Positions 1 through 64,000 of a stretch of 64,000 nt of DNA are shown here, one piece after another. Under the pieces are notes generated by a model. That model had not been told where the DNA came from. It did not search any database and worked only from the letters and a program-made list of their open reading frames with translations. The position numbers and the translations under genes are program-made. Source of the stretch: Dehalococcoidia bacterium (GTDB lineage: Bacteria > Chloroflexota > Dehalococcoidia > Lucifugimonadales > UBA3495). Numbering within the stretch: position 1 is the first letter of the stretch; every line of letters begins with the position of its first letter. The stretch lies in contig DAOUIZ010000066.1 in assembly GCA_034423195.1 (NCBI GenBank), positions 95,740 through 159,739 on the forward strand, written 5' to 3'.

Positions 1-205
1 CGAGGGGCTGCGGTTTAGAAAGGGTGCAGCGGCCCCAGGCGGAGTGGGGCCAACGGGCCGGTTGACTGGTCCCCTATGTTATACTCCGCATCTGCCCCCC
101 TGCCTTCCGGCGGCGATGATGCGAAGCGGCGGGCAAGGGGATTCCGGCGCTGCCCGGGGCACAATAAAATAGCAGCATAATCCAACCAGTGACGGAGTTT
201 GTTCG

Positions 206-1429
206 ATGGCGGGCCCCATTTCCTTTGTTGAACGCGGCACCGTGACCACCCCGAGGGGGTTTACGGCGGGGGCGACCTACGCCGGGTTGAAGACCTATTC
301 CGAGGACAAGCTGGACCTGGGGATAATTTTGTCCGAGGCGCCCTGCGCGGGGGCCGGCGTCTTCACCACCAGCACCATCAAGTCCCCGACGGTTACGGTG
401 AACCGGGAGAACCTGGCACAATCGCCCACCCGGGCCATAATCGTAAACGCGGGGATAGCCAACACATCGGTGGGAGAGCAGGGGTACATAGACGCCAAGG
501 AAATGACCGCAGTGGCCGCGCAGAAGGTGGGCGCCAACCCGGAGGAGGTGCTGGTGTGCAGCACCGGGGTCATCGGCGTGGAGCTTCCCATGTCGCTGAT
601 CCGGGACGGCGTCGAGCGCATCGAGTTCGCCAATGGAGACGACGGCGGGCACGATGTGGCCCGGGCAATGATGACCACCGACACCCATCCCAAGGAGGTG
701 GCGGTGCGCTTTGAGGCCGGGGGGCAGCGGGTCCTGCTGGGCGGTGTGGCCAAGGGCTCCGGGATGATTCATCCCGACATGGCCACCATGCTTTCCTTCA
801 TCACCACCGACGCCGCCGTGGAACCGGGGCTGCTGGATGGCATGATAAAAGAAGTGGCCGATTCGTCGCTGAACATGCTTAGCGTCGACGGCGACACCAG
901 CACCAACGATACCCTGCTGGTGCTGGCCAACGGGATGGCCGGCAACGATCCAATTGCCGCCGGCACGCCCGACGCCGAGACCTTCAAGGAAGCCCTGTTG
1001 GAAGCCTGCATCTACCTGACGCGGGAACTGGCCAGGGACGGTGAAGGCGCGTCGCACCTGATTACCGTGGAGGTGGCGGGCGCAAAGGACGTGGACGACG
1101 CCCGCCGGGCGGCCCGCACCATCTCGGCCTCCAACCTGGTCAAGTCGGCGGTCTACGGGGCCGATCCCAACTGGGGGCGCATTTTGATGGCGGTGGGGCG
1201 CAGCGGCGCCGCTGCCGATGAAACCAAGATCGACCTCTTCATCAACGGGGTTTGCATCATGGAGGCGGGCAGCCCCATACCCTTCCACCGGGACGCGGTG
1301 GTCGCGCTGATGCGGCAGCCCGAGGTATCCATCCGAGTCCAGCTGAACCTGGGGGACGGGGAGGCCACCGCGTGGGGCTGCGACCTGACCCAGGAATACG
1401 TCATTATCAACAGCGCCTACACCACCTGA
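206..1429 (+). CDS. argJ: bifunctional ornithine acetyltransferase / N-acetylglutamate synthase ArgJ
   Basis: 407-aa ORF. It carries the self-cleavage region HPDMA|TMLSFITTDA typical of ArgJ and is followed by argB. Confidence 0.93.
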   Translation: MAGPISFVERGTVTTPRGFTAGATYAGLKTYSEDKLDLGIILSEAPCAGAGVFTTSTIKSPTVTVNRENLAQSPTRAIIVNAGIANTSVGEQGYIDAKEMTAVAAQKVGANPEEVLVCSTGVIGVELPMSLIRDGVERIEFANGDDGGHDVARAMMTTDTHPKEVAVRFEAGGQRVLLGGVAKGSGMIHPDMATMLSFITTDAAVEPGLLDGMIKEVADSSLNMLSVDGDTSTNDTLLVLANGMAGNDPIAAGTPDAETFKEALLEACIYLTRELARDGEGASHLITVEVAGAKDVDDARRAARTISASNLVKSAVYGADPNWGRILMAVGRSGAAADETKIDLFINGVCIMEAGSPIPFHRDAVVALMRQPEVSIRVQLNLGDGEATAWGCDLTQEYVIINSAYTT

Positions 1430-1564
1430 CCGGCGTCCGGCATCTATCGCCATGGCACCCGGCTTGAGCCAACCTGCTGTTTCCCAAGAGGCCGGCGGGA
1501 TGTTCTGCGTGACGGAGCGTGTTCAGACTCCCGCCCGCGCAATCCCCGGCCAGCGGCGGCACCC

Positions 1565-2377
1565 ATGATGAACAGGAGGACCGAGTTGTCCGGCCCGCCA
1601 ATAGTGGTAAAGATTGGTGGCAGCACCCTGGGCAGCCACGATACCAGCCTCAAAGACCTGGTCACGCTCCAGCAGCAGGGCCGGAACGTGATCGTGGTGC
1701 ATGGCGGCGGAAACGTCATATCCGACTGGATGCAGAAGCAGGGCATCCCGCCCCGTTTCGTGAACGGCCTGCGGATTACCGACGCTCCCAGCCTGGACAT
1801 CGTGGTTGCGGTACTCACCGGCCTCATCAACAAGGACCTGGTGTGCCTGCTGCACGAGCTGGGGGGCCGGGCGGTGGGCATCAGCGGAATCGACGGGGGA
1901 ATCCTGCAGGCGCACATTGCCAACCCGGAGCTGGGTTTCGTGGGTGAAGTGGTCGAGGTCAACTCCGGTCCCCTGGATGCCCTGTCCGGGAGCGGGTATA
2001 TTCCCTTGATGGCCCCGCTGGCGATGCACCAGCAGGACGGCTCGGACCACGCGGGGAAGCCGCTGAATATCAACGGGGATACCGCGGCCGGAGCGGTGGC
2101 CCGGGCGGTGAAGGCGGAGCGGCTGGTGTTTCTGACCGACGTGCCGGGGATCATGGACGGCAACGGGCGGGTCATCCCCCACCTGGACCGCCGCCGCGCC
2201 GACATCCTGCGCCGCTCCAACGTAATCAGCGGGGGAATGATCCCGAAGCTGGAAGCGTGCATCACGGCCCTGGAAAGCGTCCCCCAGGCCGAGATCATCG
2301 ACGGCACACAGCCCAACGCACTGCTGGACTGCATCAGCGGCGCTGCCCAGGGGACCCGCCTGGTGGGCAACCTGTGA
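1565..2377 (+). CDS. argB: acetylglutamate kinase ArgB
   Basis: 270-aa ORF with IVVKIGGS...VVHGGG...NGLRITD amino-acid-kinase motifs, in arg-cluster context. Confidence 0.93.
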   Translation: MMNRRTELSGPPIVVKIGGSTLGSHDTSLKDLVTLQQQGRNVIVVHGGGNVISDWMQKQGIPPRFVNGLRITDAPSLDIVVAVLTGLINKDLVCLLHELGGRAVGISGIDGGILQAHIANPELGFVGEVVEVNSGPLDALSGSGYIPLMAPLAMHQQDGSDHAGKPLNINGDTAAGAVARAVKAERLVFLTDVPGIMDGNGRVIPHLDRRRADILRRSNVISGGMIPKLEACITALESVPQAEIIDGTQPNALLDCISGAAQGTRLVGNL

Positions 2378-2513
2378 ACCTGCCCCTGGTCCGCCTGCTC
2401 CAACCCGGGCAACGACGTTAATCCGCCGTTCCAACTCTCTTGAGCAAGACTGTTCCACCAGGGCTCCGGGTTTGCCGCCGGGATGCCGGCGCAACCGGAG
2501 CCAATGAGCTGCG

Positions 2514-5249
2514 ATGAGCTACGACCTGGGCAACGACTCGGAAAACGGCCCTCCCCCGCTGCCGGGAATCAGCGCGAGGGCGCTCCATCGCCTGATCCGG
2601 GGAAGTTTAATCGCCGGAGCGGCGGTGACGCTGGGGTTGGCGCTGTGGTGGCTGGTGTACTTCTACACCAACCTGGTGTGGTTCGACCTGCTGGGGTTCG
2701 GGGATGTATTCTTCCAGATCGCCCTGGTCAAAGCGTTCCTGTTCTGCCTGGGGACGGGGGCTGCCTCCCTGATTCTCCTTTTCAATTTTTCCCAGGCCAT
2801 CAAGCTGTCCTGGGGACCAACATCCCTGCCGGTGACGGTGGACACTTTCCGCCTGATCCTTACGCTGATAGGCGCGGGGATGGCGCTGGTGCTGCTGATA
2901 GCCTCGCCCATATTCGGAACGGCGATGGCCGGCCGGTGGGAGTCGGTCTTCCTGCTGCTCGCCCGGGAGCCCTTTGGCATCTCCGACCCCGCCTTTGGCC
3001 GGGACTATTCCTTCTACGTCGTCATCCTGCCCGCTTTGAATTTCATCCAGGGTTGGCTTCTGGCCCTCGTTATAACGGTCATCGTTTCGTCCCTGGCGGT
3101 GTACCTGGCCATGTTCGGGCTGCGGGGCATGAACATGGTGATTACTCCCCGGATGCTGCGTCATGCCGCCATCCTGGGCGCTGTGCTGATGCTTGTCCTG
3201 GCCGTGGGGCACGTTCTCAGCATTTACGGCCTGGTGCATTCGGAGGGAGGGGCGGTCTACGGCGCGACCTACACCGACGTTCAGGCGAGGGTGCCGGCCC
3301 TGCTGCTGCTGACGGTCATCGCCCTGCTTTCCGCCGCCGGGATGGTGGGGAGCATCTTTTACCGCGGATTCCGGTTAATGGCGGCTTCCTTCAGCCTGTG
3401 GGCCATCGTGGCGGTGCTGGCCGGGTTGGTGTTCCCGCTGGTGTTCCAGCGGCTCCAGGTTTCCCCCAACGAGTTTGCCAGGGAAGCCCCATTCATCGAG
3501 CGAAACATCGAGGCCACCCGCGCGGCCTACCAGTTGGACCAGATTAAGGAGAGCGTCTATCCGGCGGACGGCAAGCTGGATGAGGCGGCCATCCGTGCCA
3601 ACCAGGACACCCTGGACAACATCCGGCTCTGGGACACCGGCCCCCTGCGGGATGCGTACAACCAGCTCCAGTTCATGAAGCTCTACTACAATTTTCTGAA
3701 CATGGACTCGGACCGCTACGAAATCGACGGGAGGGTCCGGCAGGTATTGGTTTCGGCTCGGGAACTGTACTCGGGAAACCTGGACCCGGCGGCGCAGAAC
3801 TGGGTCAACCAGCGTCTCCAGTACACCCACGGGTATGGCGTCGCCATGAGTCCGGCCACCGGGTTCACTCCGGGCGAGGGCCGCCCGGAGTTTTTCATAC
3901 AGGACATTCCGTTGACCGGCAAGCTGGAGATAACCCGTCCCGAGATTTACTACGGAGAATCCCCGGTGGACTACGCGGTGGTCAACACCAGCTTGCCGGA
4001 GGTCAATCCTAACGAGGAGTATGAGGGCTACGACGGCACCGGCGGGATACCGCTGGGGAACCTGTTCCAGCGGGCGGCTTTCGCGGCCCAGCTGGGCGAC
4101 ATCAACCTTCTGCTGAACGACCGGATTGGACAGGACAGCCGGCTGCAATACCGCCGGCAGATCTCGAACCGGCTGGGGGCGCTGGCGCCCTTCCTGAAAC
4201 TCGACCGGGACCCCTACCCGGTGTTGGACGACAGCGGAAAGCTATGGTGGATCCAGGATGCCTACACCACCACCGACCGTTACCCCTACTCGACGCCCAG
4301 CGAACACGGCTACAACTACATTCGCAACAGCGTCAAGATCACCGTAGACGCCTACAACGGGACGGCGGCCTTCTATGTCATAGACCCGGCGGACCCCCTG
4401 CTGCAGATGTACCGCAGGGCCTTTCCCGAACTATTCCACGATATGTCGGACATGCCGGACGATCTGCGAAAGCACATCCGGTACCCGGTGGGATTGTTTT
4501 CGACCCAGACCAAGCTGTACCTGCGCTACCACGTCACCGATCCGCAGGTATTCTTCAACCAGGCCGAGCAGTGGGCGATTCCGCTGGAGACGCGGATCGC
4601 CAAGCCCGGCGTCGCCGTGGTGCCGTCCTACCTGCAGTTGAAGCTGCCAGGGGAGGCTAACGAGGAGTTCATCCTGCTCATGCCCTTCACCCCTGCCGGG
4701 GAGAAGAAGAACCTGGTGTCGTGGCTGGCCGCCCGCAGCGACTGGCCCAACTACGGCCAGCTTCTGGCTTTCCAGCTGCCCACCGACCGTCAGATAGATG
4801 GCCCCAGCCAGGTTGAGGCCAGGATTGAAAACGACAAGACCGTTTCCCAGCAGTTTACCCTGTGGGGAGCCGGGTCAGGTTCCCAGATAATCCGCGGGCA
4901 GCTTCTGGTAATACCCATCTCCGGTACTATAATCTACGTTGAGCCGCTCTACCTGCAGTCCCAGGCGTTGAACTTTCCCGAGCTAAAACAGGTTATACTA
5001 GCCGACGACAGCAACCTGGTGATGGCGGATACCATCAACGAAGGCATCGCCATGCTGGTGGAAGCCAACGGTGCCGACGAGTCAGGCGGGCCCGCGTCCG
5101 CGCCGGTTGAAGCATCCGGGGACGGCGCTCTGCACCAGTTGCTGGAAATGGAACAGGAGATAGAAGGCCTCCAGGACTCATTGCGGCAATTGCGGCAGTC
5201 CCTGGAAGGCCTCAGAGAAACACTGGCCGAGCCGTCAGGGGAGCCATAG
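2514..5249 (+). CDS. UPF0182 family integral membrane protein
   Basis: 911-aa ORF with a multi-TM N-terminal third and a large C-terminal domain. Family-typical blocks are present: DRYPYS, VKITVDAYNGTAAFY, MPDDLRKHIRYP, PFTPAGEKKNLVSWLAARSD, LLVIPI...YVEPLYLQ. The C-terminus has a coiled-coil-like tail. Confidence 0.85.
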   Translation: MSYDLGNDSENGPPPLPGISARALHRLIRGSLIAGAAVTLGLALWWLVYFYTNLVWFDLLGFGDVFFQIALVKAFLFCLGTGAASLILLFNFSQAIKLSWGPTSLPVTVDTFRLILTLIGAGMALVLLIASPIFGTAMAGRWESVFLLLAREPFGISDPAFGRDYSFYVVILPALNFIQGWLLALVITVIVSSLAVYLAMFGLRGMNMVITPRMLRHAAILGAVLMLVLAVGHVLSIYGLVHSEGGAVYGATYTDVQARVPALLLLTVIALLSAAGMVGSIFYRGFRLMAASFSLWAIVAVLAGLVFPLVFQRLQVSPNEFAREAPFIERNIEATRAAYQLDQIKESVYPADGKLDEAAIRANQDTLDNIRLWDTGPLRDAYNQLQFMKLYYNFLNMDSDRYEIDGRVRQVLVSARELYSGNLDPAAQNWVNQRLQYTHGYGVAMSPATGFTPGEGRPEFFIQDIPLTGKLEITRPEIYYGESPVDYAVVNTSLPEVNPNEEYEGYDGTGGIPLGNLFQRAAFAAQLGDINLLLNDRIGQDSRLQYRRQISNRLGALAPFLKLDRDPYPVLDDSGKLWWIQDAYTTTDRYPYSTPSEHGYNYIRNSVKITVDAYNGTAAFYVIDPADPLLQMYRRAFPELFHDMSDMPDDLRKHIRYPVGLFSTQTKLYLRYHVTDPQVFFNQAEQWAIPLETRIAKPGVAVVPSYLQLKLPGEANEEFILLMPFTPAGEKKNLVSWLAARSDWPNYGQLLAFQLPTDRQIDGPSQVEARIENDKTVSQQFTLWGAGSGSQIIRGQLLVIPISGTIIYVEPLYLQSQALNFPELKQVILADDSNLVMADTINEGIAMLVEANGADESGGPASAPVEASGDGALHQLLEMEQEIEGLQDSLRQLRQSLEGLRETLAEPSGEP

Positions 5250-5319
5250 CAGGTAGCCTTGGACAAGCTGTCTTGCGGGAAGCTCCCGTAGGCGGCGACC
5301 CTTAGAGGAGGAAAGACCC

Positions 5320-6510
5320 ATGACCATCAGTGAACAGTGGATCGCCAAGGAACAACAGTACTACGCCCAAACCGTGCGCCGGCAGCCCGTGGTAATCGTC
5401 AAGGGCGAGGGCACCCGGGTCTGGGACGCTGATGGCAAGGAGTACCTGGACTTCGTCGCCGGTTGGGCCGTGGACAACCTGGGACATTCCCACCCGGCCA
5501 TCACCCAGGCTATCGTGGAGCAGGCCGGCACGCTCATCCAGACATCCAACCAGTTCTTCACGGTGCCCCAGCTGCAACTGGCCGAGCTGCTGGTGGAAAA
5601 CAGTTGCCTGGACCGGGTCTTCTTTGGGAACAGCGGGGCCGAGGCCAACGAGGGCGCGCTGAAGCTGGCCAAGAAGTACGGCAAAGCGAACCGGGATGGG
5701 GCCTACGAGGTCATCACCGCCTTCAATTCCTTCCACGGGCGCACCGCTACCACGGTGGCCGCCACCGGGCAGCCCCATTACCAGGAAGCCTTCCTCCCTC
5801 TCCAGCCCGGGTTCGTCCACGTGGACTTCAACGACGTGGAAGCCATTATGAACGCCACCACCGACCGGACGGCGGCGGTGATGCTGGAGCCGGTGCAGGG
5901 CGAGGGTGGAGTCAACATTCCCGACGACGACTACCTGGTCCGGGTGCGGGAGTGGTGCGACCGGAACAACCTGCTGCTGATTCTGGATGAGGTGCAGACG
6001 GGCATGGGCCGCCTGGGCAGCCTGTTCGGGTACGAGGAATACAACGTGGAGCCGGACGTTATTACCCTGGCCAAGGGGTTGGGCTACGGCGTTCCCATCG
6101 GCGCCTTCATGTCCAAGGAATCGGCAATGGCGCTGGTGCCTGGCGATCACGGGTCGACCTTTGGCGGCAACGCCCTGACCACCGCCGCGGCCTACGCGGG
6201 CACCAAGTTCCTCATCGACAACGACATTCCGTCCTACGTCAAGCGAATGGAAACCCATCTGCTGGACCGGCTCAACGGCCTCAAGTCCCGCTTCTCCTTC
6301 GTCACCGATGTGAGGGGAAAGGGATTGCTGGCGGCCCTGGAGTTCGACAGCGACGTTTCCGGCCAGGTGCTGACCAACGCCAATGAGGCCGGAATCCTCC
6401 TCAATGGAGTCCGCCCCAACGCCGTCCGGTTCATGCCTCCGCTGACGGTCACCCCGGAGGAAATAGACGAGGGGATTGGCCGGCTGGAAGACGCGCTGGC
6501 GAAGATTTAG
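5320..6510 (+). CDS. argD: acetylornithine aminotransferase (class III PLP aminotransferase)
   Basis: 396-aa ORF with GGAGG upstream. It shows class III aminotransferase blocks (SGAEANE, LILDEVQTGMGR, TFGGN) in arg-cluster context. Confidence 0.9.
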   Translation: MTISEQWIAKEQQYYAQTVRRQPVVIVKGEGTRVWDADGKEYLDFVAGWAVDNLGHSHPAITQAIVEQAGTLIQTSNQFFTVPQLQLAELLVENSCLDRVFFGNSGAEANEGALKLAKKYGKANRDGAYEVITAFNSFHGRTATTVAATGQPHYQEAFLPLQPGFVHVDFNDVEAIMNATTDRTAAVMLEPVQGEGGVNIPDDDYLVRVREWCDRNNLLLILDEVQTGMGRLGSLFGYEEYNVEPDVITLAKGLGYGVPIGAFMSKESAMALVPGDHGSTFGGNALTTAAAYAGTKFLIDNDIPSYVKRMETHLLDRLNGLKSRFSFVTDVRGKGLLAALEFDSDVSGQVLTNANEAGILLNGVRPNAVRFMPPLTVTPEEIDEGIGRLEDALAKI

Positions 6511-6635
6511 GGGGACTTTGCCGCTCCCCAGGCTGGAGGATATCCACTGTCCATAGCCCGGGGGATTCGATTTCGGGCTTGCCCCGGCGCCGGAACAGCC
6601 AAGCCACAGGATATTTGAAGTCAGAAAGGACGGAC

Positions 6636-6845
6636 GTGGCAGGACGCGAGTTCTACGTAATTATCGAAAAGGACGAGGACGGGGTTTTCGTGGGCGAAGC
6701 CCCACAGTTAAATGCGTGTTACAGCCAGGGCCGTACCGTCGACAATTTGATCGAAAACATCAAGGAAGTCATACAGCTCTGTCTTGACGAAGGGGACCCT
6801 GAGTCCGCGGGGGAATTCGTAGGGATTCACCGTATAGAAGTCTAA
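6636..6845 (+). CDS. HicB-like (UPF0150) antitoxin-fold protein
   Basis: FYVIIEKDEDGVFVGEAPQLNACYSQGRTVDNLIENIKEVIQLCLDE matches the HicB/UPF0150 N-terminal fold pattern. I prefer the GTG at 6636, which follows AAAGGA, over the track start at 6579. GC content is visibly lower than in neighbouring genes. Confidence 0.6.
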   Translation: MAGREFYVIIEKDEDGVFVGEAPQLNACYSQGRTVDNLIENIKEVIQLCLDEGDPESAGEFVGIHRIEV

Positions 6846-6972
6846 CCTGGATGGCGCGAATCCCCGCGTTGAGCCCCGATCAAGAATCGTCTACCGGGAC
6901 GCACTGAGCGTAGCCGGTACTATGGCGCCAGCCGCGAACCCCCAGCAATAATCAAAACGGAGACCAACCCGA

Positions 6973-8178
6973 ATGAATCAACCTTCGGCAAACCCCGGAA
7001 AGATAGTCCTGGCCTACAGCGGCGGGCTCGATACATCCGTTGCCGTTCCTTGGCTCAAGGAACACTACGGAGCCGAAATCATCACCCTGACCATGGACCT
7101 GGGCATGGTGGACCTGCCGTCCATCCAGGAACGGGCGATGGCGGTGGGCGCGGCCAAGGCCCTGACTGTTGACGCCAAGGATGTCCTGGTGGAGGAGTTC
7201 CTCTTTCCGGCGCTGCAGGCCGGCGCCATCTACGAGGGGGTATATCCGCTGGCCACCGCCCTGGGCCGGCCGCTCATCGCCCGCTGCCTGGCGGAGGCGG
7301 CCATCAGCGAAGGGGCCTACGCCGTGGCCCACGGCTGCACCGGAAAGGGCAACGACCAGGTCCGCATCGACGTCGGGGTTGCCGCCCTGGCGCCGGAGCT
7401 GAAGGTCATCGCCCCCATCCGCGACTGGGGCATGTCCCGGGAAGACGAGATGGACTATGCCCGGGAGCGCAGCCTTCCCATCAGCGCCGGCAAGAGCCGC
7501 TTCTCGGTGGACGAGAACCTGTGGGGACGGAGCGCCGAGGCGGGGGAACTGGAAGACCCGTGGCAGGAGCCGCCCGAGGAAGCCTACGAGTGGACCAGGC
7601 CGGTGACGGACACTCCCCAGGAACCGGTGTACCTGGAAATCCATTTCGACCTGGGCGTGCCCACCGCCGTCGACGGCGAGAGCATGGGCGGCTCCGCACT
7701 GATAAGCCACCTGAACCGGGTGGCCGGCGAGCACGGCGTGGGCCGCATTGACCACGTCGAGAACCGGCTGGTCGGCATCAAGTCCCGGGAGATTTATGAA
7801 GCCCCGGCGGCGGTCACTCTCCACGCCGCCCACCAGGCCCTGGAGAACATGACCCTGAGCAAAGACCAGGCCCGCACCAAGGCCCGCATCGCCCAGGAGT
7901 ACGCTGACTTGGTCTACAACGGGCTGTGGTTCACCGCCCACCGGGAGGACCTGGACGCCTACGTCCAAAGCACCCAGCGTTACGTTACGGGAGACGTGCG
8001 GGTCAGGCTCCACCGGGGCACCTGCACCGTGGTGGGACGCACCGCTCCCCAGGCCCTGTACCAGCACCAGCTCGCCACTTACGACCGGGGGGACACCTTC
8101 GACCACTCCGCCGCCGAGGGTTTCATCTCGATCTACGGGCTGCCCGTCAGGACCCAGAACCGGGTGCAGCGCGGCTGA
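6973..8178 (+). CDS. argG: argininosuccinate synthase
   Basis: 401-aa ORF with VLAYSGGLDTS (N-type ATP pyrophosphatase) and HGCTGKGNDQVR motifs. Confidence 0.94.
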   Translation: MNQPSANPGKIVLAYSGGLDTSVAVPWLKEHYGAEIITLTMDLGMVDLPSIQERAMAVGAAKALTVDAKDVLVEEFLFPALQAGAIYEGVYPLATALGRPLIARCLAEAAISEGAYAVAHGCTGKGNDQVRIDVGVAALAPELKVIAPIRDWGMSREDEMDYARERSLPISAGKSRFSVDENLWGRSAEAGELEDPWQEPPEEAYEWTRPVTDTPQEPVYLEIHFDLGVPTAVDGESMGGSALISHLNRVAGEHGVGRIDHVENRLVGIKSREIYEAPAAVTLHAAHQALENMTLSKDQARTKARIAQEYADLVYNGLWFTAHREDLDAYVQSTQRYVTGDVRVRLHRGTCTVVGRTAPQALYQHQLATYDRGDTFDHSAAEGFISIYGLPVRTQNRVQRG

Positions 8179-8275
8179 CCTTCCGGCAACTGCCTGACCA
8201 CGCTGCTCAAAGCGAGGCCCTGAAGCTGCCTTCATCCCAGCCATAGCCCACGGATCCCCACCCTGCGGAGGATAC

Positions 8276-9442
8276 ATGACCCTAGCAGACCGCATGAATC
8301 ACCTGGGCACGGAGACCGCTTTCGAGGTGCTGGCCAAGGCCCGCGCCCTGGAGGCCCAGGGGAAGGAAATCGTCCACCTCGAAATCGGGGAACCGGACTT
8401 CGACACCCCCCGGCATATCGTCGAAGCCGGGATCCAGGCCCTCCAGGATGGTCAGACCCACTACGGGCCGACACCGGGCATTCCTCAGCTCAGGGAGGCC
8501 ATCGCCCGCAACAGCCGCGAGGTCCGGGGCATCGACACCGACCCCGCCCACGTGGTGGTCACGCCCGGGGCCAAGCCCATCATGTTCTATGTAATCCTGG
8601 CCCTGGCAGAGCCGGGGGTCGAGGTCATCTATCCCAACCCCGGCTTCCCCATCTACGAGTCCATGATACGGTTCTCGGGAGCCACCCCGGTCCCCATGCG
8701 GTTGATTGAGGAGAAGAACTATCATCCCGATCTGGAGGACCTGGCGTCCAGGATCACCGGCAAGACCCGCCTGATAATCCTGAACTCCCCTGAGAATCCC
8801 TGCGGGTCGGCCCTGACCCGGGAGGAGATGGAGACCATCGCCAACCTGGTGAAGCAGCGGGATGACCTGTACGTCATGGCCGACGAGATCTACAAGGACA
8901 TCCTGTACACCGGGGAGCACCACAGCATCGCCGCCTTCCCCGACATGTCCCGCCGGACCATCATCCTGGACGGGTTTTCCAAGAGCTACGCCATGACCGG
9001 CTGGCGGCTGGGATACGGCATCATGCCGCCGGAACTGGTGCCTCACATCACCCGGCTGGCCGTCAACAGCGTGTCCTGCGCCGCTACCTTCAGCCAGTTT
9101 GCCGCCATCGCCGCCCTGGACGGCCCCCAGGACGACGTGCAGGCGATGGCCCGGGAGTTTGCCCAGCGGCGCAGGCTGATCACCGATGGCCTCCGCAGCA
9201 TCGACGGGATCAACTGTCCCGAACCGGAAGGGGCGTTCTACGCCTTCCCCAGCATCAGGGAGACGGGATTGAGCAGCTCCGAGTTCGAGGAACGGGCCCT
9301 CAGCGAGGCGGGGGTGGCCATCCTCTCCGGGTCCGCCTTCGGCCAGTACGGCGAAGGCTATGTCCGTTTGTCCTACGCCAACTCCCAGGAAAACATCACC
9401 AAGGCGGTGGAGTCCCTTCGGAAGTTCGTTGGTTCCCTTTAG
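8276..9442 (+). CDS. class I/II PLP-dependent aminotransferase (aspartate aminotransferase-like)
   Basis: 388-aa ORF with typical blocks: NPxNPCG (NSPENPCG), SKSYAMTGWRLGY (PLP lysine), FGQYGEGYVRLSYA. Confidence 0.85.
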   Translation: MTLADRMNHLGTETAFEVLAKARALEAQGKEIVHLEIGEPDFDTPRHIVEAGIQALQDGQTHYGPTPGIPQLREAIARNSREVRGIDTDPAHVVVTPGAKPIMFYVILALAEPGVEVIYPNPGFPIYESMIRFSGATPVPMRLIEEKNYHPDLEDLASRITGKTRLIILNSPENPCGSALTREEMETIANLVKQRDDLYVMADEIYKDILYTGEHHSIAAFPDMSRRTIILDGFSKSYAMTGWRLGYGIMPPELVPHITRLAVNSVSCAATFSQFAAIAALDGPQDDVQAMAREFAQRRRLITDGLRSIDGINCPEPEGAFYAFPSIRETGLSSSEFEERALSEAGVAILSGSAFGQYGEGYVRLSYANSQENITKAVESLRKFVGSL

Positions 9443-9485
9443 TCCGCCGGGCTTGTCCCCCACCCGGAAATCGGAGGGCACAGAT

Positions 9486-9944
9486 ATGTTCATCAAGGTG
9501 GAGCCGGCCGGGTTCTTCATGTACACCGTCCAGATGGCCTTCGATACTGCATCCCCGGATGCGGAGGACGCCGAAATCAGGGAATACCTGGCGCAGCATG
9601 AGCTGGAGCCCCGCTACCAGTGGGAGGCCGAATTCGACGGGCGCAACTGCCAGTGGATGCAGTTCGGCGGGTGCTACCTGGGGAGCCACCTCCAGGGGAT
9701 TGGGCAAATCCAGCGCAAGGCCGTCGAGGTGGAGCTGCTGACCGAGGGGATCAACAGCTACCTGGACGAAAACGCGGAAGGTGCGGCGGAACTATCCCGT
9801 GAGGCCCGGAATAACCTGGTCGCCGCGCTGATTTCCGAGTTCCAGCGGGATGAGAACTTCGCTCCCGACGAGCAGGGGCAGTTGACCGCCAGCCTGGACC
9901 GGGAGGAACTGGCCGAGGCCGCCAACCGCCTGCTCACTGTGTAA
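9486..9944 (+). CDS. hypothetical protein
   Basis: The ATG at 9486 is preceded by GGAGGG with a 7-nt spacer. The track ORF starting at 9360 overlaps the previous gene. No recognisable motifs. A hairpin terminator follows. Confidence 0.55.
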   Translation: MFIKVEPAGFFMYTVQMAFDTASPDAEDAEIREYLAQHELEPRYQWEAEFDGRNCQWMQFGGCYLGSHLQGIGQIQRKAVEVELLTEGINSYLDENAEGAAELSREARNNLVAALISEFQRDENFAPDEQGQLTASLDREELAEAANRLLTV

Positions 9945-9976
9945 CCGCTACCCCATGGGTCCCCGGATATGCGTTG

Positions 9977-10009
9977 CCCCGCCAGTGTTGTTGGCGGGGC
10001 CTTTGTTTT
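9977..10009 (+). terminator. rho-independent terminator
   Basis: CCCCGCCA-gtgttg-TTGGCGGGG stem-loop followed by CCTTTGTTTT. Confidence 0.7.
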
Positions 10010-10048
10010 CCAGGGCCGTTTGCCAAGGGCATTTGAAGGGCTTTTGAT

Positions 10049-10122
10049 TGGAGCGGGCGATGGGAATCGAACCCACGTAACTAGCTTGGAAGGCTAGGGC
10101 TTTACCACTAAGCTACGCCCGC
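10049..10122 (-). tRNA. tRNA-Gly (anticodon UCC)
   Basis: The reverse complement folds as a cloverleaf: GCGGGCG/CGCCCGC acceptor, GCTT/AAGC D stem, CTAGC-CTTCCAA-GCTAG anticodon arm, GTGGG-TTCGATT-CCCAT T arm. CCA is encoded. Length 74 nt. Confidence 0.93.
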
Positions 10123-10992
10123 GCTGTTGGGAGACCCATTATAGGTTGCGCCCGGGGCGGTGTCGACTGGAATCTCCACCCCGACACCGGCCTCCGTAGG
10201 GGCAGGATGCGGGGCATCGGCCGGCGATGCAAGTGGCGCGGGTTCGCTCAATGTCGGAGGGTAAAGACCTGCCTCCTCCAGTTGTTCCTGCAGCTCTTGC
10301 GTACTCAGCGAATACTCCGCCAATTCGTCCCTGAACCTGGACCGGGCTGCCTCCAGCTCCCGTTTCGCCTTTTGGACCCGGCGGATTTCAATGATGATGG
10401 AGCGGGCGGTCAACGCCGGCCCCAGCACTATCCCCACCACTCCAAAGGTCCCCACCGCGAACCGTATGCCCGTCGAGGCAGCGACGGAACCTCCGGCCCC
10501 TCCCCCAACGGAGGCGAACCGGGGCGCGATGGTCACGACCCGGGCCAACACCGGGCGCACCACCGTCGCACCTACGGGCCGTGCCACGTTCAGGATGGCG
10601 CCCGACGAGGTCCTCCAGATAGTGCCGGCAGTAAAGCTCGCGGCATGCTGACCGACTATCCTGGTGCGGGAATGAATCGGGCCGTCCGCCAGGGTCTGCC
10701 GGCGGCGCTTTAACACCCTTCGCCACCGGGGCAGCGGCTTATCAGGAGTCTCCTCCGGGTCCGGCTCATGCAGTGCCTCGGGCAGTTCCGGCTCCGGCAG
10801 CCCCAGTTGGAGACAAAGGCCGGTCTGCTGGTCGTACAGGGCCTGCATTTGCTCCCGGTGTTCCGCCTGCAGGGTTTCCAGTTCGGCCCTCAGCCCGGTG
10901 AGCTTGCTGCGGGCCCGCAGTTTGGCGACCACCTGGGCGAGGGCCGACCCTCCGGCGATTCCAAGAGGTACCAGGATTAGGGGAAGGGGCAT
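10108..10992 (-). CDS. hypothetical membrane protein with coiled-coil segments
   Basis: 294-aa ORF with GC3-rich codon usage. It has an N-terminal TM helix, a Gly-rich TM region (VGGGAGGSVAAS...GVVGIVLGPAL) and heptad-like segments. The last 5 codons overlap the 5' end of tRNA-Gly. Confidence 0.5.
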   Translation of the reverse strand: MPLPLILVPLGIAGGSALAQVVAKLRARSKLTGLRAELETLQAEHREQMQALYDQQTGLCLQLGLPEPELPEALHEPDPEETPDKPLPRWRRVLKRRRQTLADGPIHSRTRIVGQHAASFTAGTIWRTSSGAILNVARPVGATVVRPVLARVVTIAPRFASVGGGAGGSVAASTGIRFAVGTFGVVGIVLGPALTARSIIIEIRRVQKAKRELEAARSRFRDELAEYSLSTQELQEQLEEAGLYPPTLSEPAPLASPADAPHPAPTEAGVGVEIPVDTAPGATYNGSPNSAGVA

Positions 10993-11209
10993 TGGTTAGT
11001 ACAATTCCATCCGTAATTGTTCTAAGTATTTTAGCACGGAGGGACTGCGGTTGCCGCGGCAGCAACGGCTTCCGTTCCAGCCGCCCGGCTCCCTTCCACG
11101 AAACACGCCTGGAACGGTCTGTCCGCCTGAATCCGGCCGCGTCCTTGGGACGTTGTGTTATGTTGATGCCTGGTCTGATTTATCCTGCTCTGCACCGGGG
11201 AGTTCCAAT

Positions 11210-13681
11210 TTGCCGCATCGACTCCGTATCCCCCTGCCATTCACTGCCCTGGTTGTTGCCGCCCTACTCGCGGTGGCCTGCGAAGCCAGTCCCCAGGCGC
11301 CCTCCCCGACTCCCACGCCGGCGCAGATGGCACCCACCGCGTCTCGCACCACTCTCCCCTCGCCGGAACCGTCTCCTCAGCGTCCAGCCTCGCCAACGCC
11401 TGCCCCCGCCGCGGTCACAACCGCTGCGCCAGTGCCCCAACCGGGTCCGGCTGGAGGGGTGCAGCCGACCCCGACGCCCGGACCAACTCTTGCCCCGCCG
11501 GTTACGCCCGAACCCCAGCCTGCGCCGGCTTCCGAATCTGCCCCGGCGCCAACCGCCACGCCCGTACCGGAACCGGCCACTCCTCCTGCGGAAGAAACGG
11601 AACGGCCCATCCCTCCCGTGGCCGGAGAGCGGCCCCACAGCTTCACCCATCACGGGATTACGGTTGAAGACCCCTGGCACTGGCTGGAGGACGAGGACTA
11701 CCCGACGGTGGACGACGAGGATGTCCTGGCTTACCTCGAGGCCGAAAACGACTACTTCGAGGCCAGCATGGCGCCCTACCAGGACCTGATCGACACCATC
11801 TTCGAGGAGATCAAGGGGAGACAGCCGGGGGAATTGGCCAGCCTCCCCCGGCGCCGTGGGGAATGGTACTACCAGTGGCGTTATGGCGAGGGCAGCCAGT
11901 ACCGGCAGTGGCTCCGCTGGCCCGCGTCAACCCCGGACGCCCGGGAAGGCCCCCCGGACGGCGCGGAGGTCTTCCTGGATGAGCCGGAGCTGGCCGGAGA
12001 CCTGGAATACTTCCGCCTGGGGTCGCTGTCCTTCAGCAACGGCGGGACCCTGCTGGCTTATAGCACCGACACCGACGGGTCGGAGCAATACACCCTGGAG
12101 ATCAAGGACCTGGCAACCGGGGAGTTGCTGCCCGACCGGATCGAGCGGGTCCGGGGCCGGGCGGTCTGGACCCCCGATGACCAGTCCTTCTTCTACACTG
12201 TGCTGGACGACAACGGACGCCCCTGGCAGGTGCGGCGGCACGTTCTCGGAGAGCCCGTGGAGAGCGATGCCATCGTGCATGAGCAGCCCGGCGCCGGGCT
12301 GTTCGTCTGGGTTTCGGACACGGCGTCCGGGAAGTACATCATCGTCAGCGAGGGCGACCATGTAACCTCCGAGCGGAGGCTGATCCCGGCGGACGACCCA
12401 ACCTCTGAACCGCTGCTGGTGGCCCCGAGGAGAGACGGCCATGATTACTCCATAGACCACCAGGGAGACCGGTTCGTCATAATGACCAACGACAACCACC
12501 AGAACTTCCGCCTGGCCGTTGCGCCCGAGGACGACCCCACCCAGGCGTCGTGGGAAACCCTGTTGCCGGGTTCGGACTCGCTGTACCTCAACCATTTTCA
12601 CCTGACGGAGCAGTTCATCGCGGTGGAGGAAAGGATCGACGGCCTCGACCAGGTGCGGGTAATCAATCGCGCGGGAGACTTCACGCACATCGAATTTCCG
12701 GAGAACGCTTACACCGCCTACGTCAGCAGCGACCCCGAGTTTGACTCGGACACGATTCGCGTCACCTACACCTCCATGATCACGCCCCGCACCGTGTTCG
12801 ACTACCATCTGGAGACGGGGGAACTGGAGGAACGCCGCGTCCAGGAGATTCCCAGCGGGTACGACGCCTCCCGGTACGTGACCCACCGGGAGTTGGCCCT
12901 CGCCCGGGACGGAGTGGAAGTTCCGGTGTCCATCGTCCGCCACGAGGACACCCCGCTGGACGGGTCAGCGCCGCTGTACATCTACGCTTATGGTGCCTAC
13001 GGCAGCGCGGTTTCACCGTCCTTTTCCACCTCCCGGCTATCCTTGCTGGACCGGGGCTTCATCTACGCCATCGCCCACGTCCGGGGAGGCGACGACCTGG
13101 GATACCACTGGTACGAGGCCGGAAAGCTGTTCCAGCGGACCAACACCTTCAACGACTTCGTGGATGTGGCCCGCCACCTGGTAGACCAGGGATATGGGTC
13201 CGAGGGACGCATCGCCATCTCCGGGGGCAGCGCCGGAGGGACTCTCATGGGAGCGGTCGTCAACCAGGCCCCGGAGATGTGGGGAGTGGTGGCGGCCCAG
13301 GTCCCCTTCGTGGACGTTCTCAACACCATGCTCAACGCCGACCTGCCCCTGACGCCGCCGGAGTGGCCGGAGTGGGGGAACCCCATCGAGGACAAGGCCG
13401 CTTTCGAGTACATCCGTTCCTACTCGCCCTACGACCAGCTCAAGCCCGGCGAATATCCGGCGGTCCTGGTAACGGCTGGTCTCAACGACCGGCGGGTGAC
13501 CTATTGGGAGCCGGCCAAGTACGTGGCCAAGCTGCGGGCGGTCAAGACGGACGACAACCTGGTGCTGCTGAGGACGGACATGGGATCCGGTCACGGTGGG
13601 AGGTCCGGCCGGTCGGCGTGGTGGTACGAGACCGCCGAGCAGTTCGCCTTCATCCTGTCCCGCCTGGGACTGGCGGAATAG
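11210..13681 (+). CDS. S9A family serine peptidase (oligopeptidase B / prolyl oligopeptidase-like) with lipoprotein signal and Pro-rich tether
   Basis: The catalytic domain carries GGSAGG (ISGGSAGGTLMG) and the N-terminal propeller block HHGITVEDPWHWLED. The start is uncertain: the TTG at 11210 gives M-PHRLRIPLPFTALVVAALLAVAC (signal plus Cys), while the track start is 11051. A P/T/A-rich region of about 120 aa spans roughly 11280-11640. Confidence 0.85.
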   Translation: MPHRLRIPLPFTALVVAALLAVACEASPQAPSPTPTPAQMAPTASRTTLPSPEPSPQRPASPTPAPAAVTTAAPVPQPGPAGGVQPTPTPGPTLAPPVTPEPQPAPASESAPAPTATPVPEPATPPAEETERPIPPVAGERPHSFTHHGITVEDPWHWLEDEDYPTVDDEDVLAYLEAENDYFEASMAPYQDLIDTIFEEIKGRQPGELASLPRRRGEWYYQWRYGEGSQYRQWLRWPASTPDAREGPPDGAEVFLDEPELAGDLEYFRLGSLSFSNGGTLLAYSTDTDGSEQYTLEIKDLATGELLPDRIERVRGRAVWTPDDQSFFYTVLDDNGRPWQVRRHVLGEPVESDAIVHEQPGAGLFVWVSDTASGKYIIVSEGDHVTSERRLIPADDPTSEPLLVAPRRDGHDYSIDHQGDRFVIMTNDNHQNFRLAVAPEDDPTQASWETLLPGSDSLYLNHFHLTEQFIAVEERIDGLDQVRVINRAGDFTHIEFPENAYTAYVSSDPEFDSDTIRVTYTSMITPRTVFDYHLETGELEERRVQEIPSGYDASRYVTHRELALARDGVEVPVSIVRHEDTPLDGSAPLYIYAYGAYGSAVSPSFSTSRLSLLDRGFIYAIAHVRGGDDLGYHWYEAGKLFQRTNTFNDFVDVARHLVDQGYGSEGRIAISGGSAGGTLMGAVVNQAPEMWGVVAAQVPFVDVLNTMLNADLPLTPPEWPEWGNPIEDKAAFEYIRSYSPYDQLKPGEYPAVLVTAGLNDRRVTYWEPAKYVAKLRAVKTDDNLVLLRTDMGSGHGGRSGRSAWWYETAEQFAFILSRLGLAE

Positions 13682-13772
13682 ACCCCGCGCGGTTTCCCGC
13701 CGGAGAGCTTTGATTTATCATAGGGCTGGACGGGTGACCGCCCGGCCCTATCAGTTTTTCCTGCGGTGAGCC

Positions 13773-14708
13773 ATGCGCATCTGCACGACCCTGCCCAGCG
13801 CCACCGAAATCGTCTATGCCCTGGGCTTGGGAGACCAGGTGGTGGGAGTCTCCCACGCCTGCGACTACCCACCGGAAGTCAGGGGAAAGCCCGTCGTATG
13901 CCGCACCGTCCGGCAGCTTTCCCACCTGGACAGCCAGGAGATTGACGCCATCATCCAGCAGGCCCGGGCCAACAACAACCCGGTCCACTGGGTCGACGGC
14001 GATGTACTCCGGGAGCTGCGGCCCGACCTCATCATCACCCAGGAACTGTGCGAAGTCTGCGCCATCGGCAGCGGATCGGTATTCGAGACCGCGGCCCAAG
14101 TGCTGGACTACCAACCGGAAATCCTCACCATCCGCCCCACCGGCCTGGAGGACATCCTCCAGAACATCCTCCGCATCGGCCGCGCCGCCGGTGTCCCCGA
14201 ACGGGCGGAGTCGCTGGTCGGTTCCCTGAGGGGACGGGTGGAATACGTGCGGGGACGGCTGCAAGAAGGACTTACCGGCGAGCCTGCTACTCCCAGGGTA
14301 TTCTGCATCGACTGGCTGGACCCCTTGCGCAACACCGGGCAGTGGACCCCTGAGTTGGTCGAGTTAGCCGGCGGCGATGAAGGGCTGGCCGAGAAGTGGG
14401 GCATTTCCCGGGAGGTCGGGTGGGATGAGGTGGAGGCGTACCAGCCCGACTACATAATGGTCATGCCCTGCGCCTTCAACATGGAGCGGACAATTGCCGA
14501 ATCCAGGGAGCACCTGGCCCGGCAGGACGCTTGGCCGAGGCTTGAGGGAGTGAAGAAGGGGCAGGTGTACCTGTTCGATGGGCAGATTCCCAGCCGTCAC
14601 GGGCCCCGGGTGGTCGATGTCATGGAAGGATTGGCCGAAGCCATGTATCCCCGCCTGTTCCGGGGGCTGGCCCCTCCCGGAGTGTTCATTCCGGCCCCCT
14701 TCGATTGA
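13773..14708 (+). CDS. Peripla_BP_2-type (cobalamin/iron-siderophore binding protein-like) protein without signal peptide
   Basis: 311-aa ORF with IVYALGLGDQVVGVSHACDYP...LRPDLIITQELCEVC, typical of BtuF-like/cobalamin-binding proteins. Confidence 0.7.
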   Translation: MRICTTLPSATEIVYALGLGDQVVGVSHACDYPPEVRGKPVVCRTVRQLSHLDSQEIDAIIQQARANNNPVHWVDGDVLRELRPDLIITQELCEVCAIGSGSVFETAAQVLDYQPEILTIRPTGLEDILQNILRIGRAAGVPERAESLVGSLRGRVEYVRGRLQEGLTGEPATPRVFCIDWLDPLRNTGQWTPELVELAGGDEGLAEKWGISREVGWDEVEAYQPDYIMVMPCAFNMERTIAESREHLARQDAWPRLEGVKKGQVYLFDGQIPSRHGPRVVDVMEGLAEAMYPRLFRGLAPPGVFIPAPFD

Positions 14709-14751
14709 TACGTTCCGCGGTCCGTTCCGGCCGGCGACAGGGAGAAGGTAA

Positions 14752-15081
14752 ATGCTTTACATGGTGGAACTGAAGCACGACCCCCGGCAATGCCCCGGGG
14801 TGGCTCTGGATATCCGGGACCGGGTGCTGCGAATGGCGGAAACCAGGGAGCAGGCGATGGAGTTCCGGGGATGCACCTACCGGGGCGGGTGGGTCGGCAA
14901 GTCGTCGCACATGACGTTCCTGCTGATCGACGGCCCGGACGCTCACGCGGTGGATGACGCGGTGGTGGACTTGGGTTTCGCGGTGTGGAACACGGCGGAC
15001 ATCTACCCGGTCATCGGTCTGGACGACGCGGTGGAGGGGCTGCGCCAGATGCGGGAAAGAGACGCCGCGGCAGGCTCCTGA
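14752..15081 (+). CDS. hypothetical small protein
   Basis: 109-aa ORF with AGGTAA upstream and good GC3 bias. No motif that I can name with confidence. Confidence 0.5.
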   Translation: MLYMVELKHDPRQCPGVALDIRDRVLRMAETREQAMEFRGCTYRGGWVGKSSHMTFLLIDGPDAHAVDDAVVDLGFAVWNTADIYPVIGLDDAVEGLRQMRERDAAAGS

Positions 15082-15100
15082 ACTCCCCGGCGGGGCCGGT

Positions 15101-15445
15101 TTACGCCCAGGTTGTCTTGTCGTCGGGTATGGCGGCGTAGAGCTGGCCGTCCCGCACCGTCACCTCGAAACGGTACATCTGGGCGCGGGGGCCGTTGACG
15201 CAGATGCCCTCCGAAAGCTCAAACCGCCACCCGTGATCGGGGCACATGAAGCAGTTGTCCCAGCGGACGATCTGTCCCCAGGAGTGGGGGCAGATGGCCG
15301 AGAGCAGGTGGTAGGTTCCCGTCTTGTCCCTGACCAGGAAGTAATCGTCCCGCCCGACTTCCACCGGGTAGGGCAGGTCGGTGAAGGACGCCTCGGCTCC
15401 CAGTTCGATTTCCCGCACCGAGGGGTTGGCATCGGCAGTCGCCAT
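15101..15445 (-). CDS. Rieske [2Fe-2S] domain protein
   Basis: 114-aa ORF with both Rieske boxes, CPHSWG (C-x-H) and CPDHGW (C-x-x-H). Confidence 0.85.
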   Translation of the reverse strand: MATADANPSVREIELGAEASFTDLPYPVEVGRDDYFLVRDKTGTYHLLSAICPHSWGQIVRWDNCFMCPDHGWRFELSEGICVNGPRAQMYRFEVTVRDGQLYAAIPDDKTTWA

Positions 15446-15649
15446 AGTTCTTTACCGTCCGCTCAGGTTGGGGCCAGTGTAGAGCAGTTGACCGGCCGGC
15501 GCAACGGGAGGCAGCAGGCCAACATGATGGTGCCAGGGGACACGGGCCTCCCCGAGGCGCCCCCTTCCCAGCGGCGGCGGTGGACGGTATTATTGGCGGA
15601 ACGGCATTTGCGCGCCGAATCCCATCCCGAAAGTGAAGGATTAATCACC

Positions 15650-16576
15650 ATGCCCAATATCCTGGAGGACAAAGTCGCCATCGTCACCGGCTCGGGCCGG
15701 GGCGTTGGACGCGGCGTGGCCATGCTCATGGCCCAGGAAGGAGCCCAGGTCGTCGTCGTTGACCCGGGTGTCAACGTGGACGGTTCCGGCTTCGACCAGT
15801 CGGTGGCCCAGGTCGTGGCCGATGAGATCAACCAGGCCGGCGGAACGGCAGTGGCCTGCACCGAATCCGTCGCCACCATGGAAGGCGGCGAAGCCATCGT
15901 CCAGGCGGCCATCGACAACTTCGGCAAGCTGGACATAGTGGTCACCTGCGCCGGCATCCTGCGGGACCGCATGGTGTTCAACATGACCGAACAGGAATGG
16001 GATGACGTGATTGCGGTGCATCTGAAGGGCACTTTCTCCGTGGTCAAGCACGCGGCCATCCTCTTCCGGCAGCAGCGGTCGGGACGCATCATCACCTTCA
16101 CCTCGGAATCGGGGCTGATCGGCAACAGCGGACAGGCCAACTACGGCGCGGCCAAGTCGGGGATAGCGGGCTTCACCAAGGTGGTGGCCAAGGACATGGG
16201 CCGCTACGGCGTGACGGCCAACGCCATCGCGCCCCGGGCCAGCACCCGGATGATCGGCGCCATACCGGATTCGGCGGCGGAAATCCGGGCCAGGGGCGGC
16301 GTCGCTCCGATATCCGGCGAGGATGAGATAAGGGACCTGGACCCGGACGCCATTGCCCCATTCGTTTGCTTCCTGGCCAGCGATTACGCGGCCCGGGTCA
16401 ACGGGCAGACCTTCCTGGTCTATGGCAACCAGGTGTCGCTGATGTCCCAGCCCCGTCCGATGAACTCCATCTTCACCCCATCCGGCCATTGGGACATGGA
16501 AGAGCTGGCGCCGCTGGCCCGGAATGTCCTCACCGCCAACGTCGACAACCCCGCTCCGGCGGCGACGCAGGGGTGA
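15650..16576 (+). CDS. SDR family oxidoreductase (MFE-2 / Rv0148-like dehydrogenase), paralog 1
   Basis: The ATG at 15650 is in frame within track ORF 14954..16576. Motifs: TGSGRGVGRG (TGxxxGxG), NNAG-like TCAGI, and catalytic S...YGAAK. The upstream part of the track ORF is antisense to the Rieske gene. Confidence 0.9.
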   Translation: MPNILEDKVAIVTGSGRGVGRGVAMLMAQEGAQVVVVDPGVNVDGSGFDQSVAQVVADEINQAGGTAVACTESVATMEGGEAIVQAAIDNFGKLDIVVTCAGILRDRMVFNMTEQEWDDVIAVHLKGTFSVVKHAAILFRQQRSGRIITFTSESGLIGNSGQANYGAAKSGIAGFTKVVAKDMGRYGVTANAIAPRASTRMIGAIPDSAAEIRARGGVAPISGEDEIRDLDPDAIAPFVCFLASDYAARVNGQTFLVYGNQVSLMSQPRPMNSIFTPSGHWDMEELAPLARNVLTANVDNPAPAATQG

Positions 16577-16588
16577 CGGAAACCGGAC

Positions 16589-16957
16589 ATGACAACGCGA
16601 GAGCACGCCAGGGAGGCCAAAAAGCTTCTGCGGGAAATGGAACGGGATTTCGCCGTTGGGGATGAACTGGTGGCTTCGGAGAAGCTATGGCGGGCGGCAT
16701 CCCACGCTGTCAAAGCAATAGCCGAAGAGCGGGAGTGGCCCTGCGGGGACCGGAAGGAACTGCGGGACGTTGCGGTGCGTCTGTCGGAAGAGACCGGAGA
16801 CGGCCGGTACATTGGCGGATTCGGAATGGCCGAAGGGTTCTATCACAACGCCACGCTGGGCTGGATGGAAGACTTCCAACTGGCCGACCGCTACCTGGTG
16901 CGGGAGTTCGTCGAAGACACCTTTGACCTGATTGCCCCTGGCAGTGAGCGTCCGTAA
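16589..16957 (+). CDS. PaREP1/HEPN-like four-helix protein (paralog A)
   Basis: 122-aa ORF starting 12 nt after SDR-1. It shares the ASEKLW.AA.HAVKA core and a later F(Y)HN block with ORFs 16966..17340 and 30343..30696. The QAxEKaxxA helix resembles HEPN/PaREP1 families. This family call is from memory only. Confidence 0.5.
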   Translation: MTTREHAREAKKLLREMERDFAVGDELVASEKLWRAASHAVKAIAEEREWPCGDRKELRDVAVRLSEETGDGRYIGGFGMAEGFYHNATLGWMEDFQLADRYLVREFVEDTFDLIAPGSERP

Positions 16958-16965
16958 CGATACAC

Positions 16966-17340
16966 TTGGAGCCGATCATCACATCAGACGAACATATTAG
17001 GACAGCCGAGTATTTCCTGCTGGAATCTGACCGGGAGTTCAACGCGGGGGAACGCCTCCAGGCATCGGAAAAGCTCTGGGGGGCGGCGGCCCACTCTGTT
17101 ATCGCGGTTGCCCAAAAGCTGGACTGGCCCGCCGCGAAGCACGGAAACCTGAAGAACGGAGTCCGTCGGCTGGCCCGCCGATCAAGGGATGACAACCTGA
17201 CCCGCGGTTTCGCGGCAGGCGAGCGGTTTCACGCCAATTTCTACCATGACTTTATGACCGCGTCGGAAATCGAAAGATACCGGCCGATAACCAGGGCCTT
17301 TGTCGCGGATATGCTGGTCCTGGCCGGGTCGGCAGCGTAA
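16966..17340 (+). CDS. PaREP1/HEPN-like four-helix protein (paralog B)
   Basis: 124-aa ORF with a TTG start and the motifs ASEKLWGAAAHSVIAVA and ERFHANFYH (an R-x6-H spacing). Confidence 0.5.
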   Translation: MEPIITSDEHIRTAEYFLLESDREFNAGERLQASEKLWGAAAHSVIAVAQKLDWPAAKHGNLKNGVRRLARRSRDDNLTRGFAAGERFHANFYHDFMTASEIERYRPITRAFVADMLVLAGSAA

Positions 17341-17370
17341 ACAAGGAAAACCCAGGAGAGGAAACCCATC

Positions 17371-18285
17371 ATGCCCAATTTGCTCAAGGACAAAGTCGCC
17401 ATCGTTACCGGCTCCGGCCGGGGAGTCGGCCGGGGAGTGGCGATGCAAATGGCCGAAGAAGGGGCCAAGGTGGTCGTTGTCGACCCGGGCGTCAACGTGG
17501 ACGGTTCCGGCTTCGACCAGTCCATCGCCCAGGTGGTCGCGTCGGAGATCAACGAGGCGGGAGGCACCGCCGCCGCCTGTACCGAGTCCGTCGCCACGAT
17601 GCAGGGCGGCGAGGCTATCGTCCAGACGGCCATCGACAACTTCGGCAAGCTGGACATCGTGGTCACCTGCGCCGGCATCCTGCGCGACCGGATGGTCTTC
17701 AACATGTCGGAGCAGGAGTGGGACGATGTGATAGCGGTCCACCTGAAGGGAACGTTCACGGTGGTCAAGCACGCGGCCATCCTGTTCCGGCAGCAGCGTT
17801 CCGGGCGCATCATCACCTTCAGCTCCACGTCCGGCCTGTACGGCAACAGTGGACAGGCCAACTACGGCGCGGCCAAGGACGGCATCGCCGGGTTCACCCG
17901 CGTCGTCGCCAGGGACATGGGCCGCTACGGCGTTACGGCCAACTCCATCGCTCCCAGCGCCCAGACCCGCATGACCGGAAGCGTCCCCCAGGAGGCCCGG
18001 GACCTCCGCTCGACGCGTGGCATTACCGCCGGTTCGGGTCTGCTGGGCGAGGCCGATGACGTGGCTCCCTTCGTGACCTGGCTGGCATCGGACGAGTCGG
18101 CCCACGTCAACGGGCAGGTCTTCCACGTGACCGCCGGACTGGTGACCCTGCTGAACCAGCCCGAGCCGGTGAAGACCATCCAGAAGGACGGCCCCTGGAG
18201 CGTCGAGGAACTCATCAGCGTTTTCCCCGCCACCATCGGGATAGAGCTCTACAATCCCGCCCCGCCCCCCCCGCCATCGGCGTAG
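17371..18285 (+). CDS. SDR family oxidoreductase (MFE-2 / Rv0148-like dehydrogenase), paralog 2
   Basis: 304-aa ORF. It differs from SDR-1 at about 22 of the first ~200 residues by my count, and the C-terminal ~100 aa diverge. Confidence 0.9.
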   Translation: MPNLLKDKVAIVTGSGRGVGRGVAMQMAEEGAKVVVVDPGVNVDGSGFDQSIAQVVASEINEAGGTAAACTESVATMQGGEAIVQTAIDNFGKLDIVVTCAGILRDRMVFNMSEQEWDDVIAVHLKGTFTVVKHAAILFRQQRSGRIITFSSTSGLYGNSGQANYGAAKDGIAGFTRVVARDMGRYGVTANSIAPSAQTRMTGSVPQEARDLRSTRGITAGSGLLGEADDVAPFVTWLASDESAHVNGQVFHVTAGLVTLLNQPEPVKTIQKDGPWSVEELISVFPATIGIELYNPAPPPPPSA

Positions 18286-18343
18286 GTGGCCGCGATATGA
18301 CCCTGCCGCTCTGCCGCATTGGCCACCGGACATCGAAAGGGCC

Positions 18344-19063
18344 ATGTCATTGAAGGTGGTCACGTGGAACGTAGAATGGGCGGGGCCTAACTCACGGCGA
18401 ACCGCTGAAATCCTGCGCCGGATTGACGATCTGTCTCCCGAGGTTGTTTGTCTAACCGAGACTCATTCCGGGCTGCTGTCCCAACGTGGACACACGGTCT
18501 GCTCGCAGCCGGATTATGGGTATGCGGTGAAGGAACACCGGCGAAAGGTCATGCTCTGGTCGAAGGAACCGTGGAGCAGTGTGGATGACGTGGGAACCGA
18601 CACAATGCCGCCAGGCCGGTTCGTGTCCGGGGTAACCCGGACGTCGGTGGGCCGTGTCGCCGTGGTGGGAGTCTGCATCCCCTGGTTCATGTCACGGGCA
18701 GAGAGGAGCCGCAGTGAGGAACGCAAGGCGCCGTGGGAGGATCATGAGCAGTACCTGTCCGGACTAGGGCAAGTTCTCAGTAGTGCGCCTGGGGAGGGCC
18801 TGATGGTGATGGGCGACTTCAACCAGGCCATAGGACCGGGCAGCAGGGCGCCTGCCCAGCTTCAGATGGCCTTGCAGCAGGCATTCCCGTCGAGAATAAA
18901 GATCGTTACGTCTGAAATTGCGTTCCAGGGACGTCGAAGCATCGACCACATCGCGCTGGGCACGGATTGGAAAGTCCGCTCGGTAGAGGCGATCAGCAAT
19001 ATCCACGAGGAGAGGAAGCTGTCGGACCATTTCGGGGTTGTCGCTGATTTGTCTCCTCCGTGA
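18344..19063 (+). CDS. endonuclease/exonuclease/phosphatase (EEP) family protein
   Basis: 239-aa ORF with VVTWNVEW, VVCLTE, GDFN, SIDHI and SDHFGV, the canonical EEP catalytic blocks. GC looks lower than in neighbouring genes. Confidence 0.8.
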   Translation: MSLKVVTWNVEWAGPNSRRTAEILRRIDDLSPEVVCLTETHSGLLSQRGHTVCSQPDYGYAVKEHRRKVMLWSKEPWSSVDDVGTDTMPPGRFVSGVTRTSVGRVAVVGVCIPWFMSRAERSRSEERKAPWEDHEQYLSGLGQVLSSAPGEGLMVMGDFNQAIGPGSRAPAQLQMALQQAFPSRIKIVTSEIAFQGRRSIDHIALGTDWKVRSVEAISNIHEERKLSDHFGVVADLSPP

Positions 19064-19181
19064 TCTCATGGGAATTGGGCCGTACCGTTGCCCCCACCCT
19101 CTAAGTAATCTTCCCAAGCCCGCCCGTCCCTCTTCCGTCCGCCGGGTTGACGATGCTCGAAACCGCCCGGCACAAAATTGG

Positions 19182-19190
19182 TGATATAAT
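19182..19190 (+). promoter_or_regulatory. candidate extended -10 promoter element (TGaTATAAT)
   Basis: TGATATAAT lies 52 nt upstream of the ATG at 19242. There is no good -35. Confidence 0.35.
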
Positions 19191-19241
19191 TGTGAACAAA
19201 TCGTTTATATCGGCAAGTTGTTCCGATTTCAGGAGGATAGC

Positions 19242-20660
19242 ATGTCCCGGTTTCGCAGTTGGTATCTGCCATTCTTGATTGTCATGACGGCCTGCGCCGT
19301 CCTCGCCGCAGCCTGCACGCCGGCAGCCGAGGTCCGCGAGGTACAGGTAACAGTCGAAGTCCCCGGTGAAACCCAGGTCCAGGAAGTCCCCGTCACCGTC
19401 GAGGTTGAAAAGGAAGTGACCAGGGACGTTCCCGTGACCGTCCAGGTCGAAGTCGAGAAAGAGGTTACCAGAGATGTCCCGGTAACCGTCCAGGTCCCCA
19501 TGGAAGCCCTCGACCCCCTCATCGTCGGCAACCTCAACGCCTTCACCGGCTCCATCGCCGAGTTCGGTCCTCCCCTCCGCAACTCCGTCGAGCTCGCCGC
19601 AGACCACGTCAACCGCGCCGGTGGAGTCGGCGGTGGCTCCATGGTCATCATCAGCCGCGACACCGGCGTCAACCCGGTCCAGGGCGTGGACGGCGCCAAG
19701 GCCCTCGTTGACGTCGAAAACGCCGCCGCCATCGTCGGCGCCCTTTCCAGCGGCGTGACCATCGCCGTTGCCCAGTCCGTCACCATCCCCCAGGAAACCC
19801 TCACCATCTCCGGAGCGTCCACCGCTCCCGGCATCACCGTGCTGGAGGACAACGACTTCCTCTTCCGCACCACCCCCTCCGACGCCGCCCAGGGTGTGGT
19901 CCTGGCCCGGGTCGCCCGCGAGCAGGGTTACGAGAACGTCGGCATCATGTACATCAACAACGCCTACGGGGAAGGTCTCGCCAACCAGTTCGAGGAGAGC
20001 TTTACCGCCCTCGGCGGACGGGTCTCTTCCAGTGTCCCCCACGAAGACGTCCAGCCCACCTACGTATCCGAGCTGGAAAAGGCCACCAGCGGCGACCCCG
20101 ATGCCCTGGCCGTCCTGAGCTACACCGGCCAGTCTGCCGTCTATGTCCGCGAGGCATTGGAAGGCGGCTACGCGGACAAGTTCCTCCTTGCCGACGGCAC
20201 CAAGGGCCCGGAATGGATCGAAGGCATCAACGCCTGGGAAGCCCTGGACGGCACCCTGGGGACGGCTCCGGGCAGCCAGGGTTCTGCGGCCAAGGACGCC
20301 TTCGAGTCGGCCTACACCGAGAGCTACGGCTTCCCGCCCTCTCACCCCTTCATGGGTGAACACTACGACGCCACCGTGCTCATCGCCCTCGCCGCCGCCA
20401 AGGCCGGCAGCACCACCGACTCCGCCGCCATCCGCGACGCCCTGCGGGACGTTGCCAACGCCCCAGGCGAGGTCGTCGGCCCGGGCCGTGATGAAGTCGC
20501 CCGCGCCCTCTCCCTCATCGCCGACGGCCAGGACATCAACTACAACGGCGCCGCCGGCGACATCGAGTTCGACGAGAACGGCGACGTCTTCGGCACCATC
20601 GAAATCTGGCAGGTCAAGGACGGCGAAATCCAGTCCACCGGCCGGTTCGAGCTTCCCTAG
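19242..20660 (+). CDS. ABC transporter substrate-binding lipoprotein (Leu/Ile/Val-binding, LivK-like) with repeat tether
   Basis: AGGAGG lies 5 nt upstream of the ATG at 19242. The signal plus lipobox is FLIVMTACAVLAAAC, followed by a V/E-rich repeat tether and then a type I periplasmic binding fold (AIVGALSSG, YINNAYGEG). Confidence 0.85.
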   Translation: MSRFRSWYLPFLIVMTACAVLAAACTPAAEVREVQVTVEVPGETQVQEVPVTVEVEKEVTRDVPVTVQVEVEKEVTRDVPVTVQVPMEALDPLIVGNLNAFTGSIAEFGPPLRNSVELAADHVNRAGGVGGGSMVIISRDTGVNPVQGVDGAKALVDVENAAAIVGALSSGVTIAVAQSVTIPQETLTISGASTAPGITVLEDNDFLFRTTPSDAAQGVVLARVAREQGYENVGIMYINNAYGEGLANQFEESFTALGGRVSSSVPHEDVQPTYVSELEKATSGDPDALAVLSYTGQSAVYVREALEGGYADKFLLADGTKGPEWIEGINAWEALDGTLGTAPGSQGSAAKDAFESAYTESYGFPPSHPFMGEHYDATVLIALAAAKAGSTTDSAAIRDALRDVANAPGEVVGPGRDEVARALSLIADGQDINYNGAAGDIEFDENGDVFGTIEIWQVKDGEIQSTGRFELP

Positions 20661-20690
20661 CCGCCCGTCGTAGCCCCCCACTCCAGGCAA

Positions 20691-20723
20691 GTGCGGCGGC
20701 CTCTGGGGCCGCCGCACTCGTTT
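20691..20723 (+). terminator. rho-independent terminator
   Basis: GTGCGGCGGCC-tctgg-GGCCGCCGCAC (11-bp stem) followed by TCGTTT. Confidence 0.75.
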
Positions 20724-20851
20724 GGAAACCATCCAAAGGCCCCATCCCCCTTCCCGCCGGAAGGGCCCACCCCCACTAAGAAACTTTCTTAAAAGTCCCT
20801 CCCACCTTGACGGCAGGGCCATAGCATCAAGTCTGACTCGGTCCTTTCGCC

Positions 20852-21013
20852 GCTCTTCCCGTCATTCCCGCGCAGAGCCTGCCCCTGGCAACTGAGGAGA
20901 GACGACGAAGGAGGGAAAGGGGCGGGAATCCAGACCCCCGTCGTATGTTCCCCGCAATATTGTGTTGGCGGTGTACTGGAAGTTCCAACAAACTGACACT
21001 CATGGCAATCGCC
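20852..21013 (+). repeat. intergenic repeat family 1, long form, copy A
   Basis: Near-identical over about 80 nt to 28128..28283 (ATTCCCGCGCAG...GGCGGGAATCCAGACCCCCGT), then about 70% similar for a further ~80 nt. The arms ATTCCCGC/GCGGGAAT are inverted. Confidence 0.85.
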
Positions 21014-21107
21014 ATGTAAATCAGTCCACCTCCCGCACAGACGGGACCATGGGTCAGGATGGGTGTGTCAGGCGGGGGCGCGACAGCACCGCCTTTGAGC
21101 TGGTTTC

Positions 21108-22091
21108 CTACTGGTCCGGTATCCGGGCAATCCGGCGTTCCTCCCCCAGGATCCCTCCCGGCCGCACCAGGATAACCGCCACAATCAGCACCCCGATCAT
21201 CATCAGCCGGAAACTGGGATCGGCAAATATCCCGGGCAGGAACTGCGTGCCTGACCAGATTCCCCACACGATGAAGGCCCCCAGCACCGCCCCAAAATTG
21301 TTCCCCGACCCACCCACCATCAGCATCGCCCAGATGATGAACGTCGCCAGCAGGGGATCGAAGGTCAGCGGCGCCAGGAACCGGAAATGATGCGCGAACA
21401 GCGCCCCGCCTATCCCCATGATTATCGCCCCCAGGACGAACGCCTGCAGCTTGAACCGGAACACATTCTTTCCGCTGGCTTCCGCCGCCGTCTCATCCTC
21501 CCGGATCGCCCGCAGCACCCGTCCCCACGGCGACTTCACCGCCCGCTCCAGCATGGCGAACACCACCACCAGGACCACCGCCGCCACCACCATGTACAAG
21601 AAGTCATAATACTTCGGCGACACCAGGTCTGACAGGAACGCCGGTATCCGGTACAACCCCTTCGAGCCGTTGGCCACCCACTTCTCGTTGAGGAAGAACA
21701 GCCGCACCGTCTCGGCAATGCCCAGCGTCGAGATCGCCAGGTAGTCGTCCCGCAGGCGCAAGGTGACGTAGCCGATCCCCAGGGCGACAGCCCCGCATAC
21801 CGCCGCCGCCGCCAGTATCCCCAGGATGAACCACAGGTCGAAACCCAGGTCCAGCAGCCAGACCTCTGCCATGTTCCCGCCGAAAACGAAGTCCTCGAAC
21901 AGCGCCGGGTCCGGCGGCCTGGTGGTCAGCAGCGCCGTCGTGTAGGCCCCCAGCGCAAAGAACCCGGCTATCCCTATGTTGAACAGCCCGGTGTACCCCC
22001 AGTGGACATTCAGCCCCAGGGCGAATATCGAATAAATGCAGGCGAAAACCAGGAAACCGGCCAGGTAGCTCAGGAGCCCGGTTACTTCCAT
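21108..22091 (-). CDS. livM: branched-chain amino acid ABC transporter permease
   Basis: 327-aa polytopic ORF with GLNVHWGYTGLFNIGIAGFFALGAY, a LivM-type motif. Confidence 0.85.
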   Translation of the reverse strand: MEVTGLLSYLAGFLVFACIYSIFALGLNVHWGYTGLFNIGIAGFFALGAYTTALLTTRPPDPALFEDFVFGGNMAEVWLLDLGFDLWFILGILAAAAVCGAVALGIGYVTLRLRDDYLAISTLGIAETVRLFFLNEKWVANGSKGLYRIPAFLSDLVSPKYYDFLYMVVAAVVLVVVFAMLERAVKSPWGRVLRAIREDETAAEASGKNVFRFKLQAFVLGAIIMGIGGALFAHHFRFLAPLTFDPLLATFIIWAMLMVGGSGNNFGAVLGAFIVWGIWSGTQFLPGIFADPSFRLMMIGVLIVAVILVRPGGILGEERRIARIPDQ

Positions 22092-22349
22092 CCTCTACAC
22101 TCCATCGCCCGAATTCGTCCCGTCGTTCCCTCTCTCGTTCCCCGCCGTCAATTCCACCCTCCTCGAAAAAATCCCGGGGCTGTCGCGGATGAAAAACACC
22201 CACAAATTGGTGCTATTCTCCGGTGCATATAACTTCCATTAACAACCTTTGAGTTGTGACAGGACAGCGCCCCTCCACCCCTCCGTTGCTCCGGTTAACC
22301 AGCGCCTCCCCGGCGGAGGAAACCAGGACATGGATGCCGCTTCCCGGAC

Positions 22350-23375
22350 TCAATTCCGCCCTCCTCCGAAAATGCCCCTGGGCCTCACCAGCAGGATCAG
22401 TATCATGATCCCGAACGCCACTGCCGGCTTGTAGCTCGGATTTATCCATTGGGTCGACACCTCCGCAGTCACCCCGATAACGAACGCCGCCACCAGGGCC
22501 CCGTAGGGGTTCCCCAGTCCTCCCAGCACCACCGCCGCGAACAGCGGAATCAGGAATTTCCACCCCATGATCGGCACCAGTTGGGCCTGGTAAACGGCCA
22601 AAAGTATCCCCGCGGTGGCCGACAGCGCCGCTGCCATGCCCCACGCCCACCAGATAACCCGTTCCGTCCCGATCCCGCTGACCCGCGCCAGGTCGGGATT
22701 GTCCGCCGTCGCCCGCATGGCCTTGCCCATCCTGGTCCGGGTCAATATCACGTAGACGGCCGATACCAGGATGACCGCCACCACGCCTATGAAGATGGCG
22801 TCGGGCGGAACGCGAATGTCCATCGGCAGGTGGAAAACCTTCCTCGTTTCCCTGGGAAAGTGCTGCACCTCGCTCGTCCAGATTACCTGCACCAGGCCCC
22901 GCATCGCGATGGCGACCCCCAGCGACGCCATCGACATCACCACCACGTTGACCCCCCTTGCCCTCAGCCGCCGGTAGATTGTGATGTCCAGGATGATTGC
23001 ACCGGCCGCCACCACCGCCACGGCTATGGGAAGCGCGATCAGCACCGGGTACCCGAAGGTGAACGGACCCAGCCCACTGCCCTCGATTCCCAGCGGGGCC
23101 AGCATCCCGGCCACGATGAACAGGCCCACGTAGGCCCCCATGGTCATGTAGTCCCCATGGGCCACGTTGGCGAAGTTCATCAGGCCGTAGACCAGGGTCA
23201 GCCCGATTGCTCCCAGGGCAATAATGGCCCCGATAAACACCCCGTTCACCACCAGGCTCATCTTCACGAACGGCAGGAACCCGACCCCCACCGCGACCAG
23301 GACCAGCAAGATGGTCGTATGCGCCGGCGTCCAGGCCAGCCGCACTTGCCCGAACCCTTCCTTCCAGGAGGCCAT
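22350..23375 (-). CDS. livH: branched-chain amino acid ABC transporter permease
   Basis: Polytopic ORF with GLTLVYGLMNFANVAHGDYMTMGAY, a LivH-type motif. I prefer the ATG at 23375 to the TTG at 23396. Confidence 0.85.
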   Translation of the reverse strand: MASWKEGFGQVRLAWTPAHTTILLVLVAVGVGFLPFVKMSLVVNGVFIGAIIALGAIGLTLVYGLMNFANVAHGDYMTMGAYVGLFIVAGMLAPLGIEGSGLGPFTFGYPVLIALPIAVAVVAAGAIILDITIYRRLRARGVNVVVMSMASLGVAIAMRGLVQVIWTSEVQHFPRETRKVFHLPMDIRVPPDAIFIGVVAVILVSAVYVILTRTRMGKAMRATADNPDLARVSGIGTERVIWWAWGMAAALSATAGILLAVYQAQLVPIMGWKFLIPLFAAVVLGGLGNPYGALVAAFVIGVTAEVSTQWINPSYKPAVAFGIMILILLVRPRGIFGGGRN

Positions 23376-23407
23376 CAAATTCCCGCCTCTCCCCAATGCA
23401 ATCCCCT

Positions 23408-24112
23408 CTATCCCCCCAGGTAAAGGCTTCTGATTTCCGGATCGTTCAGCAATTCCCTCCCGTTGCCTTCCAGCCGGTTTTCCCCTGCGACCAGGACGTA
23501 TCCCCTCTGCGACATTTGCAGCGCCTCCCGGGCATTTTGCTCCACCATCAGCAGCGCGACCCCTCTGCGGTTGATCTCCCGCAGCCGCTCGAAAACGTTG
23601 TCCATCATCACCGGGGAAAGCCCCGCCGACGGTTCATCCAGCATCAACAGGCTGGGATTGAGCATCAGCGCCCGGCCAATCGCCAGCATCTGCCGCTGTC
23701 CCCCGGATAGGCTGCCCGCCTTCCGCTCCGGCCGGAAGCCCAGGTCCGGGAACAGGTCCAGCATATCCGCCATCCGCCCCCGGATATCGTCCCGCCTCAC
23801 AAACGCACCCATCTCCAGGTTCTCCCGTATGCTCAGCGAAGGAAAAACATTGTTGGTCTGGGGGACGTAGCAAAGACCCCGCCGGACAATCGCCTCCGCC
23901 GGTGACCCCGAAATCGCCTCCCCCTGGAACCTCACATCCCCCTTCCACACCCCCACCAGGCCCACGATGGCCTTCATCAGCGTGGACTTCCCGCACCCGT
24001 TGGGGCCGATGATGGTGACGATTTCCCCCTCTTCCACCGCCACCGATACGCCGTGAAGCACCTCGGTCTGCCCGTATCCGGCCACCACCCCGGAGGCATC
24101 AAGAAGTGCCAC
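23408..24112 (-). CDS. livF: branched-chain amino acid ABC transporter ATP-binding protein
   Basis: 234-aa ORF with Walker A GPNGCGKST, signature LSGGQRQML and Walker B LLMLDEPS. Confidence 0.88.
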   Translation of the reverse strand: MALLDASGVVAGYGQTEVLHGVSVAVEEGEIVTIIGPNGCGKSTLMKAIVGLVGVWKGDVRFQGEAISGSPAEAIVRRGLCYVPQTNNVFPSLSIRENLEMGAFVRRDDIRGRMADMLDLFPDLGFRPERKAGSLSGGQRQMLAIGRALMLNPSLLMLDEPSAGLSPVMMDNVFERLREINRRGVALLMVEQNAREALQMSQRGYVLVAGENRLEGNGRELLNDPEIRSLYLGG

Positions 24113-24887
24113 TCGCCCGCCTCCCCAGGTACGCTTCCATCACCTGCGGGTCATGCTGGACATCCAGCGGGGTGCCTTCGGCGATTACCGAGCCGTTCGC
24201 CATGACGATTATCGGGTCGCACATGGTCATCACGAACCGCATGTCGTGTTCAATGATGACGAACGTAATCCCCCGCTCCACGCTGGCCGTCAGGATGTTC
24301 CTGGCCAGGTCCTGCAGGAGCGTCCGGTTCACCCCGGCCCCCGGCTCGTCCAGCAGCACCACCTTCGGCTTGGACATCAGGGTCCTCCCGAACTCCAGCA
24401 GCTTCTTCTGCCCCCCCGACAGGTTGCCGGCATATTCGTTCGCCAGGTGGGAGAAGCTCAACAGCTCGAGAATCTCCAGCGCCTGTCCCTCGATGCGTTT
24501 TTCCTCCCTGGCCACCCTTCCCGGCAGCAGCCATGACGCCCAGACCCGCTCCCCGGTCTGGGAACCCGGCACCAGCATCAGGTTTTCCAGCACCGTCATC
24601 CGCTGCATTTCCCGGGGAATCTGGAACGTCCGCACCAGGCCCAGCCCGAAGGTCTGCGACATGCCCATTCCGTCGATGCGCCGGCCGTCCAGGCGAATGC
24701 TTCCGCTGCTGGGAGAGAGTGCGCCCGATATCAGGTTGAACAGCGTTGTCTTCCCCGCGCCGTTGGGGCCGATGATGCCCGTAATGGTCCCCGGCATGAT
24801 TCGCACCGAACAATGGTCCACTGCGCGGAGGCCCCCGAAGTCCTTCACCAGGTCCCGGGTTTCAAGAATGGGAGATTGTGAGCTCAC
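24099..24887 (-). CDS. livG: branched-chain amino acid ABC transporter ATP-binding protein
   Basis: Walker A GPNGAGKTT, signature LSGGQKKLL and Walker B VVLLDEPGAG. I prefer the GTG at 24887, which lies 5 nt after AAGGAG. The track start at 25049 would add an unlikely 54-aa extension. Confidence 0.85.
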   Translation of the reverse strand: MSSQSPILETRDLVKDFGGLRAVDHCSVRIMPGTITGIIGPNGAGKTTLFNLISGALSPSSGSIRLDGRRIDGMGMSQTFGLGLVRTFQIPREMQRMTVLENLMLVPGSQTGERVWASWLLPGRVAREEKRIEGQALEILELLSFSHLANEYAGNLSGGQKKLLEFGRTLMSKPKVVLLDEPGAGVNRTLLQDLARNILTASVERGITFVIIEHDMRFVMTMCDPIIVMANGSVIAEGTPLDVQHDPQVMEAYLGRRASGTS

Positions 24888-25230
24888 CGGGTCTCCTTTG
24901 CGGAGCCGAACCCCGCTTGCAGGCCCCGCTTGATGTAGGAATCGGGAACGGCCCTCCCCGACCGGCTGCATCCCGCCGGCCGCAACATGGGAACTATCCA
25001 ACAGGAACCCTCCGAAGTTAACGTGAAACTGTTGCGAAGAATAACTCAACCTGATGCACCCGCTCAGGCAGAGCCCCGGCCTGGTCCGTATCGGTCCCGC
25101 GCCCCCCCATTATCCCATACAATGCGCAACCCATGATGCCCCGCCGTGCCTGGCGCATCGGAGTCGCTATGGATGGACCGACCTGCCCCGTGCAGTGAAC
25201 GTTTTGTGAATAGGTTTGGTAAACTGGTTA

Positions 25231-26427
25231 ATGCAGCAACCCCGATATGAGAGGAAACCCTTGAGGACTTTTGTCACGGCCATCTCCATCGCCCTGCTCT
25301 TGTTGTCATTTGCCGCTTGCCAGGGAAGCCCCGGCCCGGCGGGGCAACAGGGGCCTCCCGGACCGGCAGGCTCCAGTGGCCCGGCTGGCCCCGCTGGTCC
25401 GGCCGGTGTAGCCGGAGAGCAAGGGCCCCCCGGAATAGCAGGCCCCGCTGGTCCAACCGGAGGACAAGGGCCTGCGGGCCCGGCCGGGCCCGCAGGTGAA
25501 GCGGCCACTCTCGACGAGTCTGACCTGCAACAGCTTCTTCAACAGATGGAAAGCGAGCTCCAGGACAGTCTGATCGACGCCATCGCTGAGGCGAGAATAC
25601 CCGCCGATGACCCCGCCGCCGCTCAACCGCCGGTGTCCGGCCAGCCCCAGGTCTCCGCTCCCCCCAGGTGGATGCCCGAAGAGTACACAAGGCATTTCGT
25701 GCGGGAGGCAATCCGGCGCTACGACGCCGACGGACTGGACTCCACCGCCGCCTACTACAACACCCCGGAGAGCGTGGACGGCCAGTGGTACGTATTCATA
25801 GCCGACGAGAGCGGGGCCTTGGTAGCCCACGCCAACCCCGACCTGGTTGGCGTGCCCTTGGACGATGTCCTTGGCCCCAACAGCTACCCTTCCGGCGCAG
25901 CCGTGGCGGCCACGGCCGATGAGGACGGGGCATGGTTTGACTACACCTTCCTCAATCTGGACACCGGCACCGTCCAGACCAAGCATTCCTGGATGGTGGT
26001 GCACGACGGCATCATCTTCGGCTCCGGCTGGTACGAGGAGGGCCCCCGCAAGACCGACGCCCCCGCCTATACCCGGGCCTTCGTGGAACAGGCGATCAAT
26101 CTCTACAACGCCGTGGGCTTCGAGGACACCATCGCCTACTACAACTCCAGGGACAGCATCGACGGCCAGTGGTATGTATTCATCGTCGAAGCCGAAAGCG
26201 GGCTCACCGTCGCCCACTACAATCCGGCCTTTAGGGGTAGGGACCCCAGCCTGCGGGTGGATCCCACGGGGTACTTCTACGGCGGCGACCTGCTGGCCGC
26301 CCCCGGGTCAGGGAGCTGGATCGAGTACGTCATAACCAACCCGGAAACCGGCGAAAACCAGCGGAAGCACACCTTCGCCGTCCTTCACGACGGGTACATC
26401 TTCGCTTCGGGTTGGTACGAACAGTAA
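25231..26427 (+). CDS. lipoprotein with collagen-like (G-X-Y)20 stalk and two sCache_2-like domains
   Basis: Signal plus lipobox [13 protein letters not shown]. Twenty uninterrupted G-X-Y triplets span 25324..25503. Two internally repeated ~130-aa modules follow ([29 protein letters not shown]... and [30 protein letters not shown]..., each ending ...GSGWYE). Confidence 0.8.
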
Positions 26428-26548
26428 ACTCCGTCGCTCATTTGAAAGGCCCTGCTCCGCGATCCGCCGCCCTTGACATCCTCCCACGGCTATATTACGT
26501 TATTTACACCACCCCACCACCTCTCAGGTGGCGGCGCAACCGGAACGA

Positions 26549-26623
26549 GCGGAAGTGGCTCAGTGGTAGAGCATCTCCTTGCCAAGGAGAGGGTCGCGAG
26601 TTCGAATCTCGTCTTCCGCTCCA
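26549..26623 (+). tRNA. tRNA-Gly (anticodon GCC)
   Basis: GCGGAAG acceptor, GCTC-AGTGGTA-GAGC D arm, TCTCC-TTGCCAA-GGAGA anticodon arm, GCGAG-TTCGAAT-CTCGT T arm, encoded CCA. Length 75 nt. Confidence 0.93.
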
Positions 26624-26736
26624 TCTTCCCCAGTCTTCCCTTCTCAACTACCTCTTCTCACGCCTCTTTGCAGGTATATATCCCGGTGCTTGCTGCCTTG
26701 ATTAAAGGGATAGTACCCGCCTCTCCCGGACCATCT

Positions 26737-28014
26737 TTGAAGGTCCCCGCGTTCGCCTTTCTGGTGATGTTCCTGCTGGCCTGCGGGACCCCTGAGCAGC
26801 CACCGGTTATGGAAACCCGTCTGCCAACAGCGGCAGCGGAAGTTCCAACCGTAACCCCCACGCCCACCCCCGCCCCTACGGAGGCTCCGACCTCCATTCC
26901 TGCGCCAACCCCCCTGCCGTCACCGGAACCCGATCCCCTCGACGGCCGCCCGGTCAACCTCCCCGCCGACGAGGGCCGCCACCGCGACCCGGTGGAATGG
27001 TGGTACTTCAACGGCCACCTGCAGGACGAGTTTGGCAACGATTACAGCTACCACTACGTTGCCTTCGAGTTCGTCACCCCCGAGGGAATCGTCGCCCGCC
27101 TGCTTCAATACAGCTGGGCCGATCACGGGACTGGGCGCAGGAATGCCGGGGAGCAGTTCTACCTGCCCCAGGCCGGGCTGCCCCAGCCCGCGAATGCCGG
27201 ACCCACCCCCACCCCGGTCCCCCTGGACCTCGAAACCGGCGAGATTGACGTCAGGACCGGAGACTTGGTCCTGTCCGGCGATGGGCAGGAATACTCCCTG
27301 GCATTCCAGTTCCCTGTCGGCCCCTCGGTCCGGCTTTCCGCTTCGTCCGTCAAGCCGCCGCTGCTGCACCGGAAAACCGGCCTGGTCGACCTCGGCCCGG
27401 CGGGCAGGACCTGGTACTACACGCGCCCCCGCCTGGAAACCTCGGGGACCGTCACCGTCAACGGTGAATCCATGCCCGTCGCCGGGCTTTCCTGGATGGA
27501 CCACCAGTGGGGCGACGCCACCACCGCCCTGGAGGTGGGTTGGGACTGGTTCAGCCTCAACCTGGACGATGGCGCCGACCTCATGGTCTCGATAGTCTGG
27601 GAGGTGGACGGCCGGGAGCCCATCGCCACGTACGGCACCCTGGCCCTGCCTGCATCCGGCCCCGGTGAAGGCGGGAGGATCCTCCACCTTGACGTCGGGG
27701 AAATCACGTTGACTCCCACCGGCTCGTGGTCAAGCCCGGAGACCGGCGGGGTGTACCCCATGGGCTGGGACTTGTCGGTCAGGCTTGACGACAACCGGCC
27801 GGACCTCCCCTGGGCCGAAATGACGCTGGAGCTGACCCCGCGCCGGGAGGACTCCGAGTTTCCGCCCAGCCCCTTCGTGCCAATTGATTACTGGGAAGGT
27901 GCGGTCACCGCCGAAGGCCGGCAGGACGGACTGGCCGTCTCCGGGGTGGGGTTCGTGGAGATGGTGGGTTACGCGCCCCGCCGGGCCCTCTCCCTGCCCG
28001 GCCAGGCTCCCTAA
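26737..28014 (+). CDS. lipoprotein with CrtC/AttH-like lipocalin domain
   Basis: The track ORF (26473) runs through the tRNA. The in-frame TTG at 26737 gives MKVPAFAFLVMFLLAC, a lipobox signal. A PT-rich tether follows, then VEWWYFNGHL...SWMDHQWGD, typical of AttH/hydroxyneurosporene-synthase-like proteins. Confidence 0.75.
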   Translation: MKVPAFAFLVMFLLACGTPEQPPVMETRLPTAAAEVPTVTPTPTPAPTEAPTSIPAPTPLPSPEPDPLDGRPVNLPADEGRHRDPVEWWYFNGHLQDEFGNDYSYHYVAFEFVTPEGIVARLLQYSWADHGTGRRNAGEQFYLPQAGLPQPANAGPTPTPVPLDLETGEIDVRTGDLVLSGDGQEYSLAFQFPVGPSVRLSASSVKPPLLHRKTGLVDLGPAGRTWYYTRPRLETSGTVTVNGESMPVAGLSWMDHQWGDATTALEVGWDWFSLNLDDGADLMVSIVWEVDGREPIATYGTLALPASGPGEGGRILHLDVGEITLTPTGSWSSPETGGVYPMGWDLSVRLDDNRPDLPWAEMTLELTPRREDSEFPPSPFVPIDYWEGAVTAEGRQDGLAVSGVGFVEMVGYAPRRALSLPGQAP

Positions 28015-28127
28015 CTCGCGGTACAGGGCTATCGCATGAAGGCTGACTCTAATCTTTCACCTCTTCTCCCATCATTGCCATGAAAATGGCCCATTTTCAT
28101 TCTTCATACGTGGCCTCCGCAAGGCCA

Positions 28128-28283
28128 TACGCAATTCCCGAGCAGAGCCTGCCCCTGGCGACTGAGGAGGGACGACGAAGGAGGGAAAGGGGCGGGAATC
28201 CAGACCCCCGTTGTCGGTCCCTCCACAGTATCGTGCTGGTCGTTTACCGACAGTTTGACCAAACTGCCACTCATGCGATTGCC
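28128..28283 (+). repeat. intergenic repeat family 1, long form, copy B
   Basis: See copy A. It has the same orientation and again lies downstream of a + strand gene. Confidence 0.85.
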
Positions 28284-28363
28284 CTAACTCGCGGGACCAC
28301 AATCCTTTTCACCCGGCGCTAAAATTGGTATGTTCTTGAAAGGAAGGAGAACCACCGGGGAAA

Positions 28364-28729
28364 ATGAACCGTCGGCCCCGTACCGGCGGGGCACGGTTGG
28401 AGGATGATCGGCCAACGCCTATGCTGGAACACTTGGGAATCCGCTGGGGGTACGTTTTTTTGCGCTCCGCCTCATCCATGGCCGGGGAAGACGTCAAATA
28501 CCTGATGACCCAGGCCGTGGAGATGTACCTGGAGGGGGAGGACCAGCGGAACATCCGCGGGTCCAACTTCGAGGGCAGGCTGACCACCGAGGCCAGGTAT
28601 GAACTCCTGGGAGAGTTCGGCGGCCAGCGGTTCGACGCTGAAATAGAGTCCATCTACGGAAGGGACAGCGCGACCTTCCTGGTCAGCGAGCAGACCCGGG
28701 GCGTGGGCAACGCCATCTCCCTGAACTGA
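28364..28729 (+). CDS. hypothetical protein (start uncertain)
   Basis: The C-terminal ~85 codons have typical GC3-rich usage, but the N-terminal part looks less coding-like. No recognisable motif. Confidence 0.4.
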   Translation: MNRRPRTGGARLEDDRPTPMLEHLGIRWGYVFLRSASSMAGEDVKYLMTQAVEMYLEGEDQRNIRGSNFEGRLTTEARYELLGEFGGQRFDAEIESIYGRDSATFLVSEQTRGVGNAISLN

Positions 28730-28854
28730 CCCCCGGATTCCCTCCGGGTCAACCCGGAGGACGTTCCCGCAGCATCCCCGTCCCGCCGCCGGTTGCTGGG
28801 TCCGGTTGTGCTAAAATCAGGCCAATAGAAGATGCTGCCTTAGGAGATGTTGCC

Positions 28855-30243
28855 TTGGTTACTGCGAACGATATATCGACCGAAATTTCCCTGTTGGCCC
28901 ACCTGATGCGCCGGGCCGGCTTCAGCGCCCGCCGTGAAGAACTGGAACGATACCAGGCCCAGGGGTACGACGCCACCGTAGATTGGCTGCTAAACCCCGC
29001 TGAGGACGACGGCATCGACCAGGACATCGTGGAACGCTACTACATAGACATCGACGACCTGCGTAACAATGACCCCACCAACGCCTGGTGGCTGTACCGC
29101 ATGATCAACACCGCCAATCCTCTGCAGGAGAAAATGGCCCTCTTTTGGCACGGGCTCTTCGCCACGGCCTACGAGAAAATCGAGAACGGGCGGGCGGTGG
29201 CCTCCCAGATTCAGACCTTCCGGCGCCTGGGATTGGGCAACTTCCGCACCATGCTGGTCGAGCTTTCCCGGGACCCGGCCATGATTATCTGGCTGGACAA
29301 CGACACCAACCACCGGGAAGCCCTGAACGAAAACTACGGTAGAGAGCTGCTGGAGCTGTTCTCCATGGGCGTCGGCAACTACACCGAGGACGACGTCAAG
29401 GAGTGCGCCCGGGCCTTCACCGGGTGGACCATCGCCAACCGCAACGCCCGCTACCCCTGGGGACCCTTCCCGCTGGAGTTCGAGTACCGTCCCTGGGACC
29501 ACGATGACTCGGTGAAGACCTTCCTGGGGGAACAGGGACGCTTCAACGGGGAGGACATCATTGACATTATCGTCAAGCAGCCGGCCACCGGGCGGTTCAT
29601 CGCCGAGAAGCTCTACAATTTCTTCGTGTCCGACGAACCGGCCCCCGCCGATGCCATCGAGGCCCTGAGCGCCGCCTATTTCGAGTCCAACTACAACATG
29701 CAGTCCGTCATGGACGTGCTGCTCCGCTCCGGGTTCTTCAAGGACTCGGCCTATGCCAAGGTCAAGAGCCCGGCCGAAGTCGTCGCCGCCATCCTGCGGC
29801 TGGTGGGCGATTTCCAGGAACCGCGCCCCGGACTGCTGGAAACGACCTTCGAGTCCAAGTACATGGGACAGGAGCTGCTCAACCCCCCCACCGTCGAGGG
29901 ATGGCACACCGGCCGGGAGTGGATTGACAGCGGTTCGCTGGTCAGCCGGGTCAACTTCGCCTCCGACCAGGTCGGGGACCTGAACCACGTTGGCGTGCAG
30001 GATATCGTGGACCGCCTGGCTCGGAGGGACGGCACCGTAACGCCGGAGCAACTGGTCGACGGCTGCCTCGATCTCATCGGCCCGCTGCCCGTGGAGGAAA
30101 AGACCCACACATCCCTGGTGGGCAAGGCCATGAACGGCGGTCCGCTGTCCCTGGAGACCGAAGCGGACCGGGAGGAGTTCGCCCGCCGGGTTGCCGAAAT
30201 GCTCCAGCTGATAGTTGCCACCCGGGAGTTCCAGTTCTGCTGA
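28855..30243 (+). CDS. DUF1800 domain-containing protein
   Basis: 462-aa ORF with MALFWHGLFAT and WLDNDTN blocks characteristic of DUF1800. The usual DUF1501 partner is not adjacent. Confidence 0.7.
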   Translation: MVTANDISTEISLLAHLMRRAGFSARREELERYQAQGYDATVDWLLNPAEDDGIDQDIVERYYIDIDDLRNNDPTNAWWLYRMINTANPLQEKMALFWHGLFATAYEKIENGRAVASQIQTFRRLGLGNFRTMLVELSRDPAMIIWLDNDTNHREALNENYGRELLELFSMGVGNYTEDDVKECARAFTGWTIANRNARYPWGPFPLEFEYRPWDHDDSVKTFLGEQGRFNGEDIIDIIVKQPATGRFIAEKLYNFFVSDEPAPADAIEALSAAYFESNYNMQSVMDVLLRSGFFKDSAYAKVKSPAEVVAAILRLVGDFQEPRPGLLETTFESKYMGQELLNPPTVEGWHTGREWIDSGSLVSRVNFASDQVGDLNHVGVQDIVDRLARRDGTVTPEQLVDGCLDLIGPLPVEEKTHTSLVGKAMNGGPLSLETEADREEFARRVAEMLQLIVATREFQFC

Positions 30244-30270
30244 GGAGGGGTAGATATTCAGGTAAATCGA

Positions 30271-30304
30271 CAAGAATCCCATGAGCGTTATCATGGGATT
30301 CTTG
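30271..30304. terminator. bidirectional hairpin between convergent genes
   Basis: Perfect 14-bp stem CAAGAATCCCATGA / TCATGGGATTCTTG with a 6-nt loop. There is no clear U-tract. Confidence 0.5.
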
Positions 30305-30342
30305 GTTGGAATGCATGAGATAGTGTGCGATTCGGGACAATC

Positions 30343-30696
30343 CTAAAGCAATCTCTCCACCTTTTCCACGAATCGCTTTATGTCGCTAATATCTTCTTCC
30401 ACAGTCCCCGCAACCAACCTGTTCTCGTAAAAGTTTTTGTGGAGACCGTTGGCGATGTGAAAAAATCTTGTCAACTCTCTGTCGCCTGTTTCCATTCGCA
30501 AATCGTGAACGATAGCCCATAAACTGTTGTGGCTTATGTGGGGTATTTGTCGTTGTTCGGCCACAGCCTTTATCATCAGGGCCGCTGCTCCCCAAGCCTT
30601 CTCGGATGCTTGCTCCAGGTCCCCGGCCTCGAATTCCTCGCGGGCCTTGACCAAGAAAGCCTTGCTCCGATCCCTATAAGTTTGTGTTTGTTGCAT
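30343..30696 (-). CDS. PaREP1/HEPN-like four-helix protein (paralog C)
   Basis: 117-aa ORF with EQASEKAWGAAALMIKAVAEQ and LHKNFYEN, alignable to 16589 and 16966. The gene and its flanks are AT-rich: 25/60 G+C at 30343-30402 versus 40/60 at 30001-30060. Confidence 0.55.
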   Translation of the reverse strand: MQQTQTYRDRSKAFLVKAREEFEAGDLEQASEKAWGAAALMIKAVAEQRQIPHISHNSLWAIVHDLRMETGDRELTRFFHIANGLHKNFYENRLVAGTVEEDISDIKRFVEKVERLL

Positions 30697-30943
30697 GGCG
30701 AAGGACCTCTGGAGTTGAAGTGTGACAACGATAGCTTATAGTTGTTTTTCTGAATGCGAAACATTATACAATAAGGCGTACCGCTGAGGGATTACCGTTC
30801 AGTTGCGGCTGATACGTCCACAACTGTTCCACCAGTATCCCTAATTAGCAAACGGAATAAGCAAACGGAACCCCGTCCTATCTTCAACCATCGGTGGTCG
30901 GGCCAACCCGCGGGCCCCTCTGCTGTCGTGAAAGGGTGATGCC

Positions 30944-31915
30944 ATGACCACAATCGCAGCCGGGACCCGCACCTATGAGTATGACCACACCATCGGGATG
31001 GACGACTTCGCCGGTCGCGCCTTCCGCAACCTTTCCGACCTGGCCCTGGGACCGGAGGAAGTCCTGTACGTGCTGCAGCGGGGGGAACCCCTGCACCACA
31101 ACGTTTCAGTGAAGATCTGCACCGTTGGCGAGGAATGGATCGGCGACTTCGGCCGTTACGGCACTGCCCCGGGACAGATGGTCTGGCCCGCCGGCATCGC
31201 CACTGACTCCCGGCAGCGGCTGTTCGTCTCCGACGAGTGGAACCAGCGCATTTCCGTCTTCGACACCGAGGGCAGCCTGCTGGGCGAGTGGGGTGAGGCC
31301 GGTAGCGGCCCCGGCCAGTTGAAGCGCCCCTGCGGTGTGGCGGTGGACACGGAAGGAAACCTGCTGGTGGTGGACTCGGGCAACCACCGGATTCAGAGAT
31401 TCACGCCGGAAGGCCAGCTATTGGACGGGTTTGGTGAGCACGGCCAGTCACCCGGGCAGTTCAACCTGCCCTGGGGAGTGGCCGTCAACGATGCCGGCGA
31501 CATCTTCGTTACCGACTGGCGCAACGACCGTATTCAGAAGTTCACTGGCTCCGGCGATTTCGTCCTGGAGTGGGGCGAGGCGGGGAGCGGGCCGGGGCAG
31601 TTTAACCGTCCCGCCGGAATCGCGGTGGACCGGGACGGGGACGTTTACGTAGCCGACTGGCACAACGACCGGGTGCAGGTCTTCGACGCTCAGGGTGAAT
31701 ACATCACCCACTTCATCGGCGATGCCACCATGTCCACCTGGGGGGCCCAGCTGATGCTGGCCAACCCGGTCATGGAGGGCCACCGCCAGACCGCCAAGTA
31801 CCCCGAGCGGGAGGGGCGACTGTACCGCCCCCGCTCCGTCAAGGTGGACGGCGAGAACCGCATCTTCATCGTTGACTCCAACAAGGGACGCCTGCAGGTC
31901 TACCGCAAGCTCTAG
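30944..31915 (+). CDS. NHL repeat-containing beta-propeller protein
   Basis: 323-aa ORF with six repeats of the GxGPGQFxxPxGVAVDxxGxxxVxDxxNxRIQxF type. Confidence 0.85.
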   Translation: MTTIAAGTRTYEYDHTIGMDDFAGRAFRNLSDLALGPEEVLYVLQRGEPLHHNVSVKICTVGEEWIGDFGRYGTAPGQMVWPAGIATDSRQRLFVSDEWNQRISVFDTEGSLLGEWGEAGSGPGQLKRPCGVAVDTEGNLLVVDSGNHRIQRFTPEGQLLDGFGEHGQSPGQFNLPWGVAVNDAGDIFVTDWRNDRIQKFTGSGDFVLEWGEAGSGPGQFNRPAGIAVDRDGDVYVADWHNDRVQVFDAQGEYITHFIGDATMSTWGAQLMLANPVMEGHRQTAKYPEREGRLYRPRSVKVDGENRIFIVDSNKGRLQVYRKL

Positions 31916-31955
31916 CCGGTTCCTGCCCTTGGATCCTGGCCACCAACTCCTTCTT

Positions 31956-31992
31956 CAGGGGGTTTGGGGGATGCATCCCCCAACGTACCTCC
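31956..31992 (+). repeat. intergenic palindromic repeat family 2, copy 1
   Basis: CAGGGGGTTTGGGGGATGCATCCCCCAACGTACCTCC. The core TTGGGGGATGCATCCCCCAA is a perfect 20-nt palindrome. It matches the reverse complement of 47485..47521 with 3 mismatches. Confidence 0.8.
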
Positions 31993-32193
31993 CGCCCTTC
32001 CCGCGCAAACTCGGCGGCCCACCTGTTTTGCTGTCAGCCGGCCCCTTACGGACCGGCGCCCCAAGACGTATGATGGTTACATCCCTTCGCATTCGGAAGT
32101 GTGGATTCGGTGTTTCGAAGGCCCGCCCAATCCGGCAAATGGGGCAGAATGTAGCGGAATGAAGCAGGTGAAAAAGCCCGGTGGCCCTGCCCG

Positions 32194-33009
32194 CTATTCC
32201 AGGCCGTGAATCGCCTCGGCGGTCCGCCGGGCCCGTTCCGGCTCGATGGGATTCGCCACGACGCCGTCCTCTTTGAGGCTGGTCCCCACCACCGCTCCGT
32301 CAGCGTATTCCAGGAGTCCCTTGGCGTTATTTGCATCCACGCCGCTGCCCACCAGCAGCAGCCGGTCCGGTACCGCAGACCGGGCAATCCTCACATCTCC
32401 CCCGTCGGCGGGCAGGCCCGTCACCGGCCCGGTGACAATCAGCCCGTCAGCCAGCCCCCTGTAGGCGGTCTCCTTGGCCATCAGGGCCAGGTCCACCTCT
32501 CCCAATGGAACGGCGTGCTTCACCAGCACATCGGCCAGGATCCTCACATCAGCGCCCAGTGACTGGCGCAGCCGCACCGTCTCGTAGGCTTCTCCCACCA
32601 CCAGCCCCTCATCGGCGGCCATCACCCCGTAGTGTACGTTGGCCCGCACGAACCGCGCCCCAGCCGCCGCCGCAATGGACAACGCCGAGTAGGGGTCGTT
32701 GCGGAGCATGTTGATTCCCACCGGCAGATGAGTGCTTTCCACGGCCCGCTGCACCGCCAGGGTCATGCCCGCCACCGTCACCGGATCCACCCGCCCGATG
32801 CGGAAGGGCGCATCCCCGAAGTTCTCCACGATGATCCCGTCGGCCCCGGCTTCGGTCAGGATTCCAACCTCCCGCTCGGCCCGGGACAGCAGCTTGTCCA
32901 TCGACCCGCCCCACCGGGGAGACCCGGGTAGAGGCGGCAGGTGGACCACACCGATGAAGACCTTGCCGGTGGTCTGAAACAACCCTCCCGTCATACCTGC
33001 TCCTCCCAT
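32194..33009 (-). CDS. BtpA/SgcQ family TIM-barrel protein
   Basis: 271-aa ORF with FIGVVHLPPLPGSP, GADGIIVENFGDAPF and NMLRND, BtpA-family blocks. Confidence 0.8.
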   Translation of the reverse strand: MGGAGMTGGLFQTTGKVFIGVVHLPPLPGSPRWGGSMDKLLSRAEREVGILTEAGADGIIVENFGDAPFRIGRVDPVTVAGMTLAVQRAVESTHLPVGINMLRNDPYSALSIAAAAGARFVRANVHYGVMAADEGLVVGEAYETVRLRQSLGADVRILADVLVKHAVPLGEVDLALMAKETAYRGLADGLIVTGPVTGLPADGGDVRIARSAVPDRLLLVGSGVDANNAKGLLEYADGAVVGTSLKEDGVVANPIEPERARRTAEAIHGLE

Positions 33010-33836
33010 TCATCCGGCAGCCAGAGCCGGGCTGCGTCGATGATCCGCATGAACTCCACGTTGGGGAAGGACTGGATGTGGTTGATCAAGCGCTCCAGCA
33101 TCCGCAGCCTTCCGGGCCGCCCGATGTACTGGGGATGCATGGTCAGCGTGAATGCCCTCCCGTAGTGGTACAGTCCCTCGAACTCGGCGGCCCAGTTGGA
33201 GAAGACCTCATCGGGTCCCCGCATCGGCCCCAACCGATTGGCGGAAGGCGCGTAGACAAAGTTGGGGGCGTCGTCCAGCAGCCAGTGGATGGGCACCTCC
33301 ACCATCCGGCGTCCCGCCGGGTCCGTTTCCAGAAGGTAGGGAGCGTCGTCGCCCATCAGGCTGCTGTCGTAGAGGAAGCCGCGTTCCCGCATCAGGTCGA
33401 GGGAAACTTCGCTGAGTTCCCAGCCGGGGGAGCGGTACCCCACCGGAGCGGTTCCGGTGATCCCGGCCAGGATTCCGCTCCCCTTGTCGAGAACCTCGGC
33501 CTCTTCCTCCGCCGACAGGGTTGCGGGAGCCTCGTGCATGTAGCCGTGGTGGCCTATCTCGTGGCCTCGGGCGGCAATGTCCTCCACGAGCCTGGGATGG
33601 GTCTCGGCGACATAGCCGGGGATGTAGAAGCTGGCGGAAATCGAATACCGGTCCAGCAGGTCCAGTATCCGGGGAGTGGCCACGCTGGGACCGTATTCCG
33701 CCATGGACATGAGGCTGGGGAGACGGGCGAACTCCGGGTCCCGCCGGATCCATGAGGAAACTCCATCCACATCGAAAGAAAGCATGGCGGCGCACCGCAC
33801 GTCGCCGGGCCAGATACCGGACATCCCCTCCTCCAT
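32991..33836 (-). CDS. polysaccharide deacetylase family protein (PuuE-like)
   Basis: MLSFDVDG...GHEIGHHGYMHE motifs. I prefer the ATG at 33836 (MEEGMSG...) over the track start at 33986. Confidence 0.78.
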   Translation of the reverse strand: MEEGMSGIWPGDVRCAAMLSFDVDGVSSWIRRDPEFARLPSLMSMAEYGPSVATPRILDLLDRYSISASFYIPGYVAETHPRLVEDIAARGHEIGHHGYMHEAPATLSAEEEAEVLDKGSGILAGITGTAPVGYRSPGWELSEVSLDLMRERGFLYDSSLMGDDAPYLLETDPAGRRMVEVPIHWLLDDAPNFVYAPSANRLGPMRGPDEVFSNWAAEFEGLYHYGRAFTLTMHPQYIGRPGRLRMLERLINHIQSFPNVEFMRIIDAARLWLPDEWEEQV

Positions 33837-33979
33837 TGGCGCACAGGCATTGTGGCATAGTGGACTGCCGTGGGGCCTCAGCCCCACCGGGCCCAGATTC
33901 TCCGCGAATTGTAACGGACTCGGGGCGTCGGCCCAACCGGCACGGGGTTGGGAACCGGATTTTCCTGGCCGCTGGGCGC

Positions 33980-34039
33980 GTAACACCCTCGTTACAAAGA
34001 GGCAACACCCTTGTTACAAATCAGCAATAGCCGGTTAAC
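33980..34039 (+). promoter_or_regulatory. phased pentamer operator, site 1 (GlnR-box-like), upstream of amt-1
   Basis: GTAAC(33980)-n6-GTTAC(33991)-n6-GCAAC(34002)-n6-GTTAC(34013)-n6-GCAAT(34024)-n6-TTAAC(34035), in strict 11-bp register. Confidence 0.6.
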
Positions 34040-34087
34040 AACTGTTCCATAAACTCGGCATGAATTGGCCACCAAAAAGGAGGAGAT

Positions 34088-35413
34088 ATGTTACGGAGAG
34101 CCTTATTGCTGGTGATGGTGGGGTTGATGGCAGCCGGAATCCTGACCGGCTACAACCTGGCTTTCGCCCAGGACGTCACTTCGGATGCCGACAAGCTGGA
34201 CCAGGGCAACAACGTCATCTGGATGGTCGGCGCGTTCCTGGTGTTCTTCATGCAGGCCGGTTTCGCCTTCCTGGGTGCGGGACTAATCCGGAGCAAGAAC
34301 ACTACCAACTACCTGACCAAGAGCTTCATGGACTTCGCCATCGCTTCGCTGTCCTTCTGGGCGTTCGGTTTCGCCCTCATGTGGGGCACGTCGGCGGCGG
34401 GCATTGCGGGAACCACCAACTTCTTCCTGAGGGATGCCGCGGACGGACAGACCTACGTTGACTTCGTCTTCCAAATGGTCTTCGCAGGAACGGCCGCCAC
34501 CATCGTGGCTGGAGCCATGGCCGAGCGGACCAAGACCCAGACCTACCTGGCGTACAGCTTCCTGATCGGCGCAGTAATCTACCCTCTCTACGGACACTGG
34601 GTATGGGGCAGCGGCTGGCTGGGCAACCTCGAAGTCATCGGCCTGCCCGCTGCCGCTGACTACGCCGGGTCTGGCGTTGTCCACGCCGTTGGCGGCTTCC
34701 TGGCCCTGGCCGGCGCGGCCGTCGTGGGAGCGCGCAAGGGCAAGTTCAACGCCGACGGAACATCCAATATCATTCCCGGCCACAACATTCCCTTCGTGGT
34801 CATTGGAACGTTCATCCTGTTCTTTGGCTGGTTCGGGTTCAACATCAACACGGGCGACTCCATAGGACTGAATGCCATCAACACGCTGCTGGCGGGCGCG
34901 ACCGGCTCGGTGGTGGCCCTGTACATCCAGTTGGCCCGCACCGGCAAGCTGGACATTCTCATGGCCTGCAACGGCGCGCTGGCCGGACTGGTTGGAGTGA
35001 CGGCTCCGGTAGCCTTCATTGCGCCCTGGTCGGCTGTCGTGATAGGCGCCTTGGCGGCTCCGATAATGATGATCTCGGTCAGCGTCATCGAGAAGGTGTT
35101 CAAGATTGACGACCCGGTGGGGGCCATCTCGGTCCACGGCACCTGCGGCCTGTGGGGTCTCTTGGCGGTAGGAATCTTCGCCAATGGGAACAACGGAGTT
35201 ACCGGGCTGGTCGCCGGCGATTCGATGCAGATCGTTTCGCAGCTCATCAGCATGGGCGTGGTCCTCGCCTGGGCCCTGGTCACCGGCTTTGCCATGTTCC
35301 TGGCCCTGAAGGGCACCATGGGTGTGCGGGTGTCCGAAGAAGAGGAAGAGGTTGGTCTGGACGTTTCCGAGCAGGCCGTCCACACCTATCCCGAACAGCT
35401 TTCGCAGGCTTAA
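34088..35413 (+). CDS. amt: ammonium transporter (Amt family) with signal peptide
   Basis: 441-aa polytopic ORF with GGAGGAG upstream. Amt blocks are present: FMQAGFAFLGAG, DFAGSGVVH-like YAGSGVVHAVGG, VHGTCGLWG. Confidence 0.93.
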   Translation: MLRRALLLVMVGLMAAGILTGYNLAFAQDVTSDADKLDQGNNVIWMVGAFLVFFMQAGFAFLGAGLIRSKNTTNYLTKSFMDFAIASLSFWAFGFALMWGTSAAGIAGTTNFFLRDAADGQTYVDFVFQMVFAGTAATIVAGAMAERTKTQTYLAYSFLIGAVIYPLYGHWVWGSGWLGNLEVIGLPAAADYAGSGVVHAVGGFLALAGAAVVGARKGKFNADGTSNIIPGHNIPFVVIGTFILFFGWFGFNINTGDSIGLNAINTLLAGATGSVVALYIQLARTGKLDILMACNGALAGLVGVTAPVAFIAPWSAVVIGALAAPIMMISVSVIEKVFKIDDPVGAISVHGTCGLWGLLAVGIFANGNNGVTGLVAGDSMQIVSQLISMGVVLAWALVTGFAMFLALKGTMGVRVSEEEEEVGLDVSEQAVHTYPEQLSQA

Positions 35414-35442
35414 CCAAGCCCGCGTCTTACTCTCCTCATCTC

Positions 35443-35487
35443 GGGGAGCCGGAGGTTGTGGCCTCCTCCGGTTCCCCTTTCTCTCTA
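35443..35487 (+). terminator. rho-independent terminator after amt-1
   Basis: GGGGAGCCGGAGG-ttgtgg-CCTCCTCCGGTTCCCC (one mismatch) followed by TTTCTCTCT. Confidence 0.65.
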
Positions 35488-35523
35488 CCGGGGGGCTGAA
35501 GAGCGGGGAAAAGGGTCTGTTTC

Positions 35524-35561
35524 GTAACATATTGTTAACATCGGCGACAATCCTTTGTAAC
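35524..35561 (+). promoter_or_regulatory. phased pentamer operator, site 2, upstream of micro-ORF 1
   Basis: GTAAC(35524)-n6-TTAAC(35535)-n6-GACAA(35546)-n6-GTAAC(35557). Confidence 0.55.
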
Positions 35562-35620
35562 AAGTTGACGGCACAATACACCTATCGAGTTCGCTAGGAG
35601 CGCAGAGGAGTACAGGTTTA

Positions 35621-35719
35621 ATGGAAATCATCGCCGCCGCAGGAGCATTCATCGGTCTGTTCAGTCTTTGGGTAATCATTCCCAAGGTTCTGATGAAGAA
35701 GAACGCTCCAACCAAGTAG
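35621..35719 (+). CDS. micro-ORF 1: 32-aa single-TM peptide MEIIAAAGAFIGLFSLWVIIPKVLMKKNAPTK
   Basis: Below the ORF-track size cutoff. GAGGAG lies 10 nt upstream. It is a paralog of micro-ORF 2, with differences enriched at synonymous sites. It has its own operator and its own terminator. Confidence 0.6.
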   Translation: MEIIAAAGAFIGLFSLWVIIPKVLMKKNAPTK

Positions 35720-35754
35720 CCTTTCCGAGCAACATTCGTTTCCCGAGAGGTTCC

Positions 35755-35796
35755 GAAGACCGGGGACTGGCTAAGCCCCCGGTCTTCTGCCGTTTG
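35755..35796 (+). terminator. rho-independent terminator after micro-ORF 1
   Basis: GAAGACCGGGG-actggctaagc-CCCCGGTCTTC (11-bp stem) followed by TGCCGTTT. Confidence 0.65.
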
Positions 35797-35818
35797 GCGT
35801 GAGCGAGTCTCGAGAGAT

Positions 35819-35856
35819 GTAACAAAAAATTAACATCTTGGAAAACAGCATGTAAC
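35819..35856 (+). promoter_or_regulatory. phased pentamer operator, site 3, upstream of micro-ORF 2
   Basis: GTAAC(35819)-n6-TTAAC(35830)-n6-GAAAA(35841)-n6-GTAAC(35852). Confidence 0.55.
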
Positions 35857-35907
35857 ACTTGGACTGCAACATGACTTCATAACGTTTCAGCCAGGAGTTT
35901 CGCAGCA

Positions 35908-35997
35908 ATGGAGATCGCAGCCGCAGGAGCCTTCTTTGTCCTACTTTTCGCCCTTTGGGCAGTCCTGCCCGCCAGGCTGATGAAGAACCGGAAATAA
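35908..35997 (+). CDS. micro-ORF 2: 29-aa single-TM peptide MEIAAAGAFFVLLFALWAVLPARLMKNRK
   Basis: Below the ORF-track cutoff. AGGAG lies 10 nt upstream, the same spacing as for micro-ORF 1. No strong terminator precedes amt-2, only a 9-bp hairpin at 36041..36078 without a U-tract. Confidence 0.6.
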   Translation: MEIAAAGAFFVLLFALWAVLPARLMKNRK

Positions 35998-36168
35998 ACC
36001 GGACCCTTGCCTGACGGAAGACCTTAACGTACCGGCCACCCAGCCCATGTTTCCTGGTTATGCCAGCGGCATGGGCTGTAATGCGTTAAGAGGGCCATTT
36101 CCAAGAGGAGTCCGGGGCAGCGGCGCAGAGTCGGCTGTCGCGGGAGTTGAGGAGAGGAGCACTTACCC

Positions 36169-37380
36169 ATGAATAGCGGAGACATCACCTGGATACTGGC
36201 GTCATCGGCCCTGGTCTTGCTGATGACCCCCGGCCTGGCGTTTTTCTACGGCGGGCTGGTGCGGCGGAAGAATACCAACGCGACCATCATGCACTCCTTC
36301 ATGTCCATCGGGCTGGTTGGAGTGGTCTGGGTCCTGTGGGGATACAGCCTGGCCTTCGGGCCGGATTTCATGGGGTGGGGCATAATCGGTGACCTGTCAT
36401 GGTTCGGACTGGCAGGGGTGAGCGCCACGGAAGCCGGTCCCTACGCGGACAATATCCCCCACCAGGCGTTCATGGTTTTCCAGGGGATGTTCGCGATCAT
36501 AACTCCGGCGCTGATCACCGGGGCCTTTGCCGAGCGGATGAAGTTCAGCACCTACCTGGTCTTCATCGTCCTGTGGGTGACGATAGTCTACGCGCCGATA
36601 GCCCACTGGGTGTGGGGAGACAACGGCTGGCTGGGCGGACTGGGAGCCCTGGACTTCGCAGGCGGGACAGTGGTCCACATTAACTCGGGAATCGCAGCAC
36701 TGGCAGCCGCCCTGATCGTTGGACGCCGCCTGGGGTTCAAGACGCAGCCGATGCCTCCGCACAACGTCCCGATGGTGGTCCTGGGAGCGGCCCTGCTCTG
36801 GTTTGGCTGGTTCGGGTTCAACGCCGGTAGCGCGCTGGCGGCAGATGGCACCGCGGTCAATGCCTTCGTCGTCACCAACGCGGCAGCGGCGGCGGCAGTC
36901 CTGGCCTGGGTGGCGGTCAGTTGGGTATTCGGCAAGCATCCCAGCGTAATCGGAGCGGCGTCGGGAGCCGTCGCCGGCCTGGTTGCGATCACTCCGGCGG
37001 CGGGATTCGTGGGGGTGGTCCCGGCCATCATCATCGGCCTGGGAGCGGGCGTCATCTGCTACGCCGCGATTGAACTGCTGTTGAAGCTGAACATTGACGA
37101 TGCGCTGGCGGTGTTCGGAGTACACGGCATGGGTGGTGCCTGGGGTGCGCTGGCGACCGGGCTTTTCGTGGGCATCGGGTTTGGAGCCCTGGACATAGGC
37201 CGGGGCGAGCAAGTCCTGTATCAAATCGTGGGAATCTTCGCCGCCGCGGCCTGGTCCTTTATCATCACTTCGGTGATACTTCTGGTCCTTAAAGCAGTCA
37301 TGGGGTTGCGGGTGCCGGATGCCGACGAAGAAGCCGGCCTGGACTTGTCAGTACACGGGGAAGGTTCTTACACTGGATAG
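36169..37380 (+). CDS. amt: ammonium transporter (Amt family)
   Basis: 403-aa polytopic ORF with LMTPGLAFFYGG, DFAGGTVVHINSG and VHGMGGAWG Amt blocks. Confidence 0.93.
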   Translation: MNSGDITWILASSALVLLMTPGLAFFYGGLVRRKNTNATIMHSFMSIGLVGVVWVLWGYSLAFGPDFMGWGIIGDLSWFGLAGVSATEAGPYADNIPHQAFMVFQGMFAIITPALITGAFAERMKFSTYLVFIVLWVTIVYAPIAHWVWGDNGWLGGLGALDFAGGTVVHINSGIAALAAALIVGRRLGFKTQPMPPHNVPMVVLGAALLWFGWFGFNAGSALAADGTAVNAFVVTNAAAAAAVLAWVAVSWVFGKHPSVIGAASGAVAGLVAITPAAGFVGVVPAIIIGLGAGVICYAAIELLLKLNIDDALAVFGVHGMGGAWGALATGLFVGIGFGALDIGRGEQVLYQIVGIFAAAAWSFIITSVILLVLKAVMGLRVPDADEEAGLDLSVHGEGSYTG

Positions 37381-37457
37381 CTGACGCCGGCGACAGCCAA
37401 CGGGCGCAACCCCGCCGGAGTGAAAACTGGGAAACAACACTAGAGAGGTTTGGAGCA

Positions 37458-38459
37458 ATGAGTTACAAGGCGGAATACATCTGGATTGACGGACAGGAGC
37501 CGACAGCTAAGCTCCGTTCCAAGGGCAAGATCGTGCCGGACGGTGAGGAGCCCCCCGTCTGGGGATTCGACGGTTCCAGCACCAGCCAGGCTCCCGGGGA
37601 AGCATCGGACTGTGTGCTGAACCCGGTTTTCGTTTGCCCGGACCCGGTGCGGGGCGGCAACAACAAGCTGGTCATGTGCGAAGTGCTGCTGACCGACATG
37701 ACTCCCCATCCTTCCAACACGCGGGCCGCCTGCGCCGCCGCGGATGAAAAGTACCGCAGCTTCGACACCTGGTTCGGCATCGAGCAAGAGTACACCTTCT
37801 TCAAGGGATCCCGCCCGTTGGGCTTCCCGGAAAATGGCTTCCCCCCTCCCCAGGGCGGCTACTACTGCGGCGTGGGGATCGACGAAGTGTTCGGGCGCCC
37901 GGTGGTGGAAGAGCACATGGACGCCTGCCTGACCGCTGGTCTGGAAATCTCCGGTATTAACGGAGAGGTGATGCCGGGGCAGTGGGAGTTTCAGATCGGC
38001 CCGTTGGCGACCCCGGCTGTTGGGGACCACCTGTGGGTTGCCCGGTGGCTGCTCTACCGCATCGCCGAAGACCACGACATTACCGCTACCCTGGACCCCA
38101 AGCCGGTCCGCGGAGACTGGAACGGCGCGGGGGCGCACCACAACTTCTCCACCAACGAGATGCGGGGATCCTACGACGCCTGCGTGGCGGCCGCCGAGGC
38201 GCTGGGAGCCAATCACCACGAGCACATCGTCAACTACGGACACCGCATCGAAGAGCGGCTGACCGGACTCCATGAGACCTGCGCCTACACCGAGTTCCGG
38301 TACGGCGTGTCGGACCGGGGCGCATCGGTACGGATTCCCTGGCAGGTGGCGCGGGATGGCAAGGGTTACATCGAGGACCGCCGCCCCAACGCCAACGTTG
38401 ACCCCTACGTCGCCACCCGGCTGATTGTCGAGACGGTCTGCGGAGCGGCATCAGCGTAA
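37458..38459 (+). CDS. glnII: glutamine synthetase type II (eukaryote-like GSII)
   Basis: 333-aa ORF with N-terminus MSYKAEYIWIDGQEPTAKLRSK plus GINGEVMPGQWEFQIGP and NGAGAHHNFS, hallmark GSII blocks. Confidence 0.9.
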   Translation: MSYKAEYIWIDGQEPTAKLRSKGKIVPDGEEPPVWGFDGSSTSQAPGEASDCVLNPVFVCPDPVRGGNNKLVMCEVLLTDMTPHPSNTRAACAAADEKYRSFDTWFGIEQEYTFFKGSRPLGFPENGFPPPQGGYYCGVGIDEVFGRPVVEEHMDACLTAGLEISGINGEVMPGQWEFQIGPLATPAVGDHLWVARWLLYRIAEDHDITATLDPKPVRGDWNGAGAHHNFSTNEMRGSYDACVAAAEALGANHHEHIVNYGHRIEERLTGLHETCAYTEFRYGVSDRGASVRIPWQVARDGKGYIEDRRPNANVDPYVATRLIVETVCGAASA

Positions 38460-38596
38460 CTGCTCCCGGCCATCCCTGTGTCTTGCTATCGCCAAACGGC
38501 GCCGTTCCCCAAGGGGCGGCGCCGTCCTGTCGCACCAAACCATTGAAGTGCTCAGTCAGGCAAGAATTACCCCAGCCCCGATGGAGTCTGTAAGCC

Positions 38597-39937
38597 ATGA
38601 TGAACGATGATCGCGCCGCCGAGCGTGAGTATGTACTGAGGAGCGCCCGGGACAATGACGTGAAGTTCATCCGTCTCTGGTTCACCGACATCCTGGGGAA
38701 CCTGAAGGGGTTCGCCATTACCGTGGACGATCTGGAAGACGCCATCGAGCGGGGGGTGGGATTCGACGGGTCGGCGATTGAGGGGTTCGCGCGCATCAAC
38801 GAAAGCGACATGCGGGCTTTCCCCGACCCCGCGACGTTCACTTTGCTACCATGGCGTCCCAGGCAGAATGCCGTGGCGCGGATGTTCTGCGACATCACCA
38901 CGCCGGACGGGAAGCTGTTTGCCGGGGACCCGCGCAGCGCGCTGAAGCGGAACCTGGAACGGGCGGCGGGCCTGGGATACACCTACTACGTGGGGCCGGA
39001 GCTGGAATTCTTCTACCTGAAGGACCAGAACACGCCCGAGCCGCTGGACAACTTCGGCTACTACGATCAGCAGTCGACGCATCCCACGGCGGACCTGCGG
39101 CGGGACACGGTGCTGAACCTGGCCGATATGGGCATTCCGGTCAAATACTCCCACCACGAGGGAGCCCCCAGCCAGCATGAAATAGATCTGCAGTACACCG
39201 ACGCCCTGACAATGGCGGACAACGTCACAACCGCGAAGCTGGTAATCAAGGAACTGGCGCAGCTGCGGGATGCCTACGCCTCCTTCATGCCCAAGCCGCT
39301 GACGGGAGAGAACGGGTCCGGGATGCACGTCCACCAGTCGCTCTTCCTGGGGGACCAGAACGCCTTCTTCGAACCCGAGGACGAATCCCACCTTTCGGAG
39401 ACCGGCAAACGGTTCATCGCCGGCCTGCTGCATCACGCCAGGGAGATCACGCTGGTGACCAACCAGTGGGTGAATTCGTACAAGCGTCTGGTGCCGGGGT
39501 ACGAGGCCCCGGTTTACGTTTCCTGGGCGCGGGTGAACCGGTCGGACCTGGTGCGGGTACCGGCGTACAAGCCGGGGTACGAGAGCTCGATCCGGGTGGA
39601 GTACCGGGCTCCCGACCCAGCATGCAATCCCTACCTGGCTTTCAGCGTGATGCTGGCGGCGGGCCTGAAAGGGATTGAGGAGGACTACCCGCTGCCGCTT
39701 CCCATTGAGGACAACGTCTTCGAGATGTCGACCGCGGAGCGGCAGGCCAAGGGTATTGGCAATCTGCCCGGAAGCCTGGGTGAGGCTTTGTCTCTGGCCC
39801 GGGACAGCGGTCTGCTTCGGGAGGCATTGGGTGAGCACATCTACGGGGGACTGATCCGCAACAAAGAGCGGGAATGGAGCGACTACCGGGCCACCGTGAC
39901 CGACTACGAGGTCAGGAACTACCTGCCGGTGCTGTAA
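38597..39937 (+). CDS. glnA: glutamine synthetase type I
   Basis: 446-aa ORF with FIRLWFTDILGNLKGF, HHEGAPSQHEID, KPLTGENGSGMHVHQS and NPYLAF blocks. Confidence 0.92.
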   Translation: MMNDDRAAEREYVLRSARDNDVKFIRLWFTDILGNLKGFAITVDDLEDAIERGVGFDGSAIEGFARINESDMRAFPDPATFTLLPWRPRQNAVARMFCDITTPDGKLFAGDPRSALKRNLERAAGLGYTYYVGPELEFFYLKDQNTPEPLDNFGYYDQQSTHPTADLRRDTVLNLADMGIPVKYSHHEGAPSQHEIDLQYTDALTMADNVTTAKLVIKELAQLRDAYASFMPKPLTGENGSGMHVHQSLFLGDQNAFFEPEDESHLSETGKRFIAGLLHHAREITLVTNQWVNSYKRLVPGYEAPVYVSWARVNRSDLVRVPAYKPGYESSIRVEYRAPDPACNPYLAFSVMLAAGLKGIEEDYPLPLPIEDNVFEMSTAERQAKGIGNLPGSLGEALSLARDSGLLREALGEHIYGGLIRNKEREWSDYRATVTDYEVRNYLPVL

Positions 39938-39953
39938 CGGGGGCCAGCCCGGG

Positions 39954-40934
39954 TCAGGGCAAGCTGACGGAGACGCCCCGGCGCATGGAATCGTAGGCGG
40001 CCAGGACTATCCTGAGGTCGGCGAGCCCCGACTCGCCGGTGGTCTCGGGCCGGCGGTCTTCGCGGATGCAGGCCATAAACTCCCGGACCATTCCGACCAG
40101 CCCTCCCCGGTCGGCGGGTACCACCAGAGTCTCCTCATGCCCGTTTCTTTCCAGGCGCATGACGGTGGCGTCCAGCTCGAAGCAGATGCGTCCCCGGTCA
40201 CCCGAGATCGCGGCCCACTGGGGCGGGGGCCGCTGGGAACCAGTCCACGCATGGTTGATAAGGCCCACCGGGCCGTTATCCCAGGAAAGGGTGGCAACCA
40301 CCCCGTCTTCCCCCTGGTGCCCCAGCAGGTTGGGGGAAAGCTGGGCAGCGTAGATACGGGACGGCTCGCCCAGCAGTTGGCGGAGGAAGTGGACCTTGTG
40401 GATTCCTCCGTCGATCAGTACCCCGCCGCCGCTGAGGGTCGCGTCGCCGCGCCACCCTCCGGGCTGGAAGGGGGCTTCCTCCTGGACCTGGGCGAGCCGT
40501 ACTCCTCCGATTGCGCCCTGGCCCACCAATTCCTTGCACTTCCTGACTTGGGGAAGGAAGTGGTAGTTCTCGGCGATCATCAGGGTGATGCCGGAGTCGC
40601 GGGAGGTGCGGATGATGGCTTCGGCCTCTTCCACGGTGCAGGCGATGGGTTTCTCCAGCAGGACGTGCTTGCTGGCCTGAGCGGCCAGCTCGGCGTGTTC
40701 CCGGTGGAGGTGGTGGGGAGTGCAAACGTAGACGGCTTCGATCCGTGGGTCGGAAACGGCTTCGGAATAGGAGCCGAAGGCCCCGGCTCCGCCGAAGCGC
40801 CTGGCGTACTCCCGGGCCCGAGCCGAGGCGCGGCTGGCGAAGTAGAGGTCGAGGTCACGGCGCAGGGGAGTGAGTGCCCCAGCAAAGGTGGCGGCGAAGC
40901 TGCCGCAGCCCAGGACCGCCAGTCCGAAGCTCAC
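39954..40934 (-). CDS. Gfo/Idh/MocA family oxidoreductase
   Basis: 326-aa ORF with an N-terminal Rossmann motif VLGCGSFA and a HVLLEKP block. Confidence 0.8.
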   Translation of the reverse strand: MSFGLAVLGCGSFAATFAGALTPLRRDLDLYFASRASARAREYARRFGGAGAFGSYSEAVSDPRIEAVYVCTPHHLHREHAELAAQASKHVLLEKPIACTVEEAEAIIRTSRDSGITLMIAENYHFLPQVRKCKELVGQGAIGGVRLAQVQEEAPFQPGGWRGDATLSGGGVLIDGGIHKVHFLRQLLGEPSRIYAAQLSPNLLGHQGEDGVVATLSWDNGPVGLINHAWTGSQRPPPQWAAISGDRGRICFELDATVMRLERNGHEETLVVPADRGGLVGMVREFMACIREDRRPETTGESGLADLRIVLAAYDSMRRGVSVSLP

Positions 40935-41710
40935 TTTCTCCCCACAGCTTTGGCCTGCCTGCGGGCGACGGTGCGGCGGATGTAGGATGCGGCATCCGGG
41001 GTCTTGCAGCTGGTCTGGCCATGGTCCACTTCCACCTTCCCGATGCGGGCGGCGGCTTCCAGGGCGAGAGCTTCCAGAGCTGGGTTGCGGATGCCGATGG
41101 CGATGAGGGCGTTGTTCATGGCGTCCCTGACCCGGTTCGGGCGGGAATGGATGCCGGACTCGATGACGGCCAGAAGCTCCACGAAGTAGTCATCCGGCAG
41201 GTCCTGGTCCTTCATGGCCAGGTTGGCGGTCATGTGCCAACCGGCCCGTCCGGGCCACTCGGCATCGTCATCCCGCCACTGCTCGGCCTTGAGCCGGGCT
41301 AGGGAGGTGCGCCCGGCGAACCCGGCAAAGGAATCGGTGATTATGTAGTTATCCAGGTCACGGCACCAGGACTCCAGGATGGCATCGTCGGCAAGGGCAG
41401 GATCGGCGACCATCGCCGCGAGGATGCGGCAGTCGTGGTTGGCGGTTTCCCAGAGGGAAAGGGAGAGGGGGTGGTCCTTCTTGATGCGCTTCTGGAGTTT
41501 CTTGAGGTTGGCGAAGCTGAGGCCGTACTGGCCGCCGGAGACGCCGTGGCGGACATAGATTTTCCGGTTCTGGGCGGTGCCCAGGGATTCCATTTCGTGT
41601 AGAAGCTGAGGCAGGGACACGGAATTTTTCCTAGCGAGAAGGTAGGCCGCCACCTGAGGGTTGAGGTCAAGTATATCGGCGGCAAGGTGGGAGGGGCGGA
41701 GCCGGGCCAA
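40931..41710 (-). CDS. DNA alkylation repair protein (AlkD-like HEAT-repeat family)
   Basis: 259-aa ORF with YVRHGV...YGLSFANLKKL...LWETANHDCRILAAMV, resembling the DNA_alkylation family. It overlaps the downstream gene by 4 nt. Confidence 0.65.
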   Translation of the reverse strand: MARLRPSHLAADILDLNPQVAAYLLARKNSVSLPQLLHEMESLGTAQNRKIYVRHGVSGGQYGLSFANLKKLQKRIKKDHPLSLSLWETANHDCRILAAMVADPALADDAILESWCRDLDNYIITDSFAGFAGRTSLARLKAEQWRDDDAEWPGRAGWHMTANLAMKDQDLPDDYFVELLAVIESGIHSRPNRVRDAMNNALIAIGIRNPALEALALEAAARIGKVEVDHGQTSCKTPDAASYIRRTVARRQAKAVGRK

Positions 41711-41889
41711 CGGGGCATGGTTTCGAGGCTGGAAGAATTTTTTCTGCTACATTTTGGCGCTTTTTGGTGCTTTTTGCGCCAGGGACATGGTTTTGGTTGG
41801 AATTGTTGGAGCCGGACCAGTTAGCACACACGGAGTAATGGTAATAACCGGGCACCGGGGAACGCAAGGGCAAAGTGTCAGTGATCTCT

Positions 41890-43848
41890 TTACCGGGCCG
41901 GCTCGACCGACATGGTATAGCTGGCGGGCTGGCGGGTGGGGTATCCGAGGGGAGCGATGACGACGATGAGGCGGTCGAAGGCTTCGGGGTTGGGAACGGT
42001 GAACTCGCCGGTGTTGGCGGCGTCGAGGACCATCCGGTCGACCTGGGCGGCCTCGGTTTGCTGGATTATCTGCACCACGAACCGCTGCGGGACGCGGTTC
42101 TGTGTGAAGACGAACCCGTCCGGCTGCCATGGTCCCGGCACGGTTTGTCCGTCGGCGGTTATCCCCAGGTTACGGAGGCAGATGCCGGTGCCGTGGATGG
42201 CATCGTCGGTGACGTACTGGAACCGGAGCCATATTTCCTGACCGGCGTAGGCGGACAGGTCTACCTTTTCGTCCGTCCAGTCCAGGTTGCCGGAGTAGCC
42301 CGGGCCGAAGATTACGCCGAGGTCGGATGGGGGATAGGAAGACGGGGCCTCGATGACTTTCCAGTTCCTGCCGCCATCGGTGGACACCTGCAGGTAGGCG
42401 TAGTCCCAGGCCTTTTCGATTTCGGACCAGACCTGGTATTGGAGTTGGGCCTCGGAAACGTTCCGCAGGTCAACCTGTCGGGTGAGAGCGGTGGTGATGG
42501 AGTCTCCCAGGTTGCCCCACCAGCAACCGTCCGGTCCGGCGTCCACGGGAAGGAGAGGTGTTGATACGGGTGCGGAAAAGCGGATGCGGGCAGGGCCTTC
42601 CAAATCCTTCAGCTCAACGTGGTGAGCGGAATACTGGGGGATATCCGATTCGTGGGTGGAGAAGCCCTTGATGGTGTCCGTGGGACGGCCGCCAACGGCA
42701 AATTCACCGATGCTGTATTTCCCTCCCGGGGCGTCAAGGTAGAGGGCGACGGCCCAGTCGGCGAAAACGTCGTTGAACGTCGTGTCGTAGCCCAGGTCAG
42801 ACAGGTAGTTGTCGATGCCGGCTATGCCGTCGGCGGGCTGGGCCAGTAGGGGACGCATGTCCCCATCCCGAGAATAATGCTCCTCCAGGTAATGGAAGAA
42901 GAGGGATGAGGCCCAGTAATTGTGGCGGGAGAGGCCGGGGTGGGTGGTCCAGTTGACCAGTGAGACGGTGGGTGCCGGGGATCCCATCCGCAATCCAGGC
43001 TGCCCGCGGCGAAATTTTGTGACCGCCAACTCGGCCAACCCCTCGTCAACCCAGGTTTCCTCGGACTCGTCGGCGTGCCAATGGATGGCGTGCTGGAGTT
43101 CGTGGGCCAGGATATCCAAGTAGACCTTGCTGGTGACTGGGACCGCCTTGACGTTGATGTAGATGGCCTCCCGCTGGTTGCTGCGGGAGGAAATCTCGAC
43201 GGGATACTCGTCAAGGGAACTGTAGTATCCTGCCGCTCCGCTGATATCGCCGTTGATTACAGCCAGGCGGGGGTCTCCATCCACTCCGGGAATCCATTCC
43301 TGGCCGAAGGCTTCCGTAACCGCCGGGTAGATGCGCTCTTCGAACTGGCGGGCGGCTTCGGCGAGTCCGGCGGAATCCACTTCAATACCCTGCTCCACGT
43401 ACCAGTAGGCGTGGGGGGTTACCAGTTGCAGCACGAAGCCGGACTGGTACGCCCGGTCGGCGCCGAGGTCCACCATCCACAGGGTTTCTTGAAGGCCAGG
43501 CACTTTCTCCCCGGGTTCGCCCGAAGCGATCCGGGGGATATTGTCCGGGTCTGTGCCGAGGCGCAGTTCCGCCACCAATTGAAACAGGTCTCGTTCCGGG
43601 GGATTGGGGAACGATACAGCAAGGGAGTTTGCGGTGGCGGCGTGAGGAGATACGGCGGGTTGGGCAGGCGGGGCCAGCGATGGGGCCGGCGCCGTAGCGG
43701 GAAGGTCAAGCGAGTGGACTCCGGTACTGCTGGGAGCGGCCACAGGGGAGTCTGGAGATGCGGCGGGAGCCGCAGGAGTGGGAAGAGCTTCTTCAGCGGC
43801 GCAGGCAGGCAGGGCCGAACCGGCGAGCAGCCCGAGAAAGGCCAACAT
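41890..43848 (-). CDS. zinc metallopeptidase lipoprotein (HExxH, MA-clan-like)
   Basis: The in-frame ATG at 43848 gives MLAFLGLLAGSALPAC, a lipobox signal. A P/A/S-rich tether follows, then HELQHAIHWH...WVDEGLAE (HExxH plus downstream Glu). The track start at 44355 would overlap all of pth. Confidence 0.75.
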   Translation of the reverse strand: MLAFLGLLAGSALPACAAEEALPTPAAPAASPDSPVAAPSSTGVHSLDLPATAPAPSLAPPAQPAVSPHAATANSLAVSFPNPPERDLFQLVAELRLGTDPDNIPRIASGEPGEKVPGLQETLWMVDLGADRAYQSGFVLQLVTPHAYWYVEQGIEVDSAGLAEAARQFEERIYPAVTEAFGQEWIPGVDGDPRLAVINGDISGAAGYYSSLDEYPVEISSRSNQREAIYINVKAVPVTSKVYLDILAHELQHAIHWHADESEETWVDEGLAELAVTKFRRGQPGLRMGSPAPTVSLVNWTTHPGLSRHNYWASSLFFHYLEEHYSRDGDMRPLLAQPADGIAGIDNYLSDLGYDTTFNDVFADWAVALYLDAPGGKYSIGEFAVGGRPTDTIKGFSTHESDIPQYSAHHVELKDLEGPARIRFSAPVSTPLLPVDAGPDGCWWGNLGDSITTALTRQVDLRNVSEAQLQYQVWSEIEKAWDYAYLQVSTDGGRNWKVIEAPSSYPPSDLGVIFGPGYSGNLDWTDEKVDLSAYAGQEIWLRFQYVTDDAIHGTGICLRNLGITADGQTVPGPWQPDGFVFTQNRVPQRFVVQIIQQTEAAQVDRMVLDAANTGEFTVPNPEAFDRLIVVIAPLGYPTRQPASYTMSVEPAR

Positions 43849-43868
43849 CACGGGGAGGCAGTGCCGGG

Positions 43869-44426
43869 TCAATTGAACTGGCTCATGGCCCGGTCGATCC
43901 CGTCCGTCAGGAGGCAGTCGGCGGCGGATACCACCTGCTGAACGACCTCGGCCATCACAGCCGTCTCCTCGCTGGAGAAACCACCGATGACGTGAGCGAC
44001 CTGGTTTCCGTCCTGTCCCGGCCGCCCGATGCCGATGCGGATGCGGGGGAAGTCGACGGTCCCGAGGGCGGCGATGATGGAGCGGACGCCATTGTGGCCG
44101 GCGTCGCTGCCCCGGGGCCGCAGGCGCAGCTTGCCGACGGGAAGGGCCATTTCGTCGTAGATCACGAGCAGATCCACGGGTTTGACTCCAAAGCGGGCGA
44201 CGAGGTAGTCGATTCCCTCGCCGCTGCGGTTCATAAAGGTGCGGGGCTTGGCCAGAACAATATCCTGGTCCAAGTGGCGGCCGCGCCCCAGAACAGCCTT
44301 GGCGCGGCGTTCCGACAGGCGGATGTCCCACTCCCGGGACATGAGGTCGATGCACTTGAATCCGACGTTGTGGCGGGTGTCCCGATAGCGGGGACCGGGG
44401 TTGCCGAGGCCGACGATGACGCGCAT
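43869..44426 (-). CDS. pth: peptidyl-tRNA hydrolase
   Basis: 185-aa ORF with MRVIVGLGNPGPRYRDTRHNVGF and GHNG blocks. Confidence 0.93.
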   Translation of the reverse strand: MRVIVGLGNPGPRYRDTRHNVGFKCIDLMSREWDIRLSERRAKAVLGRGRHLDQDIVLAKPRTFMNRSGEGIDYLVARFGVKPVDLLVIYDEMALPVGKLRLRPRGSDAGHNGVRSIIAALGTVDFPRIRIGIGRPGQDGNQVAHVIGGFSSEETAVMAEVVQQVVSAADCLLTDGIDRAMSQFN

Positions 44427-44460
44427 GGGGTTATTGTACTATCGGAGGCGGTGTTGCTGC

Positions 44461-45327
44461 CTAGCCGGAGCCGGAAGTCAGGTCACGGCGGTGCAGTCCG
44501 TACAGGGTCAGACCCCAACAGAGGGCCGCGTAGCCCAGCACCGGGGCCAGGAACGTCCAGCGTCCCAGGTCGTCGTCGCCGTTGACGAAACGGGAGGTGA
44601 CTCCCCGGAGGGTCCACCGGGTGTAGTCTTCCACCGGGAACTCGAGGGCTTGTCCGAGGAAACCGGCCAGGGGGTAAACCCAAAGCTCGAAGAGGACGAT
44701 TCCGATGCCGACGCCCAGCCCGAAGGCGGTGGAACGTCCGGCGGTGGTGAGGACGGCGCCCAGGCCCAGGTAGGCCAGGGCGACAAGCCACGATGCGCCG
44801 AGCCGCACCAGGGTCTCTCCCCAACCGGCGGTCTCGGTGATGGCCTCGTTGATGCCGCCGGGGTTTTCCGAAGGCTGGCCCGCGGCCAGGCCGACGGCGG
44901 CGGCGGCCAGCCAGGAGACAATCCAGAAGACGAGCAGGATTGCGGCGAGGAGGAGGAGCTTGGCAATGCCAACCTGCCAGCGGGCCGTCCCCCGGACGGT
45001 GAGGGCGCGCCAGGCGCCGGAGGCGAAGTCGCTTCCGAAGACCATGCTGGACAGGACCACCGCCAGGAATACGCCCAGGCCGGACAAGGCTCCGACGGCG
45101 GCGGCCGGGTAGTCCGAAGGCGAGGTGGCTAACCCGACGAAATCCTGGCCGAAGTACCGGAACAACAGCAGACCGGCCAGTCCGAAGGCGATGACCGCCG
45201 CGGCCAGTCCCATGATTACCCAGAAGGGAGCCCGGCGGGAAAGGCGGAACCATTCCCAGCGGAGGGCGGTGAGGACGCCAGAGGCCGCGCCCGCCCAGAT
45301 TCGAGACGGGTCAGTCCCGGTCGCCAC
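44461..45327 (-). CDS. ABC-2 type transporter permease
   Basis: 288-aa polytopic ORF that overlaps the upstream ABC ATPase gene by 17 nt. Confidence 0.7.
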   Translation of the reverse strand: MATGTDPSRIWAGAASGVLTALRWEWFRLSRRAPFWVIMGLAAAVIAFGLAGLLLFRYFGQDFVGLATSPSDYPAAAVGALSGLGVFLAVVLSSMVFGSDFASGAWRALTVRGTARWQVGIAKLLLLAAILLVFWIVSWLAAAAVGLAAGQPSENPGGINEAITETAGWGETLVRLGASWLVALAYLGLGAVLTTAGRSTAFGLGVGIGIVLFELWVYPLAGFLGQALEFPVEDYTRWTLRGVTSRFVNGDDDLGRWTFLAPVLGYAALCWGLTLYGLHRRDLTSGSG

Positions 45328-46231
45328 CAGTTACCTCCATGAAACCGGCTTCGAGGGAGCGGGAGCCGGAGCGCATGCCGGAAATGTAGATTCCGGCGTG
45401 GGCCAGGTCGCGGGTTATCTCCCACTCCCGGCCCTCCGGGGATGCGACTTCCAGCCCGTTGGGGGAGTCCTCGTCCACCTGCCAGCCGGCGGTGCGGAGA
45501 AGCTGGGCTGCTTTCGCGTCATCGGTGGTGCGGACGGCGACCCGGGGCGGGCCGCCGAGTTCGGCGACGGGGCCGGAAAACAGCAGATGTCCCTGCCGCA
45601 TGATGGCGACGTGATCGCATACCTGCTCTACCTCGTTCAGCAAATGGCTGGCCAGGATGATGGTGCGGCGTCCGCCGGAGCACAGGCTGTTAATCAGGTC
45701 GCGGACTTCGACGATGCCCACCGGGTCGAGGCCGTTGGTGGGTTCGTCGAGGACCAGGACATCCGGGTCGCCGAGGAGGGCGGCGGCTATGCCAAGGCGG
45801 GCTTTCATGCCGGTGGAGCAGTTGGCGAACTTGCGATGGGCGGCGTCTCCGGCGAGGCCGACGGTTTCGAGAAGCAGGTCAAGCTCATCCTCGCCCGCTC
45901 CGGTGCGGTAGATTCCCTGGAGACACTTGAGGTTGTTGCGGCAGGATAGGTTGGGCCAGAAGACGGGGCGGTCGATGAGCCAACCGATGTTGCGGCGGGC
46001 TTCACCGAGGCCGGCGGCGCCTGCCATCCCCAGCAACTCGATGCTGCCCGAAGTGGGCCGGATGAAACCGGCCAGCATGGACAGCAGGGTGGTCTTGCCG
46101 GAGCCGTTGGGGCCGAGCAGTCCGAAGACGCTGCCCACGGGGACTTGCAGCGTAACGCCATTGACGGCTTGAACCCGTCCGAACTGCTTGGTGAGGCTGG
46201 AGGCGGCGACGGCCGGGGATGGGTTGGTCAC
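45311..46231 (-). CDS. ABC transporter ATP-binding protein
   Basis: Walker A GPNGSGKTT, an ABC-signature-region equivalent (CSTGMKARL) and Walker B VLVLDEPTNGLD. Confidence 0.88.
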   Translation of the reverse strand: MTNPSPAVAASSLTKQFGRVQAVNGVTLQVPVGSVFGLLGPNGSGKTTLLSMLAGFIRPTSGSIELLGMAGAAGLGEARRNIGWLIDRPVFWPNLSCRNNLKCLQGIYRTGAGEDELDLLLETVGLAGDAAHRKFANCSTGMKARLGIAAALLGDPDVLVLDEPTNGLDPVGIVEVRDLINSLCSGGRRTIILASHLLNEVEQVCDHVAIMRQGHLLFSGPVAELGGPPRVAVRTTDDAKAAQLLRTAGWQVDEDSPNGLEVASPEGREWEITRDLAHAGIYISGMRSGSRSLEAGFMEVTGGDRD

Positions 46232-47427
46232 AGTTGGTATTCGGGGCGGCGCAGCAACTGCCGGGCGATGACGGTGCGGAGAATCTCGTTGGTGCCTTCC
46301 CCGATAATCATGAGAGGGGCGTCCCGGTAGTAGCGCTCCACCGGGGACTCCTTGATGTACCCGTAGCCGCCGTGGATGCGCATGGCGTCCATCGCCACTT
46401 CCTGGCAGATTTCGCTGGCATATAGCTTGGCCATGCCGGATTCCAGGTCAACGCGCTCGCCGGAGTCCTTCTTCGCCGCGGCGTCGTAGGTGAGGAGGCG
46501 GGCGGCCTGGACCTTGGTGGCCATGTTGGCGAGCATGAGCTGGATCGCCTGGTGCTCGGCGATGGGCTTTCCGAAGGACTCGCGCTGCTGGGCGTACCTG
46601 ATGGCGGCGTCGAAGGCGGCCTGGGCGACTCCGACAGCGCGGGCGGCGACGTTGATGCGGCCGGTCTCCAAGCCGCTCATGACCTGTCCGAAGCCCCGGT
46701 TTTCCGCGCCTCCGATGAGGTTTTCGGTGGGGATGCGGAAGTCCTCGAAGATTAGCTCGCAGGTATCCAGGCCCCGGTAGCCGAGCTTGTCCAGGTCGCG
46801 GCCGACGGTGAAGCCGGGGCCGCGCTCGATGACGAAGGCGCTGATGCCCCGGTGGTTGGGCTCGGCCTCCCTGTCGGTGCGGGCGAGGAGGCAGAAGGCA
46901 TCGCCGTAGCGGCCGTTGGTGATGAACATCTTGGTGCCGTTGATGACGTATTCCTCGCCATCCTTCTCGGCGGTGGTCTGAAGGTTGGCAACGTCGGTGC
47001 CGCCGCCGGGTTCGGTGAGGGCCAGCCCGCCGCGCTTCTTCCCGGAGGCCAGGTCGGGGAGGAAGCGCTGCTTCTGCTCTTCGGTGCCATAGTGGGTGAG
47101 GACGTAGGTGAGGATGTGGTGGGTTCCAATGGCCCCGCTGATGCTCATGAAGCCGCGGCTGAGTTCCTCGAAGATGGTGGCGAAGGTGGTGTAGTCCAGT
47201 CCCAGGCCGCCGTATTCCTCGGGGACGGTGATTCCGAACAGGCCCAGGTCCTTCATCTTGTCGATGAGGTCATGGGGAACGATGTCCTCCAGGTCCAGCC
47301 GGGCGGCCACCGGCTCCACGTCGCGGCGGACGAAGTCACGGACCAGGCTAACGATCTGGGAACGGGCTTCTTCGGGAGTGGCGGTGGTCAACAGAAGCTC
47401 CTTCGAGGCCGGGTGATGCCGGGCCAA
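46228..47427 (-). CDS. acyl-CoA dehydrogenase
   Basis: 399-aa ORF with GGLALTEPGGGTD, the catalytic-base region YGYIKESPVERYYRDA and IGEGTNEI. Confidence 0.9.
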   Translation of the reverse strand: MARHHPASKELLLTTATPEEARSQIVSLVRDFVRRDVEPVAARLDLEDIVPHDLIDKMKDLGLFGITVPEEYGGLGLDYTTFATIFEELSRGFMSISGAIGTHHILTYVLTHYGTEEQKQRFLPDLASGKKRGGLALTEPGGGTDVANLQTTAEKDGEEYVINGTKMFITNGRYGDAFCLLARTDREAEPNHRGISAFVIERGPGFTVGRDLDKLGYRGLDTCELIFEDFRIPTENLIGGAENRGFGQVMSGLETGRINVAARAVGVAQAAFDAAIRYAQQRESFGKPIAEHQAIQLMLANMATKVQAARLLTYDAAAKKDSGERVDLESGMAKLYASEICQEVAMDAMRIHGGYGYIKESPVERYYRDAPLMIIGEGTNEILRTVIARQLLRRPEYQL

Positions 47428-47484
47428 TTTGCGGCCAGTCTATCCGAGGGGTTGGGGAGGGTCAAGGAATTTGGAGAGGGGTAA

Positions 47485-47521
47485 GGAGGCACGTTGGGGG
47501 ATTCATCCCCCGAACCCCCTG
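47485..47521 (-). repeat. intergenic palindromic repeat family 2, copy 2
   Basis: The reverse complement CAGGGGGTTCGGGGGATGAATCCCCCAACGTGCCTCC matches 31956..31992. Confidence 0.8.
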
Positions 47522-47591
47522 GTATTTGTGGGTTCGATGCAAACAGGATATGGGTTCTCTTAGCGTTCTTTGTACTGAGTAATATACTTAA

Positions 47592-49658
<2,067 letters not shown>

Positions 49659-49798
49659 TGCCTTTCTCCTTCCCTGAGGCGCCTAGACGCCGAAGGGGTT
49701 ACGAGGAGCCGATCTTCTGACGAACCACCGCCGTCCCAACTGACGGTCTAATAGGCTGGTATTTTCAGGTGGCTATCTCGAAAGCCTGCCTGCTAAGT

Positions 49799-51010
49799 TC
49801 AACCGGCGGCCCCCTCAATGCGGCGGCGAAGCGGCTGTCCACTTCGATATGTAGCAACGCGCCAGAGCCACTCCGCAGGACCGAAGAGGAAGCTACCCAA
49901 CCACGCCTGCGACCACCACAATTGCAGAGCCCAGACGCCGAGCACAAAAGCCAAGACCGCACTTCGGTTCACAGCATCGACGTCGCCCAACAAGACGGTC
50001 AACACCAGCACACCCAGCATTGTTTGCGTCAGATAGTTGGTCAGCGCCATCCGCCCGACTGCGCGCAGACGCTGCTTGATCCAGTTGTCCGGCCGGTTGT
50101 TCCAGAGGAGTATGAGGCTCAAGAACCCCAGAGAAGCAGGAATGGTGCCGAGCGTGTTGGGTATCTGACCGACAAAGGCGATTTCGCGAGAGTAGCCGTT
50201 CGCTGCGGTAATGATGACGCCAGCCACGGCAAGCGGCAGGCCGACCGCAAGCCCAATTGTTGCGGTCAGACGATACGTACTCGCAGGCAGACTGCCGTTC
50301 ATGAAGCCAGCGCGATACAAGCCAGCCCCGATGAGAATCAACCCCAGAGCGCGGAGGAAGTATCCCAGCAGAAACGGGATCAGAATAACTTCTTCCCTGG
50401 CAGTCTCCTCCCGCGTCCAAAGGCCCGACAACGATACGCCGGAAGTGTCGGCGATGTACTGAGTGACAAACGCGGCGCCGATGGACAACTCGAACACGAC
50501 TACCCCGATGGAAATGAGCGCCCAATTCGGTAGTCTACGCAGGGCAAACAGGAAGACTGATGAAACTGCATAAACAACCAGCACATCCCCGTCCCACAAC
50601 AAGCTGTGGAGTATGCCTATGAGCAGCAGAAGCGCGTTACGCCACAGGTTCAGCCATCCTGCCCGCCTTCCCCGGGCACTGGCGCGGTCGATGAAAAGGA
50701 TCATTCCCGCGCCGAAAAGCATCGAAAACAACCCCATGAACTTCTGATCGACGAATACCTCGCCGAAAATTCCCACTGCCCAGTCGAGCCACGTCTCCGA
50801 GCCGCCGGCGCTCAGGTTGAAGTAGGGCCCGGTTCCGAACTTGAAAGCAACAGCGTTCATCAACAGGATGCCGAGCACTGCAAGCCCGCGTATAAGGTCG
50901 AGGCTGATTATGCGCTCGGTCTCCCGAACCGGGCCGGTATTAACTGCGGGGGAATTCGCTTCCAATGGGCCGAAATCCTTAAAGGATGGTGTATTAGTAA
51001 AGGCACCCAC
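49799..51010 (-). CDS. DUF418/YeiB-like membrane protein
   Basis: 403-aa polytopic ORF with the LDLIRGLAVLGILLMN N-terminal motif and C-terminal EWLWR. GC is somewhat lower than in neighbouring genes. Confidence 0.75.
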   Translation of the reverse strand: MGAFTNTPSFKDFGPLEANSPAVNTGPVRETERIISLDLIRGLAVLGILLMNAVAFKFGTGPYFNLSAGGSETWLDWAVGIFGEVFVDQKFMGLFSMLFGAGMILFIDRASARGRRAGWLNLWRNALLLLIGILHSLLWDGDVLVVYAVSSVFLFALRRLPNWALISIGVVVFELSIGAAFVTQYIADTSGVSLSGLWTREETAREEVILIPFLLGYFLRALGLILIGAGLYRAGFMNGSLPASTYRLTATIGLAVGLPLAVAGVIITAANGYSREIAFVGQIPNTLGTIPASLGFLSLILLWNNRPDNWIKQRLRAVGRMALTNYLTQTMLGVLVLTVLLGDVDAVNRSAVLAFVLGVWALQLWWSQAWLGSFLFGPAEWLWRVATYRSGQPLRRRIEGAAG

Positions 51011-51064
51011 AGCCTGAGAAACTATCTCAAAAGGGTTGACGGGCAGGGTGATCCCGGGGTCACG

Positions 51065-51751
51065 CTAGCCGGGGTTAAAGACCAGCCAGGCGGCCTTGGC
51101 GTCGCTGTTGCTGCGCCACTCGTGCTCAGCGTGGGGCGGAACGAGGGCGATGTCGCCCTGCCGGACGGTGTAGTCCTGGCCGTCCACCTGGAGGATGCAG
51201 GTGCCCTCGATGACGAATCCCAGGTGTTCGCCGGGGTGGGCGTGTTTCGGGGCGGCGCTGCCCGGGTCGAGCCCGCGGTAGGCCATGATGTAGTTGACGG
51301 CCCCGTCGCCCGCCGACAGGATACGGCGGGCCGGCCCGTCGCTCCGGTCTATCTCGGAGAGGTTGCGGATGACGGGAGGTTGCCCGGTTCCGCCCCCGGT
51401 GCGGTTACCGCCGCCTCCGCTCTGGGCCGCGATGAGCGGGTTGACCTCGATGCGGCGGATGTCGCCTTCCCCGCCGTTGTTAAGGGTGTAGTGGTCGACG
51501 TTGGGCGGAACGAAGATGGCGTCGCCCGCCCGGACGGGGTACCCGCTGCCGTCGCAGAAGAGAGTGCCGGAACCGCTGATGATGAACACCTCGTGCTCCC
51601 ACTCGTGGATGTGGTGGGTGCTGGTCCCGCCGGGGGGAATCTCCGAGTAGGAGAGGGTGCAGGTGGGCGGGTCGTCGTCCAGCGTGAGCAGCCGGGCCCG
51701 CCGGTCCCCGGGGTTGTATACGTCTTCGATGTTCCTGATCAGCGGTTCCAT
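51065..51751 (-). CDS. bicupin protein, paralog 1
   Basis: ATG at 51751 (MEPLIRNIEDV). Two cupin motif pairs (GGTSTHHIHEWEHEVFIISG...GDAIFVPPNVDHYTLNN and HAHPGEHLGFVIEG...GDIALVPPHAEHEW) are joined by a Gly-rich linker. Confidence 0.85.
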   Translation of the reverse strand: MEPLIRNIEDVYNPGDRRARLLTLDDDPPTCTLSYSEIPPGGTSTHHIHEWEHEVFIISGSGTLFCDGSGYPVRAGDAIFVPPNVDHYTLNNGGEGDIRRIEVNPLIAAQSGGGGNRTGGGTGQPPVIRNLSEIDRSDGPARRILSAGDGAVNYIMAYRGLDPGSAAPKHAHPGEHLGFVIEGTCILQVDGQDYTVRQGDIALVPPHAEHEWRSNSDAKAAWLVFNPG

Positions 51752-51792
51752 GGTTTCTCCAATGCTTGGGGCTTTGCCCTTCCAAGCGAAAA

Positions 51793-51834
51793 CCGGGGTC
51801 TGGATTCCCGCCTGCCCGGGAATGACGGGAGAGC
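51793..51834 (-). repeat. intergenic repeat family 1, short form, copy C
   Basis: The reverse complement GCTCTCCCGTCATTCCCGGGCAGGCGGGAATCCAGACCCCGG shares both flanks with copies A and B but has only an 8-nt spacer between ATTCCC and GGGAAT. Confidence 0.75.
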
Positions 51835-51855
51835 AGCAGGCGGGAACTACGGGGG

Positions 51856-52572
51856 CTATTCGTGGGCGGCGGAGTCCAGGTGGTTGAAGGTGACGCGGAC
51901 CATGGGCAGGTCGCCTTCGTTCTTCCACTGGTGCAGCTCGTTGGGCGGGACCAGGACGGCGTCGCCCTCGGCTACCAGGTATTCCTGGCCGCCGCAGACG
52001 AGGGTGCCGTGTCCTTCCAGGCAGAAGACGACGTGGTCCCAGGGATGGGTGTGGCCGCCGGTCTCGGCGTGGCTGACCGCGCCGGGCTGCATGGCCCCGT
52101 TGTAGAGCATGAGGTAGTTGGGCACGCCATCGTTGGGGCCGAGGATGCGGCTGCCGGTCTCGGCGGTCAGGTCGTCCCGGTTGCGGATGACCGGGGGCTG
52201 GCCGCTCCCCTGGGTTCCCCCTTCGCCGCGGGGCGCGCCGGGCTGGGAGGCGGCCAGCGGGTTAATCTCGATGCGGCGCATGACGCCCTCGCCGCCGTTG
52301 TTGAGGGTGTAGTGGTCGACGTTGGGGGGGATGAACATGGCGTCGCCGGCCTTGACCGGGTATTCCTTGCCGTCGCAGACGAGAGTGCCGGACCCCTTGA
52401 TTATGTAGACCTCGTGCTCCCATTCGTGGATGTGGTGGGAGCTGGTCTTGTCCGGGTATATTTCCGAGTAGGAAAGGGTGCAGGTGGTGGGATTGTCGTC
52501 AATGGAGACGAGGCGGGCGCCGGGCCCCTCGGGCTTGTAAAGGTTCCTGAAGTTGCGGATTATCGGTTCCAT
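51856..52572 (-). CDS. bicupin protein, paralog 2
   Basis: 238-aa ORF starting MEPIIRNFRNL, with the same two-cupin architecture. AAGGAG lies upstream. Confidence 0.85.
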   Translation of the reverse strand: MEPIIRNFRNLYKPEGPGARLVSIDDNPTTCTLSYSEIYPDKTSSHHIHEWEHEVYIIKGSGTLVCDGKEYPVKAGDAMFIPPNVDHYTLNNGGEGVMRRIEINPLAASQPGAPRGEGGTQGSGQPPVIRNRDDLTAETGSRILGPNDGVPNYLMLYNGAMQPGAVSHAETGGHTHPWDHVVFCLEGHGTLVCGGQEYLVAEGDAVLVPPNELHQWKNEGDLPMVRVTFNHLDSAAHE

Positions 52573-52618
52573 CTCGCGTTAGCTCCTTATCGCAAGTTCA
52601 AGTTCGGGAAGTGGGGGG

Positions 52619-53335
52619 TCAGTGTTCGGCGGATTCGGACTCGATGGCGTTGAAGGTGACGCGGGACAGGGTGGTCTGGGTGTCGTTGCGCCACTGGTGG
52701 AAGACGTTGGGCGGAACCAGAACGGCGTCACCGGCCCTGACGTTGTGGCTGGTCCCTTCAATGACGATGGAGGCCTCACCCTCGAGCACGTAGACGACGT
52801 GGTCCCAGGGGTGGGAGTGGCCGCCCTCGGCGGCGTGGCTGACGTGGCCGGGGCCGATCGGGTCGTTGTGGAGCATGACGTAGTTGGGCACTCCATCCTT
52901 GCTGCCGAGGAGGACGTGACCGACGGAGCGGTCGAGGTCAGCGTGGTTGTTGATTACCGGGGGCTCGCCGGTTCCCTCGCCGCCGTCGTTCTGGGCGCCG
53001 CCGCTCTGGGCCGCGATCAGGGGATTGACCTCAATCCGGTCGATGTCTCCCTCGCCGCCGTTGTTCAGGGTGTAATGGTCCACGTTGCCGGGGATGTACA
53101 TGGCGTCGCCGGCCTTGACCGGATACTCCTTGCCGTCGCAGATGAGGGTGCCGGAACCCTTGATGATGTAGACCTCGTGCTCCCACTCGTGGATGTGGTG
53201 GGAACTGGTGCCTCCGGGTGGAATGCGGGAGAAGGTGAGGGTACAGGTGGGCGGGTTGTCGTCGAGGCTGATCAACCGGGCGGGCGACCCGTCGGCGGGC
53301 ATCGCGTCGGCTACGTTTCTGATAACCGGGTCCAT
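52619..53335 (-). CDS. bicupin protein, paralog 3
   Basis: ATG at 53335 (MDPVIRNVADA), with the same two-cupin architecture. The track start at 53545 adds a non-homologous extension. Confidence 0.85.
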   Translation of the reverse strand: MDPVIRNVADAMPADGSPARLISLDDNPPTCTLTFSRIPPGGTSSHHIHEWEHEVYIIKGSGTLICDGKEYPVKAGDAMYIPGNVDHYTLNNGGEGDIDRIEVNPLIAAQSGGAQNDGGEGTGEPPVINNHADLDRSVGHVLLGSKDGVPNYVMLHNDPIGPGHVSHAAEGGHSHPWDHVVYVLEGEASIVIEGTSHNVRAGDAVLVPPNVFHQWRNDTQTTLSRVTFNAIESESAEH

Positions 53336-53547
53336 TCTTGCCACCTCCAGCGGTAAGTTCGGGTGCAGGTACCGGGACGATTGGGGCTGCCTCCGGCCAT
53401 ATCCTACAGGGTCGGCGGAGGCAGCCCAATTATAGTCACGGGGGATGGGACGATTCAACGAATTGCGGTGTGTGATAGTATTTGTGAAGGCCGGGCCCGG
53501 CCATGGGAAGCACCCGGTCTTCCCCAAAATTCTCCATGGAGCCATTC

Positions 53548-54591
53548 ATGCTGAGCAACGAACTGCGGCTGACGGAACTTTCCCACTGCGCGGGTTGAGC
53601 CGCCAAGCTGAGCCTGGAAGACCTGGTGCAGGTCTTGAGCAAGGTGCCCCTGATTACCGATCCCAACCTGCTGGTGGGGACGGAAACGGGGGATGACGCG
53701 GCGGTCTACCGGATCAACGATTCGCAGGCGCTGATCCTGACGGTGGACTTCTTCCCGCCGATTACCGACGATCCCTTCGAGTTCGGGGAGATAGCCGCGG
53801 CCAACTCGCTGAGCGACGTCTACGCCATGGGCGGGCGTCCGGTGGTGGCGCTGAACATCGTCGGGTTTCCGGCGTCGCTGGACAAGGAAATCCTGGGAGA
53901 GGTAATGCGGGGCGGGTACAGCAAGGCCAACGAGGCGGGCTGCCTGATTGCCGGCGGTCACACGGTGGACGATCCCGAGCCGAAGTACGGGCTTTCGGTG
54001 GTTGGGCTGGTGGAGCCGGGAAAGCAGGTGAGCAACGCCGGGGCCAAGCCAGGGGATGCGCTGGTCCTGACCAAGCCGCTGGGGACGGGGATCATCACCA
54101 CCGCGGCCAAGCAGGGAACGGTGGAGCCGGAGGTGATGCAGGGTGCGGTCAAGACCATGGCCACCCTGAACCGGGCGGCTTCGGAAGCGATGATGACGGT
54201 CGGAGTCAACTCGGCCACCGACATCACTGGGTTCGGCCTTATGGGGCATCTGAAGTCCATGGTGCGGGGCAGCGGCGTCACGGCGGAGGTGAGTCTGGCA
54301 GCGGTGCCGGTCCTTCCAGGGGCACGGGAACTGCTGGAACGAGGGGTTGCTCCGGGAGGGACGCACCGGAACCTGGCGAGCGTGGCGGACGCGGTGGACT
54401 GGGACCCGGGCCTGACGGATAACGATCAACTGCTGCTGTGCGACGCTCAGACCTCGGGCGGGCTGCTGATATCCGTTCCTTCAGACCGGAAGGACGCGCT
54501 CCTGGCGGAGCTGGCGGACCGGGGCGCGCCGGGGGTGGTTGTCGGCTCCGTGACGGAGAGTTCCAAGGGAATGATCCGGGCGCTTCCATAA
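53548..54591 (+). CDS. selD: selenide, water dikinase (selenophosphate synthetase), selenocysteine-containing (UGA at 53596..53598)
   Basis: The track ORF (53626) lacks the catalytic N-terminus. Reading from the ATG at 53548 gives MLSNELRLTELSHCAG-U-AAKLSLEDLVQVLSKVPLITDPNLLVG. U and K align with Cys17 and Lys20 of the E. coli SelD motif SHGAGCGCK. An 8-bp hairpin AAGACCUG-gug-CAGGUCUU starts 19 nt after the UGA. Confidence 0.85.
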
Positions 54592-54651
54592 GCGGCCCTG
54601 AATTGGCCGCAAGACGCTGGGAACAACTAAACAGAGGAGCTAGATTCTGAT

Positions 54652-55284
54652 ATGGCCCAGCCGGAGTTTGGACTGAAGAGGCCCGACCAGCTGAAGGTTG
54701 CCCCGGACCAGGGCAGGGGGGACCGGGTGCCGCCGGGGCAGTTCCTGAGCAACAAGTTTCCGGTGCTGACCTACGGCTCCGCGCCGGACATCGACATGGC
54801 CACCTGGCGGATACGGGTGTTCGGGCTGGTGGAGCGGGAGGTGACCCTCAACTGGAAGGAGTTCGCCCAACTGGCATGGAGTGGGATGACCGCGGACTTT
54901 CACTGCGTGACCCAGTGGAGCGCATTGGACAACCTGTGGGAGGGCGTGACGTTCGAGACGCTGGTGGGGGCGGCCGGTCCGAAGCCGGAGGCCCAGTTCG
55001 TGATGGCCCACTGCTACGGAGGATATACGACCAACCTTCCGCTGGATGTGTGCCTGGCGGAGGGATTCCTGGCGCACAAGCGTAACGGGGAGGAACTGGG
55101 GAAGGATCACGGCGGGCCGCTGCGCCTGGTGGTGCCGAGCCGGTACGCCTGGAAGAGCGCCAAGTGGGTGAACGGGATTGAACTTATCGCCGAGGATTCC
55201 CCTGGATTCTGGGAGCAGCGGGGCTACAACAACAACGCTGACCCGTGGCAGGAGGAGCGTTTCTGGCCTGAACTGACCAAATAA
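54652..55284 (+). CDS. molybdopterin-dependent oxidoreductase (sulfite-oxidase-fold, small form)
   Basis: 210-aa ORF with WRIRVFGLVEREVTLNWKEF, FHCVTQWS and GGPLRLVVPSRYAWKSAKWV blocks. Confidence 0.8.
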   Translation: MAQPEFGLKRPDQLKVAPDQGRGDRVPPGQFLSNKFPVLTYGSAPDIDMATWRIRVFGLVEREVTLNWKEFAQLAWSGMTADFHCVTQWSALDNLWEGVTFETLVGAAGPKPEAQFVMAHCYGGYTTNLPLDVCLAEGFLAHKRNGEELGKDHGGPLRLVVPSRYAWKSAKWVNGIELIAEDSPGFWEQRGYNNNADPWQEERFWPELTK

Positions 55285-55308
55285 CGGGAAACGTTGGGCT
55301 AGAGAAAA

Positions 55309-55349
55309 GACTCCCCCGGCGGTTTGTCCGACCGGGGGAGTCCTTTGTT
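55309..55349. terminator. bidirectional rho-independent terminator
   Basis: GACTCCCCCGG-cggtttgtccga-CCGGGGGAGTC followed by CTTTGTT, with an A-run (AGAGAAAA) on the other side. It lies between convergent genes. Confidence 0.7.
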
Positions 55350-55388
55350 GGGAGGAGCAGAATCAGCGGGCCGGAAAGACCCGGGGGT

Positions 55389-55634
55389 CTAGGCAGCCAG
55401 GGGCAGGTCGATGGCCTCGGCGGCGACCGGGACGGGCTTTTTGGCCGCCGGCTTGTCCAGCGAGTCCAAATCCTTGATATAACCGCACTGGAAGCAATTG
55501 AGATAGCTGCCGTAGCAGTCACGGTTGAGGTACAGGTCTCCGGAGCACTTGGGACAACTCTTGAACTTAATCACCGTCGGACCTCCTTCCCTCGGTGTCT
55601 TCCCTGGCTGGACGGCCCATTCCCCGTCCAGCAT
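55389..55634 (-). CDS. hypothetical zinc-ribbon protein
   Basis: Two Cys pairs, CPKCSG...CFQCGY. The start is uncertain (ATG at 55634). Confidence 0.45.
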   Translation of the reverse strand: MLDGEWAVQPGKTPREGGPTVIKFKSCPKCSGDLYLNRDCYGSYLNCFQCGYIKDLDSLDKPAAKKPVPVAAEAIDLPLAA

Positions 55635-55681
55635 TTTGATGCGTCGGCAGTTAGGCACGATGCGCTGTAAGTATCTTACGA

Positions 55682-55711
55682 CTTGACACACTTCATGTCA
55701 ATGGATATTAT
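55682..55711 (+). promoter_or_regulatory. sigma70-type promoter overlapped by HAIR-like inverted repeat
   Basis: TTGACA(55683-55688)-17 nt-TATTAT(55706-55711). The inverted repeat TTGACA-n7-TGTCAA (TTGA-n11-TCAA) has the same geometry as the HspR operator CTTGAGT-n7-ACTCAAG. Confidence 0.65.
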
Positions 55712-55718
55712 ACTTTCC

Positions 55719-56309
55719 ATGACGAGCAACAACAGAAGAGAAGGAAATTCCGGGCAAGAACGGGCAAGGACCCGTGAGGGAGACGGGACGGCGCCGCAGT
55801 TCCAATTTCCACCCCAATGGCCCGGGGAAACGGGCCTGGCAAGGAGCCAGCCGGAGGGCACGGGGGGGACTGGCAACGGGCCAGGGCCAGAGGAAGCGGA
55901 GTTCGAGGTAGAGGGCGTTTACATCATCAGCGTTGCAGCCCGCATCCTGGACATGCACCCGCAGACCCTGCGGAAGTATGAGCGGCTGGGGCTGATAAAT
56001 CCGGACCGCACCGGGGGTATGCTGAGGCTGTACTCCCGGTGGGACATACGGAAGATCCTGCTGATCCGGCACCTGATGGACAATCTGGGCCTGAACCTGG
56101 CCGGTGTTGAATTTGCGCTGGCGCTGGTGGAAAATCTGGGGAAGATGCGGCAAAGGGTGGCATCGCTGCCGAGAGACAATCCCGCCAGAAATATGGTCGA
56201 CCAACAAATCACGCAATTATGCCGGAACCTGAATCTGCCGGAGCCGGGTTTCGTCCCGGCGGATTCTGCCCCGCAACAGGAGAAACAAGGACCAAACAAT
56301 GACCGATAA
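55719..56309 (+). CDS. hspR: MerR-family heat-shock repressor HspR-like
   Basis: HTH region YIISVAARILDMHPQTLRKYERLGLINPDRTGGMLRLYS, located directly upstream of grpE-dnaK. The ATG at 55719 lies about 7 nt after the -10, so the mRNA may be leaderless. There is a long disordered N-terminal extension. Confidence 0.75.
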   Translation: MTSNNRREGNSGQERARTREGDGTAPQFQFPPQWPGETGLARSQPEGTGGTGNGPGPEEAEFEVEGVYIISVAARILDMHPQTLRKYERLGLINPDRTGGMLRLYSRWDIRKILLIRHLMDNLGLNLAGVEFALALVENLGKMRQRVASLPRDNPARNMVDQQITQLCRNLNLPEPGFVPADSAPQQEKQGPNNDR

Positions 56310-56862
56310 CCACTCGGATAACCATTTGTACGTGGAACCCGCAGCCGAAGCGGATGCAGCGGGGTCCCAGGGGATGACACCACAGGAGCAGGTGGCCAGC
56401 CTGACCCAAAACCTGGAAACGGCGCAACAGGAACTGCTTCAGAGCCAGGATGCGATGCAGAGGGCCCAGGCCGAGCTGGTCAACTACCGGAAGCGGGCCG
56501 ACGAAGAACGGATCTCGTTACAGCAATATTCCAACAGCCGGTTGATCGTGAAGCTGCTGCCGGTGTTCGACGAACTGGGTCTGGCAATGGACCACGCGGA
56601 CCAGAACGAGGCCTCCGATCCCTGGGTGGAAGGTGTGCGGCTGATTCAGCGGAAGGTGTTCAACCTGCTGGAATCGGAAGGGGTTTCCCGAATCGAGTCC
56701 CTGGGAAGCGCGTTCAATCCGCTGGAGCATGAGGCGGTGGGCACGCAGGAGACGGACAAATACCCGCCTGGATTCATCTCGGAAGTAGTGCGGAACGGAT
56801 ACCGGCTGCACGACCGGGTAATCCAGCCGGCACAGGTCGTGGTGGCCCGGGAGGCATCTTAA
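56299..56862 (+). CDS. grpE: nucleotide exchange factor GrpE
   Basis: 187-aa ORF with NYRKRADEE, FNPLEHEAV and GYRLHDRVIQPAQVVV blocks. Confidence 0.92.
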   Translation: MTDNHSDNHLYVEPAAEADAAGSQGMTPQEQVASLTQNLETAQQELLQSQDAMQRAQAELVNYRKRADEERISLQQYSNSRLIVKLLPVFDELGLAMDHADQNEASDPWVEGVRLIQRKVFNLLESEGVSRIESLGSAFNPLEHEAVGTQETDKYPPGFISEVVRNGYRLHDRVIQPAQVVVAREAS

Positions 56863-56977
56863 CACTGACTAACAAGCCCGGTGGATACTTCCGGGCGCGG
56901 CCTTGTTGTAAGAGCAAAGACAGCAGCAACGAGGACAGGAAAACATAGACCTAATCCCTTTTTTCGAGGAGAACGAA

Positions 56978-58888
56978 ATGCCTAAAGTCCTTGGTATAGA
57001 CCTGGGAACGACCAACTCGGTCGCCGCCGTCGTTGAGGCGGGCGACCCGGTGGTGGTGGAAAACGCCGAGGGGGGACGCCTGACTCCTTCGGTAGTGGCG
57101 GTGAATGCCCGCAGCAGCGAACGCTACGTGGGGCAGACGGCCAAGCGGCAGGCGGTGACGAATCCCGAGAACACGGTGTTCTCCGTGAAGCGGCTGATGG
57201 GCCGCAAGTTCGAGGACAACGAAGTCAAGACGGCGGTCGGACGGCTGCCGTACAAGATCGTCCGGTCTTCGAACGGGGACGCCCATGTTGAGATGGCGGG
57301 GGAGAGCTACGCTCCGCCCCAGATTTCGTCCATGGTGCTGCAGAAGATACGGCAGGACGCGGAGGCGAAGCTGGGAGAGAAGATCACCCAGGCTGTGATC
57401 ACCGTTCCGGCGTATTTCAACGACGCCCAGCGTCAGGCGACCAAGGACGCGGGGACGATTGCTGGGCTGGACGTGCTGCGGATCATCAACGAGCCCACGG
57501 CGTCCTCGCTGGCCTACGGGCTGGACAAGAAGCAGGCCGACGCCACCATTGCGGTGTTCGACCTGGGCGGGGGGACCTTCGACATAACGATCCTGTCCAT
57601 GGGTGAAGGGGTCTTCGAGGTCAAGTCCACCAACGGGGACACCTACCTGGGTGGGGACGACTTCGACGAGATGGTCCTGGAGTGGCTGCTCCAGGAGTTC
57701 CGGCAGGAGACGGGCATCGACCTGCGGAATGACAACATGGCCCTGCAGCGGCTGCGGGATGCGGCGGAGCGGGCGAAGATCGAGCTTTCCAGCACGATGG
57801 AGACGGAGATCAACCTGCCGTTCATCACCGCCGACGCCAGCGGGCCGCAGCACCTGATCAAGCCGCTGAGCCGTGCCAGGCTGGAACAGCTGGTGGCCGA
57901 CCTGGTTGACCGGACGGAACAGCCCTGCAAGCAGGCGTTGAGCGACGCGGGTCTCTCTCCCAGCGAGGTTGACGATGTGATCCTGGTGGGCGGCATGACC
58001 CGGATGCCGGCGGTGCAGGAGAAGGTGAAGACCATTTTCGGCCAGGACCCCAGCCGGTCGGTGAACCCGGACGAGGCCGTGGCGCTGGGAGCGGCGATCC
58101 AGGGCGGCGTGCTGGCGGGAGACGTGAGCGACATCGTCCTGCTGGACGTGAGCCCGTTGACGCTGGGACTGGAGACGCTGGGGAGCGTGATGACTACGCT
58201 CATCCCGCGAAACACGACCATCCCCACCAAGAAGACGGAGACGTTCACGACGGCGGCCGACTCGCAGACCAGCGTGGATATCCACGTGCTGCAGGGGGAG
58301 CGGCCGATGGCGACGGACAACAAGTCCATTGGACGGTTCATCCTGGACGGCATCCTGCCGGCGCCAAGGGGAGTGCCCCAGATCGACGTGACCTTCGATA
58401 TTGACGCCAACGGCATCCTGAGCGTGTCGGCCCAGGACAAGGGGACGGGCAAGGAGCAGAAGATCGTCATCCAGCCAAGCTCGGGCCTGTCCCAGAACGA
58501 GATCGAGGACATGGTCAGCGAGGCCAAGTCCCACGAGGCGGAGGACCAGCGGCGAAGGGCTGAAATCGAGACCAGGAACCAGGCGGACACGCTGGTGTAC
58601 AACACGGAGAAGATGCTGGCGGACAACGCCGGGAACATTCCCGAGGACCTGAAGACCGAGGTCGAGGGGAAAATCGCCACCCTGAAGGGGGCCATCGAGG
58701 CGAACGACGTGGCCCAGATGCAAACGGCGATGGCCGACGTGAACGACTCGATGCAGCGGTTGGGGCAGGCGGTCTACGCGCAGTCCCAGCCGGGAGCGTC
58801 CGCTCCTGACATGGACATGGGCGGCGAACCGCCCTCCGGCGACGACAGCGGGGACAACACGGTGGAGGGTGAGTTCCGGGAGGTGTAG
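56978..58888 (+). CDS. dnaK: molecular chaperone DnaK
   Basis: 636-aa ORF with [17 protein letters not shown] and [11 protein letters not shown] Hsp70 signatures. GAGGAG lies upstream. Confidence 0.97.
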
Positions 58889-58999
58889 AGTCCGGCGTGG
58901 AGGGCAAAAGCGCTGCTGGACATATTACTGCGGGAGGAGGGATTCTGATATAATAGCCACAGGCACCAAGCAAGCCTGTCCGCAGGAAACACCCGGAGA

Positions 59000-59290
59000 G
59001 TGATGATGAGTGCACAACAAGACAGGGCAGACCAAGAGGTATCAGGAGCCGACAACACGTTGGTGATCGAGGGAGTGGAGCAGAACCTGACCCCCCTCCA
59101 GTACCACTACCTGAGCCTGCTGCAGCGACTCATTGCCACGAAGAACAGCTACCAGGGCAACCCGGAAGTTGAGGAGTGGATGATGGAAGCGGTGAAGAAG
59201 TCCATCTACTCGGCCTTGAGGGACTGCATGGAAGCCAACGTTGGCGACGCGGCCAAGGAGATGCTGAACGCGGACGCCCACTTCGATTAG
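59000..59290 (+). CDS. hypothetical small protein
   Basis: 96-aa ORF with moderate coding-like composition and no recognisable motif. Confidence 0.45.
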   Translation: MMMSAQQDRADQEVSGADNTLVIEGVEQNLTPLQYHYLSLLQRLIATKNSYQGNPEVEEWMMEAVKKSIYSALRDCMEANVGDAAKEMLNADAHFD

Positions 59291-59360
59291 ACCAGCGCCT
59301 GGTCCAACGCCGGCGCAGGCCGGCAAGCAAGCCAATTTTCTGGGAGGTTAGTCCTTGGGG

Positions 59361-60488
59361 CTAACCTCCCAGTCCGTGTACGGGGAACACGTCGCGCTTG
59401 ATGGCCGCAACGCTCTCCTCGGCCATCCGCCGGGCATCATCGCGTACTTCTGGAGGCACATCGGTCTCGACGGTATCGCGGAGGCGGGACAGGTGGTGTT
59501 CCCCGGCGAAGCGGGGCGGGATTGGGTCGGGCCATTCCTCTCCCAGCATGATGCCGTAGGCGAGGGTCCAGCAGCGGGCCACTGCGCCGAGATCGTATCC
59601 ACCACCGCCCAGGGCCAGCCAGGGAAGGCCAAGGTTGGAGAATTCCGCGATGGCGGCGGTGAATCCGCGAGAGGTGACCTGGAGGTGGGTGAGGGGGTCG
59701 GTGTGGTAGCTGTCGATTCCCATCTGGGTGACGAGGATATCCGGGGCGAATCCTCGAATGAGGGGAAGGACGACCTGGCGGAAGGCCCAGAGGTACAGTT
59801 CGTCCTCGGTGTAGGGATAGAGGGGTACGTTGACCGAGTATCCTGAGCCCGGCCCGGTGCCGGTCTCGGAAGTGAAGCCGGTCCCGGGGAAAAGATAGCG
59901 TCCCGATTCATGCATGGATATGGTGAGCACCCGGGAGTCGTTGAAGAAGGCTTCCTGGACTCCGTCGCCGTGGTGGGCGTCGATGTCCACGTAGGCGACG
60001 CGCTTGCCGTGGTTGAGGAAGTGCTTGATGGCGATGACCGGGTCGTTGAAGATGCAGAACCCGGATGCGTGTCCGGCGGCGGCGTGGTGGAGCCCGCCGG
60101 AGATGTTGTAGGCCACGTCAACCTGTCCGCCCAGGACAAGCTCGGCGGCGACGAGGGAGGCCCCGGTGCTGAGGAGAGCGGCATCGTACATTCCCGAATA
60201 AACGGGGTTGTCGCCCGCGGCGCTGAACCCGTAACCTTCGGGGCGGTATCCGGATAGCCCCAGGCTGAGGCTGCGGACGGCGGCGAGGTAGTCGGGGGTG
60301 TGGAAGAGCTGGACCTCTTCCTCGGCGGCGGCCCGGGGACTGACGAGGCGGGAGTTGCCTCCGTCGAAGGCCCCGTAGGCGTTGAGCAGGTCGAAGGTAT
60401 GCTTCAAGCGAATGGGACGCATGGGATGGTCGTGGCGGAGGACGTGACCGGCAAGGGCGTCTTCGTAAACAAAGGCGGCACGGGGCAT
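59361..60488 (-). CDS. histone deacetylase family protein (AcuC / acetoin utilization-like)
   Basis: 375-aa ORF with GGLHHA, DIDAHHGDG and the GGGGY C-terminal block of class I HDAC-like enzymes. Confidence 0.85.
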   Translation of the reverse strand: MPRAAFVYEDALAGHVLRHDHPMRPIRLKHTFDLLNAYGAFDGGNSRLVSPRAAAEEEVQLFHTPDYLAAVRSLSLGLSGYRPEGYGFSAAGDNPVYSGMYDAALLSTGASLVAAELVLGGQVDVAYNISGGLHHAAAGHASGFCIFNDPVIAIKHFLNHGKRVAYVDIDAHHGDGVQEAFFNDSRVLTISMHESGRYLFPGTGFTSETGTGPGSGYSVNVPLYPYTEDELYLWAFRQVVLPLIRGFAPDILVTQMGIDSYHTDPLTHLQVTSRGFTAAIAEFSNLGLPWLALGGGGYDLGAVARCWTLAYGIMLGEEWPDPIPPRFAGEHHLSRLRDTVETDVPPEVRDDARRMAEESVAAIKRDVFPVHGLGG

Positions 60489-60632
60489 GGGGTATCTCCT
60501 GATTCAATCGGGCCGGGGCATGGATTGGACGGGAACTGGGCCGGAGCATAACGAACCTGCATCATGGAGGTCAACGCCCCGTGATACACTTTCGATATCA
60601 TTCATGATGGACCTGCATGATGGACCTGGAAG

Positions 60633-61256
60633 ATGAAGAGGGAGCCTGGCGAGGCGGTTTCGGGGGTTGTCCTGGCGGGCGGGCAGAGCCGGAGGCTGGG
60701 CCGGGACAAGGCCGTGGAGATCGTAGGGGGGCAGCCAATAATCCGCCGGGTGCTGGAACGGGTGGCCGGACTGACGTCGGAGAACATCGTGGTGGCGGCG
60801 GACCAGGCCCGGGGAGATGCCCTGCATTTGCCTGATAACACTCGGATTGTCCCAGACCTTTACCCCGGGATGGGGTCGCTGGGAGGCATATTTTCCGGGC
60901 TGGCAGCAGCAAGGAACGATTGGGCGGTGGTGGCGGCGTGCGATATGCCCTTCCTTAACGCGGACTTGCTGGGATACCTGCTGTCCCTCCGGGAGGGGGC
61001 TGACGTGGTCGCGCCAGTGGTGGAAGGGAGGCCGGAGCCGACCCACGCGCTTTATTCCAGGGAGTGCCTGCCCTTCATCGGGGAGCGGTTGAGTGCAGGG
61101 GAGCTCAAGATAACCGGCTTCTACGGCGGGGTGAGGGTGCGCTACGTGGAAGAGGAGGAAATCCGGCATTTTGACCCGGAGTTGCTGAGTTTCTTCAACG
61201 TCAACTCACCCCAGGACCTGGAACGGGCGCTGGCGCTGGCCGCGGAAGGGCGGTAG
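60633..61256 (+). CDS. mobA: molybdenum cofactor guanylyltransferase
   Basis: 207-aa ORF with VVLAGGQSRRLGRDKA and ACDMPF blocks. Confidence 0.85.
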   Translation: MKREPGEAVSGVVLAGGQSRRLGRDKAVEIVGGQPIIRRVLERVAGLTSENIVVAADQARGDALHLPDNTRIVPDLYPGMGSLGGIFSGLAAARNDWAVVAACDMPFLNADLLGYLLSLREGADVVAPVVEGRPEPTHALYSRECLPFIGERLSAGELKITGFYGGVRVRYVEEEEIRHFDPELLSFFNVNSPQDLERALALAAEGR

Positions 61257-61368
61257 GGGGTTTCTCACCCGCTCCTCACGGCCATCCCGCCGTCCGCATC
61301 CTGCAAAGTTTCTCCAAATTCCCCGACTATCCTGTCCATAGCAGAATCAGCCGTGGAGAGGTGGAGAA

Positions 61369-61881
61369 ATGTTGAACAGGCGGAATATCCTGATCGGGAT
61401 TGGAGCGTTCCTGGGCGTGGCAGTTATCTTGGTGGGAGCCATCGGAGTGGCAGGGCTGGTCCTCAAGCGCGGCGACGATGATGGGTGGAAGCGCGCCGGT
61501 AGGCTTGCTCCCGCTTCGCCCACAACGGTAGACCGGGCGGCCGGAATCCTGGGAGTGGAGCCGGAGGAGATGCGGGCGGCAATCATTGAAGCCCGCCGGG
61601 AGCAGGCCAATGAAGCCTACAAGGCCAGGCTGGACCGAATGGTGGAGGCGGGAACGCTGACGCAGGAGGAGGCGGACTCCCAGTACTCCTGGTTCCAGAA
61701 CCGTCCCGATGAGGACCTGGGAAGGCAGGGTTGGAAGCGGAGCGGCGCCGGACATGGCAGGGACGGTGAGTTCCGGCGGGGAAGCCGGGGACGGCATGAG
61801 GGGTTCGGGCCCAGGTTCGGGAAGCGCGGCGACCGGGACGTGGACGGCCCTGGCGAAGACGGCGCCGGTGGAGGCCAGTAG
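61369..61881 (+). CDS. hypothetical membrane-anchored protein
   Basis: 170-aa ORF with GGAGAGGTGGAG upstream. It has an N-terminal TM helix and a charged, Gly/Arg-rich C-terminus, and lies upstream of a two-component system. Confidence 0.55.
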   Translation: MLNRRNILIGIGAFLGVAVILVGAIGVAGLVLKRGDDDGWKRAGRLAPASPTTVDRAAGILGVEPEEMRAAIIEARREQANEAYKARLDRMVEAGTLTQEEADSQYSWFQNRPDEDLGRQGWKRSGAGHGRDGEFRRGSRGRHEGFGPRFGKRGDRDVDGPGEDGAGGGQ

Positions 61882-61945
61882 CCCGGCCCGGAACTTTTGC
61901 CTGGGAGCCAGGTGGGTTGCAGGTCGGTTGTTTGAAGGAACGGGA

Positions 61946-62632
61946 ATGGCCAGCACGGTTCTCATAGTGGAAGACAATCCCCACACCGTGGAACTGGTGA
62001 GCCTCTACCTGCGGCAGGACGGGTACTCAGTCCTGTCCGCCATGGACGGCATCGGTGGGCTGGAGCTTTTCCGGGAACACAATCCCGACCTGGTGGTGCT
62101 GGACCTGATGCTTCCCAGGCTGGACGGGCTGGAGGTGTGCCGGAGGGTGAGGGCCGAGTCGGAAGTCCCGATCATCATGCTGACGGCCCGGGTGGAGGAA
62201 GAGGACCGGGTTGCGGGCCTGGAGATGGGGGCGGACGACTACGTGACCAAGCCCTTCAGTCCCCGGGAACTGGCAGCCCGCATCCGGGCAGTCCTGCGGA
62301 GGGCAACGGCGGATACCGCCGCGCGGGGCGGCGCACCGCTGGTACACGGGGGAATCTCGGTGGATACCCGGAACCGGACTGCAACCCTGGACGGAGCGGT
62401 CCTCAAGCTGACTCCCACCGAGTTCCGGCTGTTGACGCTCCTGGTGCGGACGCCGGGCAAGACGTTCACCAGGGATGAGATCATCGACCGGGTGTTCGGG
62501 TACGACTTCGACGGGTTCGACCGCACCGTGGATTCGCACGTCTCCGGGCTGAGGCGGAAGCTGGACCGGGGAGGGGAACGGAGGTACATCCAGACGGTGT
62601 ACGGGGTGGGTTACCGGCTGGGCGACGGATAG
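61946..62632 (+). CDS. OmpR/PhoB-family response regulator
   Basis: The ATG at 61946 is in frame within track ORF 61709. The receiver has DLVVLDLMLPRLDG and the winged-helix output has LTPTEFRLL...VYGVGYRL. Confidence 0.92.
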   Translation: MASTVLIVEDNPHTVELVSLYLRQDGYSVLSAMDGIGGLELFREHNPDLVVLDLMLPRLDGLEVCRRVRAESEVPIIMLTARVEEEDRVAGLEMGADDYVTKPFSPRELAARIRAVLRRATADTAARGGAPLVHGGISVDTRNRTATLDGAVLKLTPTEFRLLTLLVRTPGKTFTRDEIIDRVFGYDFDGFDRTVDSHVSGLRRKLDRGGERRYIQTVYGVGYRLGDG

Positions 62633-62634
62633 AG

Positions 62635-64000
62635 ATGCGGAGGTTCCTGTTCAGTCTCTGGTTCCGGCTGGTGCTGGGGTTCGGCCTGATCCTGGCCGCC
62701 ACCCTGTTCAGCGTGAGTTTCTATATCTCGAAAGCCTCGGAGCGGGAGGCGGCCGGATTCGAGCGGCAACAGGAGACGGTGCGGCGGGAAAGGGCGCACC
62801 GTCTCATCGTCCGCACCCTGTCGGTGGAGGAATCCGGAGCTACCACGGAGTCCCACGAACTGCAGACCACGCTGGAACGGGTGGGCCCGGCGGTGGGGCG
62901 TAGGATAGTTGTGCTGGACAAGGAAGGGAACGTAGTCGGGGACTCGGCCCGGCGGTCCGGCCATCCGGGGCATCGGTGGAAAGACCGGGGAACGAGGCGG
63001 CCCATCGTGGTGGAGGACCGGCAGGTGGGGTTTATCGAGTTCGGGCCTCCACCGGAGGGAGAGGAACCCGACGATCCCCAGGTATCGAACCTGGTGTCTT
63101 CCCTGAACGCCTACCTGCTGTGGGCGGGCGTGGCCGGCGGCCTGGGGGGCGTGGTCCTGGCTTCGCTGGTGTCGCGGCAGATTCTGGCGCCGGTGAAGGC
63201 CCTGGGCACGGCGGCGAACCGGCTGGGACGGGGAGACCTTTCCATCCGGGCGGACACCAGGGGTCCGGCAGAAATCCAGGAACTGGCGGACAGCTTCAAC
63301 CGGATGGCGGGGAGCCTCCAGTCGGCGGAGGCCCAGCGGAGGAGCCTGGTGGCGGACGTGGCCCACGAGCTGCGGACGCCCCTGGCGAACATCCAGGGAT
63401 ACCTGGAGGCCGTCCGGGATGGACTCCTGGAACCCGACGAGCAGACCATAGACACCATCCACGGGCAGGTGCTGCTCCTGGGGAGGCTGGTTGAGGACCT
63501 GCGGCTGCTGGCCCGGGCCGAGGGGGGATCGTTGCCCCTCGACATGGAGCCGGACTCGCTGCAAGAAGTGGTGGGACGGGCGGTGAACGCCGCCCGCCCG
63601 AGAGCGGAGGCGAACAGCATTCAGCTTGACTATGGTGAGCCGGAGGAGCCGGTGCTGGCTCTGATGGACCGGACCCGGATCGCGCAGGTAATCTCCAACC
63701 TTCTGGACAACGCCTTGCAGCACACGCCGGAAGGAGGCCGGGTTGAGGTTTCCCTGGCGTTGCTGGAAGGGGACCGGGTGCGCGTCGCGGTAACGGACAA
63801 TGGAGAGGGGATTCCCGAAGAGGACCTGCAGAGGGTATTCGACCGCTTCTACCGGGTGGACTCCTCCCGCTCCCGGGCAAGCGGGGGAGCCGGCCTGGGG
63901 CTGACCATAGTGAAGGGGCTGGTGGAAGCCCACGGCGGCAGCGTGGGAGCGGAAAGCCCATCCCAAGGCGGAACCAGGGTCTGGTTCGACCTGGCCCGGT
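62635..64000 (+). CDS. sensor histidine kinase (partial, runs off window end)
   Basis: Absent from the ORF track because there is no stop codon in the window. My translation from the ATG at 62635 is open to 64000. It shows 2 TM segments, a HAMP domain, the H-box VADVAHELRTPL, the N-box SNLLDNALQHT, and DNGEGIP and GGAGLGLTIV. Confidence 0.9.
   Translation, partial: MRRFLFSLWFRLVLGFGLILAATLFSVSFYISKASEREAAGFERQQETVRRERAHRLIVRTLSVEESGATTESHELQTTLERVGPAVGRRIVVLDKEGNVVGDSARRSGHPGHRWKDRGTRRPIVVEDRQVGFIEFGPPPEGEEPDDPQVSNLVSSLNAYLLWAGVAGGLGGVVLASLVSRQILAPVKALGTAANRLGRGDLSIRADTRGPAEIQELADSFNRMAGSLQSAEAQRRSLVADVAHELRTPLANIQGYLEAVRDGLLEPDEQTIDTIHGQVLLLGRLVEDLRLLARAEGGSLPLDMEPDSLQEVVGRAVNAARPRAEANSIQLDYGEPEEPVLALMDRTRIAQVISNLLDNALQHTPEGGRVEVSLALLEGDRVRVAVTDNGEGIPEEDLQRVFDRFYRVDSSRSRASGGAGLGLTIVKGLVEAHGGSVGAESPSQGGTRVWFDLAR

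Follow-up and report, generated by a model that had tools for sequence, protein, structure and literature searches.

Three copies of an intergenic repeat in a Dehalococcoidia genome segment

The window, i.e. the complete 64,000-nt stretch of Dehalococcoidia DNA analysed here, had been predicted from its letters to contain three copies (A, B and C) of an intergenic hairpin repeat. A sequence check located all three where and as they had been described, and matches to the 3' flank GGGGCGGGAATCCAGACCCC were found three times in the window (at 20919 and 28189 on the plus strand and, with two mismatches, at 51795 on the minus strand), compared with 0.02 expected from shuffled sequences. Over an 88-nt stretch, copies A and B are 92% identical, in agreement with the predicted core of ~80 nt, although the repeat proved to be larger than proposed, extending ~46 nt further on its 5' side.

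All three copies are extragenic according to gene calls based on Pfam and codon statistics; the codon-statistics caller reproduced the Pfam-supported genes around A to C, except for one missed bicupin gene (51065-51752). The gap that holds copy A is flanked by a binding-protein gene (19218-20660, plus strand) and a branched-chain permease gene (21108-22091, minus strand) and is convergent, and copy A thus lies downstream of both neighbours. A GC-rich hairpin follows the binding-protein gene, with copy A located ~150 nt beyond it and antisense to the convergent permease gene. Copy B is positioned 3' of a CrtC/AttH-like gene (plus strand, ending at 28014), and copy C is located on the minus strand in the gap between two tandem bicupin genes. 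A fourth, degenerate copy was observed 4 kb to the left of the window, corresponding to an unbiased density of four copies per ~84 kb of the scaffold.

The elements were also correctly predicted to be non-coding, as they fall outside the genes called by Pfam and codon statistics. A small minus-strand ORF present in both A and B (MSVSLLEL... and MSGSLVKL..., respectively) shifts frame between the two copies and received no codon-statistics call.

The short hairpin belongs to the NTS/CGTC-1 REP family

The Neisseria Transformation Sequence (NTS) is a 28-nt motif, CGTCATTCCCGCGMAVGCGGGAATCYRG, which contains the dRS3 repeat (Nat Commun 2025, PMC11893778). CGTC-1 REPs are defined by an unpaired CGTC tag, an 8-bp stem starting with AT, a 4-nt loop and a CCA tail, and those of Neisseria have been equated with dRS3 (Di Nocera et al. 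2013, PMC3733652). The repeat described here was compared with these definitions, for which copy C provides the simplest example:

51800-51827, minus strand: copy C, a solo short NTS, CGTCATTCCCGGGCAGGCGGGAATCCAG, with one mismatch to the NTS motif and the dRS3 arrangement ATTCCC-N8-GGGAAT

With a fit to CGTCATTCCCGCGMAVGCGGGAATCYRG of at most one mismatch taken to indicate membership of the NTS/Ssn-related motif (SRM) family, as in PMC11893778, both copy C (one mismatch) and the Dehalococcoidia consensus CCCGTCATTCCCGCGCAGGCGGGAATCCAGACCCCCG (no mismatches) qualify. The two halves of the motif in copy A are exact and lie 46 nt apart, and the motif in copy B is degenerate (tag CGCA, arm ATTCCCGA). 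The anatomy of the unit, CGTC / ATTCCCGC / GCAG / GCGGGAAT / CCA, is that of a CGTC-1 REP. Similarly, the dRS3 pattern ATTCCC-N8-GGGAAT is present in copy C and in the consensus, while the long forms A and B have N54 between the arms. Aligned across the lineage, the units yield the consensus (C)CTCCCGTCATTCCCGCGCAGGCGGGAATCCAGACCCC(C/G)GT, the information content of which falls sharply beyond a unit of ~44 nt.

The resemblance to dRS3 had been noted as a formal match that might be coincidental. The match itself was upheld: CCCGTCATTCCCGCGCAGGCGGGAATCCAGACCCCCG is identical over ~35 nt to a copy in Neisseria viridiae, and the ~35-mer was also found in Pseudomonas oleovorans, in beta- and deltaproteobacterial MAGs and in a Brocadiia MAG. 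Furthermore, the SRM pattern occurred at 88 sites in 536 kb, a sample biased to hit-bearing chunks, compared with ~5 expected, and 59 of these 88 sites read CGTCATTCCCGCGCAGGCGGGAATCCAG. Compensatory T:A to C:G changes were observed at two of the eight stem pairs among variants, with 92% of cells paired. Given these matches, the excess of sites and the preservation of the stem by double changes, the resemblance reflects genuine family membership, not coincidence. Only one of 110 units was located well inside a called gene, i.e. the units are almost wholly extragenic.

An Rfam comparison, which had been proposed as a check, returned no match for the hairpin: at the gathering threshold, the window contained two tRNAs only, and regions A and B gave weak chance matches in E-value mode. 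As judged from its sequence, the short hairpin is the Dehalococcoidia member of the NTS/Ssn-related motif family, corresponding to the CGTC-1 REP and containing dRS3, of which it represents a longer version with a defined orientation; the repeat as first reported is largely explained by this membership.

The repeat is abundant in related genomes

Two chunks of the Dehalococcoidia MAG CBDBDT01 proved to be syntenic with the window, at a nucleotide identity of 88-94%. A scan of genome collections with GGCGGGAATCCAGACCCC returned at least 102 stretches, at least 59 of which were derived from three Dehalococcoidia MAGs (CATOSK01, CBDBDT01 and CBDBDE01), each with at least 30-39 units in the chunks returned. 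The concern that only the copies in the window might exist, with none in relatives, was thereby dispelled by dozens of copies in related MAGs. Units are mostly solitary, with just one present in 75 of the 83 intergenic regions that are occupied.

Copies A and B are ISAs1-like MITEs with a central NTS

Alignment of the MAG loci that contain copies of the 3' part shared by A and B revealed ~27 copies of a ~156-nt element (152-157 nt without inserts) that encodes no transposase and carries the NTS at its centre. Its ends are inverted, reading CAGGGCTATCGCATGA(A/G)... and ...TCATGCGAT(T/A)GCCCTG over 16-18 nt. Target duplications matched at 10 of 10 positions in three MAG loci (L008, L041 and L051) and at 9 of 10 around copy B, compared with the ~2.5-3 of 10 that we estimate for chance. 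The ends resemble the inverted repeat of ISArsp11, a member of the ISAs1 family (CAGGGCTGATGCAAAGTCG, with 10-bp direct repeats), and it is on this likeness and the 10-bp duplication that the element is filed as an ISAs1-like MITE. The features of an ISAs1-type MITE were all observed, i.e. CAGGG ends, an 8-10-bp duplication, small size and absence of a transposase. An autonomous ISAs1 parent with matching ends was not found in the loci examined. A and B are copies of this MITE, which is characterised by inverted CAGGGCTATCGCATGA ends, 10-bp target duplications and a central NTS, and are organized as follows:

20814-21016, plus strand: copy A, a 203-nt type-1 MITE (156-157 nt plus a 46-nt insert); left end CAGGGCCATAGCATCAAG, right end degenerate (reverse complement CATGGCGATTGCCATGAG)
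20860-20875, plus strand: 5' half of the NTS of copy A, with CGTC tag, arm ATTCCCGC and the first loop bases GCAG; identical to the NTS motif over its initial 16 nt
20876-20921, plus strand: 46-nt purine-rich loop insert of copy A, AGCCTGCCCCTGGCAACTGAGGAGAGACGACGAAGGAGGGAAAGGG
20922-20941, plus strand: 3' half of the NTS of copy A, with arm GCGGGAAT and tail CCAG, followed by the conserved ACCCCCGT
28014-28023, plus strand: left target duplication of copy B, ACTCGCGGTA; 9 of 10 positions match 28287-28296
28024-28286, plus strand: copy B, a 263-nt type-1 MITE (157 + 46 + ~60 nt); inverted ends CAGGGCTATCGCATGAAG and TAGGGCAATCGCATGAGT (reverse complement)
28070-28079, plus strand: displaced, degenerate CATC tag and arm of copy B, CATCATTGCC
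28080-28133, plus strand: secondary insertion in copy B, a unique 54 nt with two small hairpins
28134-28203, plus strand: split NTS of copy B, with left arm ATTCCCGAGCAG (28134-28145), insert (28146-28191) and right arm plus tail GCGGGAATCCAG (28192-28203)
28287-28296, plus strand: right target duplication of copy B, ACTCGCGGGA

The arms of copy A are 70-83% identical to those of ~26 copies in related MAGs. As no target duplication is recognisable around it (2 of 10 positions), copy A looks like an old copy. In copy B, the hairpin is preceded by CGCA instead of CGTC since the 54-nt insertion separates the displaced tag and arm from it; no further copy of this insertion was found in the sequence examined. 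The first base of the left target duplication of B is also the last base of the TAA stop codon (28012-28014) of the CrtC/AttH-like gene.

The long form had been interpreted as a hairpin with an added 3' extension. This extension is instead the right arm of the MITE, as evidenced by the terminal inverted repeats and the target duplication.

The long form contains a conserved loop insert

The long and short forms differ by a 46-nt loop insert (20876-20921 in A and 28146-28191 in B), which bears out the prediction that the long form is the short hairpin interrupted by a purine-rich stretch of ~45 nt. Among the loci examined, 12 copies of this insert were found, confined to CBDBDT01, CBDBDE01 and the window, and these occupy at least seven flank contexts, always between ...GCGCAG and GCGGGAAT. 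Neither a donor sequence in the loci examined nor, with exact and degenerate patterns, any match among JGI metagenome contigs was identified.

Mean pairwise identity was 96% for the insert (over the 36-nt core compared in the 12 copies) and 95% for the NTS core, compared with 81% for the left and 56% (ungapped) for the right MITE arm, suggesting that core and insert are constrained or homogenised. A second insert type, AGCCTGCCCCCGCGTAGGCGGGG, is 22-24 nt long and yields a nested hairpin of very high stability (z=-3.5). Both insert types begin with AGAGCCTGCCCC, as does an independent hairpin repeat, GAAGAGCCTGCCCCCGCGNAGGCGGGGG..., elsewhere in these genomes, and the inner stem of both includes one T-G pair, which can wobble-pair only in top-strand RNA.

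Folded as a single isolated strand, the long form is no more stable than shuffled sequences (DNA z=+0.9; RNA z=+0.8). Since this was true of DNA and RNA folds of either strand, the notion of a merely enlarged version of the stable hairpin was rejected.

Turnover and mosaic structure

Comparison with the syntenic MAG CBDBDT01 shows recent turnover. At the orthologous gap, CBDBDT01 lacks the MITE of copy B. Conversely, two insertions of CBDBDT01 are missing from the window: a type-1 MITE flanked by a perfect duplication, in the gap corresponding to window positions 22092-22349, and a solo NTS in that corresponding to 2378-2513.

At least two further families of ~150-nt MITEs with a central NTS were observed, with ends TAGTAACTATCTCAAAAC and AAGAGGGTGTGTGAGAA, as well as hybrid elements that combine the left half of one family with the right half of another, joined exactly at the NTS. 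The identical NTS cores serve as recombination junctions of MITE halves, creating a mosaic reminiscent of NIMEs.

Hybrid elements have their breakpoints at the unit, as might also be expected if an IS110/Piv-type recombinase or a filamentous prophage used the units for attachment or as targets, in the way that Neisseria Nf phages use dRS3, or if the units were REPs mobilised by a RAYT (IS200-like) tyrosine transposase. A phage recombinase is known to target dRS3 (PMC11893778), and the exact NTS 28-mer was found in 60 IMG/VR stretches, many of which are multi-copy. Against such a role, no unit was split by a long insertion in the loci examined, apparent 'half' units being divergent copies, and no transposase or recombinase family recurs near units: the protein families that recur as neighbours are ordinary paralogs from metabolism, none of them a nuclease or transposase. 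RAYT-associated REPs are recognised by a GTAG tag and a RAYT flanked by REPs; here, the tag is CGTC and no transposase-like family is recurrent, and CGTC REPs have been reported to lack an association with RAYT genes (PMC3733652). Recombinase or RAYT sites are therefore considered very unlikely.

Units show no orientation rule relative to genes

The repeat had been described as always oriented with its upstream gene, from which a function at the RNA level (3'UTR stabiliser, processing site or sRNA) had been deduced. All three copies in the window are indeed co-oriented with the gene on their 5' side, an agreement that is within chance, and copy A lies in a convergent gap. When orientation was checked in 59 loci of the three MAGs, no rule emerged: units in tandem gene gaps were co-oriented in 26 cases and anti-oriented in 26, a further 23 units were located in convergent and 21 in divergent gaps, and the occupied gap types resemble the background mix. 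The 12 long-form copies were likewise of mixed orientation. Scans for U-tract terminators and promoters returned nothing tied to units.

These data bear directly on the idea that the repeat is a 3'UTR RNA element of the upstream gene, acting as an exonuclease stabiliser, a processing site or the source of a 3'UTR-derived sRNA. REPs of Escherichia coli stabilise upstream mRNA, and both the co-orientation in the window and the T-G pair in the inner stem of the two insert types, with its wobble restricted to top-strand RNA, would suit such an element. A 3'UTR element is, however, difficult to reconcile with the 26:26 distribution, the 21 units in divergent gaps and the mixed long forms, nor is there a terminator-like tail, an Rfam match or a long-form RNA fold that surpasses shuffles. 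Copy A, moreover, is situated past the GC-rich hairpin of the binding-protein gene and antisense to the permease gene, and the published enzyme of this motif family, considered below, binds single-stranded DNA and does not bind RNA. The RNA interpretation is not supported, being largely refuted by the orientation census, and we regard it as the least probable of the explanations considered.

Unit orientation follows the replication strand

Orientation was strongly associated with local strand composition. The NTS top strand was located on the locally C-rich strand for 79 of 102 units (p=2e-8), and for 56 of the 64 units where |skew|>0.05. When skew was calculated from coding sequence only and balanced for gene strand, the ratio was 56:19 (p=2e-5), the effect of gene strand on skew being negligible. 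The polarity was observed both in MITE-borne units (20:7; 14:4 for complete MITE copies) and in other units (59:16). Furthermore, skew and NTS orientation switch together at ~0.95 Mb of contig_1 and ~2.35 Mb of contig_2 in CBDBDT01, and at ~0.75 Mb of contig_2 in CBDBDE01. In the window, A and B (plus strand) lie in a block of negative skew (18-33 kb) and C (minus strand) lies in positive skew; with the degenerate fourth copy included, all four copies on the scaffold agree with this polarity. DnaA boxes near the skew switch of the window were at chance level, and strand bias in the testable viral and other-phylum NTS loci was not significant (78:62).

With a stem that is perfectly palindromic, only the asymmetric tag and tail can convey the polarity; reading them in this way would be expected of a strand-specific factor that acts on single-stranded DNA.

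A strand-specific nuclease as candidate partner

Such a factor has been described for the NTS. SsnA, a 94-aa single-domain GIY-YIG protein, binds the NTS and cuts just 5' of the tag; cleavage is restricted to the top strand and to single-stranded DNA, RNA not being cut, and the GTC tag is critical for cutting, while the identity of the loop is dispensable and the loop can be extended (PMC11893778). The same paper states that the role of Ssn outside Neisseria transformation is open, and makes no mention of the replication strand.

Genes encoding Ssn homologs adjoin NTS in four independent loci, i.e. in a Porticoccaceae MAG (L100), in the Chloroflexota MAG GCA_016716065 (L104/L105), where NTS arrays are found on both sides of ssn in L104, and on two viral contigs (L106 and L118). 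The homologs considered from the protein database were the best 120 of 8000 listed. No ssn gene was detected by regex, tblastn or a 120-sequence HMM in the window, in the 10 kb on either side or in 59 8-kb chunks of the three MAGs (~0.56 Mb, representing ~5% of those genomes), with matches obtained only outside the lineage. As no ssn was found in the ~5% of these genomes read, we infer rather than observe an involvement of Ssn in this lineage.

Taken together, our preferred explanation, to which we assign a probability of roughly 75%, is that the repeat is an NTS-family DNA element, carried by MITEs and read strand-specifically at the DNA level. Once single-stranded, the top strand folds as a hairpin of 8 bp with a loop of 4 nt, preceded by the CGTC tag and followed by the CCA(G) tail. 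By analogy with the published enzyme, a single-domain GIY-YIG nuclease of ~95 aa (Ssn) would bind this hairpin and cut a few nucleotides 5' of the tag in this lineage also. Most units of the lineage sit at the centre of ~150-nt MITEs. One of these, the ISAs1-like MITE, would have taken the NTS along when transposing, with A and B as two presumably old copies, whereas C is a solo unit. The long form is the same NTS with a 46-nt loop insert, at a position where the published enzyme tolerates arbitrary sequence. The cuttable strand would be retained on the template of the leading strand, which seldom becomes single-stranded, and self-cleavage at replication forks may thereby be avoided.

Several observations weigh against an Ssn-based reading. 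Copy B lacks the GTC tag, so that B at least may be inert, and binding alone leaves the 96% conservation of the 46-nt insert without an explanation. In addition, no ssn gene was found in the sequence read, the long form folds like its shuffles, the strand bias is not significant in the viral and other-phylum loci tested and the ISAs1 parent was not found.

A more specific reading is put forward with greater reserve and is, as a whole, improbable. According to it, the NTS is replication-polarised, with the Ssn-cuttable strand being almost always the lagging-strand sequence and with orientation reversing where GC skew switches, through selection against self-cleavage of exposed lagging-strand template. 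The near-invariant 46-nt insert and the 23-nt insert with its nested hairpin would then be functional add-ons rather than passive cargo. They might alter or prevent cleavage, perhaps through base pairing with the pyrimidine-rich 5' flank in which the cut site lies, or might recruit another factor.

The main competitor to a strand-specifically read repeat is that NTS and MITEs are selfish relics only, spread by transposition and recombination and devoid of a current protein partner, with a polarity that stems from biased insertion or retention and has nothing to do with Ssn. Such a bias could arise from annealing of single-stranded DNA into the lagging strand, or from a polar signal of the KOPS/Chi kind if this is carried by the complementary leading strand. 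This is compatible with the lack of ssn in ~0.56 Mb of the lineage, with the 19% of SRM-rich genomes in the published survey that are without ssn (PMC11893778) and with the published finding of no dedicated transposase for CGTC REPs (PMC3733652), and the target duplications and insertion polymorphisms are those of ordinary transposition. Yet a purely structural effect of a palindromic stem should be strand-blind, while the polarity is strong and extends to MITE copies with target duplications (14:4 for complete copies), where insertion orientation should be random. Furthermore, the 95% identity of the core, compared with 56-81% for the MITE arms, indicates constraint or homogenisation and not decay. 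We therefore consider the relic scenario unlikely, though clearly more probable than the recombinase and RNA alternatives.

Relationship to known repeat systems

The Dehalococcoidia repeat shares with the NTS/SRM system (PMC11893778) its 28-nt sequence, the orienting 5' tag and 3' tail, and a multi-copy, intergenic distribution in which genes can be bracketed by units of the same orientation. It differs in its host, as the examples in that paper are mainly from Pseudomonadati; in that units are mostly single and MITE-embedded instead of clustered in arrays; in its loop inserts of 23 and 46 nt, which exceed the N(0-5) loop of the motif; and in that no ssn gene was found in ~0.56 Mb of the lineage. 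Similarly, the CGTC tag, the 8-bp stem starting with AT, the 4-nt loop and the CCA tail are common to CGTC-1 REPs, whereas CGTC REPs were described as occurring largely in head-to-head dimers, with no regular linkage to other repeats (PMC3733652), in contrast to the units observed here, most of which are MITE-borne singletons.

With dRS3 and NIMEs, the repeat has in common the ATTCCC-N8-GGGAAT core and intergenic mosaics joined at the hairpin. In NIMEs, however, RS modules are bracketed by dRS3 in arrays, whereas here one NTS lies between two half-modules, with no bracketed array, and inverted repeats of the transposon type, accompanied by target duplications, form the outer ends. The CAGGGCT... 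ends, the ISArsp11-like inverted repeat CAGGGCTGATGCAAAGTCG and the 10-bp duplication are shared with the ISAs1 family, from which the elements are distinguished by their size of ~156 nt, the absence of a transposase and the central NTS. Finally, E. coli REPs/BIMEs and RAYT-REPINs are likewise short, GC-rich extragenic palindromes with an unpaired tag, high copy number and mosaic arrangements; unlike RAYT-REPINs, the repeat described here has a CGTC instead of a GTAG tag and no known link to a RAYT, and its proposed partner is a GIY-YIG nuclease as opposed to an HUH tyrosine transposase.

Implications

CGTC REPs have been reported in five phyla, Chloroflexi not among them (PMC3733652). The present analysis adds that a repeat of the NTS/Ssn type, identical to that of Neisseria, is abundant in uncultured Dehalococcoidia (Chloroflexota), that it is carried in ISAs1-like and other MITEs, where it is the junction for the shuffling of MITE halves, and that conserved long-loop NTS variants exist. 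Its orientation is tied to the replication strand, which may provide a simple genomic read-out of a site-specific single-stranded DNase in vivo. Should the polarity result from selection against self-cleavage of exposed lagging-strand template, it would represent the first in-genome signature of Ssn-type nucleases acting on single-stranded DNA at replication forks, beyond transforming DNA.

NTS-bracketed loci outside the window

A locus in which a small GIY-YIG nuclease gene (ssn) lies between copies of the 28-nt Neisseria Transformation Sequence (NTS) hairpin repeat was located in a Chloroflexota MAG:

L104 1200-2100, NTS-ssn-NTS locus, GCA_016716065

This locus represents a textbook case of the NTS-ssn-NTS arrangement. 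Its 96-aa GIY-YIG gene is preceded by ~4 NTS or NTS-like units and followed by five dRS3-type units (dRS3 being contained in the NTS), with IS66 and toxin-antitoxin genes in the vicinity. The host belongs to a lineage distinct from that of the window, as indicated by the GC content of L104 (54%).

Furthermore, seven ordinary genes, including those for an acyl-CoA dehydrogenase, an aminotransferase and a dihydrolipoyl dehydrogenase, were shown to have an NTS on both sides, each at a distance of ≤400 nt and in the same orientation (L008, L037, L042, L082, L093 and L097). This corresponds to the NTS-gene-NTS layout discussed for Neisseria.

Other repeats, genes and skew in the window

The following additional features were identified in the window:

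31956-31992 and 47485-47521, 37-nt repeat, mutually inverted, 92% identity (CAGGGGGTTTGGGGGATGCATCCCCCAACGTACCTCC)
10052-10122, tRNA gene
26549-26620, tRNA gene
15646-15945 and 17367-17666, 300-nt direct repeat within coding regions, 84% identity, 1721 nt apart
51065-53545, three tandem bicupin paralogues, 66-76% DNA identity (repeat family D1)

The 37-nt repeat is unrelated to the NTS and contains a palindrome of its own (GGGGGATGCATCCCCC); a weak string resembling the left half of the NTS follows its first copy at ~31992. The 300-nt direct repeat probably reflects a recent gene duplication. The solo NTS (copy C) is located in the gap separating the second and third bicupin paralogues. The tRNA gene at 26549-26620 falls within a mechanically listed ORF (26473-28014), and the true start of the CrtC/AttH-like gene must therefore lie 3' of this tRNA gene.

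Between 18000 and 33000 (~15 kb), GC skew was negative (minimum -0.19), with positive-skew regions on both sides, and NTS orientation was observed to track this block. DnaA boxes occurred here at chance level (4 versus 5.3 expected). Instead of an obvious origin, the block has the appearance of an inversion or of a replichore boundary.

Repeat mosaic around MITE A and a relative of its insert

MITE A is an NTS-centred type-1 element. As judged by eye, the sequences flanking it (20776-20813 and 21017-21080) also consist of repeat debris: one portion is similar to the type-2 MITE right end (…AACTTTCTTAAAAGTCCC), and another is a TCCC..TTGACGG hairpin module, half-duplicated on the far side (AGTCCACCTCCCGCACAGACGG). 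The binding-protein and permease genes are thus separated by a mosaic of at least three kinds of repeat.

A shorter relative of the 46-nt purine-rich loop insert was found standing alone in a related Dehalococcoidia MAG:

L055 3633-3680, stand-alone relative of the insert, CBDBDT01 (AGCCTGCCCCTGGCGAGGTGACGAGGGAAAGGGG)

This sequence lies outside any NTS loop, ~30 nt from a solo NTS, and may hint at how the 46-nt insert arose.

Follow-up and report, generated by a model that had tools for sequence, protein, structure and literature searches.

A predicted lipoprotein joining a collagen-like tract to two sCache_2 modules in a Dehalococcoidia bacterium

Introduction

Among the extracellular sensor modules of prokaryotes, Cache domains are the most common, and nearly all that is understood about them concerns their role as inputs to kinases and chemoreceptors. 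Described sCache_2 domains of chemoreceptors include PscD-SD (5G4Y/5G4Z), Adeh_3718 (4K08), a V. parahaemolyticus domain (2QHK/4EXO) and H. pylori TlpB (3UB6); a single such domain lies between two transmembrane helices and drives a cytoplasmic signalling domain, the receptors acting as dimers. In PscD, propionate is bound via Tyr90, His103, Tyr143 and Lys156 and is stacked between Trp92 and Trp145 (PMC5062169). Bacterial collagen-like surface proteins provide another point of reference, with Scl1/Scl2 of Streptococcus, BclA of Bacillus, Lcl of Legionella and Bucl of Burkholderia each presenting a globular head on a surface-anchored, uninterrupted G-X-Y stalk.

SAR202/Dehalococcoidia is an abundant, uncultured marine lineage credited with the turnover of recalcitrant organic carbon and with sponge symbiosis. 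SAR202 sponge symbionts have no peptidoglycan-synthesis genes and are proposed to convert alicyclic compounds to carboxylic acids (PMC6306507). Here we describe a gene of a sponge-associated, SAR202-type bacterium, found in a 64-kb window (the whole stretch of Dehalococcoidia DNA that was analysed), whose product combines elements of both kinds of system. The encoded parts follow one another as a signal peptide with lipobox, one residue, 20 G-X-Y triplets, an acidic helix, a Pro-rich linker, two sCache_2 modules and the stop codon. A sequence-only reading had noted this combination as apparently undescribed, and our literature search likewise found no account of collagen plus Cache.

Results

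The open reading frame at 25231..26427 on the forward strand, with its stop codon at 26425-26427, is genuine, as the sequence-only reading had it, but the start given there needs revision. TTG 25261 is more likely to be the start codon than ATG 25231, since a Shine-Dalgarno-like GAGAGG (25249..25254, forward strand) lies 6 nt 5' of it, the N-termini of homologues agree with it, and the gene call of a relative with 81-88% identity (P0120) begins at the equivalent codon. Translation from this TTG yields a protein beginning MRTFVTAIS..., and homologues begin MRxF... or MKTF... with the lipobox at residues 16-20. Alternative in-frame starts lie upstream at ATG 25231 and TTG 25216, and no exact match to a protein started at ATG 25231 is on record. 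A consensus scan for a promoter and a terminator found neither. The long antisense frame at 25306..26217 (reverse strand) was set aside as the usual artefact of high-GC DNA.

From the probable start, a lipoprotein signal peptide of 20 aa is encoded at 25261..25320 (forward strand). It ends in a lipobox, as expected of a bacterial lipoprotein, and the Cys destined for lipidation (C20, 25318-25320) is invariant in the alignment of homologues, whose lipobox variants include SMSAC, SIAAC, SLAAC and LMAAC. C20 would be lipidated and the signal peptide cleaved.

The G-X-Y tract occupies 25324..25503 (forward strand) and is separated from the lipobox Cys by a single Gln. Translation bears out the earlier description of a lipobox, one residue and 20 uninterrupted triplets, and the protein scores 33.6 bits against Pfam Collagen (PF01391; cut-off 27.2). 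Fifteen residues of the tract are Pro, and just 2 are charged. A search of all six frames of the window for other G-X-Y runs of at least six triplets returned only one, a Gly-rich run of six triplets at 52628..52681, so chance does not explain a tract of 20. The DNA underneath is not a simple repeat, being written in mixed codons with a 9-bp repeat limited to 27 bp. Three syntenic orthologues carry 20, 18 and 16 triplets, none of them interrupted, and the differences are of whole triplets.

The same architecture recurs in other genomes and is not a one-off. Among 102 homologues that show a lipobox motif at the N-terminus, 90 have a G-X-Y tract of at least five triplets after the Cys, and in 80 of these 90 the tract starts exactly one residue past it; the observed lengths run from 6 to 30 triplets (median ~9.5). 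Pro occupies X in 54% of the family's triplets and Y is Ala, Pro or Gln, which agrees with the pattern reported for bacterial collagen-like proteins. Across 1.76 Mb of related loci, tracts of at least six triplets were confined to this family. In a minority of members the tract is replaced by non-collagen spacers (helix-PxP repeats or Pro-rich segments), and a tract is present in just 8 of the 148 proteins that represent the wider family.

The sequence-only reading had proposed that a tract variable or absent among orthologues would point to low-complexity drift. Length does vary and a minority lacks the tract, but the periodicity is strict and the DNA non-repetitive. Judged from these comparisons, it is the protein sequence of the tract that is maintained, and the tract is no DNA repeat. 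Its behaviour is that of genuine bacterial collagen-like proteins and not drift, because Gly recurs strictly at every third position despite the changes in length and the non-repetitive DNA. Trimerisation of the protein through a collagen-type triple helix would be in keeping with this pattern. The tract has a pLDDT of around 50 in the AF2 monomer model. With only 6-8 triplets, the tracts of many family members are short for a triple helix that folds autonomously.

To look for other head domains behind the same lipobox-collagen leader, we searched with the N-terminal 96 residues by themselves; all matches were either generic short collagen-repeat proteins or truncated pieces of members of this family. 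Scores against the NCBIfam models for Scl1/Scl2 and Lcl (NF038330, NF038329 and NF046116) were 38.5 bits (cut-off 400), 38.3 bits (325) and 27.6 bits (500), with only the G-X-Y stretch matching. By these scores the protein is not a member of the SclA, SclB or Lcl families.

Between the tract and the heads we confirmed the acidic helical segment and the Pro-rich linker noted earlier, both from the sequence and, for the helix, from AF2. The amphipathic helix of 26 residues is encoded at 25516..25593 (forward strand; residues 86-111, mean pLDDT of ~70-82 over 10-residue blocks), and the flexible linker of 25 aa at 25594..25668 (forward strand; pLDDT <50 for residues 114-126). The heptad pattern of the helix is weak (hydrophobic residues fill 4 of the 11 a/d positions), and heptad analysis recognised no convincing trimerisation domain next to the tract. 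The helix is also variable among homologues and absent from some, and close orthologues show an insertion of 64-70 aa in this region. It may be a neck or a nucleation helix.

The remainder of the protein consists of two sCache_2 modules, at 25669..26046 (module 1, 126 aa) and 26047..26427 (module 2, 126 aa and the stop codon), both on the forward strand. Several lines of evidence uphold the earlier sCache_2-like call. Pfam sCache_2 (PF17200) matched two stretches, scoring 37.9 bits where the cut-off is 25, and a profile of the module searched against PDB sequences recovered TlpB, PscD and Adeh_3718 (E values of 5.6e-7, 2.2e-6 and 4e-5). AF2 modelled both modules with pLDDT >90, each as helices followed by five strands, the arrangement of a PAS-like fold. 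The best single-domain matches in Foldseek were 4exo/2qhk, 3ub6-9, 5g4y and 4k08, with TM of 0.54-0.65 and rmsd of 3.3-3.9 A over ~130 residues. The sequence-only reading had presented the modules as two copies of one ~130-aa unit. Two sCache_2 modules are indeed present, but they are not equivalent: they share ~47% identity and belong to two conserved subtypes, module 1 to an internal subtype (A) and module 2 to a C-terminal subtype (B).

Profile HMM alignment places the four carboxylate-binding residues of PscD (Tyr90, His103, Tyr143 and Lys156) opposite Y187, H200, Y238 and K251 of module 1 and Y315, H329, Y366 and K379 of module 2. The predicted pocket residues are encoded at 25789-25791, 25828-25830, 25942-25944 and 25981-25983 in module 1 and at 26173-26175, 26215-26217, 26326-26328 and 26365-26367 in module 2, and the tetrad positions are 94-100% conserved over 434 modules. 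F189 is the predicted stacking residue of module 1, and module 2 has an Arg-rich loop containing a 10-residue stretch and, further on, GYFYGGD. Both modules would accordingly be placed, on this alignment, among binders of a carboxylate ligand. The usual, though not defining, coupling of sCache_2 to a transmembrane signalling output is absent from the window protein. The chain ends directly after module 2, the signal peptide is the sole hydrophobic segment, and there is no transmembrane segment and, as the sequence-only reading had observed, no output domain.

Homologues numbered 2,497 at E<=1e-3. The family plan consists of a lipobox, a spacer, one to five internal modules and, at the C-terminus, a single module of a distinct type; among the 120 matches listed, proteins had 2-6 tandem modules, and across relatives the arrays span 1-16. 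When longer homologues are compared, the module pair of the window protein is most like their final two modules. Genomes carry several paralogues, and module copy number changes rapidly. We found 271 genomic matches and retrieved 80 loci, all from uncultured-genome (MAG) records; 79 were titled Dehalococcoidia, SAR202, Chloroflexota or Chloroflexi and one Actinomycetes. Sponge MAGs are among the related loci, including bins from Aplysina aerophoba.

Some relatives carry additional domains. P0223 and P0241 contain SBP_bac_3, and P0280 contains SBP_bac_5 plus Peripla_BP_6; the fusion partners in other distant relatives are PPC, Laminin_G/Ig, S8 peptidase or 5'-nucleotidase domains, every one of them extracellular. 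A signalling output domain was absent from all 17 multi-domain relatives that we examined. One homologue is labelled by NCBI only as a 'cache domain-containing protein', and the literature search found no paper on SAR202 or Chloroflexi collagen-like proteins or on stand-alone Cache lipoproteins. The family is large and unstudied.

When every neighbouring ORF of the 80 loci was clustered de novo, no conserved neighbour gene emerged, the best cluster occurring at 11 of 80. A Pfam census of 148 immediate neighbours was heterogeneous, and no kinase, chemoreceptor or cyclase was found among its 25 commonest families. We considered whether the protein is the binder for the adjoining Liv-type ABC transporter (21108-25049, reverse strand) and rejected this, as that system has its own Peripla_BP_6 protein (19218-20660). 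Synteny with the transporter is shared by only three close relatives, and on both counts no transporter can be named as the recipient. Two long reverse-strand frames (19101-20822 and 17182-18363) are spurious, with no Pfam match and an antisense-like composition. In a neighbouring CrtC-type lipoprotein, the lipobox is followed by a Pro/Thr-rich tether.

Discussion

We give about even chances to the window protein being a multivalent binder that presents, on a stalk at the cell surface, sites for carboxylate-bearing compounds in SAR202-type Dehalococcoidia, where it would serve as a capture or adhesion device. Sec export and lipidation of Cys20 would hold the protein at the outer face of the cytoplasmic membrane. 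The 60-residue G-X-Y tract would most likely join two further copies in a collagen-type triple helix ~17 nm long, its register set by the co-planar lipid anchors and perhaps also by the short acidic helix. Above it, the flexible Pro-rich linker would carry a rigidly joined pair of sCache_2 modules, each binding a carboxylate group through its Tyr/His/Tyr/Lys tetrad as in characterised sCache_2 chemoreceptor sensors. The two modules probably recognise two different carboxylate-bearing compounds, since they differ in the loops expected to touch the rest of the ligand. Up to six sites per trimer could capture or retain organic acids at the cell surface for uptake, or could hold the cell to a carboxylate-rich polymer. 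Binding would not be transduced as a signal, because the protein has no transmembrane or cytoplasmic output.

A narrower form of this model, which we think unlikely as a whole, makes the family a hitherto unrecognised type of nutrient-capture device in SAR202, a group without peptidoglycan-synthesis genes in its published genomes. The membrane anchors of a natural lipidated collagen peptide would nucleate the triple helix, 6-18 or more carboxylate-binding pockets displayed above the cell surface would feed transporters, and the Cache domains would act as uptake-side binders and not as sensors. What such pockets trap would be dissolved organic matter rich in carboxyl groups, or else organic acids from the host.

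Characterised sCache_2 sensors function as dimers and not as trimers, which counts against the trimer model. The non-collagen spacers found in a minority of members also suggest that length, and not trimerisation, may be essential. The tract could instead be a monomeric extended spacer, an interchangeable low-complexity tether that lifts the Cache domains off the membrane, and we treat this as a serious if doubtful alternative. It would explain why helix-PxP repeats and Pro-rich segments can fill the same position, and it sits well with the spread from 6 to 30 triplets around a median of ~9.5, with the large indels in the neighbouring helical region even between close orthologues, with the failure to find a convincing trimerisation domain, and with the Pro/Thr-rich segment tethering the neighbouring CrtC-type lipoprotein. 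A spacer of this kind, however, needs no Gly at every third position, and the window protein, its three syntenic orthologues and most homologues all keep the periodicity unbroken. The whole-triplet differences between close orthologues (20, 18 and 16, all unbroken), the mixed codons, an X/Y composition resembling that of bacterial collagen-like proteins (Pro 54%; Ala/Pro/Gln) and the finding that, across 1.76 Mb of related DNA, no other family has such tracts likewise argue against the spacer.

The remaining alternatives concern the heads and the host. Cache domains are overwhelmingly sensory, and solute-binding proteins and the lipoprotein LpqB dock on their kinases as co-sensors; the ligand-bound window protein might similarly dock, on the outside of the cell, onto a membrane sensor kinase or chemoreceptor whose gene lies at another locus, and such a partner could exist despite the lack of a conserved neighbour. 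That solute-binding proteins can stimulate receptors is known (PMC8050422). We nevertheless consider an accessory role of this type decidedly unlikely, given that signalling families are missing from the 25 commonest among the 148 neighbours, that a conserved neighbour is absent altogether across the 80 loci, and that 0 of 17 multi-domain relatives has an output; arrays of up to 16 modules, paralogues and rapid copy-number change suit bulk binding better than stoichiometric signalling. Least probable, and in our view very improbable, is a host-interaction adhesin or mimic, by which the collagen-like surface of a sponge symbiont would attach to the collagen-rich matrix of the sponge or merge with it, leaving the Cache modules a secondary role. 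Sponge MAGs do occur among the related loci, Laminin_G and Ig domains occur in relatives, and the bacterial collagen-like proteins Scl1/2, Lcl and Bucl are adhesins. Against this, the Cache array and its pocket residues are the conserved part, the tract being sometimes lost (8 of 148 wider-family representatives have it); the tract adjoins the membrane beneath the heads, a poor site for host contact; and the NCBIfam Scl and Lcl scores fall far below their cut-offs.

In this family Cache domains are used without output, as arrays of 1-16 borne by surface lipoproteins. If these arrays bind carboxylates, they would be a pointer to the compounds that these bacteria harvest. The stalk, a short hydroxyproline-free G-X-Y tract one residue past the lipid anchor, should interest protein engineers, as it would give synthetic lipidated collagen peptides a natural equivalent.

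The stalked binder proposed here resembles several known systems in part. It shares with the sCache_2 chemoreceptor domains its Pfam family, fold, extracytoplasmic location and Tyr/His/Tyr/Lys tetrad, but the window protein sets two modules head to tail (1-16 in relatives) on a lipoprotein that neither spans the membrane nor reaches into the cytoplasm. The dCache sensors (PctA, Mlp24, DctB, McpH; PF02743/PF08269) also have two PAS-like modules in one extracytoplasmic chain, and dCache structures were the top Foldseek matches by E-value. A dCache assignment was rejected on TM of 0.16-0.23 (query-normalised) to ~0.31 (target-normalised) and rmsd of 10-16 A; the Pfam dCache_2 score of 26.4 lies just below the cut-off of 26.5. 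In dCache one long N-terminal helix serves both modules, whereas each window module has its own N-terminal helices and module number in the family varies from 1 to 16.

ABC solute-binding lipoproteins of single-membrane bacteria are likewise lipid-anchored extracytoplasmic binders on a flexible tether, a functional analogy only: the window fold is PAS-like Cache and not two-lobed, no SBP Pfam family matched the protein, and no cognate transporter is conserved nearby. Animal collectins and defence collagens (MBL, SP-A/D, C1q, ficolins) have the same order of stalk, helical neck and C-terminal heads, and a collectin-like arrangement would give multivalent binding. This too is functional analogy, with no homology outside the G-X-Y tract; the window heads are Cache and not C-type lectin, the neck has a weak coiled-coil pattern, and the protein is bacterial and lipid-tethered. 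With the bacterial collagen-like surface proteins the family has in common a repeat number that varies between close relatives. Those proteins, in contrast, are anchored by LPXTG, in the exosporium or in the outer membrane and carry V, C1q-like or adhesin heads, whereas the window protein would be held by an N-terminal lipid one residue before its tract and would display an array of small-molecule-binding Cache modules.

Gene model and domain identity

The plus-strand open reading frame ending at 26427 is a real gene, and three in-frame start codons on the plus strand are candidates, at 25216 (TTG), 25231 (ATG) and 25261 (TTG). TTG 25261 is most likely the start of the lipoprotein gene, judging from a GAGAGG motif 6 nt upstream (25249-25254, plus strand), from the homologues, nearly all of which open with MRxF... 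or MKTF... and have residue 20 as their lipobox Cys, and from the gene call of P0120, a homologue 81-88% identical to the window protein, which begins at the equivalent codon. Cys20 and one Gln are followed, as the sequence-only reading had described, by 20 uninterrupted G-X-Y triplets (25324-25503). The tract has 15 Pro and only two charged residues. An acidic helix of 26 residues (25516-25593), a Pro-rich linker (25594-25668) and two modules of 126 residues (25669-26046 and 26047-26424) follow on the same strand. The absence of an output domain was also confirmed, since the stop codon stands directly after module 2, with no C-terminal extension, and the signal peptide is the sole hydrophobic segment.

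Collagen (33.6 bits, cut-off 27.2) and sCache_2 (37.9 bits in two stretches, cut-off 25) both exceeded their Pfam thresholds, with dCache_2 slightly under its cut-off. An AlphaFold2 monomer prediction from a 50-sequence family alignment gave a mean pLDDT of 83, with both modules above 90, the helix at about 70-82 (10-residue block means) and the G-X-Y tract and linker near 50, as expected of a monomer prediction. A Foldseek search of the PDB found Cache sensor domains; the best single-domain superpositions were sCache_2 sensors (4exo/2qhk, TlpB 3ub6-9, PscD 5g4y, Adeh_3718 4k08; TM 0.54-0.65, rmsd 3.3-3.9 Å, about 130 residues), whereas double-Cache domains aligned across both modules only at an rmsd of at least 10 Å. 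By sequence, a profile of 24 modules retrieved the chemoreceptor sensors TlpB, PscD and Adeh_3718 (E 5.6e-7 to 4e-5). Pfam, Foldseek and the profile search thus bear out the two sCache_2-like modules proposed earlier, and the window protein is very probably a lipoprotein with Cache heads.

Predicted binding pocket

The ligand carboxylate of PscD is hydrogen-bonded by Tyr90, His103, Tyr143 and Lys156 and stacked between Trp92 and Trp145, and three of these residues, Tyr90, His103 and Lys156, are shared by sCache_2 domains in general (PMC5062169). In the profile alignment the counterparts of the hydrogen-bonding tetrad are Y187/H200/Y238/K251 (module 1) and Y315/H329/Y366/K379 (module 2), and those of Trp92 are F189 and F317; the codons of the predicted pocket residues were confirmed in the window DNA. 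Because the tetrad is conserved, with pocket positions at 94-100% in 434 modules of 121 family proteins, a carboxylate-bearing ligand is, on this alignment, the most likely kind, and each module is predicted, with some confidence, to bind one.

Family extent and module number

The homologue search returned 2,497 proteins (E<=1e-3), including one that an NCBI record names 'cache domain-containing protein'; the 120 homologues listed have 2-6 modules, most commonly four. Relatives are encoded in 271 stretches (one genome per species), and all 80 loci retrieved from these are uncultured-genome (MAG) records, 79 titled Dehalococcoidia, SAR202, Chloroflexota or Chloroflexi and one Actinomycetes. The architecture is not confined to the window, and several of the assemblies behind the 80 loci carry two family copies. 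Bins 22 and 127 are among the assemblies with relatives, bin127 occurring in an Aplysina aerophoba sponge binning study; further isolate names among the loci may also point to a sponge origin.

When representatives at 50% identity were searched exhaustively, 214 of them matched at E<=1e-30 and 1,146 at E<=1e-3. This wider family has 1 to 16 modules, the largest output-less array having up to 16 in tandem (P0141, 2,099 aa; compare P0189 and P0146), and G-X-Y tracts are present in just 8 of 148 representatives, so the collagen-bearing proteins form a single branch within a broader group of surface proteins that have tandem sCache_2 modules and no output domain.

Column statistics separated an internal module subtype A (loop AHANPxLVG...GPNxYPxGAAVAA) from a last subtype B, whose own motif includes ...GRWVxYV. 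The loops and helices that connect strands 2 and 3 set the two subtypes apart, and in PscD this region shapes the remainder of the pocket. The window pair best matches the final two modules of longer homologues, giving a general plan of [A]n-B with n = 1 here. Internal modules of one protein share at least 90% identity in 49 of 115 proteins, and one 90%-identity cluster (that of P0061) contains near-identical proteins of 301-870 residues; modules therefore appear to be gained and lost quickly, with assembly collapse of repeats as the alternative account.

Among relatives with long non-Cache parts, SBP_bac_3 follows four modules in P0223 and P0241, and in P0280 three modules are accompanied by SBP_bac_5 and two Peripla_BP_6 domains. 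Other partners are PPC, Laminin_G_3 with Ig, 5'-nucleotidase C, S8 peptidase with RCC1 (and PPC) and DUF285, with P0176, P0256 and P0144 also bearing fusions. Some very long fusion proteins could be gene-call fusions.

The G-X-Y tract

Of 102 homologues that bear a lipobox motif at the N-terminus, 90 have a tract of at least 5 triplets no farther than 8 residues from the Cys, and in 80 of the 90 it begins exactly one residue past the Cys (C-Q-G). Length ranges from 6 to 30 triplets (median about 9.5), with Pro at 54% of X positions and Ala (39%), Pro (20%) and Gln (18%) at Y. The sequence-only reading had proposed a variable or missing tract as a sign of drift: triplet number does vary and a minority lack the tract, but the periodicity is kept, unbroken at 20, 18 and 16 triplets in three syntenic orthologues. 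Tandem Repeats Finder detected a 9-bp repeat (83% matching) in only 27 bp of the 180-bp tract, so the Gly periodicity is kept at the protein level. Across 1.76 Mb of related loci and the window, tracts of at least 6 triplets are restricted to the collagen-Cache family; the six frames of the window hold one other run of that length, a 6-triplet Gly-rich stretch. These patterns argue for selection on a Gly in every third position, the hallmark of chains packed as a triple helix.

The rival to a triple helix is a monomeric spacer. Many members have just 6-8 triplets, helix-PxP repeats, Pro-rich segments or the like stand in for the tract in a minority, and the following helix has a weak heptad pattern and large indels, all of which argues against an obligatory trimer. 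A triple helix is still somewhat the likelier state; at a rise of 0.286 nm per residue, its 60 residues would extend about 17 nm. The tract's conserved start one residue after the lipid anchor suggests, if synthetic lipidated collagen peptides are a guide, that the anchors may set chain register.

Spacers vary further. Between 'SLIDA' and 'AIAEARI', corresponding to window 25560-25580, the syntenic loci L002 and L003 (near 10300-10500) and P0120 (residues 96-165) have an additional helical segment, 64-70 residues long (RAEDSERLDNAIHGIID...VVLSSVMN), which the window and the third syntenic locus, L001, lack. Many short-collagen members have this segment as well. In P0066, P0072 and P0075, which have no collagen, 4-5 tandem units of about 27 residues (G.S..DVE.IVRDSIADIP.P.P) form a different repeated spacer between lipobox and first module.

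Genomic neighbourhood

Upstream and divergent lie the ATPases (24099-25049, 23408-24112) and permeases (22350-23396, 21108-22091) of a Liv-type ABC transporter, which has its own Peripla_BP_6 protein (19218-20660, +). Two Gly/Asp/Val-rich ORFs without a family match, 19101-20822 (-) and 17182-18363 (-), were rejected as antisense artefacts opposite real genes, this Peripla_BP_6 gene and one for a short-chain dehydrogenase (17371-18285, +). The Gly-rich lipoprotein gene is followed directly by a tRNA-Gly(GCC) (26549-26623, +), then by a CrtC/AttH-type double-lipocalin lipoprotein (about 26700-28014, +), whose true start lies further downstream than that of the long ORF 26473-28014, which overlaps the tRNA. 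In this second lipoprotein the lipobox (FLLACG) leads into a Pro/Thr-rich tether of about 60 residues; the protein is kept downstream in L001-L003 and L081, and is fast-evolving (72-79% identity versus mostly 91-98% for housekeeping neighbours). A DUF1800 protein (28855-30243, +) and an NHL-repeat beta-propeller (30944-31915, +) recur together, no more than 10 kb from family members, in three loci without synteny, L019, L043 and L063.

The window neighbourhood is common to L001-L003 only. There the housekeeping neighbours are mostly 91-98% identical to the window, the collagen-Cache protein 80-87%, and its tract and linker 67-92%; faster sequence change is typical of exposed proteins.

Proposed role

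The window protein is best explained as a multivalent binder on the surface of a SAR202-type cell, raised on a stalk and lacking any output domain, with carboxylate-bearing compounds as its ligands. SAR202 sponge symbionts have no peptidoglycan-synthesis genes and are proposed to make carboxylic acids from alicyclic compounds (PMC6306507); a cell of this kind would leave its lipoproteins exposed directly at the surface. Capture for uptake is a possible but less secure part of this reading. A less likely rival is a co-sensor for an unlinked receptor, Cache domains being overwhelmingly sensory; against it, no neighbour gene is conserved across the 80 loci, and no kinase or chemoreceptor family is among the 25 commonest Pfam families of 148 immediate neighbours. 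The domains fused in relatives with long non-Cache parts are all extracellular binding or processing types, and no signalling output was seen in those examined. Another rival is a host-directed adhesin, and here the NCBIfam Scl and Lcl adhesin families scored far below cut-off, the G-X-Y stretch alone matching.

No description of the collagen and Cache architecture was found in the literature searched, in agreement with the earlier impression of novelty; what is new to that literature is the combination, its two parts, the collagen-like tract and the Cache domains, being of kinds already known.

Follow-up and report, generated by a model that had tools for sequence, protein, structure and literature searches.

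Phased hexamer arrays before ammonium transporter and micro-ORF genes of a Dehalococcoidia bacterium as candidate operators of a GlnR-like regulator

Three arrays of KTWACA-type hexamers at an 11-bp period (33980-34040 with six units, 35524-35562 and 35819-35857 with four each) lie in the window, the stretch of 64,000 nucleotides of a Dehalococcoidia metagenome scaffold analysed here, and raise the question of which regulator would read them and to what end. A preliminary description had reported three sites of pentamers at exact 11-bp intervals. We found all of these pentamers present in register, far beyond chance, and the repeat unit to be a hexamer rather than a pentamer, with an A after each pentamer. 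The sites read as follows:

33980 to 34040, plus strand: site 1, upstream of amt-1, six hexamers in 11-bp register (GTAACA at 33980, GTTACA at 33991, GCAACA at 34002, GTTACA at 34013, GCAATA at 34024, TTAACA at 34035)
35524 to 35562, plus strand: site 2, upstream of micro-ORF 1, four units (GTAACA at 35524, TTAACA at 35535, GACAAT at 35546, GTAACA at 35557)
35819 to 35857, plus strand: site 3, upstream of micro-ORF 2, four units (GTAACA at 35819, TTAACA at 35830, GAAAAC at 35841, GTAACA at 35852)

The hexamers are conserved and the spacers between them are not; unit 3 is degenerate or weak in sites 2 and 3, and site 1 can alternatively be read as three 22-bp boxes. The pattern GTAAC-N6-KTWAC has five matches in the window (vs. 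0.09 expected; 0 of 100 shuffles reach five), and the one extra match, at 6707-6722 on the minus strand, falls within a HicB-like coding sequence and is not accompanied by additional units in phase. For scoring, a weight matrix was derived from 545 units at loci other than the window (G 75%, T 67%, A 85%, A 98%, C 73%, then A 88%). It placed site 3 first in the window over four units (42.5 bits), followed by site 1 (40.0) and site 2 (34.8); the next unrelated four-unit match in the 64 kb reaches 9.4 bits. The same matrix scan of the window found no array directly upstream of amt-2, glnII or glnA, as the preliminary description had held. At gathering thresholds Rfam matched only two tRNAs in the whole window, so the three sites belong to no known RNA element.

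The genes around these sites were named correctly in that description: both transporters match PF00909, the first glutamine synthetase NF041605 and the second, of type I, TIGR00653. The locus comprises:

34088 to 35413, plus strand: amt-1, ammonium transporter (PF00909, 5.7e-116; TIGR00836, 388 bits, cut-off 343)
35443 to 35486, plus strand: GC-rich hairpin with a T-rich tail after amt-1, found by eye, probable terminator
35621 to 35719, plus strand: micro-ORF 1, encoding a 32-aa hydrophobic peptide, MEIIAAAGAFIGLFSLWVIIPKVLMKKNAPTK; called as a gene on the source scaffold
35755 to 35794, plus strand: hairpin GAAGACCGGGG...CCCCGGTCTTC with a T-rich tail after micro-ORF 1, found by eye, probable terminator
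35908 to 35997, plus strand: micro-ORF 2, encoding a 29-aa peptide, MEIAAAGAFFVLLFALWAVLPARLMKNRK; called as a gene on the source scaffold
36169 to 37380, plus strand: amt-2, second ammonium transporter (PF00909, 6.2e-127), without an array of its own
37458 to 38459, plus strand: glnII, glutamine synthetase II, 333 aa (NF041605, 614.5 bits, cut-off 500), without an array of its own
38597 to 39937, plus strand: glnA, type I glutamine synthetase, 446 aa (TIGR00653, 472.7 bits, cut-off 429), without an array of its own

Judged from its sequence, the hairpin at 35443-35486 is the probable terminator of the amt-1 unit; a strict consensus terminator scan of 33800-40200 called neither this hairpin nor the one at 35755-35794. 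The preliminary description had joined micro-ORF 2, amt-2 and glnII into one unit, and the part of this proposal that concerns the micro-ORF and the transporter is borne out by distant relatives, in which a single array is followed by a micro-ORF and, directly after it, amt. Since amt-2 also lacks an array of its own, it is probably co-transcribed with micro-ORF 2 (the fold of the spacer between them is unremarkable, with a z-score of -1.43). That glnII, and glnA with it, lie inside the micro-ORF 2 transcription unit is something that we infer.

At each of the three sites a hexamer that could serve as a -10 element is found 9 nt beyond the last unit:

34050 to 34055, plus strand: TAAACT, the predicted -10 hexamer of site 1, with a start predicted at ~34062
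35572 to 35577, plus strand: CACAAT, the predicted -10-like hexamer of site 2, with a start predicted at ~35584
35867 to 35872, plus strand: CAACAT, the predicted -10-like hexamer of site 3, with a start predicted at ~35879

Relative to these predicted starts, site 1 would extend from about -82 to -22 and site 3 from about -60 to -22, and the proximal unit, placed from the predicted -10, would occupy -27 to -22. A consensus promoter scan of 33800-40200 found no sigma-70 -35/-10 pair at any of the three sites, which fits the expectation for activator-dependent promoters.

Conservation was assessed in a comparison set consisting of the window and 80 amt-1 loci (1.15 Mb), with an array threshold of at least 25 bits. 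This set holds 180 arrays (vs. 0 in local shuffles), an array is present in 63 of the 80 amt-1 loci, and the array-free loci include the non-Chloroflexota ones. The arrays share the orientation of the gene in 151 of 180 cases, and most of the other 29 coincide in position with plus-strand arrays. Plus-strand arrays precede 84 micro-ORFs (the micro-ORF homologues that stand behind arrays in related loci), 59 amt genes and two regulator genes, and no phosphate gene was found behind any of the 151 gene-oriented arrays of the Chloroflexota loci. Four units are the rule (149/180, with six units in 17/180), and the arrays upstream of amt-1 orthologues range from three to eight. An A....T hexamer begins exactly 9 nt after the last unit in 111 of the 151 arrays, any other offset reaching 28 at most; this rigid spacing suggests a fixed contact between the bound protein and the polymerase, as in the GlnR activation complex. 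Site 2 fits the consensus drawn from 77 distinct micro-ORF operators, GTAACAaAnAtTTAACA-n5-GnAAa-n6-GtAACA, then 9 nt, then nAtAnT. Array position, strand and -10 spacing are kept even where the amt-1 protein is only 55-60% identical to that of the window. The array motif is conserved across Dehalococcoidia.

A regulator that might read these arrays was sought near them, the preliminary description having called for a search for an orphan OmpR-family homologue of glnR. Such a gene does occur beside the operator-amt unit in other Chloroflexota, adjoining the micro-ORF/amt unit in four loci (L058, L072, L079 and L080), whereas the scaffold of the window did not yield one: a tBLASTn search of the window with OmpR and four GlnR-like regulators, together with ~7 kb more of scaffold beyond either end (~79 kb in all), turned up no gene of the GlnR-like family, only a canonical response regulator-kinase pair. 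The OmpR-family gene of that pair (61946-62632) is PhoB/MtrA/BaeR-like and scores 238 bits against TIGR02154, below the cut-off of 296.

All five homologue look-ups (eight loci, six of them long) placed an orphan regulator between GOGAT genes and amt, and the long loci run on, most of them through PII, to glnA. No HisKA or HATPase_c gene was found near the orphan regulator in the five neighbourhoods inspected (L082, L083, L085, L207 and L208). In every look-up locus the interval that separates the regulator gene from amt contains, just ahead of amt, one four-unit array (34-42 bits), with a 9-nt gap before TAnnnT. L079 and L080 have an array in front of the regulator gene as well. NrpR-like genes are a further component of the nitrogen superclusters of other Chloroflexota.

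The proteins themselves resemble GlnR. When three members of the family were compared with solved structures, the GlnR proteins of S. erythraea and M. tuberculosis came out first or second. The regulator DNA-binding domain of other Chloroflexota scores 88-103 bits against the GlnR domain (at most 83 for other domain-only chains) and is 46-56% identical to GlnR vs. 31-39% to the canonical regulator of the window. GlnR contacts bases through R186, V190 and R194 (PMC10235972). No NCBIfam model was reached by the GlnR-like regulators. The base-contacting residues were tried as a diagnostic and dropped, because R186, V190 and R194 are presumably common to PhoB-type proteins generally, so that sharing them is no proof of specificity. 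The receiver is altered throughout the family: of 119 members, 97 have E, 13 have A and only two have D at the phospho-acceptor position, and neither the acidic pocket nor the T83 and K105 positions are retained.

We reasoned that the arrays are rather probably activator sites of a GlnR-like, OmpR/PhoB-family winged-helix regulator encoded elsewhere in the genome; from sequence we infer that this family is present in the genome and binds the arrays, that it activates from the predicted start sites and that nitrogen is the signal. One protomer would occupy each 11-bp unit, head to tail, giving four at each micro-ORF promoter and six at amt-1. The promoter-proximal unit would sit between -35 and -10, 9 nt upstream of a weak -10 and with no recognisable -35, and the array would recruit RNA polymerase as the GlnR sites do in the GlnR transcription activation complex. 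With no -35 match and weak -10 hexamers (CACAAT, CAACAT), the promoters should need an activator. The nitrogen-responsive output would comprise three units: amt-1; micro-ORF 1; and micro-ORF 2 with amt-2, possibly joined by glnII and glnA.

A broader reading, for which we see about as much reason to expect it to hold as to fail, is that an undescribed master regulator of nitrogen metabolism in Chloroflexota uses the arrays as its operator; it would be a phosphorylation-independent GlnR homologue with Glu in place of the receiver Asp. Its mode of control, including the unusual binding downstream of -35, would be shared with Actinobacteria, and it would govern ammonium uptake in the abundant SAR202/Dehalococcoidia lineages. 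It would act most often on a family of tandemly repeated membrane peptides of 27-35 aa, which may be partners of Amt where a genome lacks a PII gene beside amt.

The same occupancy could instead repress. A GlnR-like or other regulator that coats -60 to -22 might block RNA polymerase when nitrogen is plentiful; the proximal units do overlap the -35/-10 spacer, and some promoters are known to be repressed by GlnR and PhoP, ald being a reported example for GlnR (PMC4140684). We consider this unlikely, since the promoters offer no -35 match and only weak -10 hexamers, the 9-nt spacing to -10 is rigid in 111 of 151 arrays, and amtB is a classic GlnR-activated gene.

The main competitor of the GlnR-like reading, also unlikely and a little more so, is that the arrays are PHO boxes through which a canonical, phosphorylated PhoP/PhoB-type regulator puts ammonium uptake under phosphate control, one candidate being the response regulator-kinase pair at 61946-64000. 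In the Bacillus-type PHO box four TT(A/T/C)ACA hexamers recur every 11 bp (PMC11870197), a motif nearly identical to that of the arrays, and, as far as sequence comparison goes, the DNA motif alone does not separate GlnR boxes from Bacillus-type PHO boxes. A metagenome scan with KTWACA-N5-KYWACA-N5-KYWACA-N5-KTWACA gave at least 120 stretches; the matches listed are dominated by simple tandem repeats of 11 bp, from contigs that are unrelated and for the most part AT-rich. Beyond two PHO-box-like arrays before pstB (unrelated contigs L090 and L150), these matches told nothing about the regulon. Moreover, the window does encode a PhoB-like regulator with its kinase, and PhoP binds the glnA and amtB promoters in Streptomyces and Lacticaseibacillus. 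Against these points, nearly all of the 151 gene-oriented arrays precede amt, an amt-linked micro-ORF or a GlnR-like regulator gene, and none a phosphate gene; no array was found near the canonical pair at 61946-64000; and the operator travels with the pseudo-receiver family among GOGAT, amt, PII and glnA genes. A pst locus (pstB) was found neither in the window nor in the Chloroflexota loci.

Binding by a nitrogen regulator that recognises a palindrome, whether MerR-type TnrA/GlnR (TGTNA-N7-TNACA), NtcA (GTA-N8-TAC) or NrpR (GGAA-N6-TTCC), is very improbable. In sites 2 and 3 the first two units do allow a reading as an imperfect inverted repeat, TGTAA-N8-TAACA, and NrpR-like genes do occur in nitrogen superclusters of other Chloroflexota; however, the spacer is 8 nt rather than the 7 of TnrA, and NtcA would call for GTA-N8-TAC ~22 nt upstream of -10, whereas site 1 has GTA-N10-TAC and sites 2 and 3 have no such dyad. 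For NrpR, no NrpR-like gene was found in the window or the close-relative loci, and GGAA-N6-TTCC is absent from the micro-ORF operator consensus. One dimer on a palindrome is, in any case, insufficient to account for four to eight units that repeat every 11 bp, share one orientation and strongly favour one strand. Finally, a chance or non-functional short tandem repeat, suggested by the commonness in metagenomes of 11-bp tandem repeats with GTAACA or TTTACA (most of the stretches listed from the scan), is refuted by the matrix scan of the window and the shuffle comparison of related loci, the hexamers being conserved where the spacers are not, shuffles yielding none of the 180 arrays, and position, strand and -10 spacing persisting down to 55-60% amt-1 identity.

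In the literature consulted, OmpR-type GlnR is treated as a regulator of actinomycetes (review PMC10704036), and a full-text literature search returned no paper that names both GlnR and Dehalococcoidia and none that describes a GlnR regulon in Chloroflexota. The kind of element is itself ordinary, a transcription-factor binding array of a well-known family. If the GlnR-like reading is true, it would offer a large phylum, mostly uncultured and with the marine SAR202 group among its members, a concrete model of nitrogen control that can be tested, composed of a defined operator, a candidate regulator family, predicted starts and a core regulon. It would also mean that the four-protomer GlnR activation architecture, with one protomer downstream of -35, is not peculiar to Actinobacteria, and it would flag a conserved, co-regulated micro-protein linked to Amt transporters.

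Among known systems, the preliminary description had singled out the actinobacterial GlnR box. The match holds for the direct GTAAC-like repeats, the 11-bp period, the four or six sites and the amt targets, and would extend to the geometry set by the predicted -10; as a unique assignment it does not hold, the Bacillus PHO box being equally close in motif. GlnR sites have the consensus GTAAC, with a sites gTnAc and b sites GaAAC, and GlnR promoters carry one to three 22-bp boxes, three of them at S. coelicolor amtB; in the activation complex four protomers lie head to tail on a -64 to +13 scaffold, with protomer I downstream of -35 (PMC10235972). Like the boxes of Streptomyces, Mycobacterium and Saccharopolyspora (8HIH, 8HML), the arrays are GTAAC-like direct repeats in one orientation with an 11-bp period. 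Four sites are standard for GlnR, with three boxes at amtB, and here there are four units, or six at amt-1. The GlnR array spans -35 with its proximal site downstream, as the arrays here would do by their predicted -10; both lie at an ammonium transporter, both go with a weak or absent -35 element, and both GlnR and the Chloroflexota candidate are orphan, atypical OmpR-family proteins. The hosts of GlnR are Actinobacteria, whereas these arrays belong to Chloroflexota (Dehalococcoidia, SAR202-like); the units here are mostly GTAACA, TTAACA and GCAACA, without a clear a/b alternation with GAAAC; and GlnR boxes occur at glnA and glnII, both of which lack a site of their own here. Dimerisation and activity of GlnR depend on the receiver Asp (D50 in S. 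coelicolor, D48 in M. smegmatis; PMC10704036), which is kept in actinobacterial GlnR, whereas the candidate family has E or A. Unlike actinobacterial GlnR, the candidate is in some lineages co-encoded with GOGAT, PII and NrpR-like genes.

The PHO box of Bacillus subtilis PhoP, likewise an OmpR-family regulator, resembles the arrays in having four hexamers on the coding strand that replace the -35 region. Its targets are pst, pho and tua, in contrast to the ammonium transporters and amt-linked micro-ORF here; the first unit of the arrays is usually GTAACA and G opens many units, unlike in the PHO box; and the array-associated regulator, unlike PhoP, has a pseudo-receiver and no kinase partner. 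The pho box of E. coli PhoB also consists of direct repeats with an 11-bp period, ends ~10 nt before -10 and substitutes for -35, and the OmpR F and C boxes are bound in tandem by winged helices at half-sites that resemble TTTACA and GAAACA. The PhoB core, however, is CTGTCAT, unlike the arrays; the OmpR period is 10 bp vs. 11 bp; and both systems use two units per box, read by phosphorylation-dependent regulators, vs. four to eight units here.

Direct reading of the region showed that all the pentamers listed in the preliminary description for the three sites are there, in exact 11-bp register, and because an A comes after the pentamer, the conserved unit is a hexamer. The arrays (rows of GTAACA-like units, read directly) and the features around them are:

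33980-34040, site 1, six units: GTAACA, GTTACA, GCAACA, GTTACA, GCAATA, TTAACA
34050, -10-like hexamer TAAACT, fitting the 9-nt spacing rule at site 1
34088-35413, ammonium transporter gene amt-1
35443-35486, GC-rich hairpin with T-rich tail after amt-1 (read by eye; a strict scan makes no call)
35524-35562, site 2: GTAACA, TTAACA, GACAAT, GTAACA
35572, -10-like hexamer CACAAT, fitting the rule at site 2
35621-35719, micro-ORF 1, 32-aa hydrophobic peptide
35755-35794, GC-rich hairpin with T-rich tail after micro-ORF 1 (also by eye, with no call from the strict scan)
35819-35857, site 3: GTAACA, TTAACA, GAAAAC, GTAACA
35867, -10-like hexamer CAACAT, fitting the rule at site 3
35908-35997, micro-ORF 2, 29-aa hydrophobic peptide
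36169-37380, ammonium transporter gene amt-2
37458-38459, GlnII, scoring above the curated cut-off
38597-39937, type I GlnA

In the window, GTAAC-N6-KTWAC has 5 matches vs. 0.09 expected, the sole match outside sites 1-3 (6707-6722, minus strand) lying within a HicB-like coding sequence and without further phased units. When we scanned the window with a weight matrix built from 545 units of related loci (window excluded), the four-unit arrays of sites 3, 1 and 2 scored 42.5, 40.0 and 34.8 bits, respectively, and the next unrelated hit 9.4, and these were the only strong four-unit arrays in the 64 kb; the same scan confirmed the claim that none of amt-2, glnII and glnA has its own array. An AT-rich, partly palindromic stretch at 19159-19210 (TGATATAATTGTGAACAAATCGTTTATA), with a weak matrix score on both strands, may be the site of another regulator. 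An arginine-biosynthesis cluster (206-9442; argJ, argB, an argD-like aminotransferase gene and argG), broken up by a UPF0182 gene and a HicB-like micro-gene, holds nitrogen-rich pathway genes and has no GlnR-type array.

Against 185,579 species genomes, the closest relatives of amt-1 come without exception from MAGs classed as Dehalococcoidia, SAR202 cluster or Chloroflexota (at most 90% identity); since the host is not an actinobacterium, the GlnR idea needed testing and was not to be assumed. A first screen of 80 related amt-1 loci (at least 3 hexamers [GT][TCA][ATC]A[CT]A in 11-bp phase) returned 135 runs, nearly all on the gene strand and positioned just upstream of amt-1 or before micro-ORF homologues downstream of it. 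With the matrix, 180 arrays of at least 25 bits were found in 1.15 Mb vs. 0 in locally shuffled sequence; 63 of the 80 loci have an array, and those that lack one include loci of Acidobacteriota, Armatimonadota and Latescibacterota. Gene-oriented arrays (151 of the 180; most others lie at positions of plus-strand arrays) precede a micro-ORF in 84 cases, amt in 59 and a regulator gene in 2. The shuffled-sequence test and the scan of the window together exclude chance or a simple tandem repeat.

Across 77 distinct micro-ORF operators the consensus is GTAACAaAnAtTTAACA-n5-GnAAa-n6-GtAACA, then 9 nt and nAtAnT, and an A....T hexamer stands exactly 9 nt past the last unit in 111/151 arrays (any other offset, at most 28). 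A promoter scan detected no sigma-70-like -35/-10 pair at sites 1-3. If the hexamers are taken as -10 elements, the proximal unit would fall at -27 to -22 from the predicted starts and a four-unit array at about -60 to -22, while the six units at amt-1 would extend to about -82. The missing -35, weak -10 and rigid spacing favour activation; that the arrays repress instead, as their overlap with the core promoter could suggest, seems unlikely.

Both micro-ORFs are annotated as genes on the source scaffold (a 165-kb metagenome scaffold). They belong to a family of conserved 27-58-aa membrane peptides (consensus MEAIAAAGAFVGLFxLWVVLPxKLLKK), of which 84 copies stand behind arrays in 52 loci (the window and, downstream of amt-1, loci within L002-L080), in tandem, 1-4 per locus, each with its own operator; a copy lies directly before amt in distant Chloroflexota, and the peptides could serve Amt as small subunits or as partners. 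As for the claim that micro-ORF 2, amt-2 and glnII form one unit, its micro-ORF/amt part is supported by the gene order of distant relatives, where a single array is followed by a micro-ORF and immediately then by amt; glnII, and glnA too, may share that transcript. Micro-ORF 2 and amt-2 are 171 nt apart, and the hairpin in this spacer is thermodynamically ordinary (z = -1.43); the leader before amt-2 (36020-36100) has possible nested helices, CTTAACG...CGTTAAG around CCAGCCCATG...CATGGGCTG, without an Rfam match. Pairing of amt with glnK is the rule elsewhere; neither in 33000-40000 of the window nor among the close relatives L002-L050 does a PII gene (glnB/glnK) adjoin an amt gene. In regulator-linked Dehalococcoidales superclusters, PII comes after amt in most.

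A candidate for the orphan OmpR-family glnR homologue that had been sought was found in related Chloroflexota loci and not in ~79 kb of this genome's scaffold. Within the window, the one OmpR-family gene (61946-62632) is of the canonical kind, has a kinase next to it and most resembles BaeR, RegX3, MtrA and PhoB; the pair (61946-64000; L210 11314-13412) comprises a PhoB/MtrA/BaeR-like response regulator and an adjacent HAMP-HisKA kinase. In four of the more distant Chloroflexota loci (L058, L072, L079 and L080) the micro-ORF/amt unit is directly preceded by a different OmpR-family gene, which has numerous homologues, and L079 and L080 have a further array before the regulator gene itself. This regulator sat in the same nitrogen supercluster in 5/5 look-ups (8 loci, 6 long), in the order split GOGAT genes, regulator, sometimes asnB, amt, PII in most, and glnA; the long superclusters hold NAD synthetase in 4/6 and an NrpR-like gene in 4/6, and no histidine kinase was found near the regulator. 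In each look-up locus a single four-unit array (34-42 bits) separates the regulator gene from amt, standing just upstream of amt and followed after 9 nt by TAnnnT. The proposed link between regulator and operator is based on repeated co-location and on the continuity of the operator/micro-ORF/amt unit from regulator-bearing loci to the window. The NrpR-like genes (PF08461 plus PF01995, the archaeal nitrogen repressor type; L082 6958-7956 and 15741-16645, L083 15298-16308, L085 13737-14738, L207 10592-11602) are part of GOGAT-regulator-amt-glnA superclusters in other Chloroflexota, so those lineages may combine two nitrogen regulators.

When three family members were compared with all solved structures, GlnR of S. 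erythraea (8HIG, 8HML) and of M. tuberculosis (8HIH) ranked 1 or 2; among DNA-binding-domain-only chains GlnR scored 88-103 bits, every other chain reaching 83 or less, and this domain is 46-56% identical to GlnR vs. 31-39% to the window's canonical regulator. The base-contacting residues of GlnR were rejected as a diagnostic, since they are common to PhoB-like proteins and do not discriminate. Of 119 members, 97 have Glu and 13 have Ala as phospho-acceptor residue, and the receiver has also lost its acidic pocket and the Thr and Lys positions. Judged by sequence, this degenerate receiver and the lack of a kinase nearby indicate that the family is one of orphan, phosphorylation-independent regulators.

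The strongest rival, itself quite improbable, reads the arrays as Bacillus-type PHO boxes, which have four TT(A/T/C)ACA-like hexamers with an 11-bp period (PMC11870197). Among the metagenome matches listed, such arrays stand before pstB in the unrelated contigs L090, on the minus strand and 14 nt from the gene, and L150. Both carry four GTAACA/TTAACA units with an 11-bp period directly upstream of pstB, which shows that other bacteria use this DNA pattern as a PHO box. However, array targets in related loci are exclusively nitrogen-related (a search of the window and the Chloroflexota loci for a pst locus found none), and no array lies upstream of the canonical regulator-kinase pair at 61946-64000. 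The palindrome binders TnrA/GlnR-MerR, NtcA and NrpR misfit the spacing and the direct-repeat arrays, and no NrpR-like gene is present in the window or close relatives.

Full-text searches returned no paper linking an OmpR-type GlnR with Dehalococcoidia or describing such a regulon in Chloroflexota. Arrays that bind transcription factors of this family are well understood, so the kind of element is familiar; what is new here, and well supported, is the phylum, together with a variant regulator. The cis-element of GlnR is made up of 22-bp boxes, each pairing an a site (gTnAc) with a b site (GaAAC), the crystallised consensus being GTAAC, and promoters have one to three boxes, three at S. coelicolor amtB; the cryo-EM complex has four head-to-tail protomers on a -64 to +13 amtB scaffold with a non-optimal -35, protomer I lying downstream of -35 (PMC10235972). 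The proposed GlnR-box layout agrees with these data in motif, period, unit number and predicted promoter placement, and the six-unit amt-1 array resembles the three-box amtB promoter of S. coelicolor. The candidate regulator is like GlnR in kind but lacks Asp50, the one receiver feature that actinobacterial GlnR retains (PMC10704036).

Follow-up and report, generated by a model that had tools for sequence, protein, structure and literature searches.

The two micro-ORFs between the ammonium transporter genes amt-1 and amt-2 are members of an undescribed Chloroflexota family of predicted membrane peptides of about 27 residues, and the coding constraint seen across this family indicates that they are not chance ORFs. 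We put at about one in two the probability that such a peptide is a nitrogen-regulated, single-pass accessory or modulatory subunit acting on an Amt1-type transporter, and possibly on Amt2. Both micro-ORFs lie on the + strand in the 755-nt gap that separates the two amt genes in the window (the whole stretch of DNA analysed, 64,000 nucleotides), as the original prediction had described for a paralogous pair. The features on which the argument draws are these:

33980..34040, + strand: array of GTAAC/GTTAC/GCAAC pentamers with 11-nt spacing upstream of amt-1, putative GlnR-type operator
34088..35413, + strand: amt-1, Amt1-type ammonium transporter with N-terminal signal peptide (Pfam PF00909, E 5.7e-116)
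35443..35477, + strand: hairpin after amt-1 (GGGGAGCCGGAGG / CCTCCGGTTCCCC), likely the amt-1 terminator
35524..35561, + strand: ORF1 operator, GTAAC (35524), TTAAC (35535), GACAA (35546) and GTAAC (35557), exact 11-nt spacing
35605..35610, + strand: Shine-Dalgarno sequence GAGGAG of ORF1, ending 10 nt before the ATG
35621..35719, + strand: micro-ORF 1 (ORF1), predicted 32-aa single-pass membrane peptide MEIIAAAGAFIGLFSLWVIIPKVLMKKNAPTK (ORF list; profile match P0001, 77 bits)
35755..35787, + strand: G+C-rich hairpin after ORF1, 14-bp stem and 5-nt loop, probable terminator (from the fold)
35819..35856, + strand: ORF2 operator, GTAAC (35819), TTAAC (35830), GAAAA (35841) and GTAAC (35852)
35893..35897, + strand: Shine-Dalgarno sequence AGGAG of ORF2, ending 10 nt before the ATG
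35908..35997, + strand: micro-ORF 2 (ORF2), 29-aa paralogue MEIAAAGAFFVLLFALWAVLPARLMKNRK (ORF list; profile match P0002, 65.8 bits)
36024..36089, + strand: nested hairpin (TTAACG..CAGCCCATG-loop-CATGGGCTG..CGTTAA) in the ORF2/amt-2 spacer
36169..37380, + strand: amt-2, Amt2-type ammonium transporter without signal peptide (Pfam PF00909, E 6.2e-127)
37458..38459, + strand: glnII-type glutamine synthetase, 77 nt 3' of amt-2, in the usual place of glnK
38597..39937, + strand: type I glutamine synthetase (glnA)

The ORF1 and ORF2 peptides are 52% identical, and their nucleotide copies differ far more at synonymous than at nonsynonymous sites (pS 0.82, pN 0.38), which agrees with the earlier proposal that the synonymous differences reflect translated, selected peptides. 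The Shine-Dalgarno sequences were likewise found at exactly the predicted distance from each start codon. The description of the micro-ORFs as unannotated holds for their lack of a name, but both are already called as genes on a public metagenome scaffold with the same sequence. The two ORFs also define N-terminal peptides that run up to the first Lys or Arg, e.g. MIALVAAGAFVGLFGMWVVLPR.

A profile of the two peptides retrieved 47 cluster representatives, all of 27-85 aa, at E<=1e-3 among 1.84 billion proteins. A peptide-seeded metagenome scan, for which an 11-sequence alignment served as the seed (a 35-sequence alignment was too diverse), yielded 59 loci, and several copies occur per genome or assembly, e.g. 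MKWU01 in loci L092 and L113. The ATG stands nine codons before an invariant Phe (55 distinct nucleotide versions) and keeps its fixed position in 54 of the 58 distinct copies; 53 of these 58 have a Shine-Dalgarno core within -18..-4, and 47 of 58 copies are 27 codons long. Among the 55 versions, entropy at codon positions 1, 2 and 3 was 0.74, 0.41 and 1.44, respectively, so that the third position varied 3.5 times as much as the second. Two checks proposed with the original prediction, conservation of the reading frame in related genomes and dN/dS on homologues, both came out in favour of the peptides: frame, ATG and Shine-Dalgarno sequence persist across more than 50 distinct versions, and dN/dS was about 0.22-0.25 (Nei-Gojobori, 55 distinct versions), indicating purifying selection. 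In close relatives ORF2 has diverged strongly at the nucleotide level, with the frame and the hydrophobic pattern kept. These results weigh against the view that the region is conserved as a non-coding RNA or DNA element in which the ORFs are incidental and untranslated; conserved RNA hairpins do adjoin the ORFs, as that view would have it, but a search of Rfam gave no match to the micro-ORF regions, and we find the idea hardly credible.

Both peptides were expected to consist of one hydrophobic helix and a basic tail, and this is what hydropathy and charge point to (mean Kyte-Doolittle hydropathy of 2.3 over residues 3-21, net charge of +4 past Pro21). The conserved residues A6, A9/F10, L13/F14, W17/V18 and P21 fall on one face of the predicted helix, with the basic tail following. 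The invariant and near-invariant residues recur with a spacing of 3-4, and the conservation moment was 0.359, compared to 0.15 +/- 0.08 for shuffled sequences (p=0.005). Such a one-sided conserved face suggests a specific partner. With 27-32 aa and a single hydrophobic helix, the peptides are of the size of small transmembrane accessory proteins. Searches of Pfam and NCBIfam gave no family at E<=10 except one chance match, and with the same family models no homology was seen to KdpF, CydX, AcrZ or other named small-protein families. No PDB chain scored better than E=1.2, searching the literature with the peptide motifs was without result, and none of the profile matches was a fusion of the peptide with Amt. 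We also considered an origin of the micro-ORFs as relics, either of the signal peptide of Amt1 or of a transmembrane segment of an Amt protein; this was rejected, as the family HMM matched no Amt frame in six-frame searches.

The original prediction that each micro-ORF is preceded by its own copy of the operator found upstream of amt-1 was borne out by four-pentamer arrays, which follow the pattern GTAAC-n6-TTAAC-n6-GAnAA-n6-GTAAC upstream of both. The motif GTAACAN5TTAACA (<=2 mismatches) had five matches in the window against 0.65 expected, and four of the five fall upstream of amt-1, ORF1 or ORF2; the match at 6706..6722 on the - strand, within a HicB-like ORF, is probably due to chance. 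Across the family, four GTAAC-like pentamers with 11-nt spacing stand upstream of almost every copy, and a second-copy operator orthologous to that of ORF2 was found in L092, L094 and L137. In 430 kb of loci there were 82 stringent operator matches, 57 of them at 60-130 nt upstream of a micro-ORF. The remaining 25 comprise 19 directly upstream of amt genes (17 amt1-type, 2 in L053), five extra ones inside micro-ORF promoters and the chance match at window position 6706.

The GlnR cis-element has been described as four protomers bound to pentamers gTnAc/GaAAC separated by 6 nt, next to the -35 position (PMC10235972). The four-pentamer layout found here corresponds to it, the consensus being actinobacterial and the host a member of the Chloroflexota. 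We infer the nitrogen regulation of the micro-ORFs from this motif similarity to actinobacterial GlnR sites alone; as the array is common to amt-1 and the micro-ORFs and has the GlnR layout, the peptides would probably be made together with the transporters at nitrogen scarcity. In one amt-micro-amt locus, a gene for a 223-aa regulator with a Trans_reg_C match adjoins. As in the actinobacterial GlnR regulon (amtB, glnA, glnII), four GTAAC-like pentamers with 6-nt gaps precede a weak -10 element, and the regulated genes here are amt and, probably by read-through, glnII. The differences are that the host belongs to the Chloroflexota, that the regulator is putative, and that a small membrane peptide as a member of the regulon is not reported in the GlnR literature searched. 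The GlnR-type operator architecture would thereby be extended from Actinobacteria to Chloroflexota.

The family HMM and synteny check against related genomes, likewise proposed at the outset, revealed recurrent tight linkage to Amt1-type genes. In six-frame searches, HMM matches just upstream of amt occurred in SAR202/Dehalococcoidia loci L001 and L002 and in the Chloroflexi locus L053, and none was found in the other 77 Amt2-seeded loci, which belong to other clades. An Amt gene lies within 700 nt in 30 of the peptide-seeded loci, and several arrangements can be told apart. In the window and about 25 marine loci the order is amt1, one or two micro-ORFs, amt2 and glutamine synthetase (GS), so that the marine SAR202 micro-ORFs stand between amt1 and amt2. 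In P0031, P0036, P0046 and P0047 the amt1-type gene comes first and the micro-ORF follows 39-69 nt later as the last gene, after which a convergent gene or a terminator comes next. L146 has the operator, the micro-ORF, 50 nt and then the amt1-type gene, and L053 has the micro-ORF, about 150 nt and the amt1-type gene. The Amt neighbours in these arrangements are all Amt1 orthologues; where the micro-ORF is divergent, the adjacent Amt shares 49-58% identity with amt-1 and about 35% with amt-2. The functional tie to Amt that had been proposed is thus supported, but the conserved partner in all the lineages examined is the Amt1-type, signal-peptide-bearing transporter and not Amt in general. Amt1-type genes of other phyla were found without the peptide, and Amt function as such therefore does not depend on it.

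The statement that the micro-ORFs sit where glnK usually lies is true as a trend. Where a micro-ORF precedes amt2, the gene following amt2 encodes GS in 15 loci and PII in 2, whereas without a preceding micro-ORF it encodes PII in 44 loci and something else in 24. Both glnK and a micro-ORF are present in L053, L110 and the P0044 locus. A shared operator and operon membership or adjacency, as expected of transporter accessory proteins, were found, with the caveat of 14 loci among the 44 well-flanked peptide-seeded ones (about one third) that have no amt nearby. In these, the micro-ORF unit has its own classical terminator and adjoins Amidohydro_2, acyl-CoA-dehydrogenase-like or alpha/beta-hydrolase genes. 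The link of the family to Amt is therefore strong and not obligatory.

These amt-free units bear on the alternative that nitrogen starvation induces the peptide as a small membrane protein with a target other than Amt: another membrane protein, or the membrane in general, with effects such as depolarisation or growth slowing like those of the stress-induced YohP of E. coli. The linkage to amt would then reflect only a shared regulon. A more general role in nitrogen starvation would fit the stand-alone units, which lie far from amt and carry an operator and a terminator of their own, and also the several copies per assembly, and since the operator is common to amt1, co-regulation alone could explain the clustering. 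Stress-induced single-TM proteins of 27 aa with general membrane effects are known, such as YohP (PMC12648545). However, divergent lineages repeatedly show the 39-69 nt linkage to Amt1-type genes, in either gene order, and pure regulon membership does not predict this. No micro-ORF was found tightly linked to another gene of the regulon either, as the GS-adjacent copy in L124 also follows an Amt1-type gene, and the one-sided helix face again suggests a specific partner. On balance, we regard a target other than Amt as rather unlikely.

The peptide could also be a nitrogen-starvation counterpart of type I toxins, much as TisB or DinQ is under LexA control. Traits that would fit a toxin-like membrane peptide are the small size, a hydrophobic single-TM segment, a charged tail, a stress-type operator, and the several stand-alone copies, whose 3' regions are structured. 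Published precedents are DinQ and TisB (PMC3567139). Purifying selection and deep conservation across lineages of 57-69% G+C and marine SAR202 speak against such a toxin, as do its co-transcription with a transporter at 39-69 nt spacing, an amt1 operon context atypical for toxins and the lack of a Pfam or NCBIfam match, and we consider it highly improbable.

Within the window, ORF1 is a stand-alone unit of operator, Shine-Dalgarno sequence, ORF and hairpin. It had been credited with a strong terminator of its own; the 14-bp G+C-rich hairpin is present (fold of the region -47.9 kcal/mol, z -4.6) and nearly invariant in the close relatives L157 and L158, but its T tract is weak, and for that reason the hairpin was absent from the calls of a simple terminator scan. 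ORF2 is probably not an independent gene but the first cistron of a transcript that continues through amt-2 and glnII; the operator motif scan detected no operator of its own for amt-2 and no match in the amt-2/glnII spacer. The nested hairpin between ORF2 and amt-2 is better conserved in close relatives than ORF2 itself, had no match in Rfam, and may serve in partial termination, attenuation or transcript processing. A 'CCAUG...CAUGG' hairpin was tried as a feature common to all copies. The covariance model, built from SAR202 single-copy loci, found only that group (16 loci), and because it missed the window and the stand-alone copies, homology of the hairpins across the locus classes is unproven.

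The same hairpins raise the question of a regulatory leader peptide, in which translation of the micro-ORF or stalling of the nascent chain would set read-through past the downstream hairpin into amt-2 or amt1. A micro-ORF is the first cistron before amt in the window (ORF2), in the SAR202 single-copy loci, in L053 and in L146, a conserved hairpin lies between micro-ORF and amt, and amt2 has no operator of its own; short conserved arrest peptides such as TnaC and SpeFL exist. A leader, however, should always stand upstream of the gene it regulates, and this does not hold for P0031, P0036, P0046 and P0047, four divergent cluster representatives in which the micro-ORF is 3' of amt1 with no downstream gene to regulate, nor for the stand-alone copies, which end in a classical terminator. 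The hairpins kept downstream of the micro-ORFs start 34-63 nt past the stop codon, probably beyond masking by a terminating ribosome. C-terminal length is variable (26 to 49 or more residues), runs of regulatory codons are absent, and in composition the peptide matches a TM helix followed by a positive-inside tail. Taken together, these features make a leader peptide improbable.

In the accessory-subunit reading that we prefer, transcription would start at a promoter overlapped by the four GTAAC-like sites with 11-nt spacing, and peptide and transporters would probably be made together when nitrogen is scarce. The hydrophobic helix (residues about 3-21) would end at the invariant Pro and be followed by the Lys/Arg-rich tail, and the positive-inside rule would place the N-terminus outside and the tail in the cytoplasm. 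The conserved face (A6, A9/F10, L13/F14, W17/V18, P21) would then most likely pack against the Amt1-type transporter, possibly also Amt2, with the basic tail close to the C-terminal region of Amt, which is acidic and cytoplasmic, and the subunit may affect the stability, assembly or gating of the transporter. Judged from their sequences and genomic setting, the micro-ORF peptides are at present the leading candidates for a partner that sits with an Amt1-type transporter in the membrane. A bolder version, which we offer tentatively, is that they are the first integral-membrane subunit of the Amt/Mep/Rh family, binding the Amt1 trimer and tuning or gating it under nitrogen limitation; they might partly replace the GlnK plug in glnK-less loci of SAR202 and related Chloroflexota, and where tandem copies have diverged, one could serve Amt1 and the other Amt2.

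Few membrane proteins have been studied as closely as the Amt/Mep/Rh channels, and to our knowledge their known regulators are all soluble: PII/GlnK, kinases and, in one archaeon, sP36. A membrane-embedded partner, if confirmed, would add a new layer of control over these channels, and it would account for the control of ammonium uptake in glnK-less Chloroflexota loci. In the dark ocean, SAR202 bacteria are abundant and ammonium is in short supply. With their 27 aa and invariant F10/F14/P21 pattern, the peptides of the family also lend themselves to cheap tests by co-expression with Amt, structure prediction and searches of metaproteomes.

Among known systems, GlnK (PII) resembles the micro-ORF peptides in that its gene adjoins amt and is co-regulated with it, whereas the protein, 112 aa long, forms a soluble trimer that acts as a plug at the cytoplasmic exit of Amt, and is unlike them in sequence, size and location. 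The original prediction knew of no small Amt partner. This does not hold for the cytoplasm: sP36 of Methanosarcina mazei, a soluble 61-aa protein of the nitrogen regulon, binds AmtB1 and tunes its activity, moving to the membrane on nitrogen upshift and bridging GlnK1 to AmtB1 (PMC10714827). It does hold for membrane-embedded small partners of Amt/Mep/Rh proteins, none of which is described in the reviews PMC10710835 and PMC12648545; in the text of a marine small-protein survey, AmtB appears only in a co-occurrence module (PMC12856327). Both sP36 and the peptides described here are small proteins of a nitrogen regulon (putative in our case) with an ammonium transporter as the target (proposed in our case). 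From its description, sP36 is set apart from the micro-ORF peptides, which are bacterial, 27-32 aa long, almost wholly hydrophobic and encoded in loci mostly without glnK. YohP (27 aa, E. coli), TisB and DinQ are similar in size, single TM helix and stress-induced expression, but they act on the membrane in general, have no link to a transporter operon and are narrowly distributed. The closest parallels are KdpF, AcrZ, MgtS, MgtR, MgtU and CydX, all of them small proteins with one TM helix and a transporter or membrane complex as binding partner (PMC10710835, PMC12648545). Like these, the micro-ORF peptides have fewer than 50 aa and one predicted TM helix, their genes lie in or beside the operon of the presumed target and would be co-induced by the same stress signal, and the single conserved helix face suggests helix-helix packing. 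They differ in having no sequence relationship to them in Pfam or NCBIfam, in their extra stand-alone copies, and in the presumed target, an Amt/Mep/Rh-family channel that they are proposed to bind. The role suggested here for the peptides would, by analogy, parallel that of KdpF on KdpABC, AcrZ on AcrB and MgtS on MgtA.

Two short ORFs on the + strand, ORF1 and ORF2, lie in the 755 nt that separate amt-1 from amt-2; their positions and Shine-Dalgarno (SD) spacing were confirmed in the window sequence: the 3' end of GAGGAG (ORF1) or AGGAG (ORF2) lies exactly 10 nt from the ATG. The original prediction called them unannotated, which holds insofar as they are nameless; however, both were already called as genes on a public metagenome scaffold with the same sequence. 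The two peptides are 52% identical. Each ORF has its own copy of the operator (four GTAAC-like pentamers at 11-nt spacing), as had been proposed, and a related array precedes amt-1:

33980..34040, array upstream of amt-1, related to the ORF1 and ORF2 operators
34088..35413, amt-1 (Ammonium_transp, E 5.7e-116)
35524 GTAAC, 35535 TTAAC, 35546 GACAA, 35557 GTAAC, operator of ORF1, exact 11-nt spacing
35621..35719, +, ORF1, 32 aa
35755..35787, hairpin 3' of ORF1, G+C-rich 14-bp stem
35819 GTAAC, 35830 TTAAC, 35841 GAAAA, 35852 GTAAC, operator of ORF2, exact 11-nt spacing
35908..35997, +, ORF2, 29 aa
36024..36089, nested hairpin TTAACG..CAGCCCATG-loop-CATGGGCTG..CGTTAA between ORF2 and amt-2
36169..37380, amt-2 (Ammonium_transp, E 6.2e-127)
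37458..39937, glnII-type gene (333 aa), then a type I glutamine synthetase (GS) gene, after amt-2 in the place of glnK

Of 1.84 billion representative proteins, a profile built from both peptides matched 47 at E<=1e-3, every one of 27-85 aa. The family core reads M-E/I-x-I/L-x-A-A/G-G/A-A-F-V/I-G-L-F-x-L/M-W-V-V/I-L-P-K/R-x-L/F-L/I-K/R. Neither Pfam nor NCBIfam holds a model of the family, it has no PDB relative, its region has no Rfam family, its members are named in any source only as 'hypothetical protein', and its peptide motifs were not found in the literature searched. In a genome scan seeded with Amt-2, the closest relatives of the window were SAR202/Dehalococcoidia (Chloroflexota, 66-72% identity), and of the 80 loci searched by a six-frame HMM scan only three had the peptide: L001, L002 and L053, the Chloroflexota loci that also carry an Amt1-type gene (with N-terminal signal peptide, like amt-1); Amt1-type genes of other phyla in this sample had no micro-ORF. 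A metagenome scan seeded by the peptide alone, and therefore free of bias toward amt, gave 59 loci, mostly from marine or deep-ocean samples. By these sequence comparisons, the micro-ORFs are a real, conserved family, and new as a family. In locus L081, tandem micro-ORFs (651..734 and 1064..1147) are one residue apart and identical in the 45 nt before the ATG (5' UTR and SD), which points to the entire unit having been duplicated, or gene-converted, recently.

In a codon comparison of 55 distinct nucleotide versions, the mean column entropy at codon positions 1, 2 and 3 was 0.74, 0.41 and 1.44 bits, and dN/dS (Nei-Gojobori), calculated across the family, was about 0.22 (median) or 0.25 (summed). 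Third positions thus vary most and, with pS 0.82 against pN 0.38 for ORF1 versus ORF2, the earlier claim that synonymous changes mark translated, selected peptides was upheld. Among 58 distinct copies, 54 have the ATG exactly 9 codons 5' of an invariant Phe, 53 carry an SD core and 47 are 27 codons long. The nucleotide sequence of ORF2 is strongly diverged in L157 and L158, close relatives of the window, yet its frame and hydrophobic pattern (MEVIAAGAAFVVLFSLWVALPHKLLKK) are kept, and its flanking operator and hairpins are nearly invariant. Taken together, these observations make a purely RNA- or DNA-level cause very unlikely, and selection appears to act on the peptide.

The peptide has a strongly hydrophobic stretch at residues 3-21 (mean Kyte-Doolittle 2.3), with an invariant Pro21, and then a tail of net charge about +4, which by the positive-inside rule suggests a single-pass helix, N-out/C-in. 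The conserved positions A6, A9/F10, L13/F14, W17/V18 and P21, with 3-4 spacing, fall on one helix face (conservation moment 0.359 vs 0.15 +/- 0.08 in shuffles, p = 0.005), the pattern expected of a helix packed against a specific partner helix.

The gene neighbourhoods fell into four classes:

Class A: operator, amt1-type gene, 39-69 nt, micro-ORF, then a convergent gene or terminator (cluster representatives P0031, P0036, P0046, P0047)
Class B: operator, micro-ORF, 50-150 nt, amt1-type gene (L146, L053)
Class C: operator, amt1, terminator, operator, one or two micro-ORFs, hairpin, amt2, GS (window and about 25 marine loci)
Class D: stand-alone operator, micro-ORF and classical terminator (14 of 44 well-flanked peptide-seeded loci)

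Class A loci have 57-69% G+C, with gltB further downstream in L145, and tandem class C copies also occur in L083, L092, L094 and L137. Every Amt neighbour in class A or B is an orthologue of the window Amt-1 (49-58% identical to it, only about 35% to Amt-2) with an N-terminal signal peptide, which makes the Amt1-type transporter the recurrent partner. A leader peptide is a weakened explanation: in class A the micro-ORF is the last gene, in class D a terminator follows, and the hairpins begin 34-63 nt past the stop codon. Given the stand-alone copies, the peptide may instead serve more broadly in nitrogen starvation, or have another target. Class D neighbours are Amidohydro_2, acyl-CoA-dehydrogenase-like or alpha/beta-hydrolase genes; in marine metagenomes, the units of L085-L093 (micro-ORF about 5001..5084), L095-L100, L107, L109 and L113 lie 300-500 nt 5' of Amidohydro_2, acyl-CoA-dehydrogenase-type-2 or alpha/beta-hydrolase genes. 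The peptide might also act like a type I toxin, a role that fits poorly with the operon context and deep conservation. Where a micro-ORF lies upstream, amt2 (without signal peptide) is followed by GS in 15 loci and PII (GlnK-type) in 2, and otherwise by PII in 44 and something else in 24, counts that are descriptive since the loci are phylogenetically non-independent. No PII gene was detected within the 64-kb window.

The window has five matches to the motif GTAACAN5TTAACA (<=2 mismatches), where 0.65 would be expected, and four of them are at the amt-1, ORF1 and ORF2 arrays. The fifth (6706..6722, - strand, 1 mismatch) lies within a HicB-antitoxin-like ORF (6579..6845, + strand, identified by eye from its translation) and, with no micro-ORF or nitrogen gene downstream, is probably due to chance. 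Nearly all family members, with or without an amt gene close by, are preceded by the four-pentamer array. When 430 kb of micro-ORF-containing loci were scanned with a stringent motif, 57 of 82 matches lay 60-130 nt 5' of a micro-ORF; the other 25 comprised 19 directly 5' of amt genes (17 amt1-type, and 2 amt2 genes of L053), five extra ones within micro-ORF promoters and the chance match at window 6706, and none lay upstream of the neighbouring enzyme genes. This layout matches the actinobacterial GlnR cis-element, in which pentamers gTnAc/GaAAC with six-base gaps are bound by four head-to-tail protomers around the -35 region (PMC10235972), and the window, with amt, glnII, glnA and GTAAC boxes, has the same set as the GlnR regulon of Actinobacteria. 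From this layout and a Trans_reg_C regulator at the P0044 locus, nitrogen control of the micro-ORFs can reasonably be inferred. The order at that locus is a 223-aa regulator (Trans_reg_C match), amt, micro-ORF, amt, PII, a 30-aa ORF and GS; the second tiny ORF, in the PII/GS gap, could encode another small protein of the system.

No operator motif match was found in the amt-2/glnII-type GS intergenic region or upstream of amt2 in SAR202 loci, and transcription from the ORF2 promoter probably runs through the hairpin at 36024..36089 and so covers ORF2, amt-2 and glnII. This hairpin, without an Rfam match, is almost invariant in L157 and L158, unlike the strongly diverged ORF2, and may serve amt-2 as a processing site or as a regulatory element in cis. 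In L001 (5907..5985) and 15 other SAR202 loci (e.g. L002 5907..5985, L104 5130..5208), a conserved 79-nt element, AAACAATCCATGCTAGCC..GCATGGATTGTTT followed by TTGTCTAAATAAAAACGACGG, lies about 60 nt 3' of the micro-ORF and 75 nt 5' of amt2; it shows a few compensatory changes and no T tract, and its covariance model matches at this position only. Stand-alone copies have instead a shorter hairpin, UCCAUGC..GCAUGGA, followed by a T tract. In two close relatives, insertions separate amt1 from the micro-ORFs: two DDE-transposase genes in L157 (4395..9362, on a 4.7-Mb contig) and a 295-aa unannotated gene in L158 (2588..3475). The unit of operator, both micro-ORFs and amt2 remains together, which fits the micro-ORFs having their own promoter.

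The most economical reading, to which we give roughly even odds (about 0.5), is that the micro-ORFs encode a nitrogen-regulated single-pass peptide acting as an accessory or modulatory subunit of the Amt1-type transporter, the whole basis being synteny, shared operators and sequence constraint. The peptide would associate in the membrane with Amt1-type transporters, perhaps also Amt2, and modulate or assist them; speculatively, its basic tail would sit on the cytoplasmic side beside the acidic C-terminal region of Amt (RVSEEEEEVGLDVSE in Amt-1, RVPDADEEAGLD in Amt-2). The original prediction was largely right, as family, codon constraint, operators and synteny fit it, and it offers a solid, testable lead in a well-studied channel family and an ecologically important uncultured group. 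Its remark that no small subunit or partner peptide of Amt was known to it needs correction: sP36 of Methanosarcina mazei, a soluble 61-aa archaeal protein, bridges GlnK1 to AmtB1 and is the only such partner described so far (PMC10714827). A 2023 review of transporter modulation lists for Amt PII proteins only (PMC10710835), and neither ammonium nor AmtB is mentioned in a review from 2025 on small membrane proteins of bacteria (PMC12648545). The proposed role resembles that of KdpF, AcrZ and MgtS, accessory or modulatory subunits of their own transporters (PMC10710835, PMC12648545), and, judged from sequence, the micro-ORF peptides would join this known class of small transmembrane modulators of transporters.
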